Positions 1 to 64,000 of a DNA stretch of 64,000 bases are shown here, one piece after another. Numbering within the stretch: the stretch's first letter is position 1; the number at the start of each line of letters is the position of its first letter. A program made the translations under genes and the position numbers. A model generated the notes under the pieces. That model did no database searches. It was not told the DNA's origin and was given only the letters and a program-made list of their open reading frames with translations. This stretch comes from Zootoca vivipara (taxonomy: Eukaryota): contig NC_083283.1 of the NCBI RefSeq assembly GCF_963506605.1, positions 83,452,001 through 83,516,000 of the forward strand, given 5' to 3'.

Positions 1-388
1 TTCCCAGTGTCCCCTCCTCAATTAAGTCTCCTTGTCTTCTCATTCTAAAATATACAAACATCAATAATATCTCAGTCAATAAAAAGTTAAGTAAAACCAT
101 AATTGCTTTTGGAAAATGACATAACAAGCCTTTTGGCAATGGGAATATCAATATCAGCTTGCTGGAGGGAGTGTAGTGGAAAGGGGTTACTTACTATCAG
201 AGAAATCCCTATGAAGTACCATGAACATACAAACACAAGTCTTGCTGACTAGATGTTTGGCTATCCTATGTGTCCATGCAGACCACGGTAGGTATTTGTA
301 GTGCACAAGATGCGTGAAAGAAAAAGAAAAATGAACCAGTTTGCTTCCAGTTTAAGAGCTTGTCTGTCTGAATGACTGGAGTGGACAC

Positions 389-536
389 CAGGGCCGGCTC
401 TAGGTAGACCCCCGGTGGCGCGGTGCACCAGGGCGCCGGCCGCGCGGAAACCATGCTGCGCCCTGCGAGGGCGGGGGCGCCGGAGCGATCTCCGCCCCTC
501 AGCGCCAGGGCTCGCGACCTGCTCAAGACTGCCCTG
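389..536. mobile_element. hAT-type MITE, CpG-rich
   Basis: Termini CAGGGC...GCCCTG; perfect 8-bp TSD GTGGACAC (381-388, 537-544). Confidence 0.85.
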
Positions 537-1178
537 GTGGACACTGACTTGTCATAGGCCATTAGTTTCTAGTGCTCACCAAGGCAGTAAACCTATGTCT
601 TGGCAGTACCAAGAGAGGCGGCTGCTCACATTTATACACTCATTTATTCATATACTAGCTGTCTATCCATCCATCCCAACGTTTGAAAATGTTATGCAGA
701 AATGAGATAAAAACAAAATACAACAGTCAAAGCTAAAACAATTAAGAATGCATCAAATCCATCCATAAACAGGAACCCACATACTGAAGTCTTGATCAAT
801 ATTGGTTGGGATCAATACTTCCACATAAAAACTAGATGAGAGGAATAAAATCGGGCAAATAACTGTCTACCATGCATGATTGTTTGCAATATGTAGGGAA
901 CTATGTTTTCATATAGAGGAGCATCCTGTTTTATGAGCCACTAGCAACAATCCGAAGTAACACAAATGAGGCAAAGATTGGTCACCTGTTGCATCAAGAT
1001 AAAGATTTGATGAAAGAAGATCCTTCACAGAAGGATCAGATACGCAGTGATGACTAAAAGAAGAGGGAGCTGAAAGAAATAAAAATAAGACTAACATAGT
1101 TCTGAATATAATGAGAAAGCAGAGGCAGAAAACAGAGGCAAAACAAAAAATCATGATAATCTAAAATTGTTTGCTCAC

Positions 1179-3581
1179 CTGGACTATGATTAAGCCTTCA
1201 TTGTTCAAGTTTAAATCTTCACCAGGTAGGATAGGATCATTTGCTTCACAAGCTTCTTTATTGCTCAGAGTATTGGAATAATTTGCCTTTCTAGAGTCTG
1301 TAGTAAGAGAAACCTCCTGGCAGTAGGAGTGCAGAAATGCTCGGACTCCGTCAATCCCCACAAACTGTGAGATGGGAGCCCCACTGAAATTCACACTCCC
1401 CGACTCAAGCAGCTGAGAATTTCTCCACCTGTGCAACTTGATGGCCCCTAACACAAGGAGGAAAGTGAAGAACAAGCAGGAGACAAAAGCCACTGCAAGG
1501 ACCAGGTAGAAGGTGAGGTCAGACGGAGGCTCTACAGGAGCTGAGATGCTGCTCAGGTCTGAGAGGATTGCAGGGATGGTGTCAGCCAGCACCACAGTCA
1601 GAGTGGCTGAAGCAGAGAGAGGCGGCTGCCCATTGTCCTTCACTAAAACCATCAGGCTTTGCTTGAGGGCATCTTTCTCCAGAAAGAAACGGGCCGTCCT
1701 GATCTCTCCCGTGTGGAGCCCCAGAGTGACGAGCCCTGGCTCAGTGGCCTTGATCAGCTGGTAGGAGAGCCAGGCATTCTGGCCAGAGTCCGCATCCACG
1801 GCCACCACCTTAGTGACCAGGTAGCCTGGCTCAGAGGAGCGAGGGGCCAGCTCTATCCCCGTGGAGCCGTCGGTGGGAGGGGAGGGGTACAGGATCTGGG
1901 GAGCATTGTCATTCTGGTCCAGGATGAAGAGAGTCACTGAGACGTTGGAGCTGAGTGGTGGAGAACCTCCATCCTGAGCCTTTACACGGAACCGAATGTC
2001 TTGAAACTCTTCATAATCAAAGGAGGTCAGAGCATATATAACCCCCGTCTCAGAGTTAATGGAGAGGTAGGAGGAGAGGCGGGAGTCACTTCTTTCGTCA
2101 TCAGTGATGGAATATGTTATTCTGGCATTTTCTTCCCAGTCTGGATCAATTGCTTTCAGGGAAAAGACTGATGCTCCTCTTGGATTGTTTTCTAGGAGAT
2201 AAGAAGTGTAGACTGACTGTAGAAAGACTGGGGGGTTGTCATTTGTGTCTAACAGCTGCAGTGAAATAATTGCAGAGGTTGATAATGCTGGAATCCCATT
2301 ATCAGTTGCTGTAACAATGATATCATAGGTTGCCACTTGTTCCCTGTCAAGGGCTCTGTCTGTCACTAAAGTGTAAAAATTGTCCATTGTTTTTTTAAGT
2401 TGGAAAGGAAGACTGTTGGAAATTGAGCATATAACCTCCCCATTGACTCCTGAATCTCTGTCTTGGACATTTAAAATGGCAATGACAGTTCCCGTTGGTG
2501 TGTTCTCAGGGACAGAGTTGAGTACAAAGGTGATTGCTATTTCAGGTGCATTGTCATTTAAGTCTGTTACAAAGATCACAACCTTTGATCTGTCACTTAG
2601 ACCACCACCATCAATGGCTTGCACCTCAAATTCATATAAGGATGATATTTCAAAGTCAAGGCTTCCTGCAAGGATAATGTCTCCTGTTGTTGAATTCAAT
2701 AGAAACATTTTAGAATTCTTCTCTGTGTTTTTTTCAAATGAATACTTTACCTCTCCATTTATCCCTTCATCTATATCGGTGGCTCTCACTGTAACGACTA
2801 CAGACCCTTTAGGAATATTCTCCTTCATGCTTGCTTCAAAGATTTGTTGTGTGAAAACCGGTGCATTGTCATTTGCATCTAGAACAATTACATGAATTTG
2901 AGCAGTACCAGACCTGACTGGATCACCCCCATCAGTAGCTGTGAGGATTAGATCATAATCTGGTTGCTCTTCCCTGTCCAGAAGTTTCTCCAGCACTAGC
3001 TCAGCATGTCTTGCCCCATTTTCTCCTGTCTCCACATGCAGAGAAAAATGGCTATTACCTGAAAGTTGATAATTTTGTATAGAATTTATCCCTAGATCTG
3101 GATCTTGAGCTTTGGGTAGAAAAAACCTGTCTCTGAGTGTAGCTGTCTCACTGATTTTCATTTTCCATTCCTTTGGTAGAAACCAAGGAGCATTGTCATT
3201 TATATCTGTAATTTCCACTTCAATTCCATAGAGTTTTAATTTGCTTTCAATAAAAACCTGCAACTTCAATATGCATTTGTCTGTCTCTCCACAGATTTCC
3301 TCTCTATCTATTCTTTCAGAAATCTGTAAATGGCCATTGTTGACATTCAAAGCAAAATACTGAACCATACCTACACTGGAAACAATGCGGAGTCCATGAT
3401 CTGAAAGCTGCTTCCCATCCATTCCCAGGTCCTTTGCAACATTCCCCACAAAAGAGCCTTTCTGCATCTCCTCAGGAATGGAATAGCGGATCTGCCCAGA
3501 AACTGCCTTCCAGATAGTCACCATGACAAGGCATTGCAGGATTCCTTTTTTGCATCTCCTGAGTCTGTGGGTTTCTTCCAT
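1179..3581 (-). CDS. PCDHGA: Protocadherin gammaA-like variable exon 1 (signal peptide, EC1-EC6, TM, variable cytoplasmic segment); member number not assignable
   Basis: 806-aa ORF with repeated DxNDNAP/LDRE/AxDGG cadherin motifs, TM segment and gammaA-type tail [21 protein letters not shown]; donor CAG|GTGAGC at 1179/1178, phase 0 (2403 bp). Confidence 0.95.
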
Positions 3582-3808
3582 GATCTTATACCAGGATAAA
3601 AAATGCTGGTTCTGTTCAAAAGCTCGAATGATTGGTTTCTGGTATTCCCTTTGTTCGGCTCCTAGTTCCAGTTCAAAATAGCCAATTTGTTTCTAAGCAA
3701 AACTTACTTCAGTTTTGCTTTCTGTACTGTCATGTCGTCTCAGTTATTGTGTGCTACACTGTGTAATAGCAAAGAATGTGAGGCTGGATCTTTTACTTTT
3801 TCCCCTTA

Positions 3809-3837
3809 TTGGTGAACAGCGACACCATGAGGCTCAA
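3809..3837 (-). promoter_or_regulatory. Pcdh promoter conserved sequence element (CSE, CGCT box, CTCF-type site) for exon 1
   Basis: TTGAGCCTCATGGTGTCGCTGTTCACC about 237 bp upstream of the ATG; the motif recurs upstream of all eight exons. Confidence 0.85.
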
Positions 3838-4286
3838 TACAAAACTGCAGAAGCCTTATTTTGGAATCCTAAATTTCTAATATGTGAAGTGAGAACATGT
3901 GTCTCCACTATGATAAAATGCAATAATTTCACCTGCTAGAATCACCCATAATTCTGTGATGCTTGTGCCTAGCCCTGCTTTGCATATAATACAGGAAGGA
4001 ATAAAGGTCACTCATACCTGTTTCCCTTTGTTTGTAACATGTGATACTCCCCTAGAATTTGGAGCGATAGTATTGCAGCAGCAGTAAATAAATTGTCTTC
4101 TTTTTCTATCATTTGCCCCCAAATATGTAAAGAAGAATTTGACAGGGTTCTTTTGGAAGAATAAATCAGGACTCTGTATACTATGGTGATTTACCTCAGA
4201 CTTTGCAGATATAATGATAGTCACTTCAACATTCCTGCCATGGAGTCAGTGTGTGTGCTTTTTTAAAAAAAATGGTTGGACAAGAT

Positions 4287-4421
4287 CAGGCACCCCTAAA
4301 CTGCGGACCTCCAGATGTTTTGGCCTACAACTCCCATGATCCCTAGCTTACAGGACCAGTGGTCAGGGATGATGGGAATTGTAGTCCAAAAATCTGGAGG
4401 GCCGAAGTTTGGGGATGCCTG
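4287..4421. mobile_element. Palindromic hAT MITE (same family as 23416 and 60690) nested in a CR1 3' end fragment (about 4273-4463)
   Basis: CAGGCA...TGCCTG termini; TSD GACAAGAT/GACTAGAT; host resembles the CR1 tail GGTTGGACTAGATGA...TTCAACTCTATAATTCTA. Confidence 0.85.
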
Positions 4422-4624
4422 GACTAGATGATTACTGAAGTCGCTTTCAACTCTATAATTCTAATATGTGAAGTGAGAACTCATGTGTCTCCACTATGAT
4501 AAAACGCAATAATTTCACCTGCTAGAATCACCCATCATTCTGTGATGCTTGTGCCTAGCCCTGCTTTGCATATTATACAGGAAGGAATAAATGTCACTCA
4601 TACCTGTTTCCCTTTGTTTCTAAC

Positions 4625-4625
<1 letters not shown>

Positions 4626-4665
<40 letters not shown>

Positions 4666-4801
4666 TATAATAAATTTTTATTTATACCCCGCCCTCCCCA
4701 GTCAAAACCGGGCTCAGGGCGGCTCACACCAATAAAATTACAATAAAACATAAAGAGCAATTAATTAGAATACAGATTAAAATACAATATTAAAATTTAA
4801 A
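4626..4801 (-). mobile_element. L2-type LINE/SINE 3' tail with (AAT)n
   Basis: (AAT)n next to TTTATTTATACCCCGCCCTCCCC...GGGCTCAGGGCGGCTCACA; absent from the first copy of the duplication. Confidence 0.7.
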
Positions 4802-6429
4802 TGTGATACTCCCCTCAATCCATCCTAGAATTTGGAGCGATAGTATTGCAGCAGCAGTAAATAAATTGTCTTCTTTTTCTATCATTTGCCCCCAAATATG
4901 TAAAGAAGAATTTGGCAGAGTTCTTTTGGAAGAATAAATCAGGACTCTGTACACTATGTTGATTTACCTCAGACTTTGCAGATAAAATGATAGTCACTTC
5001 AACATTCCTGCCATGGAGTCAGTGTGTGTGCTTTTTTTATTAAAAAAAAGTCTATTTTTGGGATATAGTCAATAATATTCAGCTTCAAGGCAGGATTAAT
5101 GCCTATTGGAATAAAAAGGCCTGCAGCAGGCCGTCAATGCCACCAGGAAGGCGGCCTAAAGAAGGACTTTTCACATCCCATGCATACCTGCCAAATATAT
5201 CTCAGATAGTGGTCCCCTGTGGCAGGGAAGCACATGGCAGCATGTCCACCAGAAGTATTGTAGTTGCCCCATCTAGACAAAATTATAAATTCAAGTGGTC
5301 AGGGAACCAGTACCGCTTCTCACCATTTTATGTCCCAATGCCTGCTCATTTCTCCTCAGCAAGGAAGCAGGGGAGGTGGTTCTGCCAGGCTGAGGGCCTG
5401 CTCTCCACCTTTCATCACTCTAGCTGCTGCCACCTCAGAAACCTGACAGTTTGCCTGCTTTGCAATTACACCAGGCGCCATCAGTGTTTTTTGGACCTGT
5501 GGTCACCTTTTTAATTCTGAGAGAGTGCTGTGGGTGCCAGTCACAAAATGGCTTCCATGGGTGCATGGCATAATACAAAATGGCTGCTGTGGGGAGCACG
5601 GCATACCACAAAATTAGAGTGAGCACGGTCATGGTGAAACTTTTCCCATAATTGTATTTCCATACTAGGAAAGGCTCATCCTCTTGAATTTCTGTCTGCC
5701 ATACATCTGTTAAAGGCACAATAACCCTGTTTCCCCCCCAATGCCAACCCTAAACCAAAGCCTAAGCTGTAGCCATTAAGTTCAAAGATATGTACTTCTG
5801 AGTAGGTATGTATACCATTATACTGTAAGTTAACTATACAATGAATTCTTAATGATTGGCAGGTCTTTAGCTTTTTCACAGCATAAGATATATCTAAGCC
5901 TCTTTGCAAAGTGTTCACATTTGCCTTTGGGTGAGTTTTTAACATCCTTCCACATTTACTGTGTTAATAATATCTAGAGAAAATAACTTCTAGGGATTAC
6001 TTCATCTCAGACAAACCCACCACAGAAACGACGCGTCCCAGTTTCTAGGAACAAACAGCTCATATTCATGGCATTTAATAACTTTTTTAAAAAATCATAT
6101 AATCAGGACAGTGCCCTCCAGCACTGCATATATACTGGTTGGTTTTTTTTTTGAGGCCTAGTAAGGGATTGAAGATGCTTGCTTAATTGTGAGGGCAGTA
6201 GAAAAAGTATTCAGGAAAGATAATATTTTCCTCAGAAGAATTGGGGGAGGAGCGCTGCCAGCACTTCTAAAACACTAAAGGCTGCCACAGATACACACAG
6301 GAGATCAAATAGAGTGAATAAGCATTCTCTAGAAGAGGCTCCACAGCAGAAATTATGGTTTATCTGTCAGAAAATAATTACCATATTTAGTGACAGGAAA
6401 GTTCTGGTAGATTTTCTCCAGGAATAGTT

Positions 6430-6958
6430 ACAGGTAGGTAGCCGTGTTGGTCTGACGCAGTCAAAATAAAAATAAAAAATCCTTCCAGTAGCACCTTAGA
6501 GACCAACTAAGTTTGTCATAGGTATGAGCTTTCGTGTGCATGCACACTTCTTCAGATACACTGGAACAGAAGTAACCAGACCCTTATGTATATTCAGAGG
6601 GTGGGGTGGGGGTGATGGGAATGGGTGATGGGCTGATAGGAGTGGTAAACCTGTTGATGGCTGTTAACAACTGTTAATGGCTGCAATTGGTCTTGCAGGA
6701 AAAAGCAAGGGCTGAGGTGCTAAAGAAAGCTTGATCATGTATAATGAGATAAGAATCCTATGTCTCTGTTCATACCAGGTCTCTCCATGGTTTTAAGCTT
6801 GGTAATGAGTTGCAATTCAGCAACTTCTCTTTCCAGTCTGTTTCTGAAATTTTTCTGTAATAAAACAGCTACTTTGAGATCTTGTATAGAATGTCCTGGG
6901 AGATTGAAGTGTTCTCCTACTGGTTTCTCTGTCTTGTGATTCCTGATGCCATATTTAT
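6430..6958 (-). mobile_element. Penelope-like element, 3' fragment (GIY-YIG endonuclease C-terminus)
   Basis: ORF 6735..7049 contains KPVGEHFNLPGHS...REVAELQLITKL..PGMNRD; flanked by an 8-bp direct repeat GAATAGTT (6422-6429, 6959-6966). Confidence 0.85.
6522..6559 (-). ncRNA. Minimal type I hammerhead ribozyme motif within the Penelope element
   Basis: GUAU-CUGAAGA-A-GUGUG(CAUG)CACAC-GAAA-GC-UC-AUAC: core boxes, stem II, stem I GUAU/AUAC and a short palindromic stem III (AGCU). Confidence 0.75.
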
Positions 6959-6998
6959 GAATAGTTTTGTATGTAGCAAAAAGCCAAGCGGTGTTTGG

Positions 6999-7179
6999 CA
7001 AGGCTGGCCCAGTACATTTTGGCACCTGAGACAGACCCCAGAATGGCACCCCCTCCCCACCAGGGAAGATGGGCTGAGTGAAGATCTACGTCAGGAACTG
7101 ACATCAGGACCTGCTGCCCTGGCGGACTCTGCTGCCTAATGTGGTCACCACACCTTACCTCATGGGTGGGCCGGCCCTG
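6999..7179. mobile_element. hAT-type MITE
   Basis: Termini CAAGGCTGGCCC...GGGCCGGCCCTG; TSD GTGTTTGG/GTGCTTGG. Confidence 0.75.
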
Positions 7180-7936
7180 GTGCTTGGCATTTCAAAGCCA
7201 TTACAAGGAACAGCTCTGTCTCTGCCTAGTCTTATGTGAGAGTCTTCCCTATCCACACACCTCCCTGTCTTTGATCTTATCCTTTTAGAGGTTTGGAAAG
7301 TGGTAGGTGCACTCATGGTCCGTCATATGGAAGATTCACTTTAATCCTTGCATATGGCAGTGCTTTCTTCTGCCAGGTTACATCTTTGTTAATCCTTATG
7401 CCCTACCCATCCTGGCAGAGAACATGAGAATCCACATGACATTTACTAATGGAAAAGACAGAAGATTCAGCCTAAAACTAATTGCAAAAATGCACTAAAT
7501 AATCTATCTTAATTCATATTCATAATGATATATTCATTTTTCTCGATTCGGCAGATGCTAGAATATCAGTCAGACAAGTACATAAGTATAACTCATGATT
7601 ATTCTTCCTATGAACACATGTCATTCCAAAATATACCTACATCTATATGGTAAATTGCAGCCTTCTGAGACCCAGTGATTTCTGGAGAAGGAACTTAAGC
7701 ATGTGGTTATCTCTCCTATGGATGGTGCCCGTAATATTGATGTTCATTAAAAAGTTGCATGGCATCAATTATATTTTTACATACCATAATATATATTTGG
7801 CAACGAGGAACAGAGAGTCGCTTTGCTACTGAGCAATATAGCAGTAAAGTTAAGAAATGTAATTGAGTAAAATAATTTGTCTGTGTTATAACACAAAACA
7901 CAAATACTGAAAATCAACAACTGCAGTGTTACTAAT

Positions 7937-8373
7937 TGTAAGCAACAGCAATGGCTAGCACACAGTCTGTGTGTAAATAGTGAGTTTTATTCCAAATAGA
8001 CAAAACAAAGGCAAGTAACCACAAGAAAGACTGCAACTTCCTGCTCAAGACCACTAGTTAATCAGATGATGACTCATCTAGCTCTCTAGCGTGAGTCCAC
8101 CTCCTTTTATTCCTACGCTCGAACAACGCCCTCTGCCTCTCTCTCTGTAATTGCCATTTCCTCTTATCCTGTAACCCTCCCCTCCTACGTTCCTGTAACT
8201 TTAAAGAACTAGGAACAGACTCGGACAAACTCTCTTCTGAGGTTTGAGTTATTTCTGCCATTTGCTCACCCCTCCCAGCCAGTTCCTTTATCAAAGCAAG
8301 CCTCCCTTCCAGTTCCGGGCTATCAGCCAAGTCCGACAGCTGAGCCTCATTAGTTATCGGCTCTAACCTAACA
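7937..8373 (-). repeat. 3' LTR
   Basis: Directly follows the PPT; matches 13068-13504. Confidence 0.95.
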
Positions 8374-9584
8374 TCATCCCCCCCTCTAGGGGCCTCCTCT
8401 CCTTCCTCCCGCCTCCGCACTTCCTTACTTGGGGCGTTATGAGATACCTCCCACCATTCTCCCTCTTCACTTCCCCAATAACTGCAACCCGGTTGCGACT
8501 CTTCTACTTCTTCCTCCTCTTCAAACCCACCATTCACTTCAGCTTCCCAGTCTGCCTGTTCTGCCTGCTCCTCTACCCAACCCCGGGGTTTGGGTTTATT
8601 AGGGTACCTATGGTGAAACTCTCTCTGCAGCCTAGATGCATGTATATCACTCGCATTCACCCATGAGTTCTCCTCTGGTCCGTACCCTTTCCAAGCCACC
8701 AAATACTGTACCCCCCTGCCCCTTCTACGAGAGTCCAATAGCTGAACCACTTCATATTCCGGTTCACCCTCCACCCAGATGGGCAAAGGTGGTGGCTCCT
8801 TCCTCTTCTGATACCGGTGTCTTGGCGTTACTGGCGATAAGAGTGACCGATGGAACACCGGATACATCTTCATTGAAGTCGGTAAACGTAACTTATATGA
8901 AACAGGATTTATTTGTTCCAACACTTCGAATGGCCCTACCCGTTGCGGCAGTAACTTCTTACAACGTCCCTTGCTCGGCCAATCTTTAGTGGATAGCCAA
9001 ACTTGGTCCCCTACCCTTATCTCCTTGCCCACTTGCCGGTGTTTATCAGCTTCTGCCTTATACAGAGCCTTCGCTTTTTCTAGCTGTTCTCGCAGAATAC
9101 TGTGCAACGCTTCCATTTCTTCTGCGAACTGTTCAGCTGCAGGCACTGCCAGTCCATCTCCCTGACCTGGAAACACCCGTGGATGTCGCCCATGGCAGGC
9201 AAAAAATGGCGTCTGCTGTGTAGAAGCATGCACAGCATTATTATAAGCAAACTCAGCCAACGCTAGTTTCCCAACCCAGTCATCCTGTTGATAATTCACG
9301 TAACAACGTAGGTACTGTTGCAACGTCGCGTTCGTCCGTTCGGCCTCTCCGTTTGTCTGAGGATGCCGAGCCGATGAGAGGCACACCTCCACCTTCAGCA
9401 ATTGCATCAGTCTCCTCCAAAACTGGGAGGTAAACTGCGTTCCCCTATCAGACACAATCTTCTGCGGCAATCCATGCAATTTGAACACATGTTCTATGAA
9501 GAGTTGCGCGGTCTCCTGTGCCGACGGTAATTTCTTGCAAGGAACAAAGTGTGCCATCTTGGAGAACAGATCTACTACCACCAA
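8058..9584 (-). CDS. pol: Pol part 2: integrase core, GPF, chromodomain and a C-terminal extension through U3
   Basis: VVVDLFSK, SDRG, QTNGEAER, GPF, EYEVVQLLDSR...YLVAWKGYGPEENSW. Confidence 0.88.
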   Translation of the reverse strand: MVVVDLFSKMAHFVPCKKLPSAQETAQLFIEHVFKLHGLPQKIVSDRGTQFTSQFWRRLMQLLKVEVCLSSARHPQTNGEAERTNATLQQYLRCYVNYQQDDWVGKLALAEFAYNNAVHASTQQTPFFACHGRHPRVFPGQGDGLAVPAAEQFAEEMEALHSILREQLEKAKALYKAEADKHRQVGKEIRVGDQVWLSTKDWPSKGRCKKLLPQRVGPFEVLEQINPVSYKLRLPTSMKMYPVFHRSLLSPVTPRHRYQKRKEPPPLPIWVEGEPEYEVVQLLDSRRRGRGVQYLVAWKGYGPEENSWVNASDIHASRLQREFHHRYPNKPKPRGWVEEQAEQADWEAEVNGGFEEEEEVEESQPGCSYWGSEEGEWWEVSHNAPSKEVRRREEGEEAPRGGDDVRLEPITNEAQLSDLADSPELEGRLALIKELAGRGEQMAEITQTSEESLSESVPSSLKLQERRRGGLQDKRKWQLQRERQRALFERRNKRRWTHARELDESSSD

Positions 9585-12022
9585 ACCACTGTCTGTTTCT
9601 GCGACTCGGGCAAATCAGTGATAAAGTCCATAGCAATGCCTTCCCACGGTGCTTGTGGTGTGGGCAGTGGTTGAAGTAGCCCGGCTGGTGTTTCGCGAGG
9701 TCTTTTGGACCGTTGGCACACTTCACATGCCCGGACATACTCCTTGACCTCCTCCTGCATCCGTGGCCACCAAAAATCCCTTGATACCAGACGTTCCGTC
9801 TTCCACTGCCCAAAATGTCCTGCTGTTGGACTGTCATGGCATTGTCTCAGCACCCTCGCACGAAGCTCTCCCTCTGGCACATAGAGAGCTTCCCCCTTGT
9901 ACAGCAGCCCTCCTTTCTCAGTAAACTCCTTCCCTTGGACTTCCCCCTTACGTATTGCCTTCCTCTTCTCTTGAGCGAACCCATCCTTCTGCGTTTGTTG
10001 GAGAAAGTCTGACCGTTCTAATGCCGTCATTGTTGCTAGCTGCAGTTGTTCGGGGCTCAGGATCAATCTCCGTTCTAACCCGGTCTCTATTTCGGAATAC
10101 TCCGGTTTTCGGGACAATGCGTCCGCCCGCTGGTTCTGAGCACTAGCCACATACTTAATCCGGAAATTGAACCTGGCAAAGAATTGCGCCCACCTAATCT
10201 GTCGTTGGTTCAATTGACGAGCCGTCTGCCAGTACTCTAGGTTTTTATGATCAGTGCGTACCTCCACCTGATGCTGCGCCCCTTCCAAGAAATGCCGCCA
10301 AGTTTGTAGAGCATCCTTTATTGCCAACAACTCTCTCTCCCATATAGTATAATTTTGTTCTGACGATTTTAATTTCCTTGAGTGAAAGGCACATGGTCTC
10401 AGTTCCCCTTTGTCATCTTCCTGGAGAAGCACCGCCCCAATGGCTTTGTCCGAAGCATCAGTTTCCACGACCATCGGCTTGTACGGGTCTGGATGAGCCA
10501 AGTATCTTTCCTCCACAAACAAGTTCTTAAGTCTCTCAAACGCCTTTTGGGCTTCCTCAGTCCATTTAAACGCCTTTTTGCCTTTCAAACAATCTGTTAT
10601 CGGTGCTGTAAGGCCTGAGTACCTTGGTATAAACTTCCGATAGTAATTGGCAAACCCCAAGAATCTTTGTACATCTTTTCGAGTCTTGGGTCTTTGCCAT
10701 GACACTACTGCCTGAACCTTTGCTGGATCCATGTGCACCCCCTCTGGGGTGATTCTATAGCCTAAGAACTCCACTTCTGTTACGTGAAAGTGGCATTTCT
10801 CCAACTTAGCGTACAATCGATGTTCTCTTAGACGCTCTAACACTTCCTTCACATGTTGTACGTGTTCTTCCAGACTCTCCGAGTAGATTAATAGGTCATC
10901 TAAATAAGCAAGGACCGAACGATCCAACAAGTCGGACAACACGTAATTAATAAATGCCTGAAAGGTGGCCGTGCCCGACTGTAGTCCAAACGGCATGACA
11001 AGATATTCAAATGTGCCGTACCTGGTGTTAAATGTCGTCTTCCATTCATCTCCCTCTCTTACTCGTATCAAATTATATGCCCCCCTCAAGTCCAGTTTTG
11101 TAAAAATTTTAGCCGACCGTAATCTTTCCAACAAATCCCCAATTCGTGGCAACGGGTAACGACTGGGAATCATGCGCTGGTTGATCTTCCTGTAATCAAC
11201 TACAAGTCTTTTCTCAGAAGTGTTCTTCTTATCCACAAAGAAAATTGGAGCTCCTCCCGGAGTCTTGGTAGGCCGTATGAAACCCCGTTCCAAATTTTTT
11301 CGCAGGAACTCCCTCAGTTCTGCCAACTCCACTTCTGACATAGCGTAGATACGGCTGGCGGGTATCTCAGCCCCTGGCACCAGATCTATTTTGCAATCGT
11401 ACTGGCGATGCGGTGGTAACCGATCTGCCTCCTTCTCGCAGAATACGTCTCTAAAAGACTTATACTGTGGGGGTATTTGTCTCTCTTCCCCAGTGAGCGG
11501 ACCACAGTCTGGCGTACCATTGGCCTCACCATTCTTCTCCGCCCTGATTCCCAAACAATGTAGTCGGCAATACACTGACGAAAAGGTCATCGATCTCTGG
11601 CCCCAGGAGATCATCGGATCATGACGGGATAGCCAACTCATCCCCAAAACCACGGGGTAGGAGTTCAACCTGGTGATATGGAATGCAATGACCTCTCGGT
11701 GTCCCGGCAGTTCTAGACCAATTGGCATTGTGGCCTCTGACACACAGCCAGACAGCAACACTCTACCATCAATTGTTCTAACTTCTAAAGGTTCTTCCAA
11801 TGACTGTGTCTCTATTCCCAACCTGCTCACCAAGTCCATGTCTATAAAATCAGTCGAGGCTCCAGAATCAATAAGAACTTCCACACGCTCGCCCCTTCCA
11901 TCTGGGAGTCGTAGCATTGCGAATGCTGTAATTACTGGTAAGATCGGTCCAGGTGGAAGCCCTTTGGGTCTCTTTTCCCCCAACCCGAGGCCTCCAGAAC
12001 GGGCTGGGTCATCTCGTTTCCC
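9575..12022 (-). CDS. pol: Retrotransposon Pol part 1 (protease, RT, RNase H, integrase N-terminus), entered by -1 frameshift
   Basis: LIDSGAS protease; KLDLRGAY and YLDD of RT; ETDAS, ELLAI and TDHKNL of RNase H; HHCC zinc finger; ends at a 1-bp frameshift near 9584. Confidence 0.9.
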   Translation of the reverse strand, partial: GKRDDPARSGGLGLGEKRPKGLPPGPILPVITAFAMLRLPDGRGERVEVLIDSGASTDFIDMDLVSRLGIETQSLEEPLEVRTIDGRVLLSGCVSEATMPIGLELPGHREVIAFHITRLNSYPVVLGMSWLSRHDPMISWGQRSMTFSSVYCRLHCLGIRAEKNGEANGTPDCGPLTGEERQIPPQYKSFRDVFCEKEADRLPPHRQYDCKIDLVPGAEIPASRIYAMSEVELAELREFLRKNLERGFIRPTKTPGGAPIFFVDKKNTSEKRLVVDYRKINQRMIPSRYPLPRIGDLLERLRSAKIFTKLDLRGAYNLIRVREGDEWKTTFNTRYGTFEYLVMPFGLQSGTATFQAFINYVLSDLLDRSVLAYLDDLLIYSESLEEHVQHVKEVLERLREHRLYAKLEKCHFHVTEVEFLGYRITPEGVHMDPAKVQAVVSWQRPKTRKDVQRFLGFANYYRKFIPRYSGLTAPITDCLKGKKAFKWTEEAQKAFERLKNLFVEERYLAHPDPYKPMVVETDASDKAIGAVLLQEDDKGELRPCAFHSRKLKSSEQNYTIWERELLAIKDALQTWRHFLEGAQHQVEVRTDHKNLEYWQTARQLNQRQIRWAQFFARFNFRIKYVASAQNQRADALSRKPEYSEIETGLERRLILSPEQLQLATMTALERSDFLQQTQKDGFAQEKRKAIRKGEVQGKEFTEKGGLLYKGEALYVPEGELRARVLRQCHDSPTAGHFGQWKTERLVSRDFWWPRMQEEVKEYVRACEVCQRSKRPRETPAGLLQPLPTPQAPWEGIAMDFITDLPESQKQTVVWW

Positions 12023-13014
12023 GACTGCTCCACTATGCCCTCTCCAGGTGTTGTTACATTTGTGCCAGACAGCGCACCTCGGTTTCTTCCTACAGTACAC
12101 TGACGAGCCATGTGATTGGGGGAGCCGCAGATAAGGCACAACCGATCTCTCCACCTTCTCTCTCTCTCAGCGTGTGTAATACTAGGTGTTGTACCCCTTC
12201 TGATAGAACTACGTTGCATGGGTGCTTCTTCCTCCACCCTTCGTGAATCCGGCAGCTCTAAGGGCACAAATGTCCTGCGGCTCTCAGACCTTCCTTGGCC
12301 CCTACGCAACCTGTCCAGCGATTGGAACCTCAGGTCTAGTTGCAAGGCGACTTGTGCCACCTCTTCCAAGGTCTTCAACCCAGGATTTTTTGCCAACTCC
12401 ACCCGAATCTCTTCACTGAGTCCCGCCTTAAACAATCCAACCAAGGCCTTTCCTTCCCAGCCTAGTTGTCTAGCAAGTCTCACAAAAGAGGACCAGAACT
12501 GTGCTACAGTTCCCTTTCCTTGCTTAAGGCTCAAGAACTCCTGTTCCCACTCTGCTTCTTGTGCAGGATTCCTGAACATGCTATCCAGAAGCTTCAAGAA
12601 GGCTGATAAGTTGGTGAGCACTCGGTCATTAGACATTAGGTAAGGGGCAATACACTGCCGCGCCTTCCCTTCCAAAAGCCCCACCACCAGGGCCACTCTG
12701 GCATCATCATCTCTGTATTCTTCCCCCTTAAGCCTTAAATAATACAAGCAGGAAGCCCGAAATGAATCATACTCTGCACCGCTCCCACTAAAACGTGGGG
12801 GAAGGGGAACAAAATTCTTTGCCACTTGCCTGCCAGATAAGTCAGAGAGTTGTCTTGCTTGTTCTGAGGTCACTCCTTCCAGCCGTGCTAATCTTGCCTT
12901 CAACTCTTGGTTCTCTGCCCAGAGAGCTTCAGTATTATCTTCTAACTTCATCTCCATTGCTGTTGCGCCAACTGATAAATCCCCAGCCGGTTGCTGCTTC
13001 CCCTTTTCTTCCAT
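11932..13014 (-). CDS. gag: Retrotransposon Gag
   Basis: 360 aa; coiled coil, PPRFSG motif, LKQGKGTV MHR-like segment, zinc knuckle CLICGSPNHMARQC. Confidence 0.9.
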   Translation of the reverse strand: MEEKGKQQPAGDLSVGATAMEMKLEDNTEALWAENQELKARLARLEGVTSEQARQLSDLSGRQVAKNFVPLPPRFSGSGAEYDSFRASCLYYLRLKGEEYRDDDARVALVVGLLEGKARQCIAPYLMSNDRVLTNLSAFLKLLDSMFRNPAQEAEWEQEFLSLKQGKGTVAQFWSSFVRLARQLGWEGKALVGLFKAGLSEEIRVELAKNPGLKTLEEVAQVALQLDLRFQSLDRLRRGQGRSESRRTFVPLELPDSRRVEEEAPMQRSSIRRGTTPSITHAERERRWRDRLCLICGSPNHMARQCTVGRNRGALSGTNVTTPGEGIVEQSGNEMTQPVLEASGWGKRDPKGFHLDRSYQ

Positions 13015-13067
13015 TCTTGCTTAAATCCACATGCTTCCCCTTCAGCAGCAAGTTAGATGAGTCATGC

Positions 13068-13504
13068 TGTAAGCAACAGCAATGGCTAGCACACAGTCTG
13101 TGTGTAAATAGTGAGTTTTATTCCAAATAGACAAAACAAAGGCAAGTAACCACAAGAAAGACTGCAACTTCCTGCTCAAGACCACTAGTTAATCAGATGA
13201 TGACTCATCTAGCTCTCTAGCGTGAGTCCACCTCCTTTTATTCCTACGCTCGAACAACGCCCTCTGCCTCTCTCTCTGTAATTGCCATTTCCTCTTATCC
13301 TGTAACCCTCCCCTCCTACGTTCCTGTAACTTTAAAGAACTAGGAACAGACTCGGACAAACTCTCTTCTGAGGTTTGAGTTATTTCTGCCATTTGCTCAC
13401 CCCTCCCAGCCAGTTCCTTTATCAAAGCAAGCCTCCCTTCCAGTTCCGGGCTATCAGCCAAGTCCGACAGCTGAGCCTCATTAGTTATCGGCTCTAACCT
13501 AACA
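13068..13504 (-). repeat. 5' LTR
   Basis: No difference from 7937-8373 seen by eye; TATA-like AATAAAA at 13236-13242; polyA signal AATAAA at 13117-13122. Confidence 0.95.
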
Positions 13505-13636
13505 CTAATAAATATAAAACCATGTGCTATTTATAATAACAGCCTCCAAGATAGTATTGTAGATCAGCAGATAGATGTAAAATTCACCAAGATGAGTAAG
13601 TTCATATAAAATCAAAAGATAACCTGATTAACTCAC

Positions 13637-16060
13637 CTGGGCTATGACTGGATCACCATCATTCAAATTTAAATTTTCACCAGATATGATAGGATTCTTT
13701 ACCTCACAAGTTTGTTGATTGCTCAGAGTATTGGAATAATTTGCCTTGGAAATACTAAATTGACTTTTCTTAGAGTCTGTAGTAAGAGAAACTTCCTGGC
13801 AGTAGGAGTGCAGAAATGCTCGGACTCCGTCAATCCCCACAAACTGTGAGATAGGAGCCCCACTGAAATTCATACTCCCCGACTCAAGCAGCTGAGAATT
13901 TCTCCACCTGTGCAACTTGATGGCCACTAACACAAGGAGGAAAGTGAAGAACAAGCAGGAGACAAAAGCCACTGCAAGGACCAGGTAGAAGGTGAGGTCC
14001 GACGGAGGCTCTACAGGAGCTGAGATGCTGCTCAGGTCTGAGAGGATTGCAGGGATGGTGTCAGCCAGCACCACAGTCAGAGTGGCTGAAGCAGAGAGAG
14101 GTGGCTGCCCATTGTCCTTGACTAAAACCACCAGGCTTTGCTTGAGGGCATCTTTCTCCAGAAAGAAGCGGGCTGTCCTGATCTCTCCTGTGTGGAGCCC
14201 CAGAGTGAAGAGCCCTGGCTCGGTGGCCTTGATCAGCTGGTAGGAGAGCCAGGCATTCTGGCCAGAGTCTGCATCCACGGCCACCACCTTAGTGACCAGG
14301 TAGCCTGGCTCAGAGGAGCGAGGGGCCAGCTCTATCCCCGTGGAGCCATCGGTGGGAGGGGAGGGGTACAGGATCTGGGGAGCATTGTCATTTTGGTCCA
14401 GGATGAAGAGAGTCACTGAGATGTTGGAGCTGAGTGGTGTAGAACCTCCATCCTGGGCCTTTACACGGAACTTAATCTCCCGAAACTCTTCATAATCAAA
14501 GGAGGTCAGAGCATATATAACCCCCGTCTCAGAGTTAATGGAGAGGTAGGAGGAGAGGCGGGAGTCACTTCCTTGGTCATCAGTGATGGAATATGTTATT
14601 CTGGCATTTTCTTCCCAGTCAAGGTCATTTGCTCTTAAGGAAGAGACCATTGCTCCTCTTTGGTTATTCTCCACAAAATAGAAAGTATAGTCTGTTTTTT
14701 CAAAGAGGGGTGGGTTGTCATTTGTGTCTAAAACATGAAGTGTGATAACTGTGACTGTAGAAAGAGGGGGGACTCCATGGTCAGCAACTGTCACAGTAAT
14801 ATTGAAGACTGACACCTGTTCTCTGTCAAGGGCACCATCAGTCACCAAACTGTAAAAGTTATCCATGGACTTCTTTAGCTGGAAAGGGAGGTTGCTAGGG
14901 ATTGAACATGTGATTTCCCCATTGATTCCTGAATCTCTGTCTTGGACATTTAAAATGGCAATTACCGTTTGGGATGGTGAACTTTCAGGTATGGTGTTGC
15001 TGGCAAAGGTAACTGATAATTCAGGTGCATTGTCATTCAGATCCGTAACAGATATCACAACTTTTGATCTGTCACTCAGGCCTCCTCCATCTTTGGCTTG
15101 TATCTCAAATGCATATAAAGATGATTCCTCATAATCAAGATTCCCAATAAGGATGATTTCACCTGTTGTGGAATTTAATAGAAACATTTGGGAGTATCTC
15201 TTTGTGATTTTTTGGAAGGAGTATTTTATGTCTCCATTGATTCCTTCATCCATATCAGTTGCTCTCACTGTCAAAACTGTGGACCACTTGGGAATATTCT
15301 CATTGACACTCACTTCATAGAGAGGTTGGCTGAAAACTGGTGAATTGTCATTTGCATCAAGGACAACGATGTGGATTTGTAATGTGCCAGTCCTGATGGG
15401 ATCACCTCCATCAGTAGCTGTGAGGAGCAAATCGTAAGTTGATTGTTCCTCTCTATCCAGTGACTTTTCCAACACAAGTTCAGCAAGTCTGACTCCATTT
15501 TCTTCTGTTTGCACATGCAAAGCAAAATGGCTACTGCCTGTGAGTTGATAGCTCTGCACGGAATTTATCCCCAAATCTGGATCTTGAGCTTCGGGAAGAG
15601 GGATCTGGAATCCAGGTATAGATGCCTCACTGATTTCCAGCTCCTGTTCCCCTAGAGGGAAGTGGGGAGCATTATCATTTATATCTATAATTTCCACTTC
15701 GATTCCATAAAGCTTCAGTTTGCTTTCAACAAGAATCTGAAACTTCAGTATACATTTCTCTGCCTCTCCACAAATTTCCTCTCTATCTATTCTTTCAGAT
15801 ATCTGCAAATGGCCATTGTTGGCATTCAAAGAAAAGTACTGAATCATACCTACAGGGGAAACAATTCGAAGTCCATGGTCTGGGAGCTGCTTGCCATCCA
15901 TTCCCAGGTCCTTTGCAACATTCCCCACGGAAGAGCCTTTGTGCATCTCTTCTGGAATGGAGTAGTGGATCTGCCCAGAAACTGCCTTCCAAGAAAACAT
16001 GATGAAAAGCCACTTGAAGATTCTCTTTCTGCCATTCCACAGTCTCTGAATTCCTTCCAT
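13637..16060 (-). CDS. PCDHGA: Protocadherin gammaA-like variable exon 2
   Basis: 810-aa ORF, six cadherin repeats, gammaA tail; donor CAG|GTGAGT at 13637/13636, phase 0 (2424 bp). Confidence 0.95.
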
Positions 16061-16247
16061 CCTTGCAGCAGGTTAAAGGCCCTTAGATTCTGGTTCAAAT
16101 GATGCTGTATCCAACTCTTTTCTGCGGAAAATGCACTTCCATTTCTTCTTTACACTGACAAGCAGCTTGTTCCTTCAGATATTTTGTGCTTGTGTTTAAT
16201 GGAACGGCAACTTCAATTGGGCAGGATTTCTCATTTCTCCTCCGTTC

Positions 16248-16275
16248 TGGTGAACAGTGACACCCAGAGGCTCAA
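16248..16275 (-). promoter_or_regulatory. CSE for exon 2 (CACT variant)
   Basis: TTGAGCCTCTGGGTGTCACTGTTCACCA about 196 bp upstream of the ATG. Confidence 0.8.
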
Positions 16276-18135
16276 ACCCAAAATGCAAAAACTTCACTTT
16301 TGAAAATTAAATAAACACCATTTCACTGTACGTACTGTACTACTGCTATTATAAATGCAAATATAGCTAGTTTAACTAGGTATATTTGTCCATACAGTAT
16401 TCTTTATTTCTTTTCCTTAGAATTTACCCACTAAGGATAAATAAGCGTGACAACTTTTGTTGTTGTAAACAAGTCGAAAAGGAGCAGGAAAGAGAAATAT
16501 ATTTAGGATTCCTGCCCTACCCCATTATTGGAAATTCTGAAATAAATTGAATTCTGGAATATTGAACTTTCTCAGCAATGTTGTTTGCTGGATATTCAAA
16601 AGATTCAATTGGGATGCAGAAAAAGGAATAATAAGCCTCTGGTACTTCTTTTCTTTGTGTCAGTGTGATGTCTGAGGATGCTTATAGCTGTAAAGTGAGG
16701 AAACTGATATGCTCGCACACAGTTCTTTCCTGCTGTTTTCATGGGGAAACAGAGGCATCCATGTGCAGAAAGGCTGACAGAGTTGTGGCATTGGCCAGTG
16801 ACATTCATTGTTGTGTCACACCAAATACGCTGGTGTGCATGAAAATTAGCACAACTTGCCAGTATTTCAGTCAAAAACCACAGTTCCACAGCACAGCAGG
16901 TACCAATCAGGAAAAGTAACTAATTCAATATTCCCCACAAATTTGAATGCATCCTCTCTCCCTCCCCTATATCGTAACACTGGTCTACTTTTCTGGGTTA
17001 TTGTAAGAGTTACACAGCACTATGTGTGAAGCGCCTTGAACACTCTAAAGTGCTGTATAAACACTAGGTATTACTGCACAGAGCAAAGAAGTAAAATGGC
17101 CACATTCTCTAATTCATTGCCACTGCTTATCTGGACAGGGCTTTGCTTCAGTAAAGGCAAGGTTAGGGCCATGCAGGTGCACCAGCAGGAATGCCGGATT
17201 GGTTGCTGAAAGAAGCATACAGACCCAACCGCACTGCTGCCTCATCCACAGCCCCAGCTTATCACAAACACACTACTGTGGATGGATAACATTCAATGGT
17301 AGCTTAGAAGTGCACATGTGAAAATTGGATGTGAAACTCAGAGCTTTATTAAAAACGAGCATGTGAGGGCTTGTTAAGCAGCAGAGGTAGGTGGTTTTCA
17401 GCCATCTTTGTTGGAGAGCTTGATGTTGTGCTTCTTGTTCTACAAGATTAAACTGCTAAAACTGAATTTGGCCATTAGCAGGAGGGACAAGACACTGAAT
17501 TATCCACTAGATACTGAATTATCCACTAGATAATGTCAACAAATGTTCTTTTAACATTAGTCTTCATCTTTCCTAATGGAATATACACTGGTGGTAAGCA
17601 TGACCCAGCTTTAAAGTACAGCAATTACAGGATGTGCAGATGTATGTCCTGGCCATAAGAAAACATTCCATGCCAAAGAGTTAAAAAGGCATCTACCATT
17701 AGTAGTTGTGACTCAATAGTCATTTGTCACCTATATTTCTACAGTATGGAAGCATGACTGGAGATGGTGTAAGTAGAAATACTAACCGCACGCTCCACGT
17801 CCATACACCTTTACATACAAACTGCTCACCACAACTTAACAACTTGTCATAATCTCTAACAATATAATGCAAATGCTCTTTGCTGTTTAAGTGCCAAGGA
17901 AAGGAATGTCAGTACTTTGGGATTGCATCCACATTGGACATCAGTAATATATAAGAGAATACAGGACTTGGGCAGGGCAGGGGTGGGGTGGGGGGTCAGG
18001 GGATAGTTTTGGGTTCATGATATGGTCCTGTTTGGTTTAGGGTATTTGTCAATCCAGGGACCACAGTTTTTCCTTTTAATTCATTAATTGTGTTTTGCAT
18101 TTCCAGTATATACATATCTTGGAAGTGGGAGGATA

Positions 18136-18286
18136 NNNNNNNNNNNNNNNNNNNNNNNNNNNNNNNNNNNNNNNNNNNNNNNNNNNNNNNNNNNNNNNNN
18201 NNNNNNNNNNNNNNNNNNNNNNNNNNNNNNNNNNNNNNNNNNNNNNNNNNNNNNNNNNNNNNNNNNNNNNNNNNNNNNNNNNNNNN
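18136..18286. other. Assembly gap (151 N)
   Basis: Run of n. Confidence 1.
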
Positions 18287-19032
18287 ATCATGCCAAGAGA
18301 AACTCCCTTTCGATGCCACTCTTCCACACAGGTTGTACATGATAGCTTCCGACAGTGCTCCACCACTTAATATGTTGTGCTATTCTCATCAGACCCAAAT
18401 CCCAAGCTGTGTCTGTGACCAGAACACAATATCCAAATGCTATGTAAGATTATTTGTATATATGAGAACTAAATCAAGTTATTCTTAAATGTTTAGTGAT
18501 TAATTGATCCTTTACTCTCATTAAATAATCCAACCCATAAAAAACTCCACAAACACTTCCTAAAATTCAGTTGAAAAACTACTAAGAAATTTACCAACTT
18601 ATTTAAAGAATATGCTATGAAAGACTTTTTGGTATTCTTGTAAATTTCTTAAAGGACAGAATGTAAAAATAACTACATATTCAATTGCATTTGTACTGCA
18701 AAAATAAGAAAAGAAAAAAATAGCATTCTCTCTGCCCAGCCATCACTCTGTGATCTTACCACAGCACCCTGAGTTACCATGCAGATGTGCACCTAGACAA
18801 TTCTGACAGAGCCTCCGCCATCCTGCAATGCTGTCCTTCAGTAGTTGCTGGAAAGTCCAATTAGCTTGCTCTCCAGCAGTAGCAGCTCAGTACTACTTCC
18901 TACCTACTTCCCTGGTGACATGGCCTGAACTGTCTGGAATGCCAGTTTGATAACATCCACTGTTTATAATAAAACTCTCAAACAAGTGACAACACACCTA
19001 ATTCCCTAAAAAGAAAATGCAATATAACTCAC

Positions 19033-21462
19033 CGTGCTGTCATTTTCCTTTTCAGAATTTAAATTGCCTCCACTGACCATCAAAGAAATGTCAGAGTTGC
19101 CATTGCAAATGATGTTCTCTGCTAATTGGACAGTGGGCTGCAGGAATGTCAACTCATTCCTCCTGGATTCAGAGGACAGACAGACCTGGTAGGAATAAGG
19201 CAAAGTTCCGTCCTCATAATTTGGTGGGAATATGGCACCAGCCTTTGAATGGGGGTCAGGAATAAAGCACTGAAGGAAAGTGGGGTTCCTTGACCTTCGA
19301 AGCTTCATCAGAATGGTCAGAATCACCGTCACCAGGAACAGAAAGGACACCAGGGTCAAGGCCAATACCAAATAAAACTGCAGATCCGACTGATACTCTG
19401 AGTCATTTGGTTGGGAGTTCATTTCTGGAAGAGCCTCCTGGAAGTTCTCAGCAAACACCAAGCTCAAAGTTGTGGTGGCTGAGAGAGGAGGATGCCCATT
19501 GTCCTTCACCAGGATGACCAGCCTCTGCTTCACTGCATCTCTCTCAAGTAATGCTCGGACTGTTTGCACCTCTCCTGTGTGGGAGCCAATACTGAAGAGT
19601 GAGGGCTCTGTGGCCTGCAGGAGATGGAAGGAGAGCCAGGCATTGTGTCCCGAATCAGAGTCCACCGCCACCACCTTCGTCACCAGATACCCCGACTCAG
19701 CTGACCGAGGCACCATCTCAAAGAAAGGTGAGCCCTCTGTTGATTGTGAAGGGTACAGGATCTGCGGAGCATTATCATTTCGATCCAAAACACATACTGT
19801 CACTGTGGCACTGGTATAGAGTGGTGGAGAACCTCCATCTTGGGCCTTCACTTGAATCTGAAACTCCCTGAATTGCTCATAGTCAAAGGAACGTTGGGCA
19901 TAGATGATCCCAGTCTCAGAGTTAATGGAAACATAGGAGGAGAGAGGCAGGTCCTTGATGTTGCTGTTAAGGATGGAGTAAGTGATTTGGGCATTGCGAT
20001 CCAGATCTGGGTCAGAGGCCTTGACGTGGAAAATTGAAGTTCCAGATGGATTGTTCTCTGGAACATAGGCAGTATAAGAAGATTTTTCAAAGGCTGGTGG
20101 GTTATCATTGATATCTGAGATCTGTATTAATACGGATTTTTGTGTGGAGAGTGGAGGTGTGCCTTTGTCTGTGGCTATGATTGTAATATTATACTCTGGA
20201 GTCCTTTCTCTGTCAAGGGCACCATCTATGAGGAGCTTGAAGTAATTATCTGAAGATGAGACTATCAGGAAAGGTACAAGCTCCTTCAGGTGACAGGTGA
20301 CTTCTCCATTATCCCCAGAATCCCTGTCCTGAACTTTAATGAGAGCAATCACAGCTCCAGATGTGACATCTTCAGGAACTGGGCTGGACACAGATGTAAG
20401 GATCACATCTGGAGTATTGTCATTCTCATCAAGAACCTCAATCTCCACTTTGCAATGTGCCGCCAATCCTCCTCCATCATTTGCCTGAATTATCATCACA
20501 TAATATTGACTCTCTTCAAAATCAACACTTTCTATGAGTGTAATTGTTCCGTCTCTGGGATCCAGATGAAACTTCTGTTCAGCTGTTTCCGCAATGTCAC
20601 TGAAAGTATAAGTGATGTCAGCATTTGACCCTTCATCACTGTCAGATGCTTTGACTCGTAGCACAGAGGTTCCTTTGGGTGCACTCTCCTTCAGGCTCAC
20701 TTTATAGATTGTCTGGGTGAAAACAGGGGCATTGTCGTTAATATCAATAACTGTAACCAATATTCTGGCTGTTCCAGTTTTTGGAGGTTCTCCACCATCC
20801 ATGGCTGTAAGGACCATGTGGTGTGTGTGTTCCTTTTCCCTGTCCAGTTTCTTCTGCAATATTAATTCTGCATATTTGCCGCCATCATTGCCGTTTTGGA
20901 TTTCCAACATGAAATATGGAGTTGAGCTCAACTGATAATTCTGGAGGGAATTTGTGCCAATGTCCTTATCTTCAGCATTTCCTAGAGCATATCGAGTTCC
21001 TGACGGAGTAGACTCACTCAATTTAAGCTCAATATTTTCATTCCGGAAATGTGGGGCATTATCATTAATGTCCTGGATAAAAATATTTATGTGGAAAATA
21101 TTCAAAGGGTTGTGTGCCACAACTTCTAATTTGAGGACACAAATTGATGATTTACCACAAATCTCTTCCCGGTCTATCCTCTCATTCACATACAGATTGC
21201 CATTTTGTTCATTCAGATCAAAGAATTGCTTTTCTGAAGAAATCCCAAGCTTGCGCTTTGACAGCTCTCTGATATCCAACCCCAGATCTTTAGCAAGGTT
21301 CCCCACAAAGGAGCCCTGCTCTGCTTCCTCTGGAACTGAATACTGAACCTGCTCAGACACTACCTGGCAGCAGAACACAGACCAGAATATGAACAGAAAC
21401 AGTACTTGCCTCTTGGTGATGTCTCTTGTTCTCTTTGCCTGCTTTACCTCCATCAAATCCAT
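19033..21462 (-). CDS. PCDHGB: Protocadherin gammaB-like variable exon 3
   Basis: Six cadherin repeats; gammaB-type features [19 protein letters not shown] and [11 protein letters not shown]; first in-frame ATG at 21462 (alternative 21453; the ORF-track start 21504 is TTG); donor ACG|GTGAGT at 19033/19032. Confidence 0.9.
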
Positions 21463-21696
21463 TTCATTTCCTGATTTCTCCTCCTCCTTCACTTCAGTTT
21501 TCAAGACTCCCAGTACACTTAAGTGAGATAATAGAAATATTGTTCTTTTGAGCTGATCCTTGGGAAACTGAGAGCTTTCCTTTCTTAAGCAGCTTTTAAA
21601 ATAAAAGCTTTTTCTTTCTGCTTCACTGATGTGTTAAGAGAGAGAGAGACTGCTCCAAGAGCCTCACAAATGCTGAGCCATGGCTGCTCCCATGTT

Positions 21697-21723
21697 GTCC
21701 AACAGTGACACTCTGAGTCCACA
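21697..21723 (-). promoter_or_regulatory. CSE for exon 3 (CACT variant)
   Basis: TGTGGACTCAGAGTGTCACTGTTGGAC about 240 bp upstream of the ATG. Confidence 0.75.
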
Positions 21724-22038
21724 TGGGGAACTGTATTTGCTGATATTCATGCTTATAATTCTATATTGCTATTTCCCCCTGATCTATATGGAGAACTGAG
21801 AATGACTAAAAATTCTTTCACTGGTTGTCCAAATGTACTTTAGTATTGTTTGATTAGTAGTTCCATAAGCTTAATTCAGATTTGCTTTTCTTTGCATAGA
21901 AACTGTTGTTTTAATATTTTTATTGTTTTTGCTGGTAGATGATAATGACACTTTGGGATGTCTTTGATGTTGCATAAACACAAGCAATTGTCAGCAGAAG
22001 AAAACCATGCAATAATTCAGAAAGCCTATATCTCTGCC

Positions 22039-22253
22039 TAGGGGTGCCATACATTTGGATTTCCCTGGACGTTACTGGGATTTCAAAGGCGGAATTGACA
22101 TCTGCGGGGGGGATTTCCAAAAGGTGGCGCTTTGTCCTTAATCTTCTGCAAGTCAATTGCAAAATCACGGTTTTCGGGGCGTTTTTATCTAGAAAAAGCT
22201 CAACAACTTTCAGGTTTTCCTAAAAACAATTGTGGGATGCCCTGGCAACCCTA
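22039..22253. mobile_element. hAT-type MITE (TAGGG termini)
   Basis: TAGGGGTGCCA...TGGCAACCCTA; TSD TCTCTGCC/TCCCTGCC. Confidence 0.75.
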
Positions 22254-23415
22254 TCCCTGCCAGAATTCAGGTGATTTGGCCTTTATTTAATTATGAACTT
22301 GTTTAGGAAATTTAAATTTTGTATTTTGTTCTGTCTTTAAGATTTTGGTGCATTGTGTGCTTTATTTCTGTTCTGTTGGCCATAATAAAATGCTGGAAAA
22401 GGAGTTTAAATTCACTTTAGCACAGGATAACGCTTTCATTCTTTAGTCTTATGCATATTCATTTGACATTTTTCTCATATGTTCGTAATCTTCCCTGTGG
22501 CGTCTGGCTGGCCATTGCTGCACTAGAGGAAGTTTTGGGTGATACATCTTTCCTTACGATTCTGTGTGATGATTCCCAATTCCTTAGGTGGTGAATTATT
22601 CAATATTCTCCCTTAGACTTTTTTTGGATGCTTTTCAATGGTATTTCCCATATGATCCTTTTGAATAATTGGTTTTTCATTTCTGTTTTCATAGTATTGG
22701 TACGTAATTCTATACAACCTTTGCTAGTAAGATTTTATTACAGTTTTTACATTGCAATCCTATACCAACTTACCTGGGTATAAACTCCATTGAAGTCAAT
22801 GAAACATATCTGAAGATAAAAGTTTTGTTAGATGTATTACGTTTTTGGATTGCTTTGGCACATGTGGAAGTTTACTGTAATTAATCAGGAATGTTTATGA
22901 CATGAAGAAAAAGCTTCTACACAAGTGCATTCAAAGTGTGCACTACTCTGCCAGAATTTCAGTTTGTCAGACTGTAAACTGAAATGCAATAATTAATTGT
23001 GGTAGTAGTAGTAGTAGTAACAATAGTAGTTTTGAACTGAGAACTTTCTTTTCTGTCATTATTGTATCAGTGCAGAGCCATTCCGCAGGTTTTGAGTGAT
23101 AAGAAACTTTATTTAGGGGATCTAAGATATATCCAGAACTGCTTGTATCCACTCTTGACTTAAATGCAATCATAGATTCGGAATGATTTCGTAACATTCT
23201 ATCAGTCTTATTGTTGGTATTAATTTGATAGGTTGAATGCTTATTGCCTGAAAACGTGGAGTTATCAGTGAATAGTAACACCATTGTTCAATATAGAAAA
23301 ATTAGCTAAATACATAGACTAAAACACAATGCATACACATAACAAAATGAATCTATATTTGACTAATGACCCAGTCCAGCAAGGTAGATTAGAGGATGGA
23401 TGTCTCCTTCTAGCA

Positions 23416-23536
23416 CAGGCATCTCCAAACTCGACCCTCTGGATGTTTTTGGGACTACAACTCCCATCATCCCTAGCTAGCAGGACCAGTGGTCAGGGAT
23501 GATGGGAATTGTAGTCCCAAAACATTTGGGGGCCTG
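23416..23536. mobile_element. Palindromic hAT MITE, right arm partly deleted
   Basis: CAGGC...GCCTG; perfect TSD TTCTAGCA; same internal sequence as the copies at 4287 and 60690. Confidence 0.85.
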
Positions 23537-24713
23537 TTCTAGCACATGGCTCCTGATATGGGATTGGGAACTGTAATGAAGACAGAATAGGGTAGCTATT
23601 TCAGCATGCAATTCCCACCAGCACTCAAAGTGCATATAGCAACACCCCCTTTCCTTCCAGGCTTAGAGGTACTTTATGCCTACTGTGATCAATTATTACT
23701 TGCACATAACTAGACACAAGCTACACCTTTTTAAGAATAGTGGTTGGCAAAGAGAACCAGAAGATCATGTTACCACAGGAAAATGTATTTATTTGTTCAA
23801 AATAGGTTCACCTCAGCTTTTAGTCCAGGGACTTCCAAAGCACATCACAACTTGAATGAAATCAACCAACCAACCAACAGGGAGGTGGAAGAAGTAATTG
23901 ACAGTGTAATTGAACATAGAGGTCTTCACAGCCTGTCAGTTAATGAGGAGGGCAATCAGACTTCCCAGGGGGGAGGCATTACAGAACAGAACAGGGGGCC
24001 AGAAGTAATCTGCCAGGGGCCGTATGCAGATGCTGGGCAAGACAAAAGCCAGTGGTGGACAGGGCTGAAGCCGAATGTGGGCACAGTCGGGGGAGGGGCC
24101 AAGACAAAAGGGCCACCCCTTCCCCCCCTCTTTCTGCTATCTTCTTTCCCCCTCTTTTCCCCTCCTTGCGACTCACCAAAGTGAGAATACCACCCACTGT
24201 GCCTTCTGGCATGTGTCTCAGCCAATCAGACCTTCAGTTGCCATGTTTCAAACAGTGAAAATCCAGACAGAAAAGTTGTTGGGCAAGATCGCAACTGCCA
24301 ACATGGGCTGCCATGCGTCCAGATTTTCCCTAACATTTTTCCGATTTCTGCCCAGATGATGCTGACAAATTCTGGATATGTCTAGGAAATTCTGGACATA
24401 TGGCAAACCGAAAGAACACAGAGCAAGGCCTATGATGAGAAATAAAAACAGTGGGCAGGCTGGTTTGTGTAGGTAGTTTGTTCAAACCACAGTAAAGCAG
24501 CCTTCAGGAATGCACCCTTAGCTTTAACTAAACACGCAAGGGAAGGGCCTCGGGAAGAGATGTGCAATCTACACCATGCTGTGGGTCTTCTTAGTCTCCC
24601 ATTCCTGGATGGTGATTGCCTGAGCCAGGAAACCTTTTGTACTCAGGAAAGTTTCCTATGCATTTTAGAATACTGAGAGATCAAATGGGAAGTATTGAAA
24701 TTTATGTGCTCAC

Positions 24714-27140
24714 CTGATGGATTGCTGCCTCCTCTGTAACTGTGTTAGAATCACCTATGAGTAACACAGAGCCTGGCTTATCAGGAACCTGTTGTGGTGT
24801 CAAAGTATTGGTACAGCTTCCGATTGGGAAAAGAATCTGACTTTTCCGAGAGCCTGAAGTCAGTGAAACCTCATGGCAATAAGACTGGAGAAATGCCCGG
24901 ACTCCATCAATCCCCACAAACTGGGAGATGGGAGCACCATCAAAATGCACACTTCCATTGTCACACAACTGAGAATTTTTCCACCTGTGAAGTCTGAGTG
25001 CCAATAACACAAGGAGGAAGGCGAGGAACAAGCAGGAGACAAAAGCCACTGCAGTCACCAAGTAGAAGGTGAGATCTGACTGTGGGTCTTCAGATACCGG
25101 GATGCTGCTCATATCAGTCAGCATGTCAGGGATGCTGTCAGCCAAGACCACAGTAACAGTGACTGAAGCCGACATTGGAGGCTGCCCATTGTCCTTGACT
25201 AAAACCACCAGGCTTTGCTTGAGGGCATCTTTCTCCAGAAAGAAGCGGGCCGTCCTGATCTCTCCCGTGTGGAGCCCCAGAGTGAAGAGCCCTGGCTCGG
25301 TGGCCTTGATCAGCTGGTAGGAGAGCCAGGCATTCTGGCCAGAGTCCGCATCCACGGCCACCACCTTAGTGACCAGGTAGCCTGGCTCAGAGGAGCGAGG
25401 GGCCAGCTCTATCCCCGTGGAGCCATCGGTGGGAGGGGAGGGGTACAGGATCTGGGGAGCATTGTCATTCTGATCCAGGATGAAGAGTGTCACTGAGACG
25501 TTGGAGCTGAGTGGTGGAGAACCTCCGTCCTGAGCCTTGACCAGGAACTTCATCTCCCTGATCTCTTCATAGTCAAAAGAACACAGAGCATAGATGACCC
25601 CTGTTTCAGAGTTAATGGAGAGGTAGGAGGAGAGAGGGGAGCCAGTCACTTGACTTTCTATGATGGAATAAGTTATTCTGGAGTTCTCTTCCCAGTCTGG
25701 ATCATTTGCATTTAGAGAAAAGATGGATGCTCCTCTCTGATTATTTTCCATGAAAAATGACTTGTAATCTGATCTTGCAAAGTGAGGTGGGTTATCATTT
25801 GTGTCTAAAATGCGCAGAGCTATGATGGTGGCTGTAGAAAGAGAAGGCATTCCATGATCAGTTACTGTGATGGTGATGTTGTAGTTTGCCACTTGTTCTC
25901 TGTCAAGGGGGCCATCTGTCACCAAAGTATAAAAGTTGTCTATGGATTGTTTTAGCTGAAACGGGAGGTTTCTGGGAATTGTGCATGTGACCTCACTATT
26001 GATTCCAGAATCTTGATCTTCTACATTTATAATAGCAATAACTGTTCCAGTTGATGAGTTCTCATGAATGGAGTTGGTCAGAAAGGTCACAGTTAATTCT
26101 GGCGCATTGTCATTCAGATCTGTGACTATGATCACAACCTTGGACCTGTCACTTAGACCACCGCCATCCATGGCTTGCACCTCAAATTCATAGTAGGATG
26201 ATGTCTCAAAGTCCAAGTTTCCCATGAGGGTTATTATGCCAGTTGTTGAATTTAAAAGAAACATTTGTGAGTCCTTTATTGTGGGTTTTTTGAAGGAGTA
26301 TTTCACCTCTCCATTGATTCCTTCATCCAGATCAGTGGCTCTGACTGCACAGACTATGGACCCTTTGGGAATGTTCTCCTCAATGCTGATTTCATACACT
26401 GGTTGGCTAAAAATTGGTGCATTGTCATTTACATCTAAAACAATGACTTGAATTTGAGCAGTGCCAGTCCTGACAGGATCACCCCCATCCATAGCCATAA
26501 GAATTAGATCATAAACTTGCTGTTCCTCTCTGTCCAAAGATTTTTCCAGCACCAGCTCAGCATGTTTGGGGCCATTTTCTCCTGTTTGAACATCCAGAGA
26601 AAAATGGATGCTTCCTGTGAGTTGGTAATTCTGAACAGAATTTATCCCCAGATCTGGATCAGTAGCATCAGGCAGAGGAAACCGAGACCCTATTATAGAT
26701 ATTTCATTAATTTTCACCTCCAGTTCTCCTGGAGGAAAGTGGGGAGCATTATCGTTTATATCAGTAACTTCCACTTCAACTCCATAAAGTTTTCTTTTAC
26801 TCTCAACAATAACCTGAAAATTTAATTTGCACTTCTCTGCCCATGCACAAATTTCTTCTCTGTCAATTCTCTCAGTGGTTTGTAAGTGACCACTGTTGTA
26901 GTTCAAAGTAAAATACTGAATCATACCTGTTCTGGTAAGAATCCGGAGCTCACGGTTAGAAAGATTATTTCCATCCATTCCTAGATCCTTTGCAATATTT
27001 CCCACAAAAGAGCCTTTCTGCATCTCCTCTGGAATGGAATAATGAAGTTGTGCAGAAACTGTCTTCAAAATGAACATCAATACGAGGCATTGCAACAAGA
27101 TTGTCTCTTTCCAGCTCCATTGCTTCTGATTTTCTCCCAT
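24714..27140 (-). CDS. PCDHGA: Protocadherin gammaA-like variable exon 4
   Basis: 812-aa ORF, cadherin motifs, gammaA tail; donor CAG|GTGAGC at 24714/24713, phase 0. Confidence 0.95.
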
Positions 27141-27338
27141 TTTCTTGCAACAGGATAAATGCCACTTATTCTGGCTCAGACGTTTTTGAGTATGAAATAA
27201 ATGCTGTTGTTTTTTATTTAAAGTTGCTGCTATTGCACTCCCTGCAATGTCTGTGCAAGTATGGTCATGCAGATATTTTCTGTTTATACATTACCGGTAG
27301 AGAATTTATGGAACTCCCAGTGTGTTCTATAGCCAAAT

Positions 27339-27366
27339 TGGTGAACAGCGACACCCAGAGGCTCAA
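27339..27366 (-). promoter_or_regulatory. CSE for exon 4
   Basis: TTGAGCCTCTGGGTGTCGCTGTTCACCA about 207 bp upstream of the ATG. Confidence 0.85.
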
Positions 27367-28328
27367 TTGAAAATTATAGATCATTTTAACATAATATTAC
27401 TTTGCCTAGACAATCTGAATCAGGGATGTGATGTACTGAAAGTTCCACATCCTGTTTAATAGACCCAAGCGATATGGCAATGCAATCTCATTATCTTCAT
27501 CTGGAGTACTTTAAAAAAGATGATACTTTTTTCCCTGTGCTTGTAATGGGTATTAATATGTGGGGTGTTAATTGCATTAGGAGGTTTGCATTCATTATCT
27601 ATTAATATAGTCATGTAAGTTGGGTTTATTACATGTTTTATAAAGCACCCCAGGCTTATCTGCACTTAGGGTAGCAAGGTGCTCACTCAGAGAGGCTGCT
27701 TTAAATGTTTCAACAGTGCATGTGCTTATTCATAAGAGAACTGCACTGTGTAGAGGACCGTGGCCTTATGTACTTAGCAGCCCCATTCTCTTTTAGTCCA
27801 CCTTCCTCTCACACCTGCTATGCTCTGGTGAGTGAATTTTAAAGTGGAAAGGAGGGCAGGTGAGACTATTGGAGCTGGGGTGTAGCTTTTTAGGAGTGAT
27901 GAGGGTTTGCTGCTGTTGTTGCTGTTGGTTTTTTGTATCTTTATTTTAGATCTTGTGATTTATGTAGAAACTGTTCAGTTTGGTTGTGTTTCATGGTTTT
28001 TTTAATCAGTTCCATGTGTTATTTATTGTTTATGACTACTTTTGTTATGTTGTAGTTATGTATTTTTTTATGTTGTAAGCCACCTTGAACATGGTTTGAA
28101 CTGTGGAAAGGAGGCATACAAATAAAATAATGTATGTATGTGTGTGTTGGTAGAGGAAGACATCAGAAAGCACAGCAGTTTCAGTCTCCCTCAGTATCTC
28201 AAGAGCAATTAAGAGGTTTGAGCAATTCATGGTAAATTATTTAAATATAAAGCCCTGAATAACTCCGGGCCTTGTTTTCTGAAAGAACTCCTGTCCCTAT
28301 ATACATCTGGTGGATCAATAAGCAAAAT

Positions 28329-29430
28329 TGTCAAGGAGTTCAAGCAACCCCTTCTATGAAGAAAACTTGCAGCTCTTGGGAATTTTTAGTTTAGAGAATA
28401 GGTGGGTAATAGGTGACATGATAGAAGTTTATATAATTACTAGCTGGCCCGGCCACGCATTGCTGTGGCTCATCCGTGTGATTCCCCCCACCCTGTGCCA
28501 ATCCATGACGTATCCTGCCCCCTCCTCCCCTCACCCCCAGCGTATCCCTGTGATTCCTCCCACCCTGTCCCGACCCATGACGTATGACGCCCCCTCCTCC
28601 CCCAACCCCCGGCTCATCCCTGTGACTGGTCCCACCATGTCCTGACCTATCCCATCCCCTCCCCTCCTCCCCCCAACCCCCAGCCAGGAGAGTCAGTACC
28701 TCCATTTGGCCTAGTCTGTAAAGGCTTCAGCCTAGTATGTAAATGGGAGCTGAGGTGCTGTTGAGAGGGAAGGTTTTATAGGTACAGTACCAGTGTAGCC
28801 GCCACTAGAGTGCGCTGGTTTGCAACCTGGTTCTGTTCCCAGCATGCACTTTCGTCTGAGTGGTGTGTTTTGAAACACAGGGTTTTGGGTTTTTTACCTG
28901 GCACAGATGTGACATCTGTCTTTGAAAATGGTACAGGGTCACTCTCATATTCGAATGCGGCATTGTGTCAAAATTTGAACGCAATCGGCCAAGCGGTTTT
29001 GGTGAAAAGTGGATACTAACGGACATGGCCAATTTACATTTTTATATATAGAGATGCAAAACACTAGAGCACAGGGACATCCAGTGAAGCTGAATGTTGG
29101 AAGATTCAGAACAGATAAAAGGAACTAAGTCTTCAAGCAGCGCATAGTTAAATGAAAGAACTCAAGCCCACAGGAGGCAGTGATGACCACTGATGACTTT
29201 AAAAGAGGATTAGAAGAATTCATGGAGGAAAGGGCTATTGGAGGCTATTACCCATAATGGTTATGCTCTGCCTCTACAGTTGGAGGCAGTAATGCTTTTG
29301 AATACCAATTGCTGGAAACCACAGGATGGGATGGTGCTTTTGAGCTCAGGTCCTATTTGTAGGTTTCCCACAAGTATCTGGTTGACCACTGAACTGCATG
29401 GCTATTGGCCCAGTCCAGCAGGTTCTTCTT
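28329..29430 (+). mobile_element. Degenerate CR1 LINE 3' fragment interrupted by a Helitron
   Basis: YEENLQLLGIFSLENR..GDMIEVY resembles the CR1 ORF2 C-terminus; resumes after about 29060. Confidence 0.65.
28440..29054 (-). mobile_element. Non-autonomous Helitron
   Basis: On the minus strand: 5' TC, 3' CTAG preceded by hairpin GCCACAGCAATGCGTGGC, inserted between A and T, no TSD; internal 72-bp x3 tandem repeat. Confidence 0.75.
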
Positions 29431-29846
29431 ATGAAATCATACTATGTTCTTATAAAGTCGCAGTATTTTGCTGCTGATTCAGGGCTTGGAAAGGGTGTCG
29501 TGGATCACAATGGAACATACACTGAGTCAAGAGTTTATGTGATGGTTATCTTTTCAGTTAACAATTCCTAGATGACTTACCTAATCTTTTCTTGTTCTCT
29601 AACCATTGGATCTGGAAAGAACGGTTCTCAAAATTTGCCCTTCCGATATCACATGATGTTTTAAATCCACCATCCATTATTTAATAATGAAGATAGAATA
29701 AAAATATTTGGACAACGGGAACAGGTGTGGATTTTTTTGGCTCAAAGATTTTTATACAGTACAACCCCTGAGTTACAGCAAAAAACTGACTGTGGTGCCA
29801 AGTAATTGGTTCACAATACAAATGATCCAAATACATGCATTACCTA

Positions 29847-30183
29847 CAGTGGAACCTCAGTTTATGAACACCTCGGTTTATGAATTTTCAGTTTATGAAC
29901 GCCGCGGACCCATCTGGAACGGATTAATTCACTTTCCATTACTTTCAATGGGAAAGTTCGCTTCAGTTTATGAACACTTCAGTTTATGAACAGACTTCCA
30001 GAACCAATTACACCCATGTTTCAGGTTAAGTACGCTTCAGGTTGAGTACTCCGCGGACCCGTCTGGAACGGATTAATCCACTTTCCATTACTTTCAATGG
30101 AAAAGTTTGCTTCAGTTTATGAACGCTTCAGTTTATGAACAGACTTCCAGAACCAATTGTGTTCATAAACCGAGGTACCACTG
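29847..30183. mobile_element. Tc1/mariner (pogo/Tigger-like) MITE
   Basis: TA|CAGTGGAACCTC...GAGGTACCACTG|TA; internal duplication of about 150 bp. Confidence 0.85.
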
Positions 30184-30530
30184 TACGTTGACTCCCACAC
30201 TATGTCCACTTATAATCCATTAGGTAAAATACTTCTTTCACAAATCTACAGAGTATTAAACTCTCAAATGCTGCTACCATTCACAACTCTAAAGGCATGA
30301 TGGGGAGGAAATCAGGCGACCCATTAGATGATACTTTATGGGAAGAAGTGATGGGCAACTATCAGCTCTTCAAGGCAGCAGGAGGAAGCGAACACTGAAC
30401 TCAGACGTGACACTCATTCCTACCGGTACCTGAATGGCATATTTCAATATTTGAGATTTGGTTGAAATTGAGGATGGCAATTTCTAAAAGGAGAAAGTGT
30501 CATTCTACACCCACTTTCACCTCTCTGGTG

Positions 30531-31435
30531 CAGAAGCGTAGATAGGGGGGTGGGGGGCAGTCCGTCCCAGGTTCTATCATGGAGGGGGGTGACAAATCAT
30601 CAAGGAACAATTACTGCCCTATTAGGGCAGTTCATAAAAAACTATTTTTTTTGAAAAAAAAAGCTTGCTCCAAAGGTCTTATCTTACTACACTAGGAATT
30701 ATATAGCTATACAGTGGGACCTCGACTTACGAGCTCCTCGACATCCGACATTTTCGACTTACGAGCGTAAAAAGTGGTCGCGCGCTTACGATTTTTCCGA
30801 CATCCGAATGGAAAACCCATTTGCGGCTAGATGTGGTTTCCTTGACTTACGAGTTTTTAGATGCGGTTTCCTTCGACTTACGAATTCTTCCGTTTCCAAT
30901 GCATTCCTATGGGAAACTCGACTTACGAAGTTTTCGACCTACGAGTCTGCATTCGGAACGGATTAAATTCATAAGTCGAGGCCCCACTGTATATGAAATT
31001 TCATGCATATCAATTAATATATTGACCCTCCTCCACGAAAATAGCTGTTTACTTGGCTGTTTTGCTATGTTGTGAAGGCTGAAATTTCAATTCAGTGGAG
31101 TACTTACTGTTCCCAACCCTAACCCTGTGGAAAGCCATCTAATTAGACTTTAATTTGATTTTGACACATGTTTTTAGGAGATAATTTAATTATTGTTTGA
31201 TTTTATACCAATGTTATGTATCTGATGTTAGCCGCCCTGAGCCCGACTTCGGCCGGGGAGGGCAGGATATAAATAAAAGTTTATTATTATTATTACTTAT
31301 TTTATTATTATTCCTTTGTAAGAAAATATGAAATAATGTAAAACCATTTTTGCAGGTAAAAAATAATAATCAATGTGGGGGGCAGTGACAAGAAATTTTT
31401 CGCACCGGGTACCACCTGACCTTCCTACGCCTCTG
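30531..31435. mobile_element. hAT non-autonomous element with nested insertions
   Basis: CAGAAGCGTAG...CTACGCCTCTG; TSD CTCTGGTG/CTCGGGTG. Confidence 0.7.
30712..30989. mobile_element. Tc1/mariner (pogo/Tigger-like) MITE
   Basis: TA|CAGTGGGACCTCGACTTA...TAAGTCGAGGCCCCACTG|TA. Confidence 0.85.
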
Positions 31436-31784
31436 CTCGGGTGGCCGTCCTTGGCTTGGTGCCACATAGCAATTCATGTTCTTCTGCTCATGTCACTTCA
31501 CAGCACCCACCACCCAATGGTGTTCTGAGGAAGGGCTGGTTGTGTTGTCACATCCTGCAAGTGCAGCACCACATGGTACAATTACTGTAAGTAGGTAGAG
31601 AGATAACTTTTAATCTTGTTGGGAATCATCACCATCAGGAGCAGGAGTAGAAGTAGTTCATTGTGTATTCGGGTTTTAATAAAGGGAAGGTTAGCTTTGG
31701 CTATTGTTTTTTCATTCCTGCCATTTGTTTATTCAAAAATCTCCAAGCTGATTTTCTCCCCCTATCTTTCCATGAATGAGAATA

Positions 31785-32027
31785 CAGTGGTACCCCGCAG
31801 GACGAATGCCTCATGCAATGAAAAACTCGCAAGACGAAAGCATTTTGCGTTGCGCGATGCGTCTCACAAGACAAAGTTTCCTATAGCTGCGCTTCGCAAG
31901 ACGAATAGGAACACATTAATTAAATGGGTAAACCGGGTAAATGGTAAACCACACTTCACAAGACAAAATTTTCACTATATGAAGCGACTCGCAGAACGAA
32001 TTAATTTCATCTTGCAAGGTACCACTG
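31785..32027. mobile_element. Tc1/mariner (pogo/Tigger-like) MITE
   Basis: TA|CAGTGGTACC...GGTACCACTG|TA. Confidence 0.8.
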
Positions 32028-33952
32028 TACAACCAGGGAGGCTTGTTTTCAGCAAACAGCAGGAAGAGAAAGAGGCAGTAGTCCTTTGTACTTCCACTTA
32101 CAACCTCCAAGTCTGCTTTTTGAGTTAAGAGAAAAAGCTCACCTAAAGATTGTTGTTGTGTATTATCTCCTGTACAATAACTAGGCTGACTCTTTCTGAA
32201 GTCTTCTTTTCCCAAAATACTATAGTGTTTTATCAAATAGGGTATTTTGCAGCCAAGATTATGGTGTCCTTTGGTATTAGTTGATATTACATATTTCTTA
32301 GTATTTGGGGGGGGGTTTCTCTGTACCAATATTCATAGAATCATAGAGTTGGAAGGAACCTCGGCCCTTAGATTAAGAGTCTCATGCTCTACTGACTAAG
32401 ATATATTGACAATCATTGTCATTGAAAATGTTATGTTTTACACTTATTTCTCCGTGTTTAGCCTATTAGTCAAAGCTAGAAGTTGTGATGCATGCTATCT
32501 ATAATATTTTAGTATTCTTGATACTGCTTGCCCACCTTTGGCCTGAATCTGTTCCATTGTATTAATTTTAATTCCTCCTGCTCCTCCCCACCCTAAAATT
32601 AATTAAATTTGTATATTATTTAAGTATTGAATTAGAACTGTTAGGGGAGAAGGGAAAGAGAAACCTGGTTACACATTCCTTTAATAATGCAACTTTACCA
32701 AATCAACATGGAGTTAATTAGGTCCAGGTTTCTGAATTCTTCTTAATTTTTTGTGTGTGTGTAAGGGTTGGTAACTGTCTTTACTAACTCACTGAAATTA
32801 GAAGAAACATTTTAATATATATATAATAGTATCCATGCTCCATATTCCCAAATCTAGTAACAAATGTCCCAGGATTTAGCCTTAGTGTTAGGCACAGAAT
32901 ATTGATAGGATTAAAGATAAATGCACCCCCGCCTCCCTCGCTCTCTTAGATACAGGAGGATGGCTAGGGCAGCTCAGAAGGGCCCTCACGCAAACACACA
33001 CTCATGCAAAGGTAGAAGGCTGGCAGGAAAGCTTAAAGCCCACTACCGCTACACAGCAGACGGATTGAAGAAAAGGAAGTATGAATTAGTCCTGTACCGT
33101 AGTTTGACCAATCATGACTAAGAGTGGCTAGGAGCTGGGTGGAGTCACAGATCTTTAAAAAGTGTAGACTCGCACATACCGGGCAGTTTCCGTTTTGACT
33201 TGAAATGTTAGTTTTGGACTTCTCAGAAATATGTAAAGGTATAAAGTGGGTGGGTGGGTGGGTGTGCCAGCCTACAATGGCGCCCACCTGAGAGGTGCCA
33301 GAACTGCACTCCAGCGTGCTCCAGCTGGAAAAAAGCTCTGGGTGTCATTAACAATTAAGTATAAACAACACATTTTATGTTCCCCGTTACAACAATTTTT
33401 GGATATAGAGCTATTGCTGATTTGTTTTACTAATGTTATTTCATATATATGTGTGTTCTTTCTCATATATAGATAGATAGATATAATACAAACTTCTGCA
33501 AATAAAAAACAAAAACAAGATAAATATAGCATTTACGTTGACCAGCACCATGGTGCCAAAGAACTGAAGCCTGAATGTAGCTCCTGTATTTGATGAAAAA
33601 GAGAGCATCAATTTATAATCCCACATAAAATTGTTGAGAAAAAGAGGGCATTGCATCTACAGGCTTTCAGAAGGTCAACAATAGAATGTTTTCAAATGGC
33701 AAAGTTCATTGTGCACATGGTAGAGACGCACTACAAAATATGCAAGATAACTTCACCTGCCATCAGCACTACAAGACATACCACCAAGACATACAGTAAG
33801 AAAGACAACCTATCTGTTCTAGAGATCGTGTTACTCACCGTTAAACAATGGCACTAGCAGCCTTCAGGAAATCACTTTTACTCAGGAAAGTTTCCTATGC
33901 ATTTTAGAATACTGGGAGATCAAATGGGAAGTACTGGAATTTATGTGCTCAC

Positions 33953-36376
33953 CTGATGGATTGCTGCCTCCTCCATAACTGTGTTAGAATCACCCATGAG
34001 TAACACAGAGTCTGGCTTATCAGGAGCCTGTTGTGGTGACAGAGTATTGGTACAGCTTCCAATTGGGAAAAGAATCTGACTTTTCCTTGAGCCTGAAGTC
34101 AGTGAAACCTCATGGCAATAAGACTGGAGAAATGCCCGGACTCCATCAATCCCCACAAACTGGGAGATGGGAGCACCATCAAAATGCACACTTCCATTGT
34201 CACACAACTGAGAATTTTTCCACCTGTGAAGTCTGAGTGCCAATAACACAAGGAGGAAGGCGAGGAACAAGCAGGAGACAAAAGCCACTGCAGTCACCAA
34301 GTAGAAGGTGAGATCTGACTGTGGGTCTTCAGATACTGGGATGCTGCTCATATCAGTCAGCATGTCAGGGATGCTGTCAGCCAAGACCACAGTAACAGTG
34401 ACTGAAGCCGACATTGGAGGCTGCCCATTGTCCTTGACTAAAACCACCAGGCTTTGCTTGATAGTATCTTTCTCCAGAAAGAAGCGGGCCGTCCTGATCT
34501 CTCCCGTGTGGAGCCCCAGAGTGAAGAGTCCTGGCTCAGTGGCCTTGATCAGCTGGTAGGAGAGCCAGGCATTCTGGCCAGAGTCTGCATCCACGGCCAC
34601 CACCTTAGTGACCAGGTAGCCTGGCTCAGAGGAGCGAGGGGCCAGCTCTATCCCTGTGGAGCCATCGGTGGGAGGGGAGGGGTACAGGATCTGGGGAGCA
34701 TTGTCATTCTGGTCCAGGATGAAGAGAGTCACTGAGATGTTGGAGCTGAGTGGGGGAGAACCTCCGTCCTGAGCCTTGACCAGGAACTTCATCTCTCTGA
34801 TCTCTTCATAGTCAAAAGAACTCAGAGCATAGATGACCCCTGTTTCAGAGTTAATGGAGAGGTAGGAGGTTATAAGGAATTTGTCCATGTTTCCTTCAAT
34901 GATGGAATAACTTATCCTGGCATTTTCCTCCCAATCTGGATCGTTTGCTTTTAAGGAAAATACTGGAGCTCCTCTTGGATTGTTCTCTGTGAAATAAGCC
35001 AAGTAAGATGATTCTGCAAAAAGAGGAGGGTTGTCATTTGTGTCTAGGATTTGAAGTAAGATAAAAGTTGACACAGAAAGTGGTGGAATCCCATGGTCAG
35101 TAGCTGTGATAGTGATGTTGTAGTCTGCTGTGTTCTCTCTGTCAAGGTTACTGAGTGTCACCAAACTATAAAAGTTATCAAAAGACTGTTTTAGTTGGAA
35201 AGGGAGCTTACTGGGAATTGAACATGTGACCTCCCCATTGACCCCCGAATCTTCATCTTGAACATTTAGAAGGGCAATAACTGTTCCTATTGGTGAATTC
35301 TCAGAAATGGTATTGATGAAAAAGGTTATTGATAGTTCAGGTGCATTGTCATTAACATCCATAACAATTATCACAACTTTCGACCAGTCACTCAGCCCTC
35401 CTCCATCCTCAGCTTTCACCTCAAAGTCATATGAGGATGATTCCTCATAATCAAGGTTTCCCATTAAGGTAATTGTACCAGTTGTTGAGTTTAAAATAAA
35501 CATTTTGGAATCCTTCTTTGTGATTTTCTTGAATGAATATTTTATCTCTCCGTTTTGTCCTTCATCCAGATCAGTAGCACTAACTGTAACAATGCTGGAC
35601 CCATTCGGAATGTTCTCCTTGATGCTCATTTCATAGATTGGTTTGCTGAAAACAGGTGCATTGTCATTTGCATCTAAAACAATAACTTGGATGTTAGCAG
35701 TGCTGGACCTGACTGGATCGCCTCCATCAGTAGCTGTGAGGATCAAATTGAAAACAGATTGTTCTTCCCGGTCCAGATTTCCCCCCAACACCAGCTCAGC
35801 AGATTTGGCACCATTTTCTTCAGCTTGCACCTCCAGAGAAAAATGGCTACTGCCTGTGAGTTGGTAGGTCTGTATAGAATTTATCCCTAGGTCTGGATCC
35901 TGAGCTTCAGGCAGAGGGAACCGGGATCCGGCAGTGGATGCCTCACTGATTTTCAGTTCCTGTTTCCCCGATGAGAACTGGGGAGCATTATCATTTATAT
36001 CAATAATTTCCACTTGAACCCCATAGATCTCTATTTTGCTCTCAATTATAACATCAAAACTTAAAACACACCTTTCTGCCCTTCCACAGATTTCCTCTCT
36101 GTCTATTCTCTGAGAGGTTTGTAAATGGCCATTGTTGTAATTCAAAGCAAAATACTGACTCGTACCTGTCCTGGTAACAATCCGTAGTCCGTGGTCCGAA
36201 AGATGATTTCTATCCACTCCTAGATCCTTTGCAATATTCCCCACAAAAGAGCCTTTCTGCATCTCTTCAGGAATGGAATAATGAATCTTCCCAGAAACTA
36301 TCTTCCAAGCAAGCACAATTATGAGGCATTGTAAGATCCTTTCTTTGCAGATCCACAGCCTCTGATTTTCTTCCAT
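33953..36376 (-). CDS. PCDHGA: Protocadherin gammaA-like variable exon 5
   Basis: 811-aa ORF, cadherin motifs, gammaA tail; donor CAG|GTGAGC at 33953/33952, phase 0. Confidence 0.95.
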
Positions 36377-36572
36377 TATCTTGCAACACTATCAATTCTA
36401 GGACTCAGGAGCTTCTGGGTTTTAAATTAGTGGTTTTTAAAAAATAAAAAATAGAAGTCTCTGTTAACAGTGCCTACAATATCTGTGCAAGTTTGATGCA
36501 TCAGATATTTTGTGCTTGTGTTTAAGAATACTGCGGCTGGGTTAGCTGAATATCTTTCTTCCTGTGCCAGAT

Positions 36573-36600
36573 TAGTGAACAGCGACACTCAGAGGCTCAA
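36573..36600 (-). promoter_or_regulatory. CSE for exon 5
   Basis: TTGAGCCTCTGAGTGTCGCTGTTCACTA about 205 bp upstream of the ATG. Confidence 0.85.
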
Positions 36601-37820
36601 CTGAAAACTGGAGATTATTTTTTCTACATTGGTAGTCCTGTGTTTGCCATTATAAAACAATTATTTTGCTTTAAGAATGAGCATAACACGAGTATAATTT
36701 TTATAAGTAAAAAAATGCCCTAAAGAAACAACATCAAACATTTAGACTTAGATAAATTTGTACTGGTTGTTGTTGTTGGTTATTACAATTTTTCTAAAAA
36801 AATAAGACTGATGTTTTATGCATTTATTGACAACTCTGCATAAAATAGTGCGTGTAAGAGATTATTCACTTATTTTAATAAAATGGGACTAAATTCCATT
36901 CAAGAACACCAATGTTAATTCCTTGGCTTCAGTCTTCAAAAGTCATGCACCAGAGCCTTGAGAGCTAATTATTCTGATGCTCCACATTAGAATATCCTTC
37001 TATCATAGTTCACCAGATGGAATTACTATCTATTAAAGCTTATAGAATTTTTGTCACTGATCTGATGTTTCCATCAGATTTGCCCAGTCTGTAGCCTAGC
37101 TACAAAGAAATAAAGGTTACTTTAAAATGTGTAGAATTAGATATGGGTCTTTTCCCCCACAGCCTATGTAAATGTAGTTAATTATGCTTAAACCCTTTCA
37201 ATGTAGAAATAGGTATGTCCATGGTGGAAGGAAGAAGTTTGTGTTCCAAGCTATACAAATAAACCTATACTTATTTGTGCTTGTGCATCGTCCTTTAAGA
37301 CTTCTGGAGGGAGGATATACACATGCCCTGTAAGAGAGCTGAAGCTAGAAGCAGCCACCATCACGGGCAGTTATCCCTTTGTAAGAAAGGAAGATCACTT
37401 ACCTCAGCCAGTTAGGATGAAGCGTGGCCATCTCTGTAGGGCCCTGAGCCCTTAACTGCAGGTCAGTACTGAGGTTTGATTTAAAAATTCAAAATGAACT
37501 ACACAGTTTCCAAAAGTGTAATTCCCTGTCTGCTTTGGTTCTTTTGCTTTATAAAGGTCTTGTACCTTTCATTTCCCTGAGTTGTTGGTGTTGACAGCCT
37601 TTTGGGAAGGCGGCTGTGGAGCTGAAGCCAGTGGACAGAGACAGTCTTCCTCTCACTCTGGCCAGTAGCCAAGTCAATGCTCTGATGGCAACCAAAGAAG
37701 GAGCGGCACTATTTTTTCATTTTGTGTCATTTCTGTAAATTGTGCTGCTTATGTAAAAAACCTAGTATACGTCATTTTTTATCATTTGATGTTTCTCTGT
37801 ATTTACTGTGACTGTAAGAC

Positions 37821-38170
37821 CATACCCTCCAACATTTCTCTGATGAAAATAGGGACGTCCAGTGTTATTTTCCTAGAAAAAGAGGTGCTGGAACTCACCA
37901 TGAACTCACCCTTGTTCTCTTGGAATGGCAATGGTGCCAGCCTGGGAGGTGCTGGAACTGAGTTCTGGCTGAAAAAAGCCCCCCGGCAGTCTCATTCCAT
38001 GTCCCTCCAACATTTCTCTGATGAAAATACGGACATACCCTCCAACATTTCTTTGATAAAATAGGAACATCCTAAGGAAAAGTGGGACATTCCAGGATCA
38101 AATCAGTAACCATGATGGCTTCTATAAATCTGGGGCTGTCCCTGGAAAATAGGGATACTTGGAGGGTCTG
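37821..38170. mobile_element. Probable non-autonomous DNA transposon
   Basis: CATACCCTCCAA...TTGGAGGGTCTG inverted ends and internal repeats; no clear TSD. Confidence 0.5.
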
Positions 38171-40112
38171 TGAGTCCTTCCAGAGACCCTGAATAAATTT
38201 CTTTGGCACAGAAAAGAACAGTGGGAATTTCATAAATGAGTTGCATTTGCTTATGGAAAATGTTCAGTTAAGACACATGTTTATTTTCCATTTTAAAGGA
38301 AACCTTTTTGAGAATATGACCATAGATAGCCTAAAGATTTAGAAGACTAAATGTGACAATACCACACTGAATGAATGAATGCCCTGAATTCATGTAATGC
38401 AGTTTCCTTCGGCATCAAAGCTCGCTTCAAGTATGAATAGTAAATAGTAAGTACATGATTGAGAAGACAGTAGTACAAGGATGCAAGGCTGGCTCCATGG
38501 CCTTCCAACTTGCGGTAGATGACTGAAGCCTTTTGTGCATCTAGAGGCCCCAATCTATGGGAAGTGGAAGCAGCTGAGCACATGTTCTCTGCCAGTGAGT
38601 GACCACCACATTCTTCACCAGCGCACACAAGGCCTCTGGAAGGGCTTCTTAATGTCACATAACTGAAGCATTACATAGGAACATTGTGTCCCATTGCTGC
38701 CACTGCTTGTAGAACCAGCTAAACTGGCTGCATATCCACCGTACACTTAAAGCACACCCACCCACAGAATCCTGGGAACTGTAGATAGTTAAGGATGCTG
38801 GGAATTTTAGCTTTGTGAGGGGTAAAATATGGTTCCCAGGATTCTTCAGGGAAAGCCATGTGCTTTAAGTGTGTGCTGTGTACAAAAGGGAGGGAGAATT
38901 TGCTGCTGTTGCTTTTCCTAGTAATTTCCTTACCCCATTTCTCAACATTTGTCCTCCTTAGCACCACAATGTCCCGATTTCCATGGCAAAAAGTTCATTT
39001 TGAAAGCTCATTCAGCTCAGCTCTATATTTCAACTTGTACAGGATCTTATCTGAATTTCAACCTAGCCTTTTCGTGTGGGTGATTTAATATGACCTGATA
39101 AAGTGAGTGTTTGAACCTTCATCGCTGTTTAGAGTTGGAGCCTGGACCACTGGAGAATCCTTCAGCGAATGCTTTCTTAGATTCACCTGTCACACCCCAA
39201 TGTGGAAATTGTTAGACCAAAAAGAACCAACAAAGGAGCTTCTGTGTGCACGTATATAACATTGAGGCCAACATAGGTTAAGATCATGAAATTAATTACT
39301 GCTATGCAATCTAAATACAGAAACTTGATGTGTACCAGTTTTGATTCACCTTATGAAATCCATAGAACCATGGCCACAAAAAAGGAGGAACAGATTAAAG
39401 CAAAATTGATTTTTTAGAACTATGGTAACTGTAGTTTTAATCTCAAAACCATAATCCAGAGAAAGATTAAATCAATCAAGTTTATGTCTGTTTTACACAC
39501 TTACTGATTTCAATACCATGCCCTTTTCCTGGATTGCAACTGCAGTGTGCCAACCTCACTCCTGCATTGCTCCCCCAACCCCCGGTGGTAAAGGGCAGCA
39601 ACTCACTTGCCAGGAGGTCAGGCTGCCCACTATGCTGTGTCCCCTGCTGCCTGAAGCTATGCATGAATGATTTTTAACTCTCCTCATAAGAATGCATTTT
39701 CATCACTGAAAATCGTTATTGTCCTTCTCCATACTTTTTTCAGTCATGCTATAACTTTTTAAGGTGGAAGTTATCTGAACTGCATGATATTGGTGCCTAC
39801 ATCATTATAACAGCACTGTCTTCTTGCATTGCACTGAGCCACCATTTCAAGGAACTCCAAAATAACTTTATTGAGTTTCAGTAGCAAAAGTTGTACATTC
39901 CTAAACAAAACCTTATCAGTCATGTGAAGGCTGTTCTATCACTTGCACGCCCTCTGATCTGCTGAAAAGATAACTGTGGGTAAGCGTTCTGCTGTAGGAT
40001 CACTGAGTGGTTTGGCTACAAACCTGAGTAGCTTCACAGAAAAGAGACAAATGTCTGTTCTTGCATACCTTCCATCACTGACAACTGTATTATAAAAGGT
40101 TAAAAAGAAATC

Positions 40113-40232
40113 AGAGAATCATAGAGTTGGAAGAGACCACAAGGGCCATCCAGGCCAACCACCTGCCAAGCAGGAAACACCATCAAAGCATTCCTGACAG
40201 ATGGCTGTCAAGCCTCCGCTTAAAGACCTCCG
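40113..40232 (-). mobile_element. CR1 3' end fragment
   Basis: AGAATCATAGAGTTGGAAGAGACC... is the reverse complement of a CR1 tail. Confidence 0.7.
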
Positions 40233-40798
40233 CTTAAATACCTCCAAATACTAGAACACAAAGCTGTGCTGATGTATGTGCCTCTCTATTGCCTTAAATA
40301 TAGTTCAGATTGTATGCAGCTGACCAAACCTTAGTACTGATCCTTTCCCCTCTACAGCAACCTCCTGCATTGTGGCAGACAAGTGGAAAAGCCAAGTATC
40401 ATTCCCCGCCTCCTAAACACTTCTGTGATAGAATGAAGACTATTGTTCCTGTGACTGTTTCTAACCTGATCAGAAGGTGGATTTCGATATAAGTTATGTA
40501 CAATAAAGGTCTTTAGGAATAGTACACAAAATTCCTATCAAAACAAAATCTGATCCAGCTTTCCATTATCCTTAGAATATTTGTTTAAAATATGACATAG
40601 ATCAAAATACATTATTTATTAGAATCAATAAAGTAAGTGCTTCATCATTTAATGAAACACCATCTCTCTTTACATCTTTATTACAGAAAGCATAAACAGA
40701 TTTTTTCCAGGATTTGTTATTTAAGAAATTCTTTTAAATTTCATAAAATAGAACCTATTGAATAATGGGGGCCAAAGTATTGAAATTTATGTGCTCAC

Positions 40799-43228
40799 CT
40801 GATGGATTGCTGCCTCCTCCGTAACTGTGTTAGAATCACCTATGAGTAACACAGAGCCTGGCTTATCAGGAACCTGTTGTGGTGTCAAAGTATTGGTGCA
40901 GCTTCCGATTGGGAAAAGAATCTGACTTTTCCGAGAGCCTGACGTCAGTGAAACCTCGTGACAATAAGACTGAAGAAATGCCCGGACTCCATCAATCCCC
41001 ACAAACTGTGAAACTGGTGCACCACTGAAATTCAAACTTGCATTATCACACAGCTGAGAATTTTTCCACTTGCGAAGCTTGAGTGCCAATAACACAAGGA
41101 GGAAGGCGAGGAACAAGCAGGAGACAAAAGCCACTGCAGTCACCAAGTAGAAGGTGAGATCTGACTGTGGGTCTTCAGATACTGGGATGCTGCTCATATC
41201 AGTCAGCATGTCAGGGATGCTGTCAGCCAAGACCACAGTGACAGTGACTGAAGCCGACATTGGAGGCTGCCCATTGTCCTTGACTAAAACCACCAGGCTT
41301 TGCTTGAGGGAATCTTTCTCTAGAAAGAAGCGGGCCGTCCTGATCTCTCCCGTGTGGAGCCCCAGAGTGAAGAGCCCTGGCTCGGTGGCCTTGATCAGCT
41401 GGTAGGAGAGCCAGGCATTCTGGCCAGAGTCCGCATCCACGGCCACCACCTTAGTGACCAGGTAGCCTGGCTCAGAGGAGCGAGGGGCCAGCTCTATCCC
41501 CGTGGAGCCATCGGTGGGAGGGGAGGGGTACAGGATTTGGGGAGCATTGTCATTCTGGTCCAGGATGAAGAGAGTCACTGAGACGTTGGAGCTGAGTGGT
41601 GGAGAACCTCCGTCCTGAGCCCTTACATGGAACTTAATCTCCCGAAACTCTTCATAATCAAAGGTTCTCAAGGCATAGCCAACCCCTGTTTCCGAATTAA
41701 TGGAAAGGTAGGAGGAGAGTGAGGAATCAAACATTTGACTATCAATGATGGAATAGGTTATTTTTGAATTTTCCCCCCAGTCTGGATCCTCTGTTTTCAA
41801 AGAAAATATGGTGTCCCCTCTCTGGTTGTTCTCCACAAGGTAAAAAGTGTATTCTGGTTGCATAAAGTATGGAGCATTGTCATTCTTGTCTAAAACCTGA
41901 AGAAGGATTAAGGTGGTTGATGAAAGAGGTGGCATGCCTTGATCTGAGGCTGTGATAGTGATGTTGTAGGCTGCTACTTGCTCCCTGTCCAGTGGTCTAG
42001 CAATGACCATAGTGTAATAGTTAGCATTTGTTTTTGTTAAATGGAAAGGGATATTACTAGGAATAGAGCATATGACTTTCCCATTCTCTCCTGAATCTTC
42101 ATCATGCACATTTATCAAGGCAATGGCAGTTCCTGCTTGAGAATCCTCAGGAACTGAATTGGCAAGTGATCTGACAGCTATTTCAGGTGCATTGTCATTA
42201 ACATCACTTACAAAAATCACAGCTTTTGATATATTAAATAGTCCTCCCCCGTCAATGGCCTGAATCTCTATTTCATACAGTGTAGATTCTTCATAATCCA
42301 GCTTCCCCACAAGAATAATTTCACCTGTCTCTGAGTTTATGTGGAAGTTCTGAGAAGCTTTGTCAGATATTTTTCTGAAGCTGTATGTTATTTCTCTGTT
42401 GATTCCTTCATCCAGGTCAGTGGCTTTTACTGTGACTACTGTATAGCCTGTGGGCACATTTTCTGCAATGGTCACTGTGTATTCAGGTTGGCTAAAAATG
42501 GGTGCGTTGTCATTTGCATCAAGGACAATAATGTGGATTTGGGTTGTGCCAGATTTGGGTGGATCCCCCCCATCAAAAGCTGTGAGAATAAGATCATGCA
42601 CATTTTGTTCTTCTCGGTCCAGTGATGTTTCCAGTACAATCTCTGCATATATTGCACTATCCAATCTAGTTTGTAGATCCAGAGAAAAGTGTCTGTTTGC
42701 ACTGAGTTTATAATTCTGGACAGAATTCATCCCTAAATCTGGATCCTGGGCATCTTCCAGACGGAATCGTGTCCCACGTTCAGTCACCTCACTGATTTTT
42801 ATCTGGAGTTGAGCTGATTTGAAGCTTGGAGCATTGTCGTTGACATCAATTATTTCTACTTCACTTGTATAAATCTTCATTGCATCTTCTATAATAACTT
42901 CACAATTAAAGAGACATCTTTGTATCTGGGGACAGGTCTGCTCTCTGTCCAGTCTTTCCTTTATGTATAAATGGCCATTCTTATTGTTTAAAGCAAAATA
43001 TTCCACCTTACCTCTGCAAACAAAGCTGACTCCATAAGGTGAGAAATCCTTTATATCCAGTCTAAGATCCTTTGCAATATTCCCCACAAAGGAACCTTTT
43101 GGCATTTCCTCAGGAACTGAATAATGAATCTGTTCAGTAGCAGTCTCGCATACGATGCAAAAAAATATGATGAAAATGAGAGCTGTGTCCTTGTAGAACC
43201 AAAGACAGAAATGTCTTGCAACAGCCAT
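40799..43228 (-). CDS. PCDHGA: Protocadherin gammaA-like variable exon 6
   Basis: ATG at 43228 (ORF-track start 43234 is TTG); cadherin motifs, gammaA tail; donor CAG|GTGAGC at 40799/40798. Confidence 0.95.
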
Positions 43229-43429
43229 TTCCAAATGTTATCTTCTTACTTTCAGCCCCTTAAACTTGGATGCTCTGAATCTATTGTTTGCCAATATTTT
43301 AGGAAAAATAAAATAAAATAGCAGATCCAATGGATGGTTTCCTAAATCTTTGTTTCTGTTCCCTTGCTTTCCTTTTCTAGGCGGAGCAGCAGGACTGAGA
43401 TGGCAGCTTCTCTCATTTCTCTGCCTGAT

Positions 43430-43457
43430 TAGGGAGCAGCGACACCCAGAGTCTCAA
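43430..43457 (-). promoter_or_regulatory. CSE for exon 6
   Basis: TTGAGACTCTGGGTGTCGCTGCTCCCTA about 210 bp upstream of the ATG. Confidence 0.8.
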
Positions 43458-44878
43458 CCAAAAACTACATCAGCATCTTACAATAATTCTTCAGATGGGG
43501 CATATGCCTTTTGTACTTTCATTCTGATATAGGAATATCTATCATTCTAAGCAAATGATCCTCCTGGGAGAAGTTCCAACGTAGAACAACTCAGAGGATC
43601 TTGCTTTACTTACAATAACAATGCAGAAATTGTCCAGCATGTTCCTGATGCAATGTATTTAGGTACATGCACATATATGCTAGTGATGTTGGTTGAGATT
43701 TACAAATTATAATTGTCATTCTTCTACCCGCTCCCCATAGCAAGCAACGGATCAGGGGCAGCCAGGTCCATGGCCCAAACTAATGTTTAAACATTTCAGT
43801 TATTGATTCAAGAAAATTGTGTATTAGGCGGCAGCAAACTATAGCTTTTTATATAGGTATGCTGTGTTCTAGGTATTTTGCATCATGTTTTGTATTATGG
43901 CAGGATTATTTTATGGATGATTCCCACCTACCCGCACATCTTACATACACTTTTAATCATCAGTGTGCTAACGAATTTCCTAAATATAATGAAGTCCCAC
44001 TCGTATATCTGTTATCCAGGTAGCAGGATTACAGTTCCACAGTCATTCTGGGAGCGCAGCAACCTTATGTGTATTTCATAACTAAAAAAAATATTCCGCG
44101 TCAAAATTTCTGTTATATGTAACACCAAGACATACATCAAAGGTGACTTTTTTTAAAACAAAACAAAACAACTGAGTGAAATCTGGTATTGCATAGCATA
44201 TTTGCATGTTGTTGTTATTTGCTGGTGTATTGAATCTGAGTTTGTTTTAGCATTTTGTAAAATGTTTGGAAGTGGCTATTGAGTGTGGTGATCCCAGTGT
44301 GAACAAGGGGGGGAAAAGGCCTATAGTATCTCCATAGTGCTTCCACTCCTTTGCTCCCCTCCAGGTATGCAGTGTGGTTTAGGATTAGCATTCATCTTTT
44401 AAACTTACCTCATATGGAAGACTTGTCTTTCTTGAGAGTTTTCATTACCCTTTTCTATACTTCTTTTGAGTTATGTTATGTTCTTTTTAAGCATGATCAG
44501 GAACAGCACAATATTCTCGAAGCATGGTTGGACCTTTATAACAGCTTTTGCATTATGTTCTTGCTCTGTTCTGATTTCTGATTGACAGCTGCAGTGCACT
44601 TACCAGACCATTTCAAGTGGCAATTCATAATGATTCCAAAAGGTCTTTATTGAGTACTAGTAACTAATACAATGCCAGCGCCCCCTACATTACACATTTT
44701 TTTTATTTGTACCTGTGGTATAGTTCTATATTCCAACGTAGCTCAAAGGTGCCATCTAGAGTGCCTGGAATTTCACACCACCACAGTGAACCCTAAATAG
44801 ACAGCAATTCCCTGTTTCAGTTTTGAATATACATTGTTAAGTTGGTTCATTTCTCCCACTGGCCAGAACTAGCTGATC

Positions 44879-44880
<2 letters not shown>

Positions 44881-44944
<64 letters not shown>
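44881..44944. repeat. (CT)n microsatellite
   Basis: About 32 perfect CT units. Confidence 1.
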
Positions 44945-44949
<5 letters not shown>

Positions 44950-45145
44950 TATCTTGGGCTACAAAAGTGCGTACATTGTCTTTATTTTTAGATCATAAAG
45001 TCCTTCCTGCAGATCAGTTATATTCTGATATGCAAGTTCAAGGTGGTTAAGAAGGTGGAACAAGCTTCTAAGTAAATTTCTGATTGGCCACAGAAACCAC
45101 AGAGTTGATCTCATATTTTGACTAAGCAACAATTCATCTCCACCA

Positions 45146-45264
45146 AAGATCCTTTGTAATATTCCCCAGAAAGGAACCTTTTGCCATTTCCTTGGGAACT
45201 GAATAATGAATCTGTTCAGTAGCAGTCTAACATACGATGCAAAAAATATATATGATGAAAATGA
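45146..45264 (-). pseudogene. Duplicated fragment of Pcdh exon 6 (signal peptide to EC1 start)
   Basis: Close match to 43064-43179, with substitutions and a small indel. Confidence 0.85.
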
Positions 45265-45267
45265 AAG

Positions 45268-45466
45268 CGGCATTTCCATGTGCTCTGGCACTCATCACAG
45301 TCTCGTTGTGCCAGAAGCGGTTTAGTCATGCTGGCCACATGATCTGGAAGGCTGTCAGTGGACAAACACCGGCTCCCTTGGCCTGAAGCAAGATGCACGC
45401 TGCACCCCATAGTCGCCTTTGACTGGACTTAACCGTCCAGGGGTCTTTTACCTTTTCCTTTACCTT
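45268..45466 (+). mobile_element. Sauria SINE (Squam1-like), 3' part
   Basis: ...TAGTCATGCTGGCCACATGA... body with ACCTTT-type tail. Confidence 0.75.
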
Positions 45467-46970
45467 TCTTTTCCACTTTAACCAACCTCCTCTCCACCCA
45501 TTTTTCAATATTAGACGCACCCTAACATTATGACACACAGCTTGTGAAACTGAACACTATTGCAAACATATGTGTTGGTAACAATACACACTGGTCTTTT
45601 CATTACTGATCACAATCCTATTAGGAGATGTTTTCCAATCCAAGTTACTTAAAAGTAGTGTCTTCTGGAACAGGAGAGTCCTTCCTTCTGCTTATAAAGC
45701 CACCCCTCATCATTAATCCCAGGGGGAGTTACAACAAAATATAGATCTGAGCCAAGCAGGTCAAATACCATAAAACATAAAACAATACAAAACATGTAAA
45801 ACATACACAGTAACTCTAAAAAATGGACCCTTACACTGCTGGTGATACCCTAACCGCTACTGGCCCAAAGCCTAAACAAAGAGGTTTGTCCTTAAGTGGC
45901 ACAGAAAGTGCAATAAGATAAGTGGCAAAAGTGAGATTCTCAAGTTGAGAAGGTTCTTTCCTGCATGCTCCTCCCCCCTTCCTTAAATAGGGGAACAATG
46001 AGAATGCACACAGAGAAAGAGACCAAACTGGACAGTTTCATACAGAAGCAGATATTCCTTCCTTGAATTGGGATCTGAATTGTACAGACACTCAGCACCA
46101 GTTCTTCAGGACCAGTGCTGTTTGGACAAGACTGGTTGTACAATTCAGCAATCTGGGAGGTGCATTCTGTACTTAGCTGTATCTTCTGAGCCATCTACAG
46201 GGATAGCTCCATGTAGAGTGCATTATAGTAATCCATTCAGGGGATTACCCGAGCCTGGGTTGCAGCAGTAGAACAACTGTAGCTGAAGAACCTGCCAAAG
46301 CAGGTAATAGGCACTCTTTACCAGATATGTCACTTCAGACTCCAGTGACAATGGAGAATTCAACAACAGCCCCAGACGACAATGTGGTTCCTTTAAAGAC
46401 AATTGCTACCTTTTCCAGAACAGGCCATCAACCTAGTCCTCACATCTGGAAACTGCCAACCTACCATGTCTGCATCTTGTCAGAATTTAGCTTCAACTTA
46501 ATGGCCCATATCCAGCTCAATACTACCTGCAGATAGCGATTCTCTTGCTTGTGATGATATGCAAAAAAAAATGGACCTGAGTGTCATCTAAGTGTTGGTG
46601 ACACTGTCCTCCAAATCCCTTGATAACACCCCCAGAGGCTTCTTACAACCATCTTATAGAAGTTGCGCAAATAAGATTACTTTGATGCAATATTTGATCT
46701 GGCTTTCCTATTCCCATCAATAGCAAATTTTACGCTCAGAGGAATCATTAAAACACTACCTAGATAAAATGCAATATTTATTTAAATTAATGAAGTAGTT
46801 GCTTCATCTGTTAAAAAAGTAAATGACACCAAGATTTGTTGCAAAAAAGCTTTGTTATTTAAGAAACTTAATTAAATTACATAAAATGAAACCTATTGAA
46901 TAAGGACAACTAAAAGAACTGACTTTCTAAACCTTAAAATAAACGGAAGTACTGAAATTCATGTACTCAC

Positions 46971-49385
46971 TTGACAGGTTGCTGCCTCCTCCTTAACAGT
47001 GTTAGAATCACCTATGAGTAAAATAGGATCTGGCTTGTCAGGAGCCTGTTGTGGTGTCAGAGTATTGGTACAGCTTCCAATTGGGAAAAAAATCTGGCTT
47101 TTCCGAGAGCCTGAAGTCAGTGAAACCTCATGGCAATAAGACTGAAGAAATGCCCGGACTCCATCAATCCCCACAAACTGGGAGATGGGAGCACCATCAA
47201 AATGCACACTTCCATTGTCACACAACTGAGAATTTTTCCACCTGCGAAGTCTGAGTGCCAATAACACAAGGAGGAAGGCAAGGAACAAGCAGGAGACAAA
47301 AGCCACTGCAGTCACCAAATAGAAGGTGATATCTGACTGTGGGTCTTCAGATACCGGGATGCTGCTCATATCAGTCAGCATGTCAGGGATACTGTCAGCC
47401 AAGACCACAGTGACAGTGACTGAAGCCGACATTGGAGGCTGCCCATTGTCCTTGACTAAAACCACCAGGCTTTGCTTGAGGGAATCTTTCTCTAGAAAGA
47501 AGCGGGCCGCCCTGATCTCTCCCGTGTGGAGCCCCAGAGTGAAGAGCCCTGGCTCAGTGGCCTTGATCAGCTGGTAGGAGAGCCAGGCATTCTGGCCAGA
47601 GTCCGCATCCACGGCCACCACCTTAGTGACCAGGTAGCCTGGCTCAGAGGAGCGAGGGGCCAGCTCTATCCCCGTGGAGCCATCGGTGGGAGGGGAGGGG
47701 TATAGGATTTGGGGAGCATTGTCATTCTGGTCCAGGATGAAGAGAGTCACTGAGACTTCGGAGCTGAGTGGTGGAGAGCCTCCGTCCTTGGCCTTGACCA
47801 GGAAATTCATCTCTTTAATCTCTTCATAATCAAAGGAGATCAGGGCATAAACAACCCCAGTTTCAGAGTTGATAGAAAGGTAGGATGAAAGAGTAGAATC
47901 GCCAACACTTTGATCAATGATTGAAAAAGTGATTGTAGCATTTTCCATGCAGTCAGGATCACTTGCTTTCATGTAATAAACAGATGCTCCTCTGATGTTA
48001 TTCTCAGTTACGTAAGAAGTATATTGTATGTTATTGAAGATTGGGGCATTATCATTTACATCTGAAATTTCTACAAAGAACACTGTAGTGGTTGATAATG
48101 GAGGGCTCCCTTTGTCTGTAGCCATGATAGTTATACTATAGTTTGATGTTTCTTCTCTGTCGAGCAGCATGTCAGTCATCAAATGGTAATAGTTATCAAA
48201 GGATTTCTCTAAGTGGAAAGGAAGAGTTTTAGGAACTGAGCACAAGACTTCTCCATTCTCCCCCATATCTCTGTCTTGTATGTTTAGTAGAGCAACCACA
48301 GTTCCTGGAGAGCTTCCTTCACTGATTGAACTGAAGAAGGTAGTGATAGTTATCTTGGGAATATTGTCATTAACGTCAATAAGGATGATCAACACTTTAG
48401 CCCTGTCGGAGAGACCTCCATTGTCCTTTGCTTGAACTTCCATTTCATGTAATGCATCGTCTTCATAGTCCAACTTCCCTGTTGTTGTTATCTCCCCATT
48501 TCTAGAATTTATTTGAAAGAGTTGTGATGCTTTCTCCTTTATTTTTAGGAATGAGTAAATCACCTCAGAATTCGTTTCTTCATCGGCATCTGTAGCATTT
48601 ACAGTAAGCAGCAGAGAGCCTATGGAAACACTTTCCAAAACACTCACTTTATAGAGAGGTTGGTTGAAAATGGGTGCATTATCATTTGCATCAAGAACCG
48701 TTACATAGATCTGCAGAGTGCCAGACCTCACGGGATGCCCACCATCCGTGGCCGTTAGGATGAGTGAGTAAAATGCTTCCGCTTCTCTGTCCAAAGATTT
48801 CTCTAGCACCAGTTCTGGAAATTTGTCCTTATCAGATCTGCTCTGCAGTTTCAGGGAGAAATATCTGCTGCTGCTCAGATGGTAGTTCTGAAGGGAATAA
48901 TCTCCAATGTCAGAATCCTGAGCTTCTTGCAAGGCAATATGAGTCCCTACAATGGCCGTTTCACTTATTTTAAGATCTAAGCGTTCCTGGGTGAAAGTTG
49001 GAGCATTGTCATTTATATCTGTGATTTCAATTTCTACAGTGAACAGTTTCATTTTATCCTCAACAAGGACTTCAAGACTTAAAACACACTTCTCTTCCCA
49101 CCTGCATATTTCTTCTCTGTCTATCCTTTCGGAGACATATAACTGGCCATTCTTAGAATTCAAAGTAAAATATTGAAGCATACCTTCAGAGATGATGCGA
49201 ACTCTGTTGTCTGACAATTTCTTGGAACCCAGTCCCAGGTCCTCTGCTATATTCCCAATGAAAGAGCCTTTCGGGACTTCCTCAGGAACTGAGTAGTGGA
49301 GTTGCCCACAATTTGTCTGCCAAATGGCAATAAAAGCAAACCAGAAGGAGCCACTGTGTTGTCGGAGTCTCAGCGCAGCTGCCAT
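46971..49385 (-). CDS. PCDHGA: Protocadherin gammaA-like variable exon 7
   Basis: 808-aa ORF, cadherin motifs, gammaA tail; donor CAA|GTGAGT at 46971/46970, phase 0. Confidence 0.95.
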
Positions 49386-49585
49386 TTCAAAGAATTACCT
49401 TTGGAACGTCTACCTATTTCTCTTTCTCGTGGCAAAGGGTTTTGTAGCAAAGAACCAGAAAATCCTTTTCTTAATCTATACTGTTTCACCGAGAGAGAGG
49501 ACGTGTGCCAGTTTAGCTGCCTTTCTAGCAATGTGTAACACTCAAGAACCTACCCTGCATCTTTCGTTTCATTTTGCTTTCTCGT

Positions 49586-49613
49586 TGGTAAACAGCGGCG
49601 CCCAGAGTCTCAA
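49586..49613 (-). promoter_or_regulatory. CSE for exon 7
   Basis: TTGAGACTCTGGGCGCCGCTGTTTACCA about 209 bp upstream of the ATG. Confidence 0.85.
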
Positions 49614-50098
49614 CCAAAAACTGCAATGGCTAAAGTCATACAAAAGGCAAAGACAGCCTAGTTGACATGATTAAGCAGTTTTCTTCCTACGTGTGTGGAT
49701 AACTATCTATAAACAAAGCATAAACAAATCAAGCATAAAAACAAAGCATATTAAAAAGTATAAACCAGAAAAGCATTTAATAAACCTGTAATTTCTGTTC
49801 TATGAGAAATACTTGATTTTTTTACAAAATACTGTACCTATTCCACAGAATTCTTTGTTTTGAAAAATTAGTAAGTAAATGTATCCTTTGTCTTTATTTG
49901 GAGAAATAATACCACCAACACATATTTAATGTTGTATTTAATGAGATTTTCTTTGCTTTGTTTATTTTCTTTGCTTCAGTAAAGGATCACTGTAGCTAAC
50001 AGAACATTAAGGCTGCAATCCTACACAAACTTACCTGGGAATAAATCATATTGAAAATTTACTTGTGAGTAACCATATGTAGGATTGTACTGTAAAGT

Positions 50099-50555
50099 AA
50101 GGTGATGTCTTAATCCTTGCCGACAAAGGTCCATATAGTTAAAGCTATGGTTTTCCCAGTAGTGAAGGCTGATCGCTGAAGAATTGATGCTTTTGAATTA
50201 TGGTGCTGGAGGAGACTCTTGAGAGTCCCATGGACTGCAAGAAGATCAAACCTATCCATTCTGAAGGAAATCAGCCCTGAGTGCTCACTGGAAGGACAGA
50301 TCGTGAAGCTGAGGCTCCAATACTTTGGCCACCTCATGAGAAGAGAAGACTCCCTGGAAAAGACCCTGATGTTGGGAAAGATGGAGGGCACAAGGAGAAG
50401 GGGACGACAGAGGATGAGATGGTTGGACAGTGTTCTCGAAGCTACTAACATGAGTTTGACCAAACTGTGGGAGGCAGTGGAAGACAGGAGTGCCTGGCGT
50501 GCTATGGTCCATGGGGTCACGAAGAGTCAGACACGACTAAACAACTAAACAACAA
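50099..50555 (+). mobile_element. BovB (RTE LINE) 3' fragment
   Basis: LRVPWTARRSNLSILKEISPECSLEG...KTLMLGK; (CAA)-type tail; flanks ACTGTAAAGTAA/ACTGTAAATTAA. Confidence 0.9.
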
Positions 50556-51330
50556 CTGTAAATTAAAGTAACATTCCAAATATCACCATTTCATTGTGTA
50601 TAACTTATAACATTATTTCAGTGAAATCAGGCAGACTTCTTGATCATTTCATTCCTGGCCTATTCACTACTTTAGTTTAGACATTTTAGAAGCCATATAT
50701 ATTTATATATTTTTCATTTCTTACCACAAACAACTTATGGTAATTAGAAATATCTGATTTTATTGCCATATTGTCTTTAAAACCTCTACCCAGTTAGACT
50801 AAAAGGCTTGAATTTAAAAGATAATAAGCATTTTGCTTCCATACCGGGAATGAGCATACCAGGAAGACAACGAAATGAAGATTGAAGTAGGGCCACAATT
50901 TCGGCCACAATTAAAAGAGCTTATTTGCAACATGGTTAACTACTTAACTGGCAGCCTCCCTTACAGTCTGTAACTTTAGGAGCTGGGAAAGAATTTTCTG
51001 CTACCTACCTTGGTCGGACAACCTTACCTTGACTCTGTGGGGTGGGCCACAATAAAATATAATAGTAATCATAGTAATCATAGTAATCATAGTAATCATA
51101 GTAATCATAATAATCATAATACTTCACCCATCTGGCTGGGTTTCTCTGGGGGAAATGTTTGAGGCGTCTGGACCCCCACAAAGTTGATGGGCATTCCCAT
51201 TCAAATGGGGTATGTGCTCTGCATCATGTGATCGATTATGCAGGGCAGGGCCTACCTGGACCCTCACAGTATTTTATTCAAGTTGGTACCCCTGACCTCT
51301 GATCAACTGGAAAAGTTATTTGTCTTAGAT

Positions 51331-51516
51331 CAGGGGTTGTCAGCCTGGTCTCTACCGCCCACTAGTGGGCGTTTCAGGATTCTAGGTGGGCAGTAAGGGG
51401 TTCTATGGCACAAGCTGAATCCTCCTTCCATCAAGCACTGGTGGGCAGTAAGGAAATTTTACCATCAAGAAAGATGCATTAGAAGGCAGTAGGTATAAAA
51501 AGGTTGACCACCCCTG
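51331..51516. mobile_element. hAT-type MITE
   Basis: CAGGGGTTGTCAGCCT...AGGTTGACCACCCCTG; imperfect TSD ending TAGAT. Confidence 0.7.
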
Positions 51517-53039
51517 GTCTAGATGCTTAAGAAAATGACTTGCTTAATTTGGAACAAATACACACTTAATAGTGCAGAGTTGACAAAAATAACTCCAAGG
51601 CTGATTAGGGAACAAGAGTCAAAAGATTCACACTTCATCTGCAAACAGCTAAAATTGTACTGCCTGAGATACTGTGGGTTTCTCCAGGGTTTCTTCAGAG
51701 AGGAGACTTTTATGGAGATCATATGGCTTGTACCTGAGATATTTTACACACAAAGCATATGCTGGGCTACAGTCTTTTAGTTTATTTCAGTTTAAATCCA
51801 AATACCTTGGTTTTATTAAGTTATGCATCAGAAGCAATTATCTGATTATGTCATTTCCTTCTTACTAGCTGTTTATAGTTAAACTCATGTTTACCTTCTT
51901 AGTTTAACTCTTTACAGTTAAAATATTGCTTTGTTGTGTAACAGAAATAATTTTCACCCTTACTAACCATATGGTTGTGAGCATTTAAAGCACTGCCTTT
52001 AAAATATGGTTCGACATCTCATTCAGACATTCAAAGAAGGAGAAATGCTGGTGTACCTCCATCTACATTTATTAGATAATGCTGATTCCTCCATCCTTTT
52101 TTAAAATTAAAAGATCACAGGAATCACGAATGAAATGTCTAGAACACAGTGTGTAGGAGCAGATGTTACTGCACACAGGCTAGAGCCTGTTTTACATGTT
52201 CAGTCATGGTAATGATTATGGTGAACAGAGATTCCTTCACATCCACCAGAGTTGTATCTGAGAAATGCCATCCACAGGAGCTGCTAAGTAGCAATGGAGC
52301 TTATTGATCTGCATTTTACAAGAACCCTCGATGATTCAGTGTGACTTATTCCCAAAGCATTTCATAGAAAAATGACTTGAGTGATGGATTGCTTATAGGA
52401 CTGGAAGTTCCTGTGGCCCTGTCCAGACCCTTTTGCTGGAATGAATTTTCACTATTGCAACTTAATGTTATTTGCAGCTTAATATTATCAGAGAGGTTCA
52501 ACTTTTGTTGCCCACAACAGCGTCAACCCAGAAGGGGTAGTAAATTGGGTTCAGGTGGCAATAAGTACTTCCTTAAAAGAAGAGAAGATCCCAGCAGCCT
52601 TGAAGGACGTACCTCTGAGACTACTCCTTAAAAATACATGGATGATCCCCCCCCCCCGCAATTGGCGAGTTGCTAATCCCCCTTTCTTGGGCAAGTGGCT
52701 TTACTAGGCAATGGCTTCTCAACCCCAGACATGCCTGGATTAAATGGATTATTTGGATCTATTTCAGTCTGAATTCTGTCATTGTTTGGGGGCACTTTGG
52801 TCACCCCCACAGAAAACACATGGTAGGAGAGGAACACATGGAGTGCAATCCTGTTGATTCTCCTGGATCTCTCAAAGGCTATCAATTTGATGTATCAATT
52901 ATAATATACTTCCGAATAATATTCTGGTTTGCAGGCATTGTGTCCCCTTGGTTCTGTTCTTGTCTGTCAGGTTAGTCCCAAAAAGTTATACTGGACTACT
53001 TCTGTTTCACTCCACAACATTTATCCTATTGAGTAACAT

Positions 53040-53240
53040 GTACCCAGCTTTAGGAGGAAATTATCTGGAGATGATAATGAGGCATCACCACTATGCTAAC
53101 AACACCCAGCTCTATTTCTCCTCTTTGTCCAGTGTAGATGACACAATGAATGTTCTTAAAAGGTGCTTGGTATATTAATGTGTTGGATATGGGCTAATAA
53201 ACCAAAGCTCAGTCCAGAAAAGATAGATGTTCTGTAGGAA
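53040..53240 (+). mobile_element. Degenerate L2 LINE RT fragment
   Basis: HHYANNTQLY resembles the L2 YADDTQLY motif. Confidence 0.55.
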
Positions 53241-55275
53241 GGCAATGAAGTTGATTAGTGATTCAGTGTTCATCCTATTTGCTGTACCTCCAGCACAATT
53301 AACTGTGGAAGGGGTAACGGCAAGCTTAATGGGCGAGTTGGACAGAAGGGAGGCATGCGCGATAAGCACTCCTAGTTCCAGAAATAACAAGGAATGCCGT
53401 ATGCAAACCTGTGGTGATTCAACTGCATTTAAAACTGCCAAGTCTTGCTGCCTGTGCAACAAAAAGGGGCATTTGGCAGGAACTGCAGATTCAAAAGAAA
53501 GCAAAATGCTCCCAGGTCTGTTCCAGTTCGACAATAACAGGCGTTAGCCCAGCAGTCGGAAGCATGTAGTAAAAATGGACACGAGCCTTTCATGCTCGGA
53601 CAACAGGTCATAAAAGAATTAAAGGTGCCAAGTGGGGGTCATTTGTTATCAACAGTAGAGTGTCGTCCCACCTTTGCAACGACAGAAGCTTGTTTATTTC
53701 TTTTGAAGAGGAAATTGGTAAAGTACATGTAGCCAGTTCTGAAGTCCTGCAGTCATTTGGCAGGGGTACAATTAAACTTGACTCTTTAAACATTACAATA
53801 GCAAATTGCATTTACTGCCCGTCAGTGGATAATTTATTATCAGTAAGTTGCTTTGCTCGTCAAGGAATAACTGTGTGCTTTGCTAAGACAATATGTGAGA
53901 TTTTCGATGGAAACGAACGTGTATTATATGCCCGGGAGTCTGAGGGCTTATATAGACTGTACTTTCAGAGCTATTCACAACCACCTGTAAATTGCAGAGT
54001 AATACAGTCAAGACGGGTTGAAAAATGTAAAAACACATTCTGGATGTATCCATGAAGCACACAGACTTCTAGGACATTTGAACTTTGCTGATGTGATAAA
54101 GACAAAGAATATTGTTGATGGACTGAATTTAAAGCCATGTAAATACTATATGCAATGTATATCCTGTTGTAAGAATAAGATAAAGGTTGCATGCAAGGGT
54201 AAATGCTCAGACAGGAAAGTATCAGGGCCATTTGAGCGTGTGCATTGTGATTTGGTTGGGCCGCTCCCACCATCATTAGGAGGTTCAAAGCACTGGTTAA
54301 CTCTGATAGATCAGTATAGTACATTTTCCTGGGTTTATACAATTGCTGAGAAGTCACAAGCTTTTGAGAAGTATAAAGTTTTTTGCAACTGGGTAAGAAT
54401 GCACTTTAACAAACCTATAAGGAATCTTTTTTCTGACCGGAGAATACAATTTGTTTCTGAAGAGTTTGAGCGTTTCCTGGCAGCACAGAGGACTACTCAT
54501 GAGTTATCTTGCCCCTGAAGTCCTTGGCAGAATGGGCTTGTTGAGGTTGTGCAATGTGATTTGCAGGCAGGTGTTAAACTTATCTGCATGATGCTAATTT
54601 GCCCAAAGGGTTTTGGGCTGAAGCTCTCATTGGCTATTGTTATGTGAAGAACCGCAGTTATCATTCTGGTTTAGATGTCACTCCCTATGAAATGTTGTTT
54701 GGAAAATGCCCTAACCTAAATGTCTACGCATTTGGGGTTCAAATGTTATCATGCATTACCCTGCTAATCAGAAATTGGGTGAGCGTAGTGCTCAAGGAAG
54801 ATTAATGGGCTACCAGGAGGGGGCGTACAGAGTTTATATACCAGCCACTGGCATGTTTCACATAACCAGAAGCATAATCCCAACTATAAATTGGAATGGA
54901 GTTGCTGTTTTCCAAGATAATTATGGTATAAATGATACTGAGGAGGAAATAGAAGTAGCAAGAGAAGAAGGAGCAGCAGGGGATAGTGGTGATGGTGAAG
55001 ACAGAAAACCTGTTGGGTCTGGTGATTTATTTGAAAATTTGAAGCTACAGACACCCGAGAGGTTTTCTTTTGAGTTTCCCGATTGTAAACGAAGCCCGCA
55101 GGAGTTTCAGCAGTCTGACAAAAATGATTTAAAGTCTGAGGCTAGTAGTTCAAATAGTTCCACTGAGTCTGAAGGGTCAAGTTCTCCTTCTGGACTCAGA
55201 CGGTCAGGTAGAAAGAGACAAGAGCCTAAACGATTTGCAAATGAACAGTTTAACACCGTGTATGCCAAGAAGGCA

Positions 55276-55586
55276 GAGCCAGTGTGGTGTAGTGGTTAAG
55301 AGCGGTAGACTTGCAATCTGGGGAACCAGGTTCGCGTCTCCACTCCTCCACATGCAGCTGCTGGGTGACCTTGGGCTAGTCACACTGCTCTGAAGTCTCT
55401 CAGCCCCACCCACCTCACAGGGTGTCTGTTGTGGAGGAGGAGGGGAAAGGAGATTGTTAGCCGCTTTGAGACTCCTTCGGGTAGTGATAAAGCGGGATAT
55501 CAAATCCAAACTACTCTTCTTCTTCTTCTTCTTCTTCTTCTTCTTCTTCTTCTTCTTCTTCTTCTTCTTCTTCTTCTTCTTCTTCT
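55276..55586 (+). mobile_element. tRNA-derived SINE (MIR/Ther1-type, Squam3-like) with (CTT)n tail, nested in copia
   Basis: Box A TGGTGTAGTGG and box B-like GGTTCGCGTCTC; GAGCC at both junctions; removing it restores copia AEPKSYHEV. Confidence 0.85.
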
Positions 55587-56276
55587 GAGCCTAAAAGCTA
55601 CCATGAAGTTCAAAACTTACCTAAGCAAGAAGCTGTGAATTGGTATAAAGAAATGGATTCTGAGATAACTTCTTTAAAAGAGCATAACACTTGGACTCTT
55701 GTACCACAAACCCCAGATATGAGAGTAATTGACTCAAAGTGGGTTTATAAAGTTAAAATGAATGACAAGAATGAAGTGGTAAGGTACAAGGCAAGATTAG
55801 TAGCCAGGCGATTTCAACAAGTTCCAGGCAAGGATTATGATTTATGTTACTCACAAAGTGTAAAATATGAGACAGTTAAGCTTTTGTTAAAAGACACATC
55901 CCAGCGTGGACATTCTCTTTATCATTTAGATATAAAAACTGCATATTTGTTTGCAGATTTAAAATAACAAATTTTTATGTGAATTCCTGATGGTGTAAAT
56001 GCTGCTGAAGGATTGGTATGCAAACTAAATAAATCTCTTTATGGTTTGCACCAGAGTGGGAGAAACTGGCAGCAATCATTGGCGAAAGAATTACTGCATT
56101 TTGGTTTTTCGCAAGGAAAAGCAGGCAACTGTGTGTTTGTAAAAGGAAATGCAAATTCTGTAACAAAAATATGTGTTTATGTAGATGGCGTGTTAACTTC
56201 TACAAAAACTAAACAGGAATATAAACAAATAGTGTCACAGTTACAGAGAAAATTTGATGTGGTTGAATTGGGCATA

Positions 56277-56480
56277 GAAAAGACCCTGATGTTGGGAAAG
56301 ATTGAGGGCACTAGGAGAAGGGGACAACAGAGGACGAGATGGTTGGACAGTGTTCTCGAAGCTACGAACATGAGTTTGACCAAACTGCGGGAGGCAGTGC
56401 AAGACAGGAGTGCCTGGTGTGCTCTGGTGCATGGGGTCACGAAGAGTTGGACACAACTAAACGACTAAACAACAACAACA
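56277..56480 (+). mobile_element. BovB 3' fragment nested in copia RT
   Basis: EKTLMLGKIEGTRRRG...; (CAA)n tail; copia sequence resumes as NYLSMQI. Confidence 0.9.
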
Positions 56481-58052
56481 AAAATTACTTATCCATGCAA
56501 ATTGAGAAAGGCAAAAGCCTATGGTGTGTGGTTTCACATTTACAGATGAAGATAAGCCATTTCTTAACAAAATGTGTATCGTTCTGCCATAGGCAAGCTT
56601 AATTTCATTCAAAGAATTTCAAGACCAGATATAACGTATGCTTTTCATTTTCTGGCAAAATTTGTGGAAGAGCCCACTATGCAATGTTTTTCTACTCTTA
56701 AAAGAGTGGTAATGTATCTCAAACATACAAAACATTATAGGTTGCAGTTTACATCATGGATTGACAAAGGTTTTGAAATTTTCTGTGATGCATCTCATGC
56801 AGTGGAGCAAAATAATTACAGAGGTGTGTCTGGTATGATGTTTTTTTTATAACGGGTGTCTTTTTGAATGGAAGTCTCAAAATGAAACAATTATTTGTCT
56901 CTCCACAACTGAGAGTGAACTGTGCGCATGTGTTCAGGCCATTTGTGATACTGAATGGTATTTACAAGTATCTGAAGATTTGAAGATGCAAGTAACATTA
57001 CCAGTGAAAGTTTATCTTGATTCCCAGAGCAGACTCGCTATTCTGTGTTCAGAAACTAATACACAGCGCACTAGAGTATTGAGATTACATTTGCAATTTG
57101 TAAAGAAAATGATTGCTGGCGAAACAATTGTATTTCAGTATGTTCCGGGTGACAGTCAAATTGCGGATATTTTTACTAAAATGCTTCCAAAGGTCACACA
57201 TGAAAGACATGTACAAAATATGCTTGATGTTGTTCCACAATAATGAACCGCAGGGGAAATGTTGAGTGAACAGTTTGAGATTCATTACTGTTCCACAGAA
57301 ATGTGTATCTCTTTAAAAGAAAGAAGGAAATGTAGTGACCTAGTTTTGCAGCTGTGGGGCAGTACAGCAGCTGATGTTAAGTTTGTATTGATTTAAGGCA
57401 TGTCAGTAATCGCATACAGTATATGAGTAGTCTGCGTACCTTGCTCAGTACCCTGGGTGGTGGGTCTCTGGATGGGTCATGTTTCTGTAAAGTTCTTATG
57501 ATTAGTGTAACTTCTGTTATTTTTCTTTAATTAAATCCACTCCTGATTATACTTTGCAGTCTCCCCAAAATGCTTTTTGTTGTGCAATAGTTACTCTGCT
57601 TAAATACGCCAACACTCCCTGTGGTTGGACTGCTCTTCTGCCTGGGTATGTCAGTTTAGTCCAATATGGAGTTAAAGATTTAAAAGCTTGGTTCTTTTAA
57701 AACTCTCAATTAAGATCCAGGCAGTGGAACTAGTCTTCTTTTACTTTCCCGAAAAAGCATGTGATAGAGTAGAATGTGAGGTATAATCTACAATCATGAA
57801 AAAATGAACTTTAGTGTTGCAGATACACAGAAGCTCAGCTGCATTTTAAGAGGGTCTTATTAGAGAGTATGAAGTTGTTGCTTTATTCTTGATCCCCTAC
57901 TCCTGTTTCCCTACAACTGGTTCAGCTATCTATCCCCTTACCTAAAATTCTCTAGGCATCTCCCACCTTGACTACCGCTATGTTTTATTCTCTGGCTTGG
58001 ACTTTGAAGCAGATGAAGACCTCCCTGTTTCTTCTTCTTCTTGTTTTAATAC

Positions 58053-58539
58053 TGTTATGAGTTTGGAGGGAAAAGAAGGCTGTATGTCTTGCCCCCCTTC
58101 TAATTCATGGATCCAGCATGGATTTAATTCCTGGAATAGCTAGGCTAACTTCCTGATAAGATAATGGCCCTCTAAGTGTGGACCTTTAAGGTAAAAAAGG
58201 AAGTGTCTCTGTGCCGCATGACAAAGGCTTCCCTCCCTCAACAAACCGTTAGCTAGAAAGACAAAGGCCAGAATTGAGAGTTTAGTTACGTGAGATGAAA
58301 GGTAGAAGAGAGTGTGCAGGCTGGGAAGCTGGGATACAAAGTTACGCCTGATTTCTGCTTGAATACAAGGTTTGGCTATGGCGGAAGCAAAACCCCTCCA
58401 TCATAGGCTCAGGTTGTGTATATGTGTAAATAAACAATATATCATAGACACCACAGTCTCCACTGTTCCTCATTCCAAAAGGAAACATGAACCTGGAATC
58501 CATGGAATTTCACATTGCTTGGAGATTGGGGTGGCAACA
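58053..58539 (+). mobile_element. Solo LTR
   Basis: TGTT...AACA termini; 4-bp TSD ATAC (58049-58052, 58540-58543); AATAAA near 58428. Confidence 0.65.
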
Positions 58540-58893
58540 ATACATATGAAGATCCACTACCATTTAAACACAAACATTAAACAAAGGAGATGTTTCTTAA
58601 GAAGTGTGTTAAACTTAGATTAAATGTGAAACAGCAAATTACAGTGTGAATAAGTAAAAAAAGGCAAAATTATCTTCAAGATTATAAAGATTTGTTAAAT
58701 GTTTCAGTTCTTACAGTGATTCTTACAGAAACACTTGTTCAGCTGCAGTGAAGTTATTCTTGAACATTAAATAAAGGGTAAAAATAATACAACTAGATAA
58801 ATATATTGACATAATCTTAGAGAGCAATTTTCACACAAATATTCATCACCAATTTATAAAACCTTTTCAAAGTTTAGTGAATGCAAAACATAC

Positions 58894-61455
58894 CTGTTTG
58901 CAGCTCTGCCCTTCCTTATTGATATTTGAATCATTTGCAGTAAACAGAGGTCCAGAGATTTGAGAAGCCTGATGTCCTGTCAGTGTGTTTGTACAGCTTT
59001 CAATGGGGAAAAAAATCTGACTTTTCCGAGAGCCCGAACTGAGTGAAAATTCATGGCAATAAGTCTGAAGAAATGCCCTGACTCCATCAATGCCTACAAA
59101 CTGTGAAACAGGAACCCCATTTAAATTTACACTTCCAGTGTCACATAACTGAGAATGTCTCCACTTACGAAGCCTTAGTACCAATAATACAAGGAGGAAA
59201 GTGAAGAACAAGCAGGAGACAAAAGCCACTGCAGTCACCAGGTAGAAAGTGAGGTCAGACTCAAGACTGATAGGAGCTGAGATGGTGCCCAGATCAGTGA
59301 GCATGTCAGGGATGCTGTCAGCCAAGACCACAGTAACAGTGACTGAAACCGACATTGGAGGCTGCCCATTGTCCTTGACTAAAACCACCAGGCTTTGCTT
59401 GAGGGCATCTTTCTCCAGAAAGAAGCGGGCTGTCCTGATCTCTCCCGTGTGGAGCCCCAGAGTGAAGAGCCCTGGCTCAGTGGCCTTGATCAGCTGGTAG
59501 GAGAGCCAGGCATTCTGGCCAGAGTCCGCATCCACGGCCACCACCTTAGTAACCAGGTAGCCTGGCTCAGAGGAGCGAGGGGCCAGCTCTATCCCTGTGG
59601 AGCCGTCGGTGGGAGGGGAGGGGTATAGGATTTGGGGAGCATTGTCATTTTGGTCCAGGATGAAGAGAGTCACTGAGACATTGGAGCTGAGTGGTGGAGA
59701 ACCTCCGTCTTGGGCTTTGACCAGGAACTTAATCTCTTGAATCTCTTCATAATCAAAAGACCGTAAGACATAGATTACTCCAGTCTCAGAGTTTATAGAA
59801 AGGCAGGAGGAGAAGAAGGAGTAACTCATCTCACCTTCAGTGATTGAATAAGTAATTTTGCCATTCATCTCCCAGTCAGGATCAGTTGCTTTTAGTGTTA
59901 AAACAGAGGCTCCAGCTGAAGTATTTTCTGTAATTGAAGTAATATAGGACTTCTTTTTAAAGGTGGGTGGATTGTCATTTTTATCTAGTATTTTCAGTTG
60001 AATAGTGGTGGTTGTGGAGAGAGGAGGATTTCCTTTATCTGTTGCAATAACTGTAACATTGTAATTAGATACATCTTCTCGGTCCAGGGCTCTGCCAGTC
60101 ACTAAACTGTAATAATTATCAAACGTTTTCTCTAAATGAAATGGCGGGTTGCCAAAGATGGAGCAGGTAACCAGCCCATTGTCTTCAGAATCTCTGTCTA
60201 TTACTTTTAACAGGGCAATTATCGTTCCTTCTGGGCAGTCTTCACTCACAGCATTAGTAAGAGATGTGACTGCAATTTCTGGTGCATTATCATTTACATC
60301 AGTAATAGCCAACAAAATATTCGCTCGACCCGATAAGCCTCTTCCATCACGAGCTTGGACCTCCATTTCATACAAAGCACATTCTTCAAAATCTATCTCC
60401 TGCCTCACCCTTACTTCTCCAGTTCTCGGATCCAAATGGAAACTATTTGAAGCCTTTTCTGATACCTGCCTGAATGCATATGTTATCTCTGAATTAATGC
60501 CTTCATCCAGATCAGTAGCATGGACTGCTACAAGCAGGGAATTAACAGGAATGTTTTCTGCAGTGGTCACTTTATAAACAGATTCTGAAAAAACTGGCGC
60601 ATTGTCATTTGCATCTTCAACAGAAACTTTGATGTGTGCAGTTCCGGATTTGACAGGATTCCCCCCATCACTGGCTGTAAGGATTAAGTCAGGCATGTCA
60701 AACCTGCGGCCCTCCAGATGTTTTGGCCTACAACTCCCATGATCCCTAGCTAGCAGGACCAGTGGTTGGGGAAGATGGGAATTGTAGTCCAAAACATCTG
60801 GAGGGCCGCAGGTTTGACATGCCTGGATTAAGTCATGGAAAGCTTCTACTTCTCGGTCCATAGACTTTTCCAGTACTAACTCAGCATATTTGGCTCCACT
60901 TGCTGTCATTTGCACATCAAGAAAGAAGTGTCTGTTAGGGCTGATTTGATAGCTCTGTAAAGCGTTCACTCCTAAATCTGGGTCCTGTGCATCTGGAAGG
61001 AGGAATCGGGATCCCACAGGTGTACTTTCTGGGATATTTAGCTGCAATGTCTCCACTTGGAAGGCTGGCGCATTGTCATTGATATCTTCGATTTCAATTT
61101 CTACTGTATAGACTTTTAGCTGCTCCTGAATAAGAATCTCCAACTTCAAAATACAAGTTAACAGACGTCCACATATTTCTTCTCTATCTAGTCTTTCATT
61201 AATATATAAATGGCCATTTTGGAAATTGAGGGCAAAATATTGTGTCCTACCTTCTGTAATAATCTGGACACCGCCAGGCAAGAGTTGCTTCATATCCAAT
61301 CCCAGATCCTGTGAGATATCCCCAACAAAAGAACCTTCCTGCAGTTCCTCAGGAACTGAATAATGGATCTGTCCAGCAACTGCCTGAAAAACAGCTAGCA
61401 GTACAAGGCAGGATGACCGTCTCCTTCTATCCAAGAGTATTTGTATACAAGCCAT
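58894..61455 (-). CDS. PCDHGA: Protocadherin gammaA-like variable exon 8, carrying an in-frame 48-aa MITE-derived insertion in EC2
   Basis: 862-aa ORF, about 48 aa longer than its paralogs; tail [17 protein letters not shown]; donor CAG|GTATGT at 58894/58893. Confidence 0.9.
60690..60825. mobile_element. Palindromic hAT MITE inserted in the coding sequence of Pcdh exon 8
   Basis: 37-bp perfect TIRs CAGGCATGTCAAACCTGCGGCCCTCCAGATGTTTTGG; perfect 8-bp TSD GATTAAGT (60682-60689, 60826-60833). Confidence 0.97.
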
Positions 61456-61664
61456 TTCAGCCTCTGCCAGGTCCTATCAGTCCATAGATAACAAGCACCA
61501 GTGTTTAAAGGCTCTCTTAATAGACTAATGTGCCTGTTTAAGGCTTCCTTTTATTTTCCATCAAACAAGATCCTCCTTTTTCTTTTAGGTCAGAGATTAT
61601 AATAAACCTTTTGTGTCTTTGCATCTCCGTGATCTATCTGGTTCAATCCAGTTTCTCTCCTCCT

Positions 61665-61692
61665 TGGTGAACAGTGACACCCAATGGATCAG
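61665..61692 (-). promoter_or_regulatory. CSE for exon 8 (CACT variant)
   Basis: GATCCATTGGGTGTCACTGTTCACCA about 218 bp upstream of the ATG. Confidence 0.75.
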
Positions 61693-62292
61693 TCAGTAAA
61701 TGCAGTGTTTTAAAAAGCTTTACAAAATAACATTTCATTCCTTTTTATTTAATAACAGGTATAAAAACAAACTTCCATTAACGTACTGCATCCCGTCTAG
61801 AAAGCTCAATGGAGATTGGGTAAGCACCACAATGGATGAGAAACACAGTGCAGCTCCTCTTCAGCAGGATTGTGTCAAAAGTAATCAGTGACTATTGATC
61901 TAATGACAATTTCCACCTTAGTTTTTTTAATCAACCTAATTCAGAGTGCAATCACATGGTTTTTTTGAAGTGTCTTCTCCCAGTGTGGGAGTAGGGTTGC
62001 TGGAATGAGGGAGGGAAGGGGCAGAGCCGTGTGTGTGTGTTTAGAGATGTGGGCTCAGATTTTATGCTGGATAGCCTTGCCTACATCTTCACTCAGAGGT
62101 AACCTGCTGGTGAATATTTAGTGTGTAGGGTGGTAGAAGACAGCAGCCAGTGAGGGAAAAGCACTCTGCACCTGCTCAGACATGCTTTTCTTTCCATATA
62201 ATAGTATCAGGTCTGCTATTGAAGACAGATTCTTAGACTAAGTACTGGAGGGTTCTTACTCAAATTAAGTCAGGGAAGACAGAGGCAAGAAT

Positions 62293-62870
62293 TTTGTTGT
62301 TTAGTCGTGTCCGACTCTTCATGACCCCATGGACCTGAGCATGCCAGGCACTGCTGTCTTCCACTGCCTCCCGCAGTTTGGTCAAACTCATGTTCGTAGC
62401 TTCGAGAACACTGTCCAACCATCTCATCCTCTGTCGTCCCCTTCTCCTAGTGCCCTCAATCTTTCCCAACATCAGGGTCTTTTCCAGGGAGTCTTCTCTT
62501 CTCATGAGGTGGCCAAAGTATTGGAGCCTCAGCTTCAGGATCTGTCCTTCCAGTGAGCACTCAGGGCTGATCTCCTTCAGAATGGATAAGTTTGATCTTC
62601 TTGAAGTCCATGGGACTCTCAAGAGTCTCCTCCAGCACCATAATTCAAAAGTATCAATCCTTTGGCGATCAGCCTTCTTTATGGTCCAGCTCTCACTTCC
62701 ATACATCACTACTGGGAAAACCATAGCTTTAACTATACGGACCTTTGTTGGCAAGGTGATGTCTCTGCTTTTGAAGATGCTGTCTAGGTTTGTCATTGCT
62801 TTTCCCCCAAGAAGCAGGTATCTTTTAATTTCGTGACTGCTGTCACCATCTGCAGTGATCATGGAACCCA
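62293..62870 (-). mobile_element. BovB (RTE LINE) 3' fragment with a 58-bp flanking direct repeat
   Basis: ORF 62260..62871 is BovB RT C-terminal sequence; direct repeat at 62235-62292 and 62871-62928. Confidence 0.92.
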
Positions 62871-63519
62871 AGACTAAGTACTGGAGGGTCCTTACACAAA
62901 TTAAGTCAGGGAAGACAGAGGCAAGAATAGTTTGCCTTAGAAAGAAAGAGAGGGAGTTACTGGAGGAGGGAAAATGAAGAGTGGCCGGTGAGTTATGCTG
63001 ATATTTGACTAGTCATTTATTATTATGCTTTGCTTCTCCTTCTTTGTAAAATGGGGCTCTAGCCTCTTTGACAGTCTTGTTACTGAAGGAGGGCTTATAA
63101 AATTGTCAATCAATTAAACATGCTGCATGTACTGTAGGTGTGCTATGTGTATTTGACTGTCATCGGTTATCTTATTTGGAACCACCTGCTTGCATACACT
63201 TTTAGTGTTTGTTTTGAAACACCTTTAAATCTGAATTTTGTTGGGCCACCTTTGCCCTCTGGATCACTGTGCTAGACTAGCCCCACCCACTCATGCACAA
63301 CAATGCGTTGAATGCTAAATTGTCTACAACTTTGTGGGGTCAGTTTCAGCTTCTGCAGCCTGAAGACACGGGCAGGGTGCTTGCAGGGGTGCCCTCTCAA
63401 TCCCTGCCAATATTGAGCCTGGGGGTTGACTGGATGGGTCCAAGCAGCAACGGTCTTTATTTTTATTTTTGCATGAGGGAGTGGCACTTAAAGAAGTTGG
63501 TGTGGGCACTACTGAAAAA

Positions 63520-63770
63520 GCCAGCCCTGGACAAATTGGCTTGCAGCAACTATTACCAAGTCTCAAGTAGCTTCATTCTGGGGAAAGTGAAAGAGTTGTG
63601 GTGGAACAACTGCAGCATTCCTGGATGAGAATGATTTTCTGGATCCATTCCAGTCTGGTTGATGCCTGAGTTCAGGACTGAATAAGCCTTGGTCTCTCTG
63701 ATGGATGACAATCCTTGATTCTTTTGCTTGATATCTCAGCAGCTTTCCGTACCATTGATAAAGTGCACCA
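63520..63770 (+). mobile_element. Degenerate L2 LINE RT fragment
   Basis: NYYQVSSSFILGKV and CTGGATCCATTCCAGTCTGG (LDPFQSG) resemble L2 ORF2. Confidence 0.5.
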
Positions 63771-64000
63771 GTGAAGACATCTTGGACCCTGGCCCCTCTC
63801 TGGTGTGTGCAGCAATGTGCAAATGTGGCTTGAAATGCAGCTAGGAAAATCTACCTCGCTGTGTTTTAAGCTGCTAGCGTTTACATAGCCTTAGTGTACA
63901 CCAACAGACAAGGATGGTATAAAATCCACTAGCTCCCAGGGGATTAGCAATCTTCCCTTCCCTCCCTCAATATCCTCTCTACCCAAGCACAGGCATCTCA

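What the first reader, a model, noticed from the sequence alone, without database searches (positions are those of the whole stretch)
13054..13242. tRNA-independent self-priming signature in the LTR element
There is no TGG-type tRNA PBS. Instead, 2 nt after the 5' LTR the element strand reads ATGACTCATCTA (13065-13054). This is the perfect 12-nt complement of TAGATGAGTCAT inside the LTR (13211-13200), which lies 25-31 nt downstream of a TATA-like AATAAAA (13242-13236). The predicted 5' end of the transcript can therefore fold onto the PBS and prime reverse transcription. This mechanism was shown for fission yeast Tf1 and proposed for vertebrate sushi-type elements. A young amniote copy offers a testable case.
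Basis: partly seen in the sequence, partly recalled or inferred. Interest (0 to 1): 0.7.

Follow-up and report, generated by a model that had tools for sequence, protein, structure and literature searches.

The report
Self-priming lizard chromovirus retrotransposon
A very young jumping gene in a lizard-type genome has no tRNA docking site; the bases after its left repeat pair with the predicted first 11 letters of its own RNA, and sister families keep this pairing with different letters, so it likely starts copying itself with its own RNA, a trick shown in yeast Tf1 and already predicted for this vertebrate group.

Summary
Observation confirmed. The site lies in a young chromodomain Ty3/gypsy element (identical 437-nt LTRs, 5-nt TSD) in a protocadherin cluster. 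The 12-nt complement is exact (2 of 5000 shuffles reach it). Self-priming is well supported by covariation: four families in this genome carry three unrelated PBS sequences, each matched by its own LTR; in one family 54 of 61 alignable copies pair perfectly, in five sequence versions, with 9 changes on the tree each made on both sides. Refinement: the primer is probably 11 nt starting at A13210, not 12 nt; ATAAA sits at -31 in three families but is missing in the fourth. No tRNA matched (partial set). The start site is not shown: RNA reads of this family were nearly absent and a sister family showed no pile-up. Self-priming is established for Tf1 and predicted in print for vertebrate Tf1/sushi elements, so this is a new member of a known kind; the covariation is the added value. 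This scan noted the same signature before in other genomes.

The parts
13068..13504 (-). 5' LTR, 437 nt, TGT...ACA
   Evidence: identical to the 3' LTR at 437 of 437 positions
13200..13210 (-). Predicted 11-nt self-primer at the start of R; T13211 adds a 12th pair in this family only
   Evidence: complement of the PBS; 11-nt boundary and purine start after a pyrimidine in families B and C; start site itself inferred
13055..13065 (-). Primer-binding site, 2 nt after the LTR (A13054 is the 12th, family-specific pair)
13236..13242 (-). TATA-like AATAAAA; ATAAA begins 31 nt upstream of A13210
   Evidence: same spacing in families A (ATAAAA or TTAAAA), B and D; absent in family C; function inferred
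13195..13210 (-). Local 6-bp hairpin that would compete with primer-PBS pairing
   Evidence: -5.9 kcal/mol against -15.6 for the duplex; predicted share 0.12-0.17; not conserved in families B and C
13166..13176 (-). Possible R/U5 arm of a second duplex with leader 13054-13044 (10 of 11 pairs)
   Evidence: not kept in the nearest subfamily, so weak
13117..13122 (-). Second AATAAA, likely poly(A) signal
   Evidence: role inferred from its position downstream of the predicted start
11932..13014 (-). gag ORF (Retrotrans_gag, DUF4939; only PDB hit PEG10 capsid)
12016..12022 (-). G GGA AAC slippery heptamer in -1 register between gag and pol
   Evidence: same heptamer as PEG10 (PMC2800197 passage)
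9575..12166 (-). pol frame: protease, RT, RNase H, integrase zinc finger; frame ends near 9575
8058..9614 (-). rest of integrase with SH3 and chromodomain (about 8756-8607), in another frame
8377..8387 (-). polypurine tract
   Evidence: sequence shows it directly
7937..8373 (-). 3' LTR (holds the second copy of the primer sequence, 8079-8069)
13505..13509 (-). target-site duplication ATTAG (other copy 7936-7932)

Best explanation
This is a Tf1/sushi-type chromovirus retrotransposon whose PBS is the exact complement of a sequence in its own LTR, and it likely primes reverse transcription without a tRNA: the RNA is predicted to start at A13210, its first 11 bases would fold back on the PBS, and RNase H would cut after base 11 to free the primer. 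Shown here: the complementarity, its fixed position 2 nt after the LTR, its 10-11-bp limits, and its maintenance through sequence change in sister families. Inferred: the start site (from ATAAA at -31 and a pyrimidine-purine start), the cut and the extension (by analogy with Tf1). The covariation may arise partly by templating: if the retained primer is copied into the new PBS during plus-strand synthesis, the PBS follows the LTR automatically, as a PBS follows its tRNA in other elements. Either way the LTR sequence stands in the place of the tRNA.
For: Exact 12-nt match, 2 of 5000 shuffles. Family A: 28 of 30 loci keep all 12 pairs, 29 of 30 the 11-nt core. Family B (RT 85-89%, different LTR): same 11-mer, perfect in the 5' LTR in 5 of 8 loci, in the 3' LTR only in 2 more, no LTR found in 1. 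Family C (RT 61%): 61 of 70 loci alignable, 54 perfect in five versions (31, 10, 9, 3, 1 copies); 99.5% of cells paired, 35 cells changed on both sides over both helices counted, 0 of 500 shuffles as high, at most 1 such cell when partners are slid; parsimony gives 1, 3 and 5 changes at primer positions 2, 4 and 11, the same number for either side alone and for the pair. Family D (RT 66-68%): a third, unrelated 10-nt pair, perfect in 4 of 6 loci that show both sites (read by eye). ATAAA or TTAAA begins at -31 in A, B and D. Predicted pairing probability 0.83-0.95 for this copy, at least 0.9 in 21 of 26 elements. Longest tRNA complement 6 nt among 29 tRNA calls. Family C also keeps a U5-leader helix next to the PBS (9 pairs counted, 99.8% paired; 13-16 bp), like one arm of the Tf1 'pretzel' (passage).
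Against: No start site was seen: three raw RNA runs gave 0, 0 and 2 reads for this family, and for family C 743-3093 reads but no listed pile of ends at the predicted +1 (L066:1963); the nearest listed piles are at 1916 and 2000, and many reads run in from flanking DNA. Family C has no TATA-like word at -31. The minimum-energy fold of this copy prefers a local hairpin and the whole fold is no better than shuffles, z -1.09; nested folding gives the duplex about 0 in L065-L067 and 0.33 in L062. Two-state covariation is common in the family C alignment through ancestry: 43 column pairs pass an unbiased filter, 3 of them primer-PBS; only primer position 4 shows more than two pair types. Seven of 61 family C copies break the duplex. 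The flanking duplexes of the pretzel are not conserved in families A and B. The tRNA set tested covers 9 amino acids only.
Confidence: 0.82

Rival explanations
1. The element primes with this same LTR sequence, but the primer comes from the R copy at the 3' end of the RNA or from the second packaged RNA, not from the 5' end in cis.
For: Both LTRs hold the sequence and covariation cannot tell the copies apart; no start site seen; an earlier unchecked note proposed this for another lineage.
Against: The duplex stops at a pyrimidine-purine step 31 nt below ATAAA in three families, as expected if its 5' limit is the RNA's 5' end; an internal copy need not stop there. Tf1 uses its first 11 bases (PMC7175516 passage). 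Comparison of both LTRs in 10 deviating copies gave no deciding pattern.
Confidence: 0.09
2. The pairing is a packaging or dimerisation structure, and priming uses a tRNA or half-tRNA on the same or a nearby site.
For: Only 29 tRNA calls of 9 amino acids were tested; the predicted primer ends in CAT, the Met anticodon.
Against: No TGG at the LTR edge; the one Met-CAT tRNA tested matches 4 nt; seven different PBS sequences across four families follow their own LTR, which a fixed tRNA would not allow.
Confidence: 0.05
3. Chance or a by-product: two AP-1-type sites (TGAGTCA at 13207, TGACTCA at 13064) are near-palindromic and so complement each other.
For: Both 12-mers contain the AP-1-type heptamer (motif name recalled).
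Against: Families C and D have no such motif yet keep the pairing at the same place; null 2 of 5000.
Confidence: 0.02

Closest known systems
Tf1 and Tf2 of Schizosaccharomyces pombe (also Tj1, Tosmo1-3, Tcry1)
   Same: Chromodomain Ty3/gypsy element; 11-nt complement between RNA 5' end and PBS; RNase H cut between bases 11 and 12 shown for Tf1 (passages in PMC7175516, PMC4600332 and bioRxiv 2022.12.06.519325).
   Different: Host is a reptile; gag and pol joined by a -1 slippery site rather than a single ORF or in-frame stop; start site and cleavage not shown here; the three-duplex pretzel is only partly evident (one flanking helix, in family C).
[quoted passage not shown]
   Same: Vertebrate chromoviruses present in fish, amphibians and amniotes (PMC2774666 passages); self-priming described for the group in yeast and vertebrates (PMC6317226 passages citing Butler 2001); PEG10-like capsid and GGGAAAC site; nearest named Pol relatives from Podarcis and Anolis at 50-56%.
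   Different: No named V-clade reference was among my hits, so clade placement was not tested on a tree. I found no paper showing primer-PBS covariation within a vertebrate family, but Butler 2001 and the Levin papers could not be read.
Plant Tcn1 chromoviruses and TAR copia elements
   Same: Self-priming predicted from a complement of at least 10 nt starting 0-5 nt after the LTR (PMC6317226 methods passage); this element passes that rule.
   Different: Different hosts and, for TAR, a different superfamily.

Membership tests
Ty3/gypsy chromovirus | LTRs with TG...CA, TSD, PPT; order gag-PR-RT-RH-IN | tested here: met
   best PDB hit Ty3 Gag-Pol, E 8.6e-108
Ty3/gypsy chromovirus | chromodomain at the integrase C-terminus | tested here: met
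   Pfam Chromo E 1.9e-10, 41 bits over a cut-off of 25.1
Tf1/sushi group | no tRNA-complementary PBS | tested here: inconclusive
   no TGG; at most 6 nt among 29 tRNA calls, but only 9 amino acids covered
Tf1/sushi group | PBS complementary (10 nt or more, 0-5 nt after the LTR) to a sequence in the LTR | tested here: met
Tf1/sushi group | the complementary sequence is the RNA's 5' end | tested here: inconclusive
   promoter spacing fits in 3 of 4 families; RNA reads uninformative
Tf1/sushi group | three-duplex pretzel around the PBS | tested here: inconclusive
   U5-leader helix kept in family C; candidate in this copy not kept in its sister subfamily; third duplex not identified
Tf1/sushi group | RNase H cut after the primer and extension by RT | not testable with these tools
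   needs biochemistry
V-clade (sushi-ichi, Amn) | RT groups with named V-clade elements on a tree | not tested
   no named reference retrieved; the tree holds only this genome's copies

The most novel reading that the evidence does not exclude
In this reptile lineage the PBS is a copy of the element's own RNA start that is rewritten at each cycle, so primer and PBS drift together; the 9 paired changes in one young family would be the first population-level evidence of self-priming in an amniote, and the 5' hairpin (family A) or PBS-leader pairing (family C) could act as a switch that holds the primer back until packaging.
Probability: 0.35. Interest if true: 0.55.

Novelty: new member of a known kind. 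Interest (0 to 1): 0.36.

Why it matters
Self-priming has been shown by experiment only in yeast, as far as the passages read say, and is a prediction for vertebrate sushi-type elements, the group that gave mammals PEG10 and related genes. Several young families in one reptile genome that keep the pairing through repeated sequence change turn that prediction into strong comparative evidence, and they give an exact start site (A13210) that one 5'-end experiment can confirm or refute. The mechanism itself is not new.

Tried and rejected
RNA evidence for the start site: no run on record as RNA was listed as a holder; three raw RNA runs of the same species label, about 6% of each read, gave 0, 0 and 2 reads; the same runs laid on a family C copy gave many reads but no pile of ends at the predicted start. 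No verdict. Full tRNA set: the Rfam search scored only 63 candidates, so the test is partial. A 12-nt primer: rejected as the general rule, since the flanking pair is a mismatch in families B and C. TATA box as a requirement: not met in family C. A conserved second duplex in families A and B: not found. Telling a 5' from a 3' source of the primer by comparing both LTRs of 10 deviating copies: 2 lacked a usable 3' LTR, the others were mostly slightly aged copies with private changes; no verdict. The family A count caught only 20 of 30 loci through a faulty pattern and is not used; one search is. Three loci at 69-74% RT identity (L044, L045, L047) and L041 showed no LTR pair; L069 held no RT. 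Primary papers by Levin, Lin, Atwood-Moore and the Esnault review were not held; Butler 2001 was seen only as a citation. No supplements were read.

Full report
THE ELEMENT. The finding lies in an LTR retrotransposon on the minus strand, 13504-7937. Its two 437-nt LTRs are identical at all positions and are flanked by a 5-nt target duplication, so the insertion is very recent. It encodes Gag (Retrotrans_gag, DUF4939), protease, RT, RNase H, and an integrase with SH3 and chromodomain. The only PDB hit of Gag is the PEG10 capsid, the best hit of Pol is Ty3, and gag and pol overlap at G GGA AAC in -1 register, the heptamer that PEG10 uses (PMC2800197, one passage). The nearest named Pol relatives covering most of the query are from Podarcis and Anolis at 50-56%. 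In this copy the pol frame ends near 9575 and integrase continues in another frame. A DNA search of the own genome gave 33 full-length matches of the LTR-PBS stretch, this copy included, from 40 of 106 candidates scored.

THE OBSERVATION. The 12-nt match is the longest complement between the first 25 nt after the LTR and the LTR; 2 of 5000 shuffled LTRs and 2 of 8963 other window 25-mers reach that length. Among 30 loci of the family, none differs at 13211-13200, one differs at 13054 and one at 13055. The family is too young to show covariation by itself.

SISTER FAMILIES. An RT search (150 of 4296 candidates scored; a second one) and 100 fetched stretches gave three further families (tree). 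Family B (RT 85-89% identical, different LTR) has the same PBS 11-mer and the matching 11-mer in its LTR: perfect in the 5' LTR in 5 of 8 loci; in one the 5' LTR has a single change and in one a deletion, with the 3' LTR intact in both; one locus showed no LTR. Family D (RT 66-68%) has an unrelated 10-nt pair, perfect in 4 of the 6 loci (of 12) that show both sites, with one G-U and one decayed copy. Family C (RT 61%) is the real test. Of 70 loci, 61 had both sites alignable (9 did not and were dropped); 54 pair perfectly, in five versions held by 31, 10, 9, 3 and 1 copies; 7 break the duplex, 3 of them to G-U, and only one break is shared by two copies, at a CpG. On the alignment (54 distinct rows) 99.5% of cells of the 11-bp helix pair and three positions change on both sides; over both helices counted, 35 cells show a double change against 6.3 in shuffles (0 of 500 as high) and at most 1 with slid partners. 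On a tree built without these columns, positions 2, 4 and 11 change 1, 3 and 5 times, and the count is the same for the LTR side, the PBS side and the pair. Caveats: recombination between copies can inflate the count at position 11, and two-state covariation is common here through ancestry (43 column pairs pass an unbiased filter; only primer position 4 with its partner shows more than two pair types, four).

LENGTH AND START. In B and C the pair outside the 11-mer is a mismatch at both ends, and every primer starts with a purine after a pyrimidine. ATAAA (TTAAA in one subfamily) begins 31 nt upstream of that purine in A, B and D, but family C has only a T-rich stretch there. I therefore place the likely start at A13210 and treat the T13211-A13054 pair as incidental. 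Tf1 also uses 11 bases (PMC7175516, passages). The start was not observed: three raw RNA runs held 0, 0 and 2 reads of this family. The same runs held 743, 1005 and 3093 reads of family C, so the organism is in them, but none of the 18 listed piles of ends (1 more not shown) lies at the predicted start L066:1963, and many reads enter from flanking DNA. These random-fragment libraries are a weak test.

FOLDING. The minimum-energy fold of 13211-13030 closes a local hairpin at the 5' end; the centroid pairs primer with PBS; the fold as a whole is no stronger than shuffles (32 of 200 as good). Ensemble probability of the duplex is 0.83-0.88 for starts at 13210-13212, and at least 0.9 in 21 of 26 elements, but about 0 in L065-L067. 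These programs cannot model the pseudoknot-like three-duplex 'pretzel' described for Tf1 (bioRxiv 2022.12.06.519325, passages). Family C keeps a 13-16-bp U5-leader helix beside the PBS, with 99.8% of cells paired over the 9 pairs counted, mostly one-sided changes. In this copy a 10-of-11 helix 13176-13166 with 13054-13044 is possible but is not kept in the nearest subfamily.

tRNA. There is no TGG at the LTR edge. Against 29 of 31 ARAGORN calls (2 duplicates left out; 9 amino acids, one Met-CAT) the longest complement was 6 nt. The set is partial; the stronger argument is that seven PBS sequences in four families each follow their own LTR.

MECHANISM. Most likely the RNA starts at 13210, bases 1-11 pair with the PBS, RNase H cuts after base 11, and RT extends into U5 and R. 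Complementarity, position, limits and covariation are shown; start, cut and extension are inferred from Tf1. About half of Tf1 cDNA carries a copied PBS at its 3' end (PMC11042837, passage), and a cited title states that the Tf1 primer is not removed (reference list only). If so here, the PBS is rewritten from the primer, which would by itself produce the paired changes; this is inference. The main open rival is a primer drawn from the 3' R copy or a second RNA; could not decide it.

WHAT IS KNOWN. Self-priming is called a common feature of the Tf1/sushi group, described in yeast and vertebrates (PMC6317226, PMC4600332, bioRxiv 2022.12.06.519325; passages only), and V-clade chromoviruses are known from amniotes (PMC2774666, passages). 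PMC3601003 (passages) gives sushi LTR end motifs that this LTR matches fully at the 5' end and at 6 of 7 positions at the 3' end. Five searches (listings only for papers not named above) showed no paper on primer-PBS covariation in a vertebrate, but Butler 2001 and the primary Tf1 papers could not be read. Earlier notes of this scan report the same signature in other genomes; they are unchecked and are not counted as support.

VERDICT. Real, well supported by comparison, mechanism already known and predicted for this group: new member of a known kind, interest 0.36.

Noticed in passing
window 13504-7937, exon 16072-13637: The element sits about 130 nt into the intron after a clustered-protocadherin variable exon (gamma-type by recalled motif), in the same orientation, so its LTR poly(A) signals could cut that transcript short.
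   Followed up: no
window 13065-13042 (-); L036, L037, L039, L040: The PBS begins with an ATG that opens a 7-codon upstream ORF; in family B the same ATG and the same stop context give 10 codons (9 nt longer, in frame). L068 shifts it and family C lacks it.
   Followed up: no
window 12784 and about 10434; contig of run X1; also L068: One contig of this family appears to jump from gag to the RNase H region at a short shared stretch, and joins the PPT to the LTR-PBS: likely an internally deleted copy plus collapse of the two LTRs (or a one-LTR circle or tandem). L068 is another deleted copy.
   Followed up: partly
family C, L052-L067, L070, L108-L160: A much larger young family (most of the 150 hits) whose leader holds a second site able to pair with the PBS itself; nested folding prefers it in L065-L067. 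It is well represented in RNA reads, whereas this window's family is nearly absent.
   Followed up: partly
window 13223-13220 (-) and families B, C: An ACGC word lies 13-14 nt upstream of the predicted start in families A, B and C, including the family without a TATA-like word; possible core-promoter element.
   Followed up: no
L049, L050 (family D LTRs): Family D LTRs contain a short tandem repeat of variable length between the primer site and the LTR end, so the primer-to-PBS distance varies from about 160 to 370 nt.
   Followed up: no
L044, L101: Family C copies are nested in or next to older elements of other families.
   Followed up: no

What the first reader, a model, noticed from the sequence alone, without database searches (positions are those of the whole stretch)
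60682..60833. hAT MITE inserted in frame into the EC2 recognition domain of a protocadherin
The 136-bp element plus 8-bp TSD equals 144 bp, or 48 codons, with no stop: ...MDREVEAFHDLI-QACQTCGPPDVLDYNSHLPQPLVLLARDHGSCRPKHLEGRRFDMPDLI-LTASDGG. The TSD regenerates DLI, so the native F strand DLILTASD is intact after the insert. The new peptide, with three cysteines, effectively sits in the loop after the DRE calcium motif. EC2-EC3 contacts are major determinants of homophilic specificity in clustered protocadherins. The product could be a new neuronal identity code, a cis-acting dominant negative or a misfolded null. Perfect TIRs and TSD indicate a recent event, and family members occur at 4287 and 23416. 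This is direct transposon-to-protein conversion without splicing.
Basis: partly seen in the sequence, partly recalled or inferred. Interest (0 to 1): 0.85.

Follow-up and report, generated by a model that had tools for sequence, protein, structure and literature searches.

The report
Unfixed in-frame MITE in lizard protocadherin
A small cut-and-paste transposon sits in frame inside a neuronal adhesion gene in the reference common lizard, but another common lizard and a close relative lack it and no RNA shows it in use, so it is a young insertion allele and not a shown new protein function.

Summary
A 136-bp near-palindromic MITE (60690-60825) lies in an otherwise intact clustered-protocadherin variable exon (58867-61455, minus strand). 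It has perfect 37-bp terminal inverted repeats and an 8-bp target-site duplication, GATTAAGT. It adds 48 codons without a stop, in EC2 between the DRE calcium motif and strand F. Seven paralogs in the window lack it. Related copies at 4287 and 23416 carry their own 8-bp duplications.

The genome is Zootoca vivipara. Contigs of an independent conspecific (X4) and of a roughly 3% divergent relative (X15) cross the site with exactly 144 bp missing, which is the empty site. The insertion is therefore not fixed, and may be private to the reference animal.

Two RNA runs gave no reads on the exon. Nothing here shows expression, retention of the insert, or the 138-nt intron that NCBI's model uses to skip most of it.

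Only one of six orientation and phase combinations of this copy is stop-free. The insert folds into a -112 kcal/mol hairpin in the mRNA sense. AlphaFold2 gives it as a low-confidence loop at the EC2 E-F connection.

Most likely it is a young segregating allele that impairs one redundant isoform or is neutral. It is a new member of a known kind, of modest interest.

The parts
60690..60825 (-). 136-bp non-autonomous, near-palindromic MITE. It is read in the sense of the host exon as codons 211-255 plus the first base of codon 256.
   Evidence: Perfect 37-nt TIRs and 63-nt arms at 90% complementarity. 93-94% identity to two other copies in the window. Word depth in X4 is 1.7-3.5 million against 16 for the flanks.
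60682..60689 (.). Target-site duplication, copy on the low-coordinate side (GATTAAGT). In the mRNA this is the second DLI.
   Evidence: The joint in X4 and X15 removes exactly the MITE plus one copy, 144 bp.
60826..60833 (.). Target-site duplication, copy on the high-coordinate side (GATTAAGT). In the mRNA this is the first DLI.
58894..61455 (-). Clustered protocadherin variable exon, from the ATG at 61455 to the splice donor AAACAG|GTATGT. The last exon base is 58894. The open frame reads on to a stop at 58867.
   Evidence: Pfam finds Cadherin_2, five Cadherin stretches and Cadherin_C_2. 100% identical to NCBI 'protocadherin gamma-A10-like [Zootoca vivipara]' outside residues 203-248. Donor read. 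The listed differences from the related taxon are 25 synonymous and 12 non-synonymous.
60712..60849 (-). 138-nt stretch that NCBI model P0006 treats as an intron. The donor GAA|GTAGAA is in native sequence and the acceptor CTGGAG|GGC is inside the MITE's 3' TIR. It removes residues 203-248.
   Evidence: No RNA read covers it. The 25 nt ending in the acceptor AG are only 36% pyrimidine.
61664..61691 (-). Protocadherin promoter conserved sequence element about 215 nt upstream of the ATG. Its CGCT box reads CACT.
   Evidence: Alignment of seven upstream regions. Coordinates.
4287..4421 (+). Related MITE copy in intergenic DNA, with 8-bp duplication GACAAGAT/GACTAGAT at 4279-4286 and 4422-4429.
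23416..23536 (+). Related MITE copy with a shortened 3' arm, and a perfect 8-bp duplication TTCTAGCA at 23408-23415 and 23537-23544.

Best explanation
This is a young, unfixed insertion allele. A non-autonomous MITE of the 8-bp-duplication (hAT-like) class was cut and pasted by a transposase supplied in trans. It landed in the EC2-coding part of a gamma-A/beta-type clustered protocadherin variable exon of Zootoca vivipara. By chance it landed in the one orientation and phase, of six, in which this copy has no stop codon, so the 2.6-kb exon stays open and 48 codons longer. That much is shown.

The following is inferred. The allele most likely weakens or abolishes this one isoform. The mRNA carries a roughly 57-bp, -112 kcal/mol hairpin inside the coding region. 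The protein would carry a 40-plus-residue, three-cysteine, low-confidence loop at the E-F connection of EC2. That loop would lie next to the EC2-EC3 calcium site, which is at the centre of the antiparallel EC1-4 trans dimer. The aromatic residue that normally precedes strand F would be replaced by proline. The allele can persist at low frequency because each lizard has dozens of redundant isoforms, and because carriers may be heterozygous.
For: Anatomy of the element, the duplication and the frame.

Species, and an otherwise identical gene model.

Empty site: one 5264-nt contig of an independent conspecific (X4, depth 16) and one 1772-nt contig of a related taxon (X15) each skip exactly 144 bp between 60680 and 60825. 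With 31-letter words, such a contig cannot arise from the insertion allele.

Insertion-specific words: X1, from the source sample, holds 1.00 of the sampled words. X2-X6 hold 0.94. X4 has no listed difference between 60200 and 61460 apart from the insert.

The host gene was under constraint before the insertion: 25 synonymous against 12 non-synonymous listed differences, a conserved promoter element and a splice donor.

Hairpin: -112.4 kcal/mol, z -16.6.

AlphaFold2: EC1-3 near pLDDT 90, insert residues 216-250 below 50, and strand F built from the second DLI copy.
Against: No read evidence was laid for the source animal itself; only its word share (1.00) shows the junctions. Whether X4 also carries an insertion allele cannot be excluded from contigs.

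The functional effect is entirely inferred. The two RNA runs had no coverage of the exon (their tissue is unknown, and about 6% of each run was read), so the allele could still be expressed in brain.

AlphaFold2 keeps the EC2 fold intact around the insert, so a folded, surface-delivered protein is not excluded.
Confidence: 0.78

Rival explanations
1. The insert is removed from the mRNA as a new 138-nt intron, as in NCBI model P0006. The donor GAA|GTAGAA lies in native sequence and the acceptor lies inside the MITE. The product would be a near-normal 816-aa protein in which VEAFH is replaced by GRRFDMP.
For: P0006 is 100% identical to the ORF except for residues 203-248. The stretch starts with GT, ends with AG, and is a multiple of three. 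AlphaFold2 folds EC2 of P0006 normally, with only residues 203-206 below pLDDT 50.
Against: No RNA read covers the exon, so no spliced read supports it. The donor lacks G at -1 and +5. The 25 nt ending in the acceptor AG are 36% pyrimidine. The acceptor lies inside the long hairpin. From general knowledge, automated models place such short introns to keep a protein alignment in frame.
Confidence: 0.1
2. One reading: the insert is translated and the protein reaches the cell surface. The new EC2 loop changes homophilic recognition, or acts as a cis dominant negative. That would make it a functional new isoform.
For: Open frame. The EC2 fold and strand F are retained in the model. EC2:EC3 contacts matter for specificity. 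The stop-free frame is unusual for the family.
Against: The allele is not fixed: it is absent from another conspecific and from a related taxon. There is no expression evidence. The insert is a low-confidence loop with three cysteines and forms a strong hairpin in the mRNA. There is no sign of selection on an allele this young.
Confidence: 0.07
3. Assembly artefact: a MITE copy was wrongly placed in the exon during assembly or polishing.
For: The MITE family is extremely abundant. Only runs of the source sample show the insertion-specific words.
Against: There is a perfect 8-bp duplication of the exact sequence that is single in the empty allele. X1, a run of the source sample, holds 1.00 of the sampled words, junction words included. 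This copy has termini and an inner segment that differ from most other copies.
Confidence: 0.04

Closest known systems
Non-autonomous hAT elements and MITEs of lizards, as catalogued for Anolis carolinensis (Novick et al. 2010, PMC3014272)
   Same: 8-bp target-site duplication, terminal inverted repeats, small size with no coding capacity, very high copy number, and evidence of recent movement.
   Different: The terminus CAGGC fits only four of the five positions of the YARNG motif given there. No autonomous partner was identified here. This copy lies inside a coding exon and is open in frame.
Clustered protocadherin variable exons: anole cluster, Jiang et al. 2009, PMC2764143; mouse gamma-A structures 5SZN, 5SZM and 5SZL, Goodman et al. 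2016, PMC5106212
   Same: A single ~2.4-kb exon encodes six cadherin repeats, a TM segment and a short tail. It has its own CSE promoter and a 3' splice donor, and sits in a tandem array of paralogs with a near-identical EC6-TM region.
   Different: It carries a 48-residue insert in EC2 that has no counterpart in any solved structure or any paralog. The anole paper reports 14 pseudogenes, half of them single-nucleotide indels, but it never uses a word beginning 'transpos'.
Transposon insertion polymorphisms in coding exons, and exonisation of transposable elements
   Same: A mobile element contributes sequence to an open reading frame. Presence and absence alleles both segregate.
   Different: Most animal exonisation works through new splice sites in intronic elements. 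Here the element is inside a pre-existing exon and is read through, at least at the DNA level.
Rfam mir-5408 (RF04264) microRNA precursor family
   Same: The MITE core 60716-60799 aligns to the whole model with clear sequence likeness in both arms and a hairpin fold.
   Different: The score is 46.8 bits against a gathering score of 90, so it is not a member by Rfam's threshold. The likeness more probably means that mir-5408 precursors derive from a related MITE.

Membership tests
hAT-superfamily non-autonomous element (MITE) | 8-bp target-site duplication | tested here: met
   GATTAAGT on both sides. The other two copies have TTCTAGCA on both sides and GACAAGAT/GACTAGAT. The empty allele holds one copy.
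hAT-superfamily non-autonomous element (MITE) | Terminal inverted repeats; short, with no coding capacity | tested here: met
   37-nt perfect TIRs in a 136-bp element.
hAT-superfamily non-autonomous element (MITE) | Terminal motif YARNG (as stated in PMC3014272) | tested here: inconclusive
   The terminus is CAGGC in all three copies. Positions 1-4 fit and position 5 is C, not G. The boundary is ambiguous by 1-2 nt.
hAT-superfamily non-autonomous element (MITE) | An autonomous element with matching TIRs that encodes a hAT transposase | not tested
   No tool here searches this genome as a whole. No such element lies in the window.
Clustered protocadherin variable exon | Six cadherin repeats, TM segment and short cytoplasmic part in one ~2.4-kb exon | tested here: met
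   Pfam Cadherin_2, five Cadherin stretches and Cadherin_C_2. Best solved relative is mouse Pcdh gamma-A9 EC1-5, E 1.4e-144.
Clustered protocadherin variable exon | Tandem array of paralogous exons, each with its own CSE promoter | tested here: met
   Eight exons on the minus strand. The CSE is conserved upstream of seven of them. Its CGCT box reads CACT in this gene and in one paralog.
Clustered protocadherin variable exon | 3' splice donor joined to shared downstream exon(s) | tested here: inconclusive
The donor AAACAG|GTATGT is present. Splicing was not observed because the RNA runs had no reads on the exon.
Rfam mir-5408 | Score at or above the family's gathering threshold (90 bits) | tested here: not met
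   46.8 bits on the plus strand and 44.8 bits on the minus strand.

The most novel reading that the evidence does not exclude
The insertion allele is transcribed in neurons, is read through without splicing, and yields a surface-delivered protocadherin whose new EC2 loop alters or blocks homophilic matching. That would be a segregating natural case of one-step transposon-to-protein conversion in a cell-identity gene. It could be tested by comparing carriers with non-carriers in wild common lizards.
Probability: 0.06. Interest if true: 0.65.

Novelty: new member of a known kind. Interest (0 to 1): 0.3.

Why it matters
The finding shows that a very abundant MITE family moved recently enough in the common lizard to leave presence and absence alleles. 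Recent DNA-transposon activity is uncommon among amniotes.

It gives a natural allele pair, differing by 144 bp, for testing how much insertion an EC2 domain of a clustered protocadherin can tolerate.

It also flags an annotation problem.

It does not show a new protein function.

Tried and rejected
RNA evidence: two raw-read RNA runs of the species (X21, X22, about 6% of each read) gave zero depth on the exon outside the MITE. All laid reads came from other MITE copies, and 98% of them run on into unlike sequence. This gives no verdict on expression, retention or splicing. X15 is only guessed to be RNA, so I did not count it as expression.

Rfam: apart from mir-5408, the microRNA matches (mir-3160, mir-2483, mir-727, MIR1508) are generic long-hairpin matches below threshold. 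A paper search for mir-5408 found nothing.

Peptide search: phmmer of the 51-aa insert region against 1.84 billion representatives found only two proteins (P0121, P0122). Neither was scanned against Pfam, and I see no cadherin motif in either sequence. Within that library's limits, there is no sign of the same insert in other protocadherins.

The NCBI model P0006 and the paralogs served as the insert-free comparison.

I did not try a complex prediction of the trans dimer, because I make no binding claim.

Subfamily label: the earlier scan note calls the subcluster beta. NCBI's name, the best solved relatives and the EC6 GLHT loop point to gamma-A likeness. This is left open.

Full report
**1. 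What is in the sequence**

The stretch 60682-60833 reads GATTAAGT, then a 136-bp element (60690-60825), then GATTAAGT again.
- The element's outer 37 nt are perfectly inverted. A 31-nt TIR pattern matches only these two places in the window, against 0 expected in shuffles.
- The whole element is a near-palindrome, with 63-nt arms 90% complementary around a 22-nt centre.
- The direct repeat is really 11 nt, GGATTAAGTCA. The flanks happen to continue the match, so the boundaries are ambiguous by 1-2 nt.

The minus-strand ORF 58867-61455 (862 aa) runs straight through the element. The MITE begins at the first base of codon 211, and MITE plus duplication adds exactly 48 codons.

**2. The host gene**

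Pfam finds Cadherin_2, five Cadherin stretches and the protocadherin cytoplasmic Cadherin_C_2 domain. The window holds eight such exons in tandem on the minus strand. In their alignment, the 48 residues are a gap in all seven paralogs, and EC6 to TM is almost identical among most of them.

The exon has what a working variable exon needs:
- A conserved promoter element (CSE) lies about 215 nt upstream of the ATG.
- A good splice donor, AAACAG|GTATGT, lies at 58894/58893.

The best solved relative is mouse Pcdh gamma-A9 EC1-5 (5SZN, E 1.4e-144). HMMER splits the match in two at the insert, which has no counterpart in the structure.

**3. Whose genome, and how the public annotation treats the insert**

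The best protein hit is NCBI's 'protocadherin gamma-A10-like [Zootoca vivipara]' (P0006, 816 aa). It is 100% identical to the ORF except that residues 203-248 are missing. So the window is from the common lizard.

The public model removes 138 nt (60712-60849) as an intron. The donor, GAA|GTAGAA, is in native sequence upstream of the MITE. The acceptor, CTGGAG|GGC, is inside the MITE's 3' TIR. The model protein keeps seven MITE-derived residues, GRRFDMP, in place of VEAFH.

Both splice sites look weak:
- The donor has no G at -1 or +5.
- The 25 nt ending in the acceptor AG are 36% pyrimidine.
- The acceptor is paired inside the hairpin described in section 7.

**4. The decisive result: the insertion is not fixed**

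I laid four runs on 59600-61700.
- X4 holds contigs of an independent sample of the same species from another study. One 5264-nt contig, at depth 16, covers 59651-60680 and 60825-61700 and skips exactly 144 bp.
- X15 is a related taxon with about 3% differences. It shows the same joint in a 1772-nt contig.

Both carry the empty site with a single copy of the duplicated octamer. Words that span an empty site cannot come from an insertion allele, because the duplication is far shorter than the 31-letter words. The empty allele therefore really exists in those animals.

X4 has no other listed difference from the window between 60200 and 61460. Its word share of 0.94 is therefore what the loss of insertion-specific words should give.
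- X3, X5 and X6, covering two further samples, have the same 0.94.
- X1, from the source sample, has 1.00, so the junction words are in that animal's raw data.
- X2, from the same source sample, has 0.94. This is a weak hint that the reference animal is heterozygous.

**5. RNA**

The two raw-read RNA runs of the species (X21, X22) have zero depth on the exon on both sides of the MITE. The thousands of reads on the MITE come from other copies, and 98% of them run on into unlike sequence.

About 6% of each run was read, and the tissue is unknown. So this is no evidence against brain expression. It also gives no support for read-through translation or for the NCBI intron.

**6. Was the gene alive before the insertion?**

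Among the differences between the window and the related taxon that one search lists inside the exon, 25 are synonymous and 12 are not. That is the pattern of a constrained coding sequence. The list is partial: 37 further differences were not shown.

**7. What the insert would do**

*RNA level.* In the mRNA sense the element folds into a nearly perfect hairpin of -112.4 kcal/mol, against a shuffle mean of -48.4 (z -16.6).

Its core aligns over the whole length of Rfam's mir-5408 precursor model, with clear sequence likeness, but at 46.8 bits against a threshold of 90. A duplex of this length inside a coding region could plausibly hinder translation. It is also a plausible substrate for double-strand-RNA enzymes. 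That is inference.

*Protein level.* AlphaFold2 on EC1-3 with the insert gives the following:
- The three cadherin domains stay near pLDDT 90.
- Residues 216-250 fall below pLDDT 50.

The insert sits at the E-F connection, eight residues after DRE. From general cadherin knowledge, that is the end of EC2 that faces the EC2-EC3 calcium linker, at the middle of the antiparallel EC1-4 dimer. The EC2 beta4-beta5 loop, just upstream of strand E, is a documented EC2:EC3 contact (bioRxiv 10.1101/493106).

The insert brings three cysteines. It also replaces the aromatic or histidine residue that precedes DLI in all paralogs with proline.

I infer that misfolding, retention or a steric block of trans binding is more likely than a clean new specificity. 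None of this is shown.

The NCBI 'spliced' form folds normally, apart from residues 203-206.

**8. How surprising is the open frame?**

For this copy, one of the six orientation and phase combinations is stop-free. The two other copies in the window have stops in all six frames.

The exon copy differs from them at 60767-60782, reading TTGGGGAA where they read TCAGGGAT. That difference removes the TGA in the frame used. Many reads from other copies also break off at that segment.

Three clustered changes are unlikely to have arisen after so young an insertion. The source copy probably already had them. An open in-frame hit is uncommon, but it is what a scan that looks for open frames will pick out.

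**9. The element's family**

All three copies in the window have 8-bp duplications and start with CAGGC. That matches the hAT features given for Anolis in PMC3014272, namely 8-bp duplications and termini of the form YARNG, except at the fifth base.

Word depth over the MITE in X4 is 1.7-3.5 million against 16 for unique sequence. The tool warns that this is not a copy number, but it shows a very abundant family.

Most other copies diverge from this one in the outer 14 nt of each end, reading CAGGCATCCCCAAAC. About a dozen X4 contigs match right up to the terminus. I found no autonomous partner and could not search for one.

**10. Verdict**

The insertion is real and in frame, but it is a presence/absence polymorphism and is possibly private to the reference animal. 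There is no evidence that it is expressed or useful.

It is a new member of a known kind, a transposon insertion polymorphism in a coding exon. Interest is modest. It documents recent MITE movement in a lacertid, offers a natural allele pair for testing EC2 tolerance, and exposes a doubtful intron in the public gene model.

**Limits**

Noticed in passing
window 61664-61691 (-) and 16249-16265: The invariant CGCT box of the protocadherin promoter element reads CACT in the insertion gene and in paralog 13628-16060. The X4 contig is identical to the window from 60825 to 61700, so the CACT form is not private to the reference animal. It might lower the chance that these two promoters are chosen.
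   Followed up: partly
window 60716-60799, both strands: The MITE core aligns end to end with Rfam mir-5408 (46.8 bits, E 1e-7, below the gathering score of 90) with real sequence likeness. This suggests that this microRNA family derives from a related MITE.
   Followed up: partly
window 60712-60849 (-); protein P0006: NCBI's Zootoca gene model hides the MITE behind a 138-nt intron with weak splice sites and encodes seven MITE-derived residues, GRRFDMP. It also reads through the exon's splice donor to KQVCFAFTKL.
   Followed up: partly
window 58867-61455 (-), EC6 region; The earlier scan note calls this subcluster beta. The closest solved structures are mouse gamma-A9, A8 and A1 (E 1e-144 to 1e-132, against 1e-99 for beta6 and beta8). 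The EC6 DE loop reads GLHT, the gamma-A signature in PMC5106212. The subfamily label is unsettled.
   Followed up: partly
window 8058-13014 (-): A Ty3/gypsy-type LTR retroelement lies between two protocadherin exons. It has long open gag (360 aa), protease-RT-RNase H-integrase zinc finger (859 aa) and integrase core-SH3-chromodomain (508 aa) frames. I described it only.
   Followed up: partly
protein P0095 (Podarcis muralis): Its signal peptide and EC1 are almost identical to the insertion gene. From EC2 onwards it matches paralog 40787-43234 better. It is either a chimeric gene model or the result of gene conversion between neighbours.
   Followed up: no
protein P0122 (376 aa), residues 120-165; This is one of only two proteins among 1.84 billion representatives that hold a related MITE-derived peptide in the same frame. 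The peptide lies between two copies of a repeated stretch that reads like a Myb/SANT-type domain (read by eye; no Pfam scan was run). It is a possible second case of this MITE family inside an annotated coding sequence.
   Followed up: no
window 9: columns 600-800 of alignment A1: EC6, the TM segment and the start of the tail are nearly identical among seven of the eight paralogs, while EC1-EC4 are 50-65% identical. This fits homogenisation of the 3' part of the exons.
   Followed up: no
window 18136-18286: A run of 151 N lies just downstream (lower coordinates) of the exon at 19006-21504. I left it as it is.
   Followed up: no
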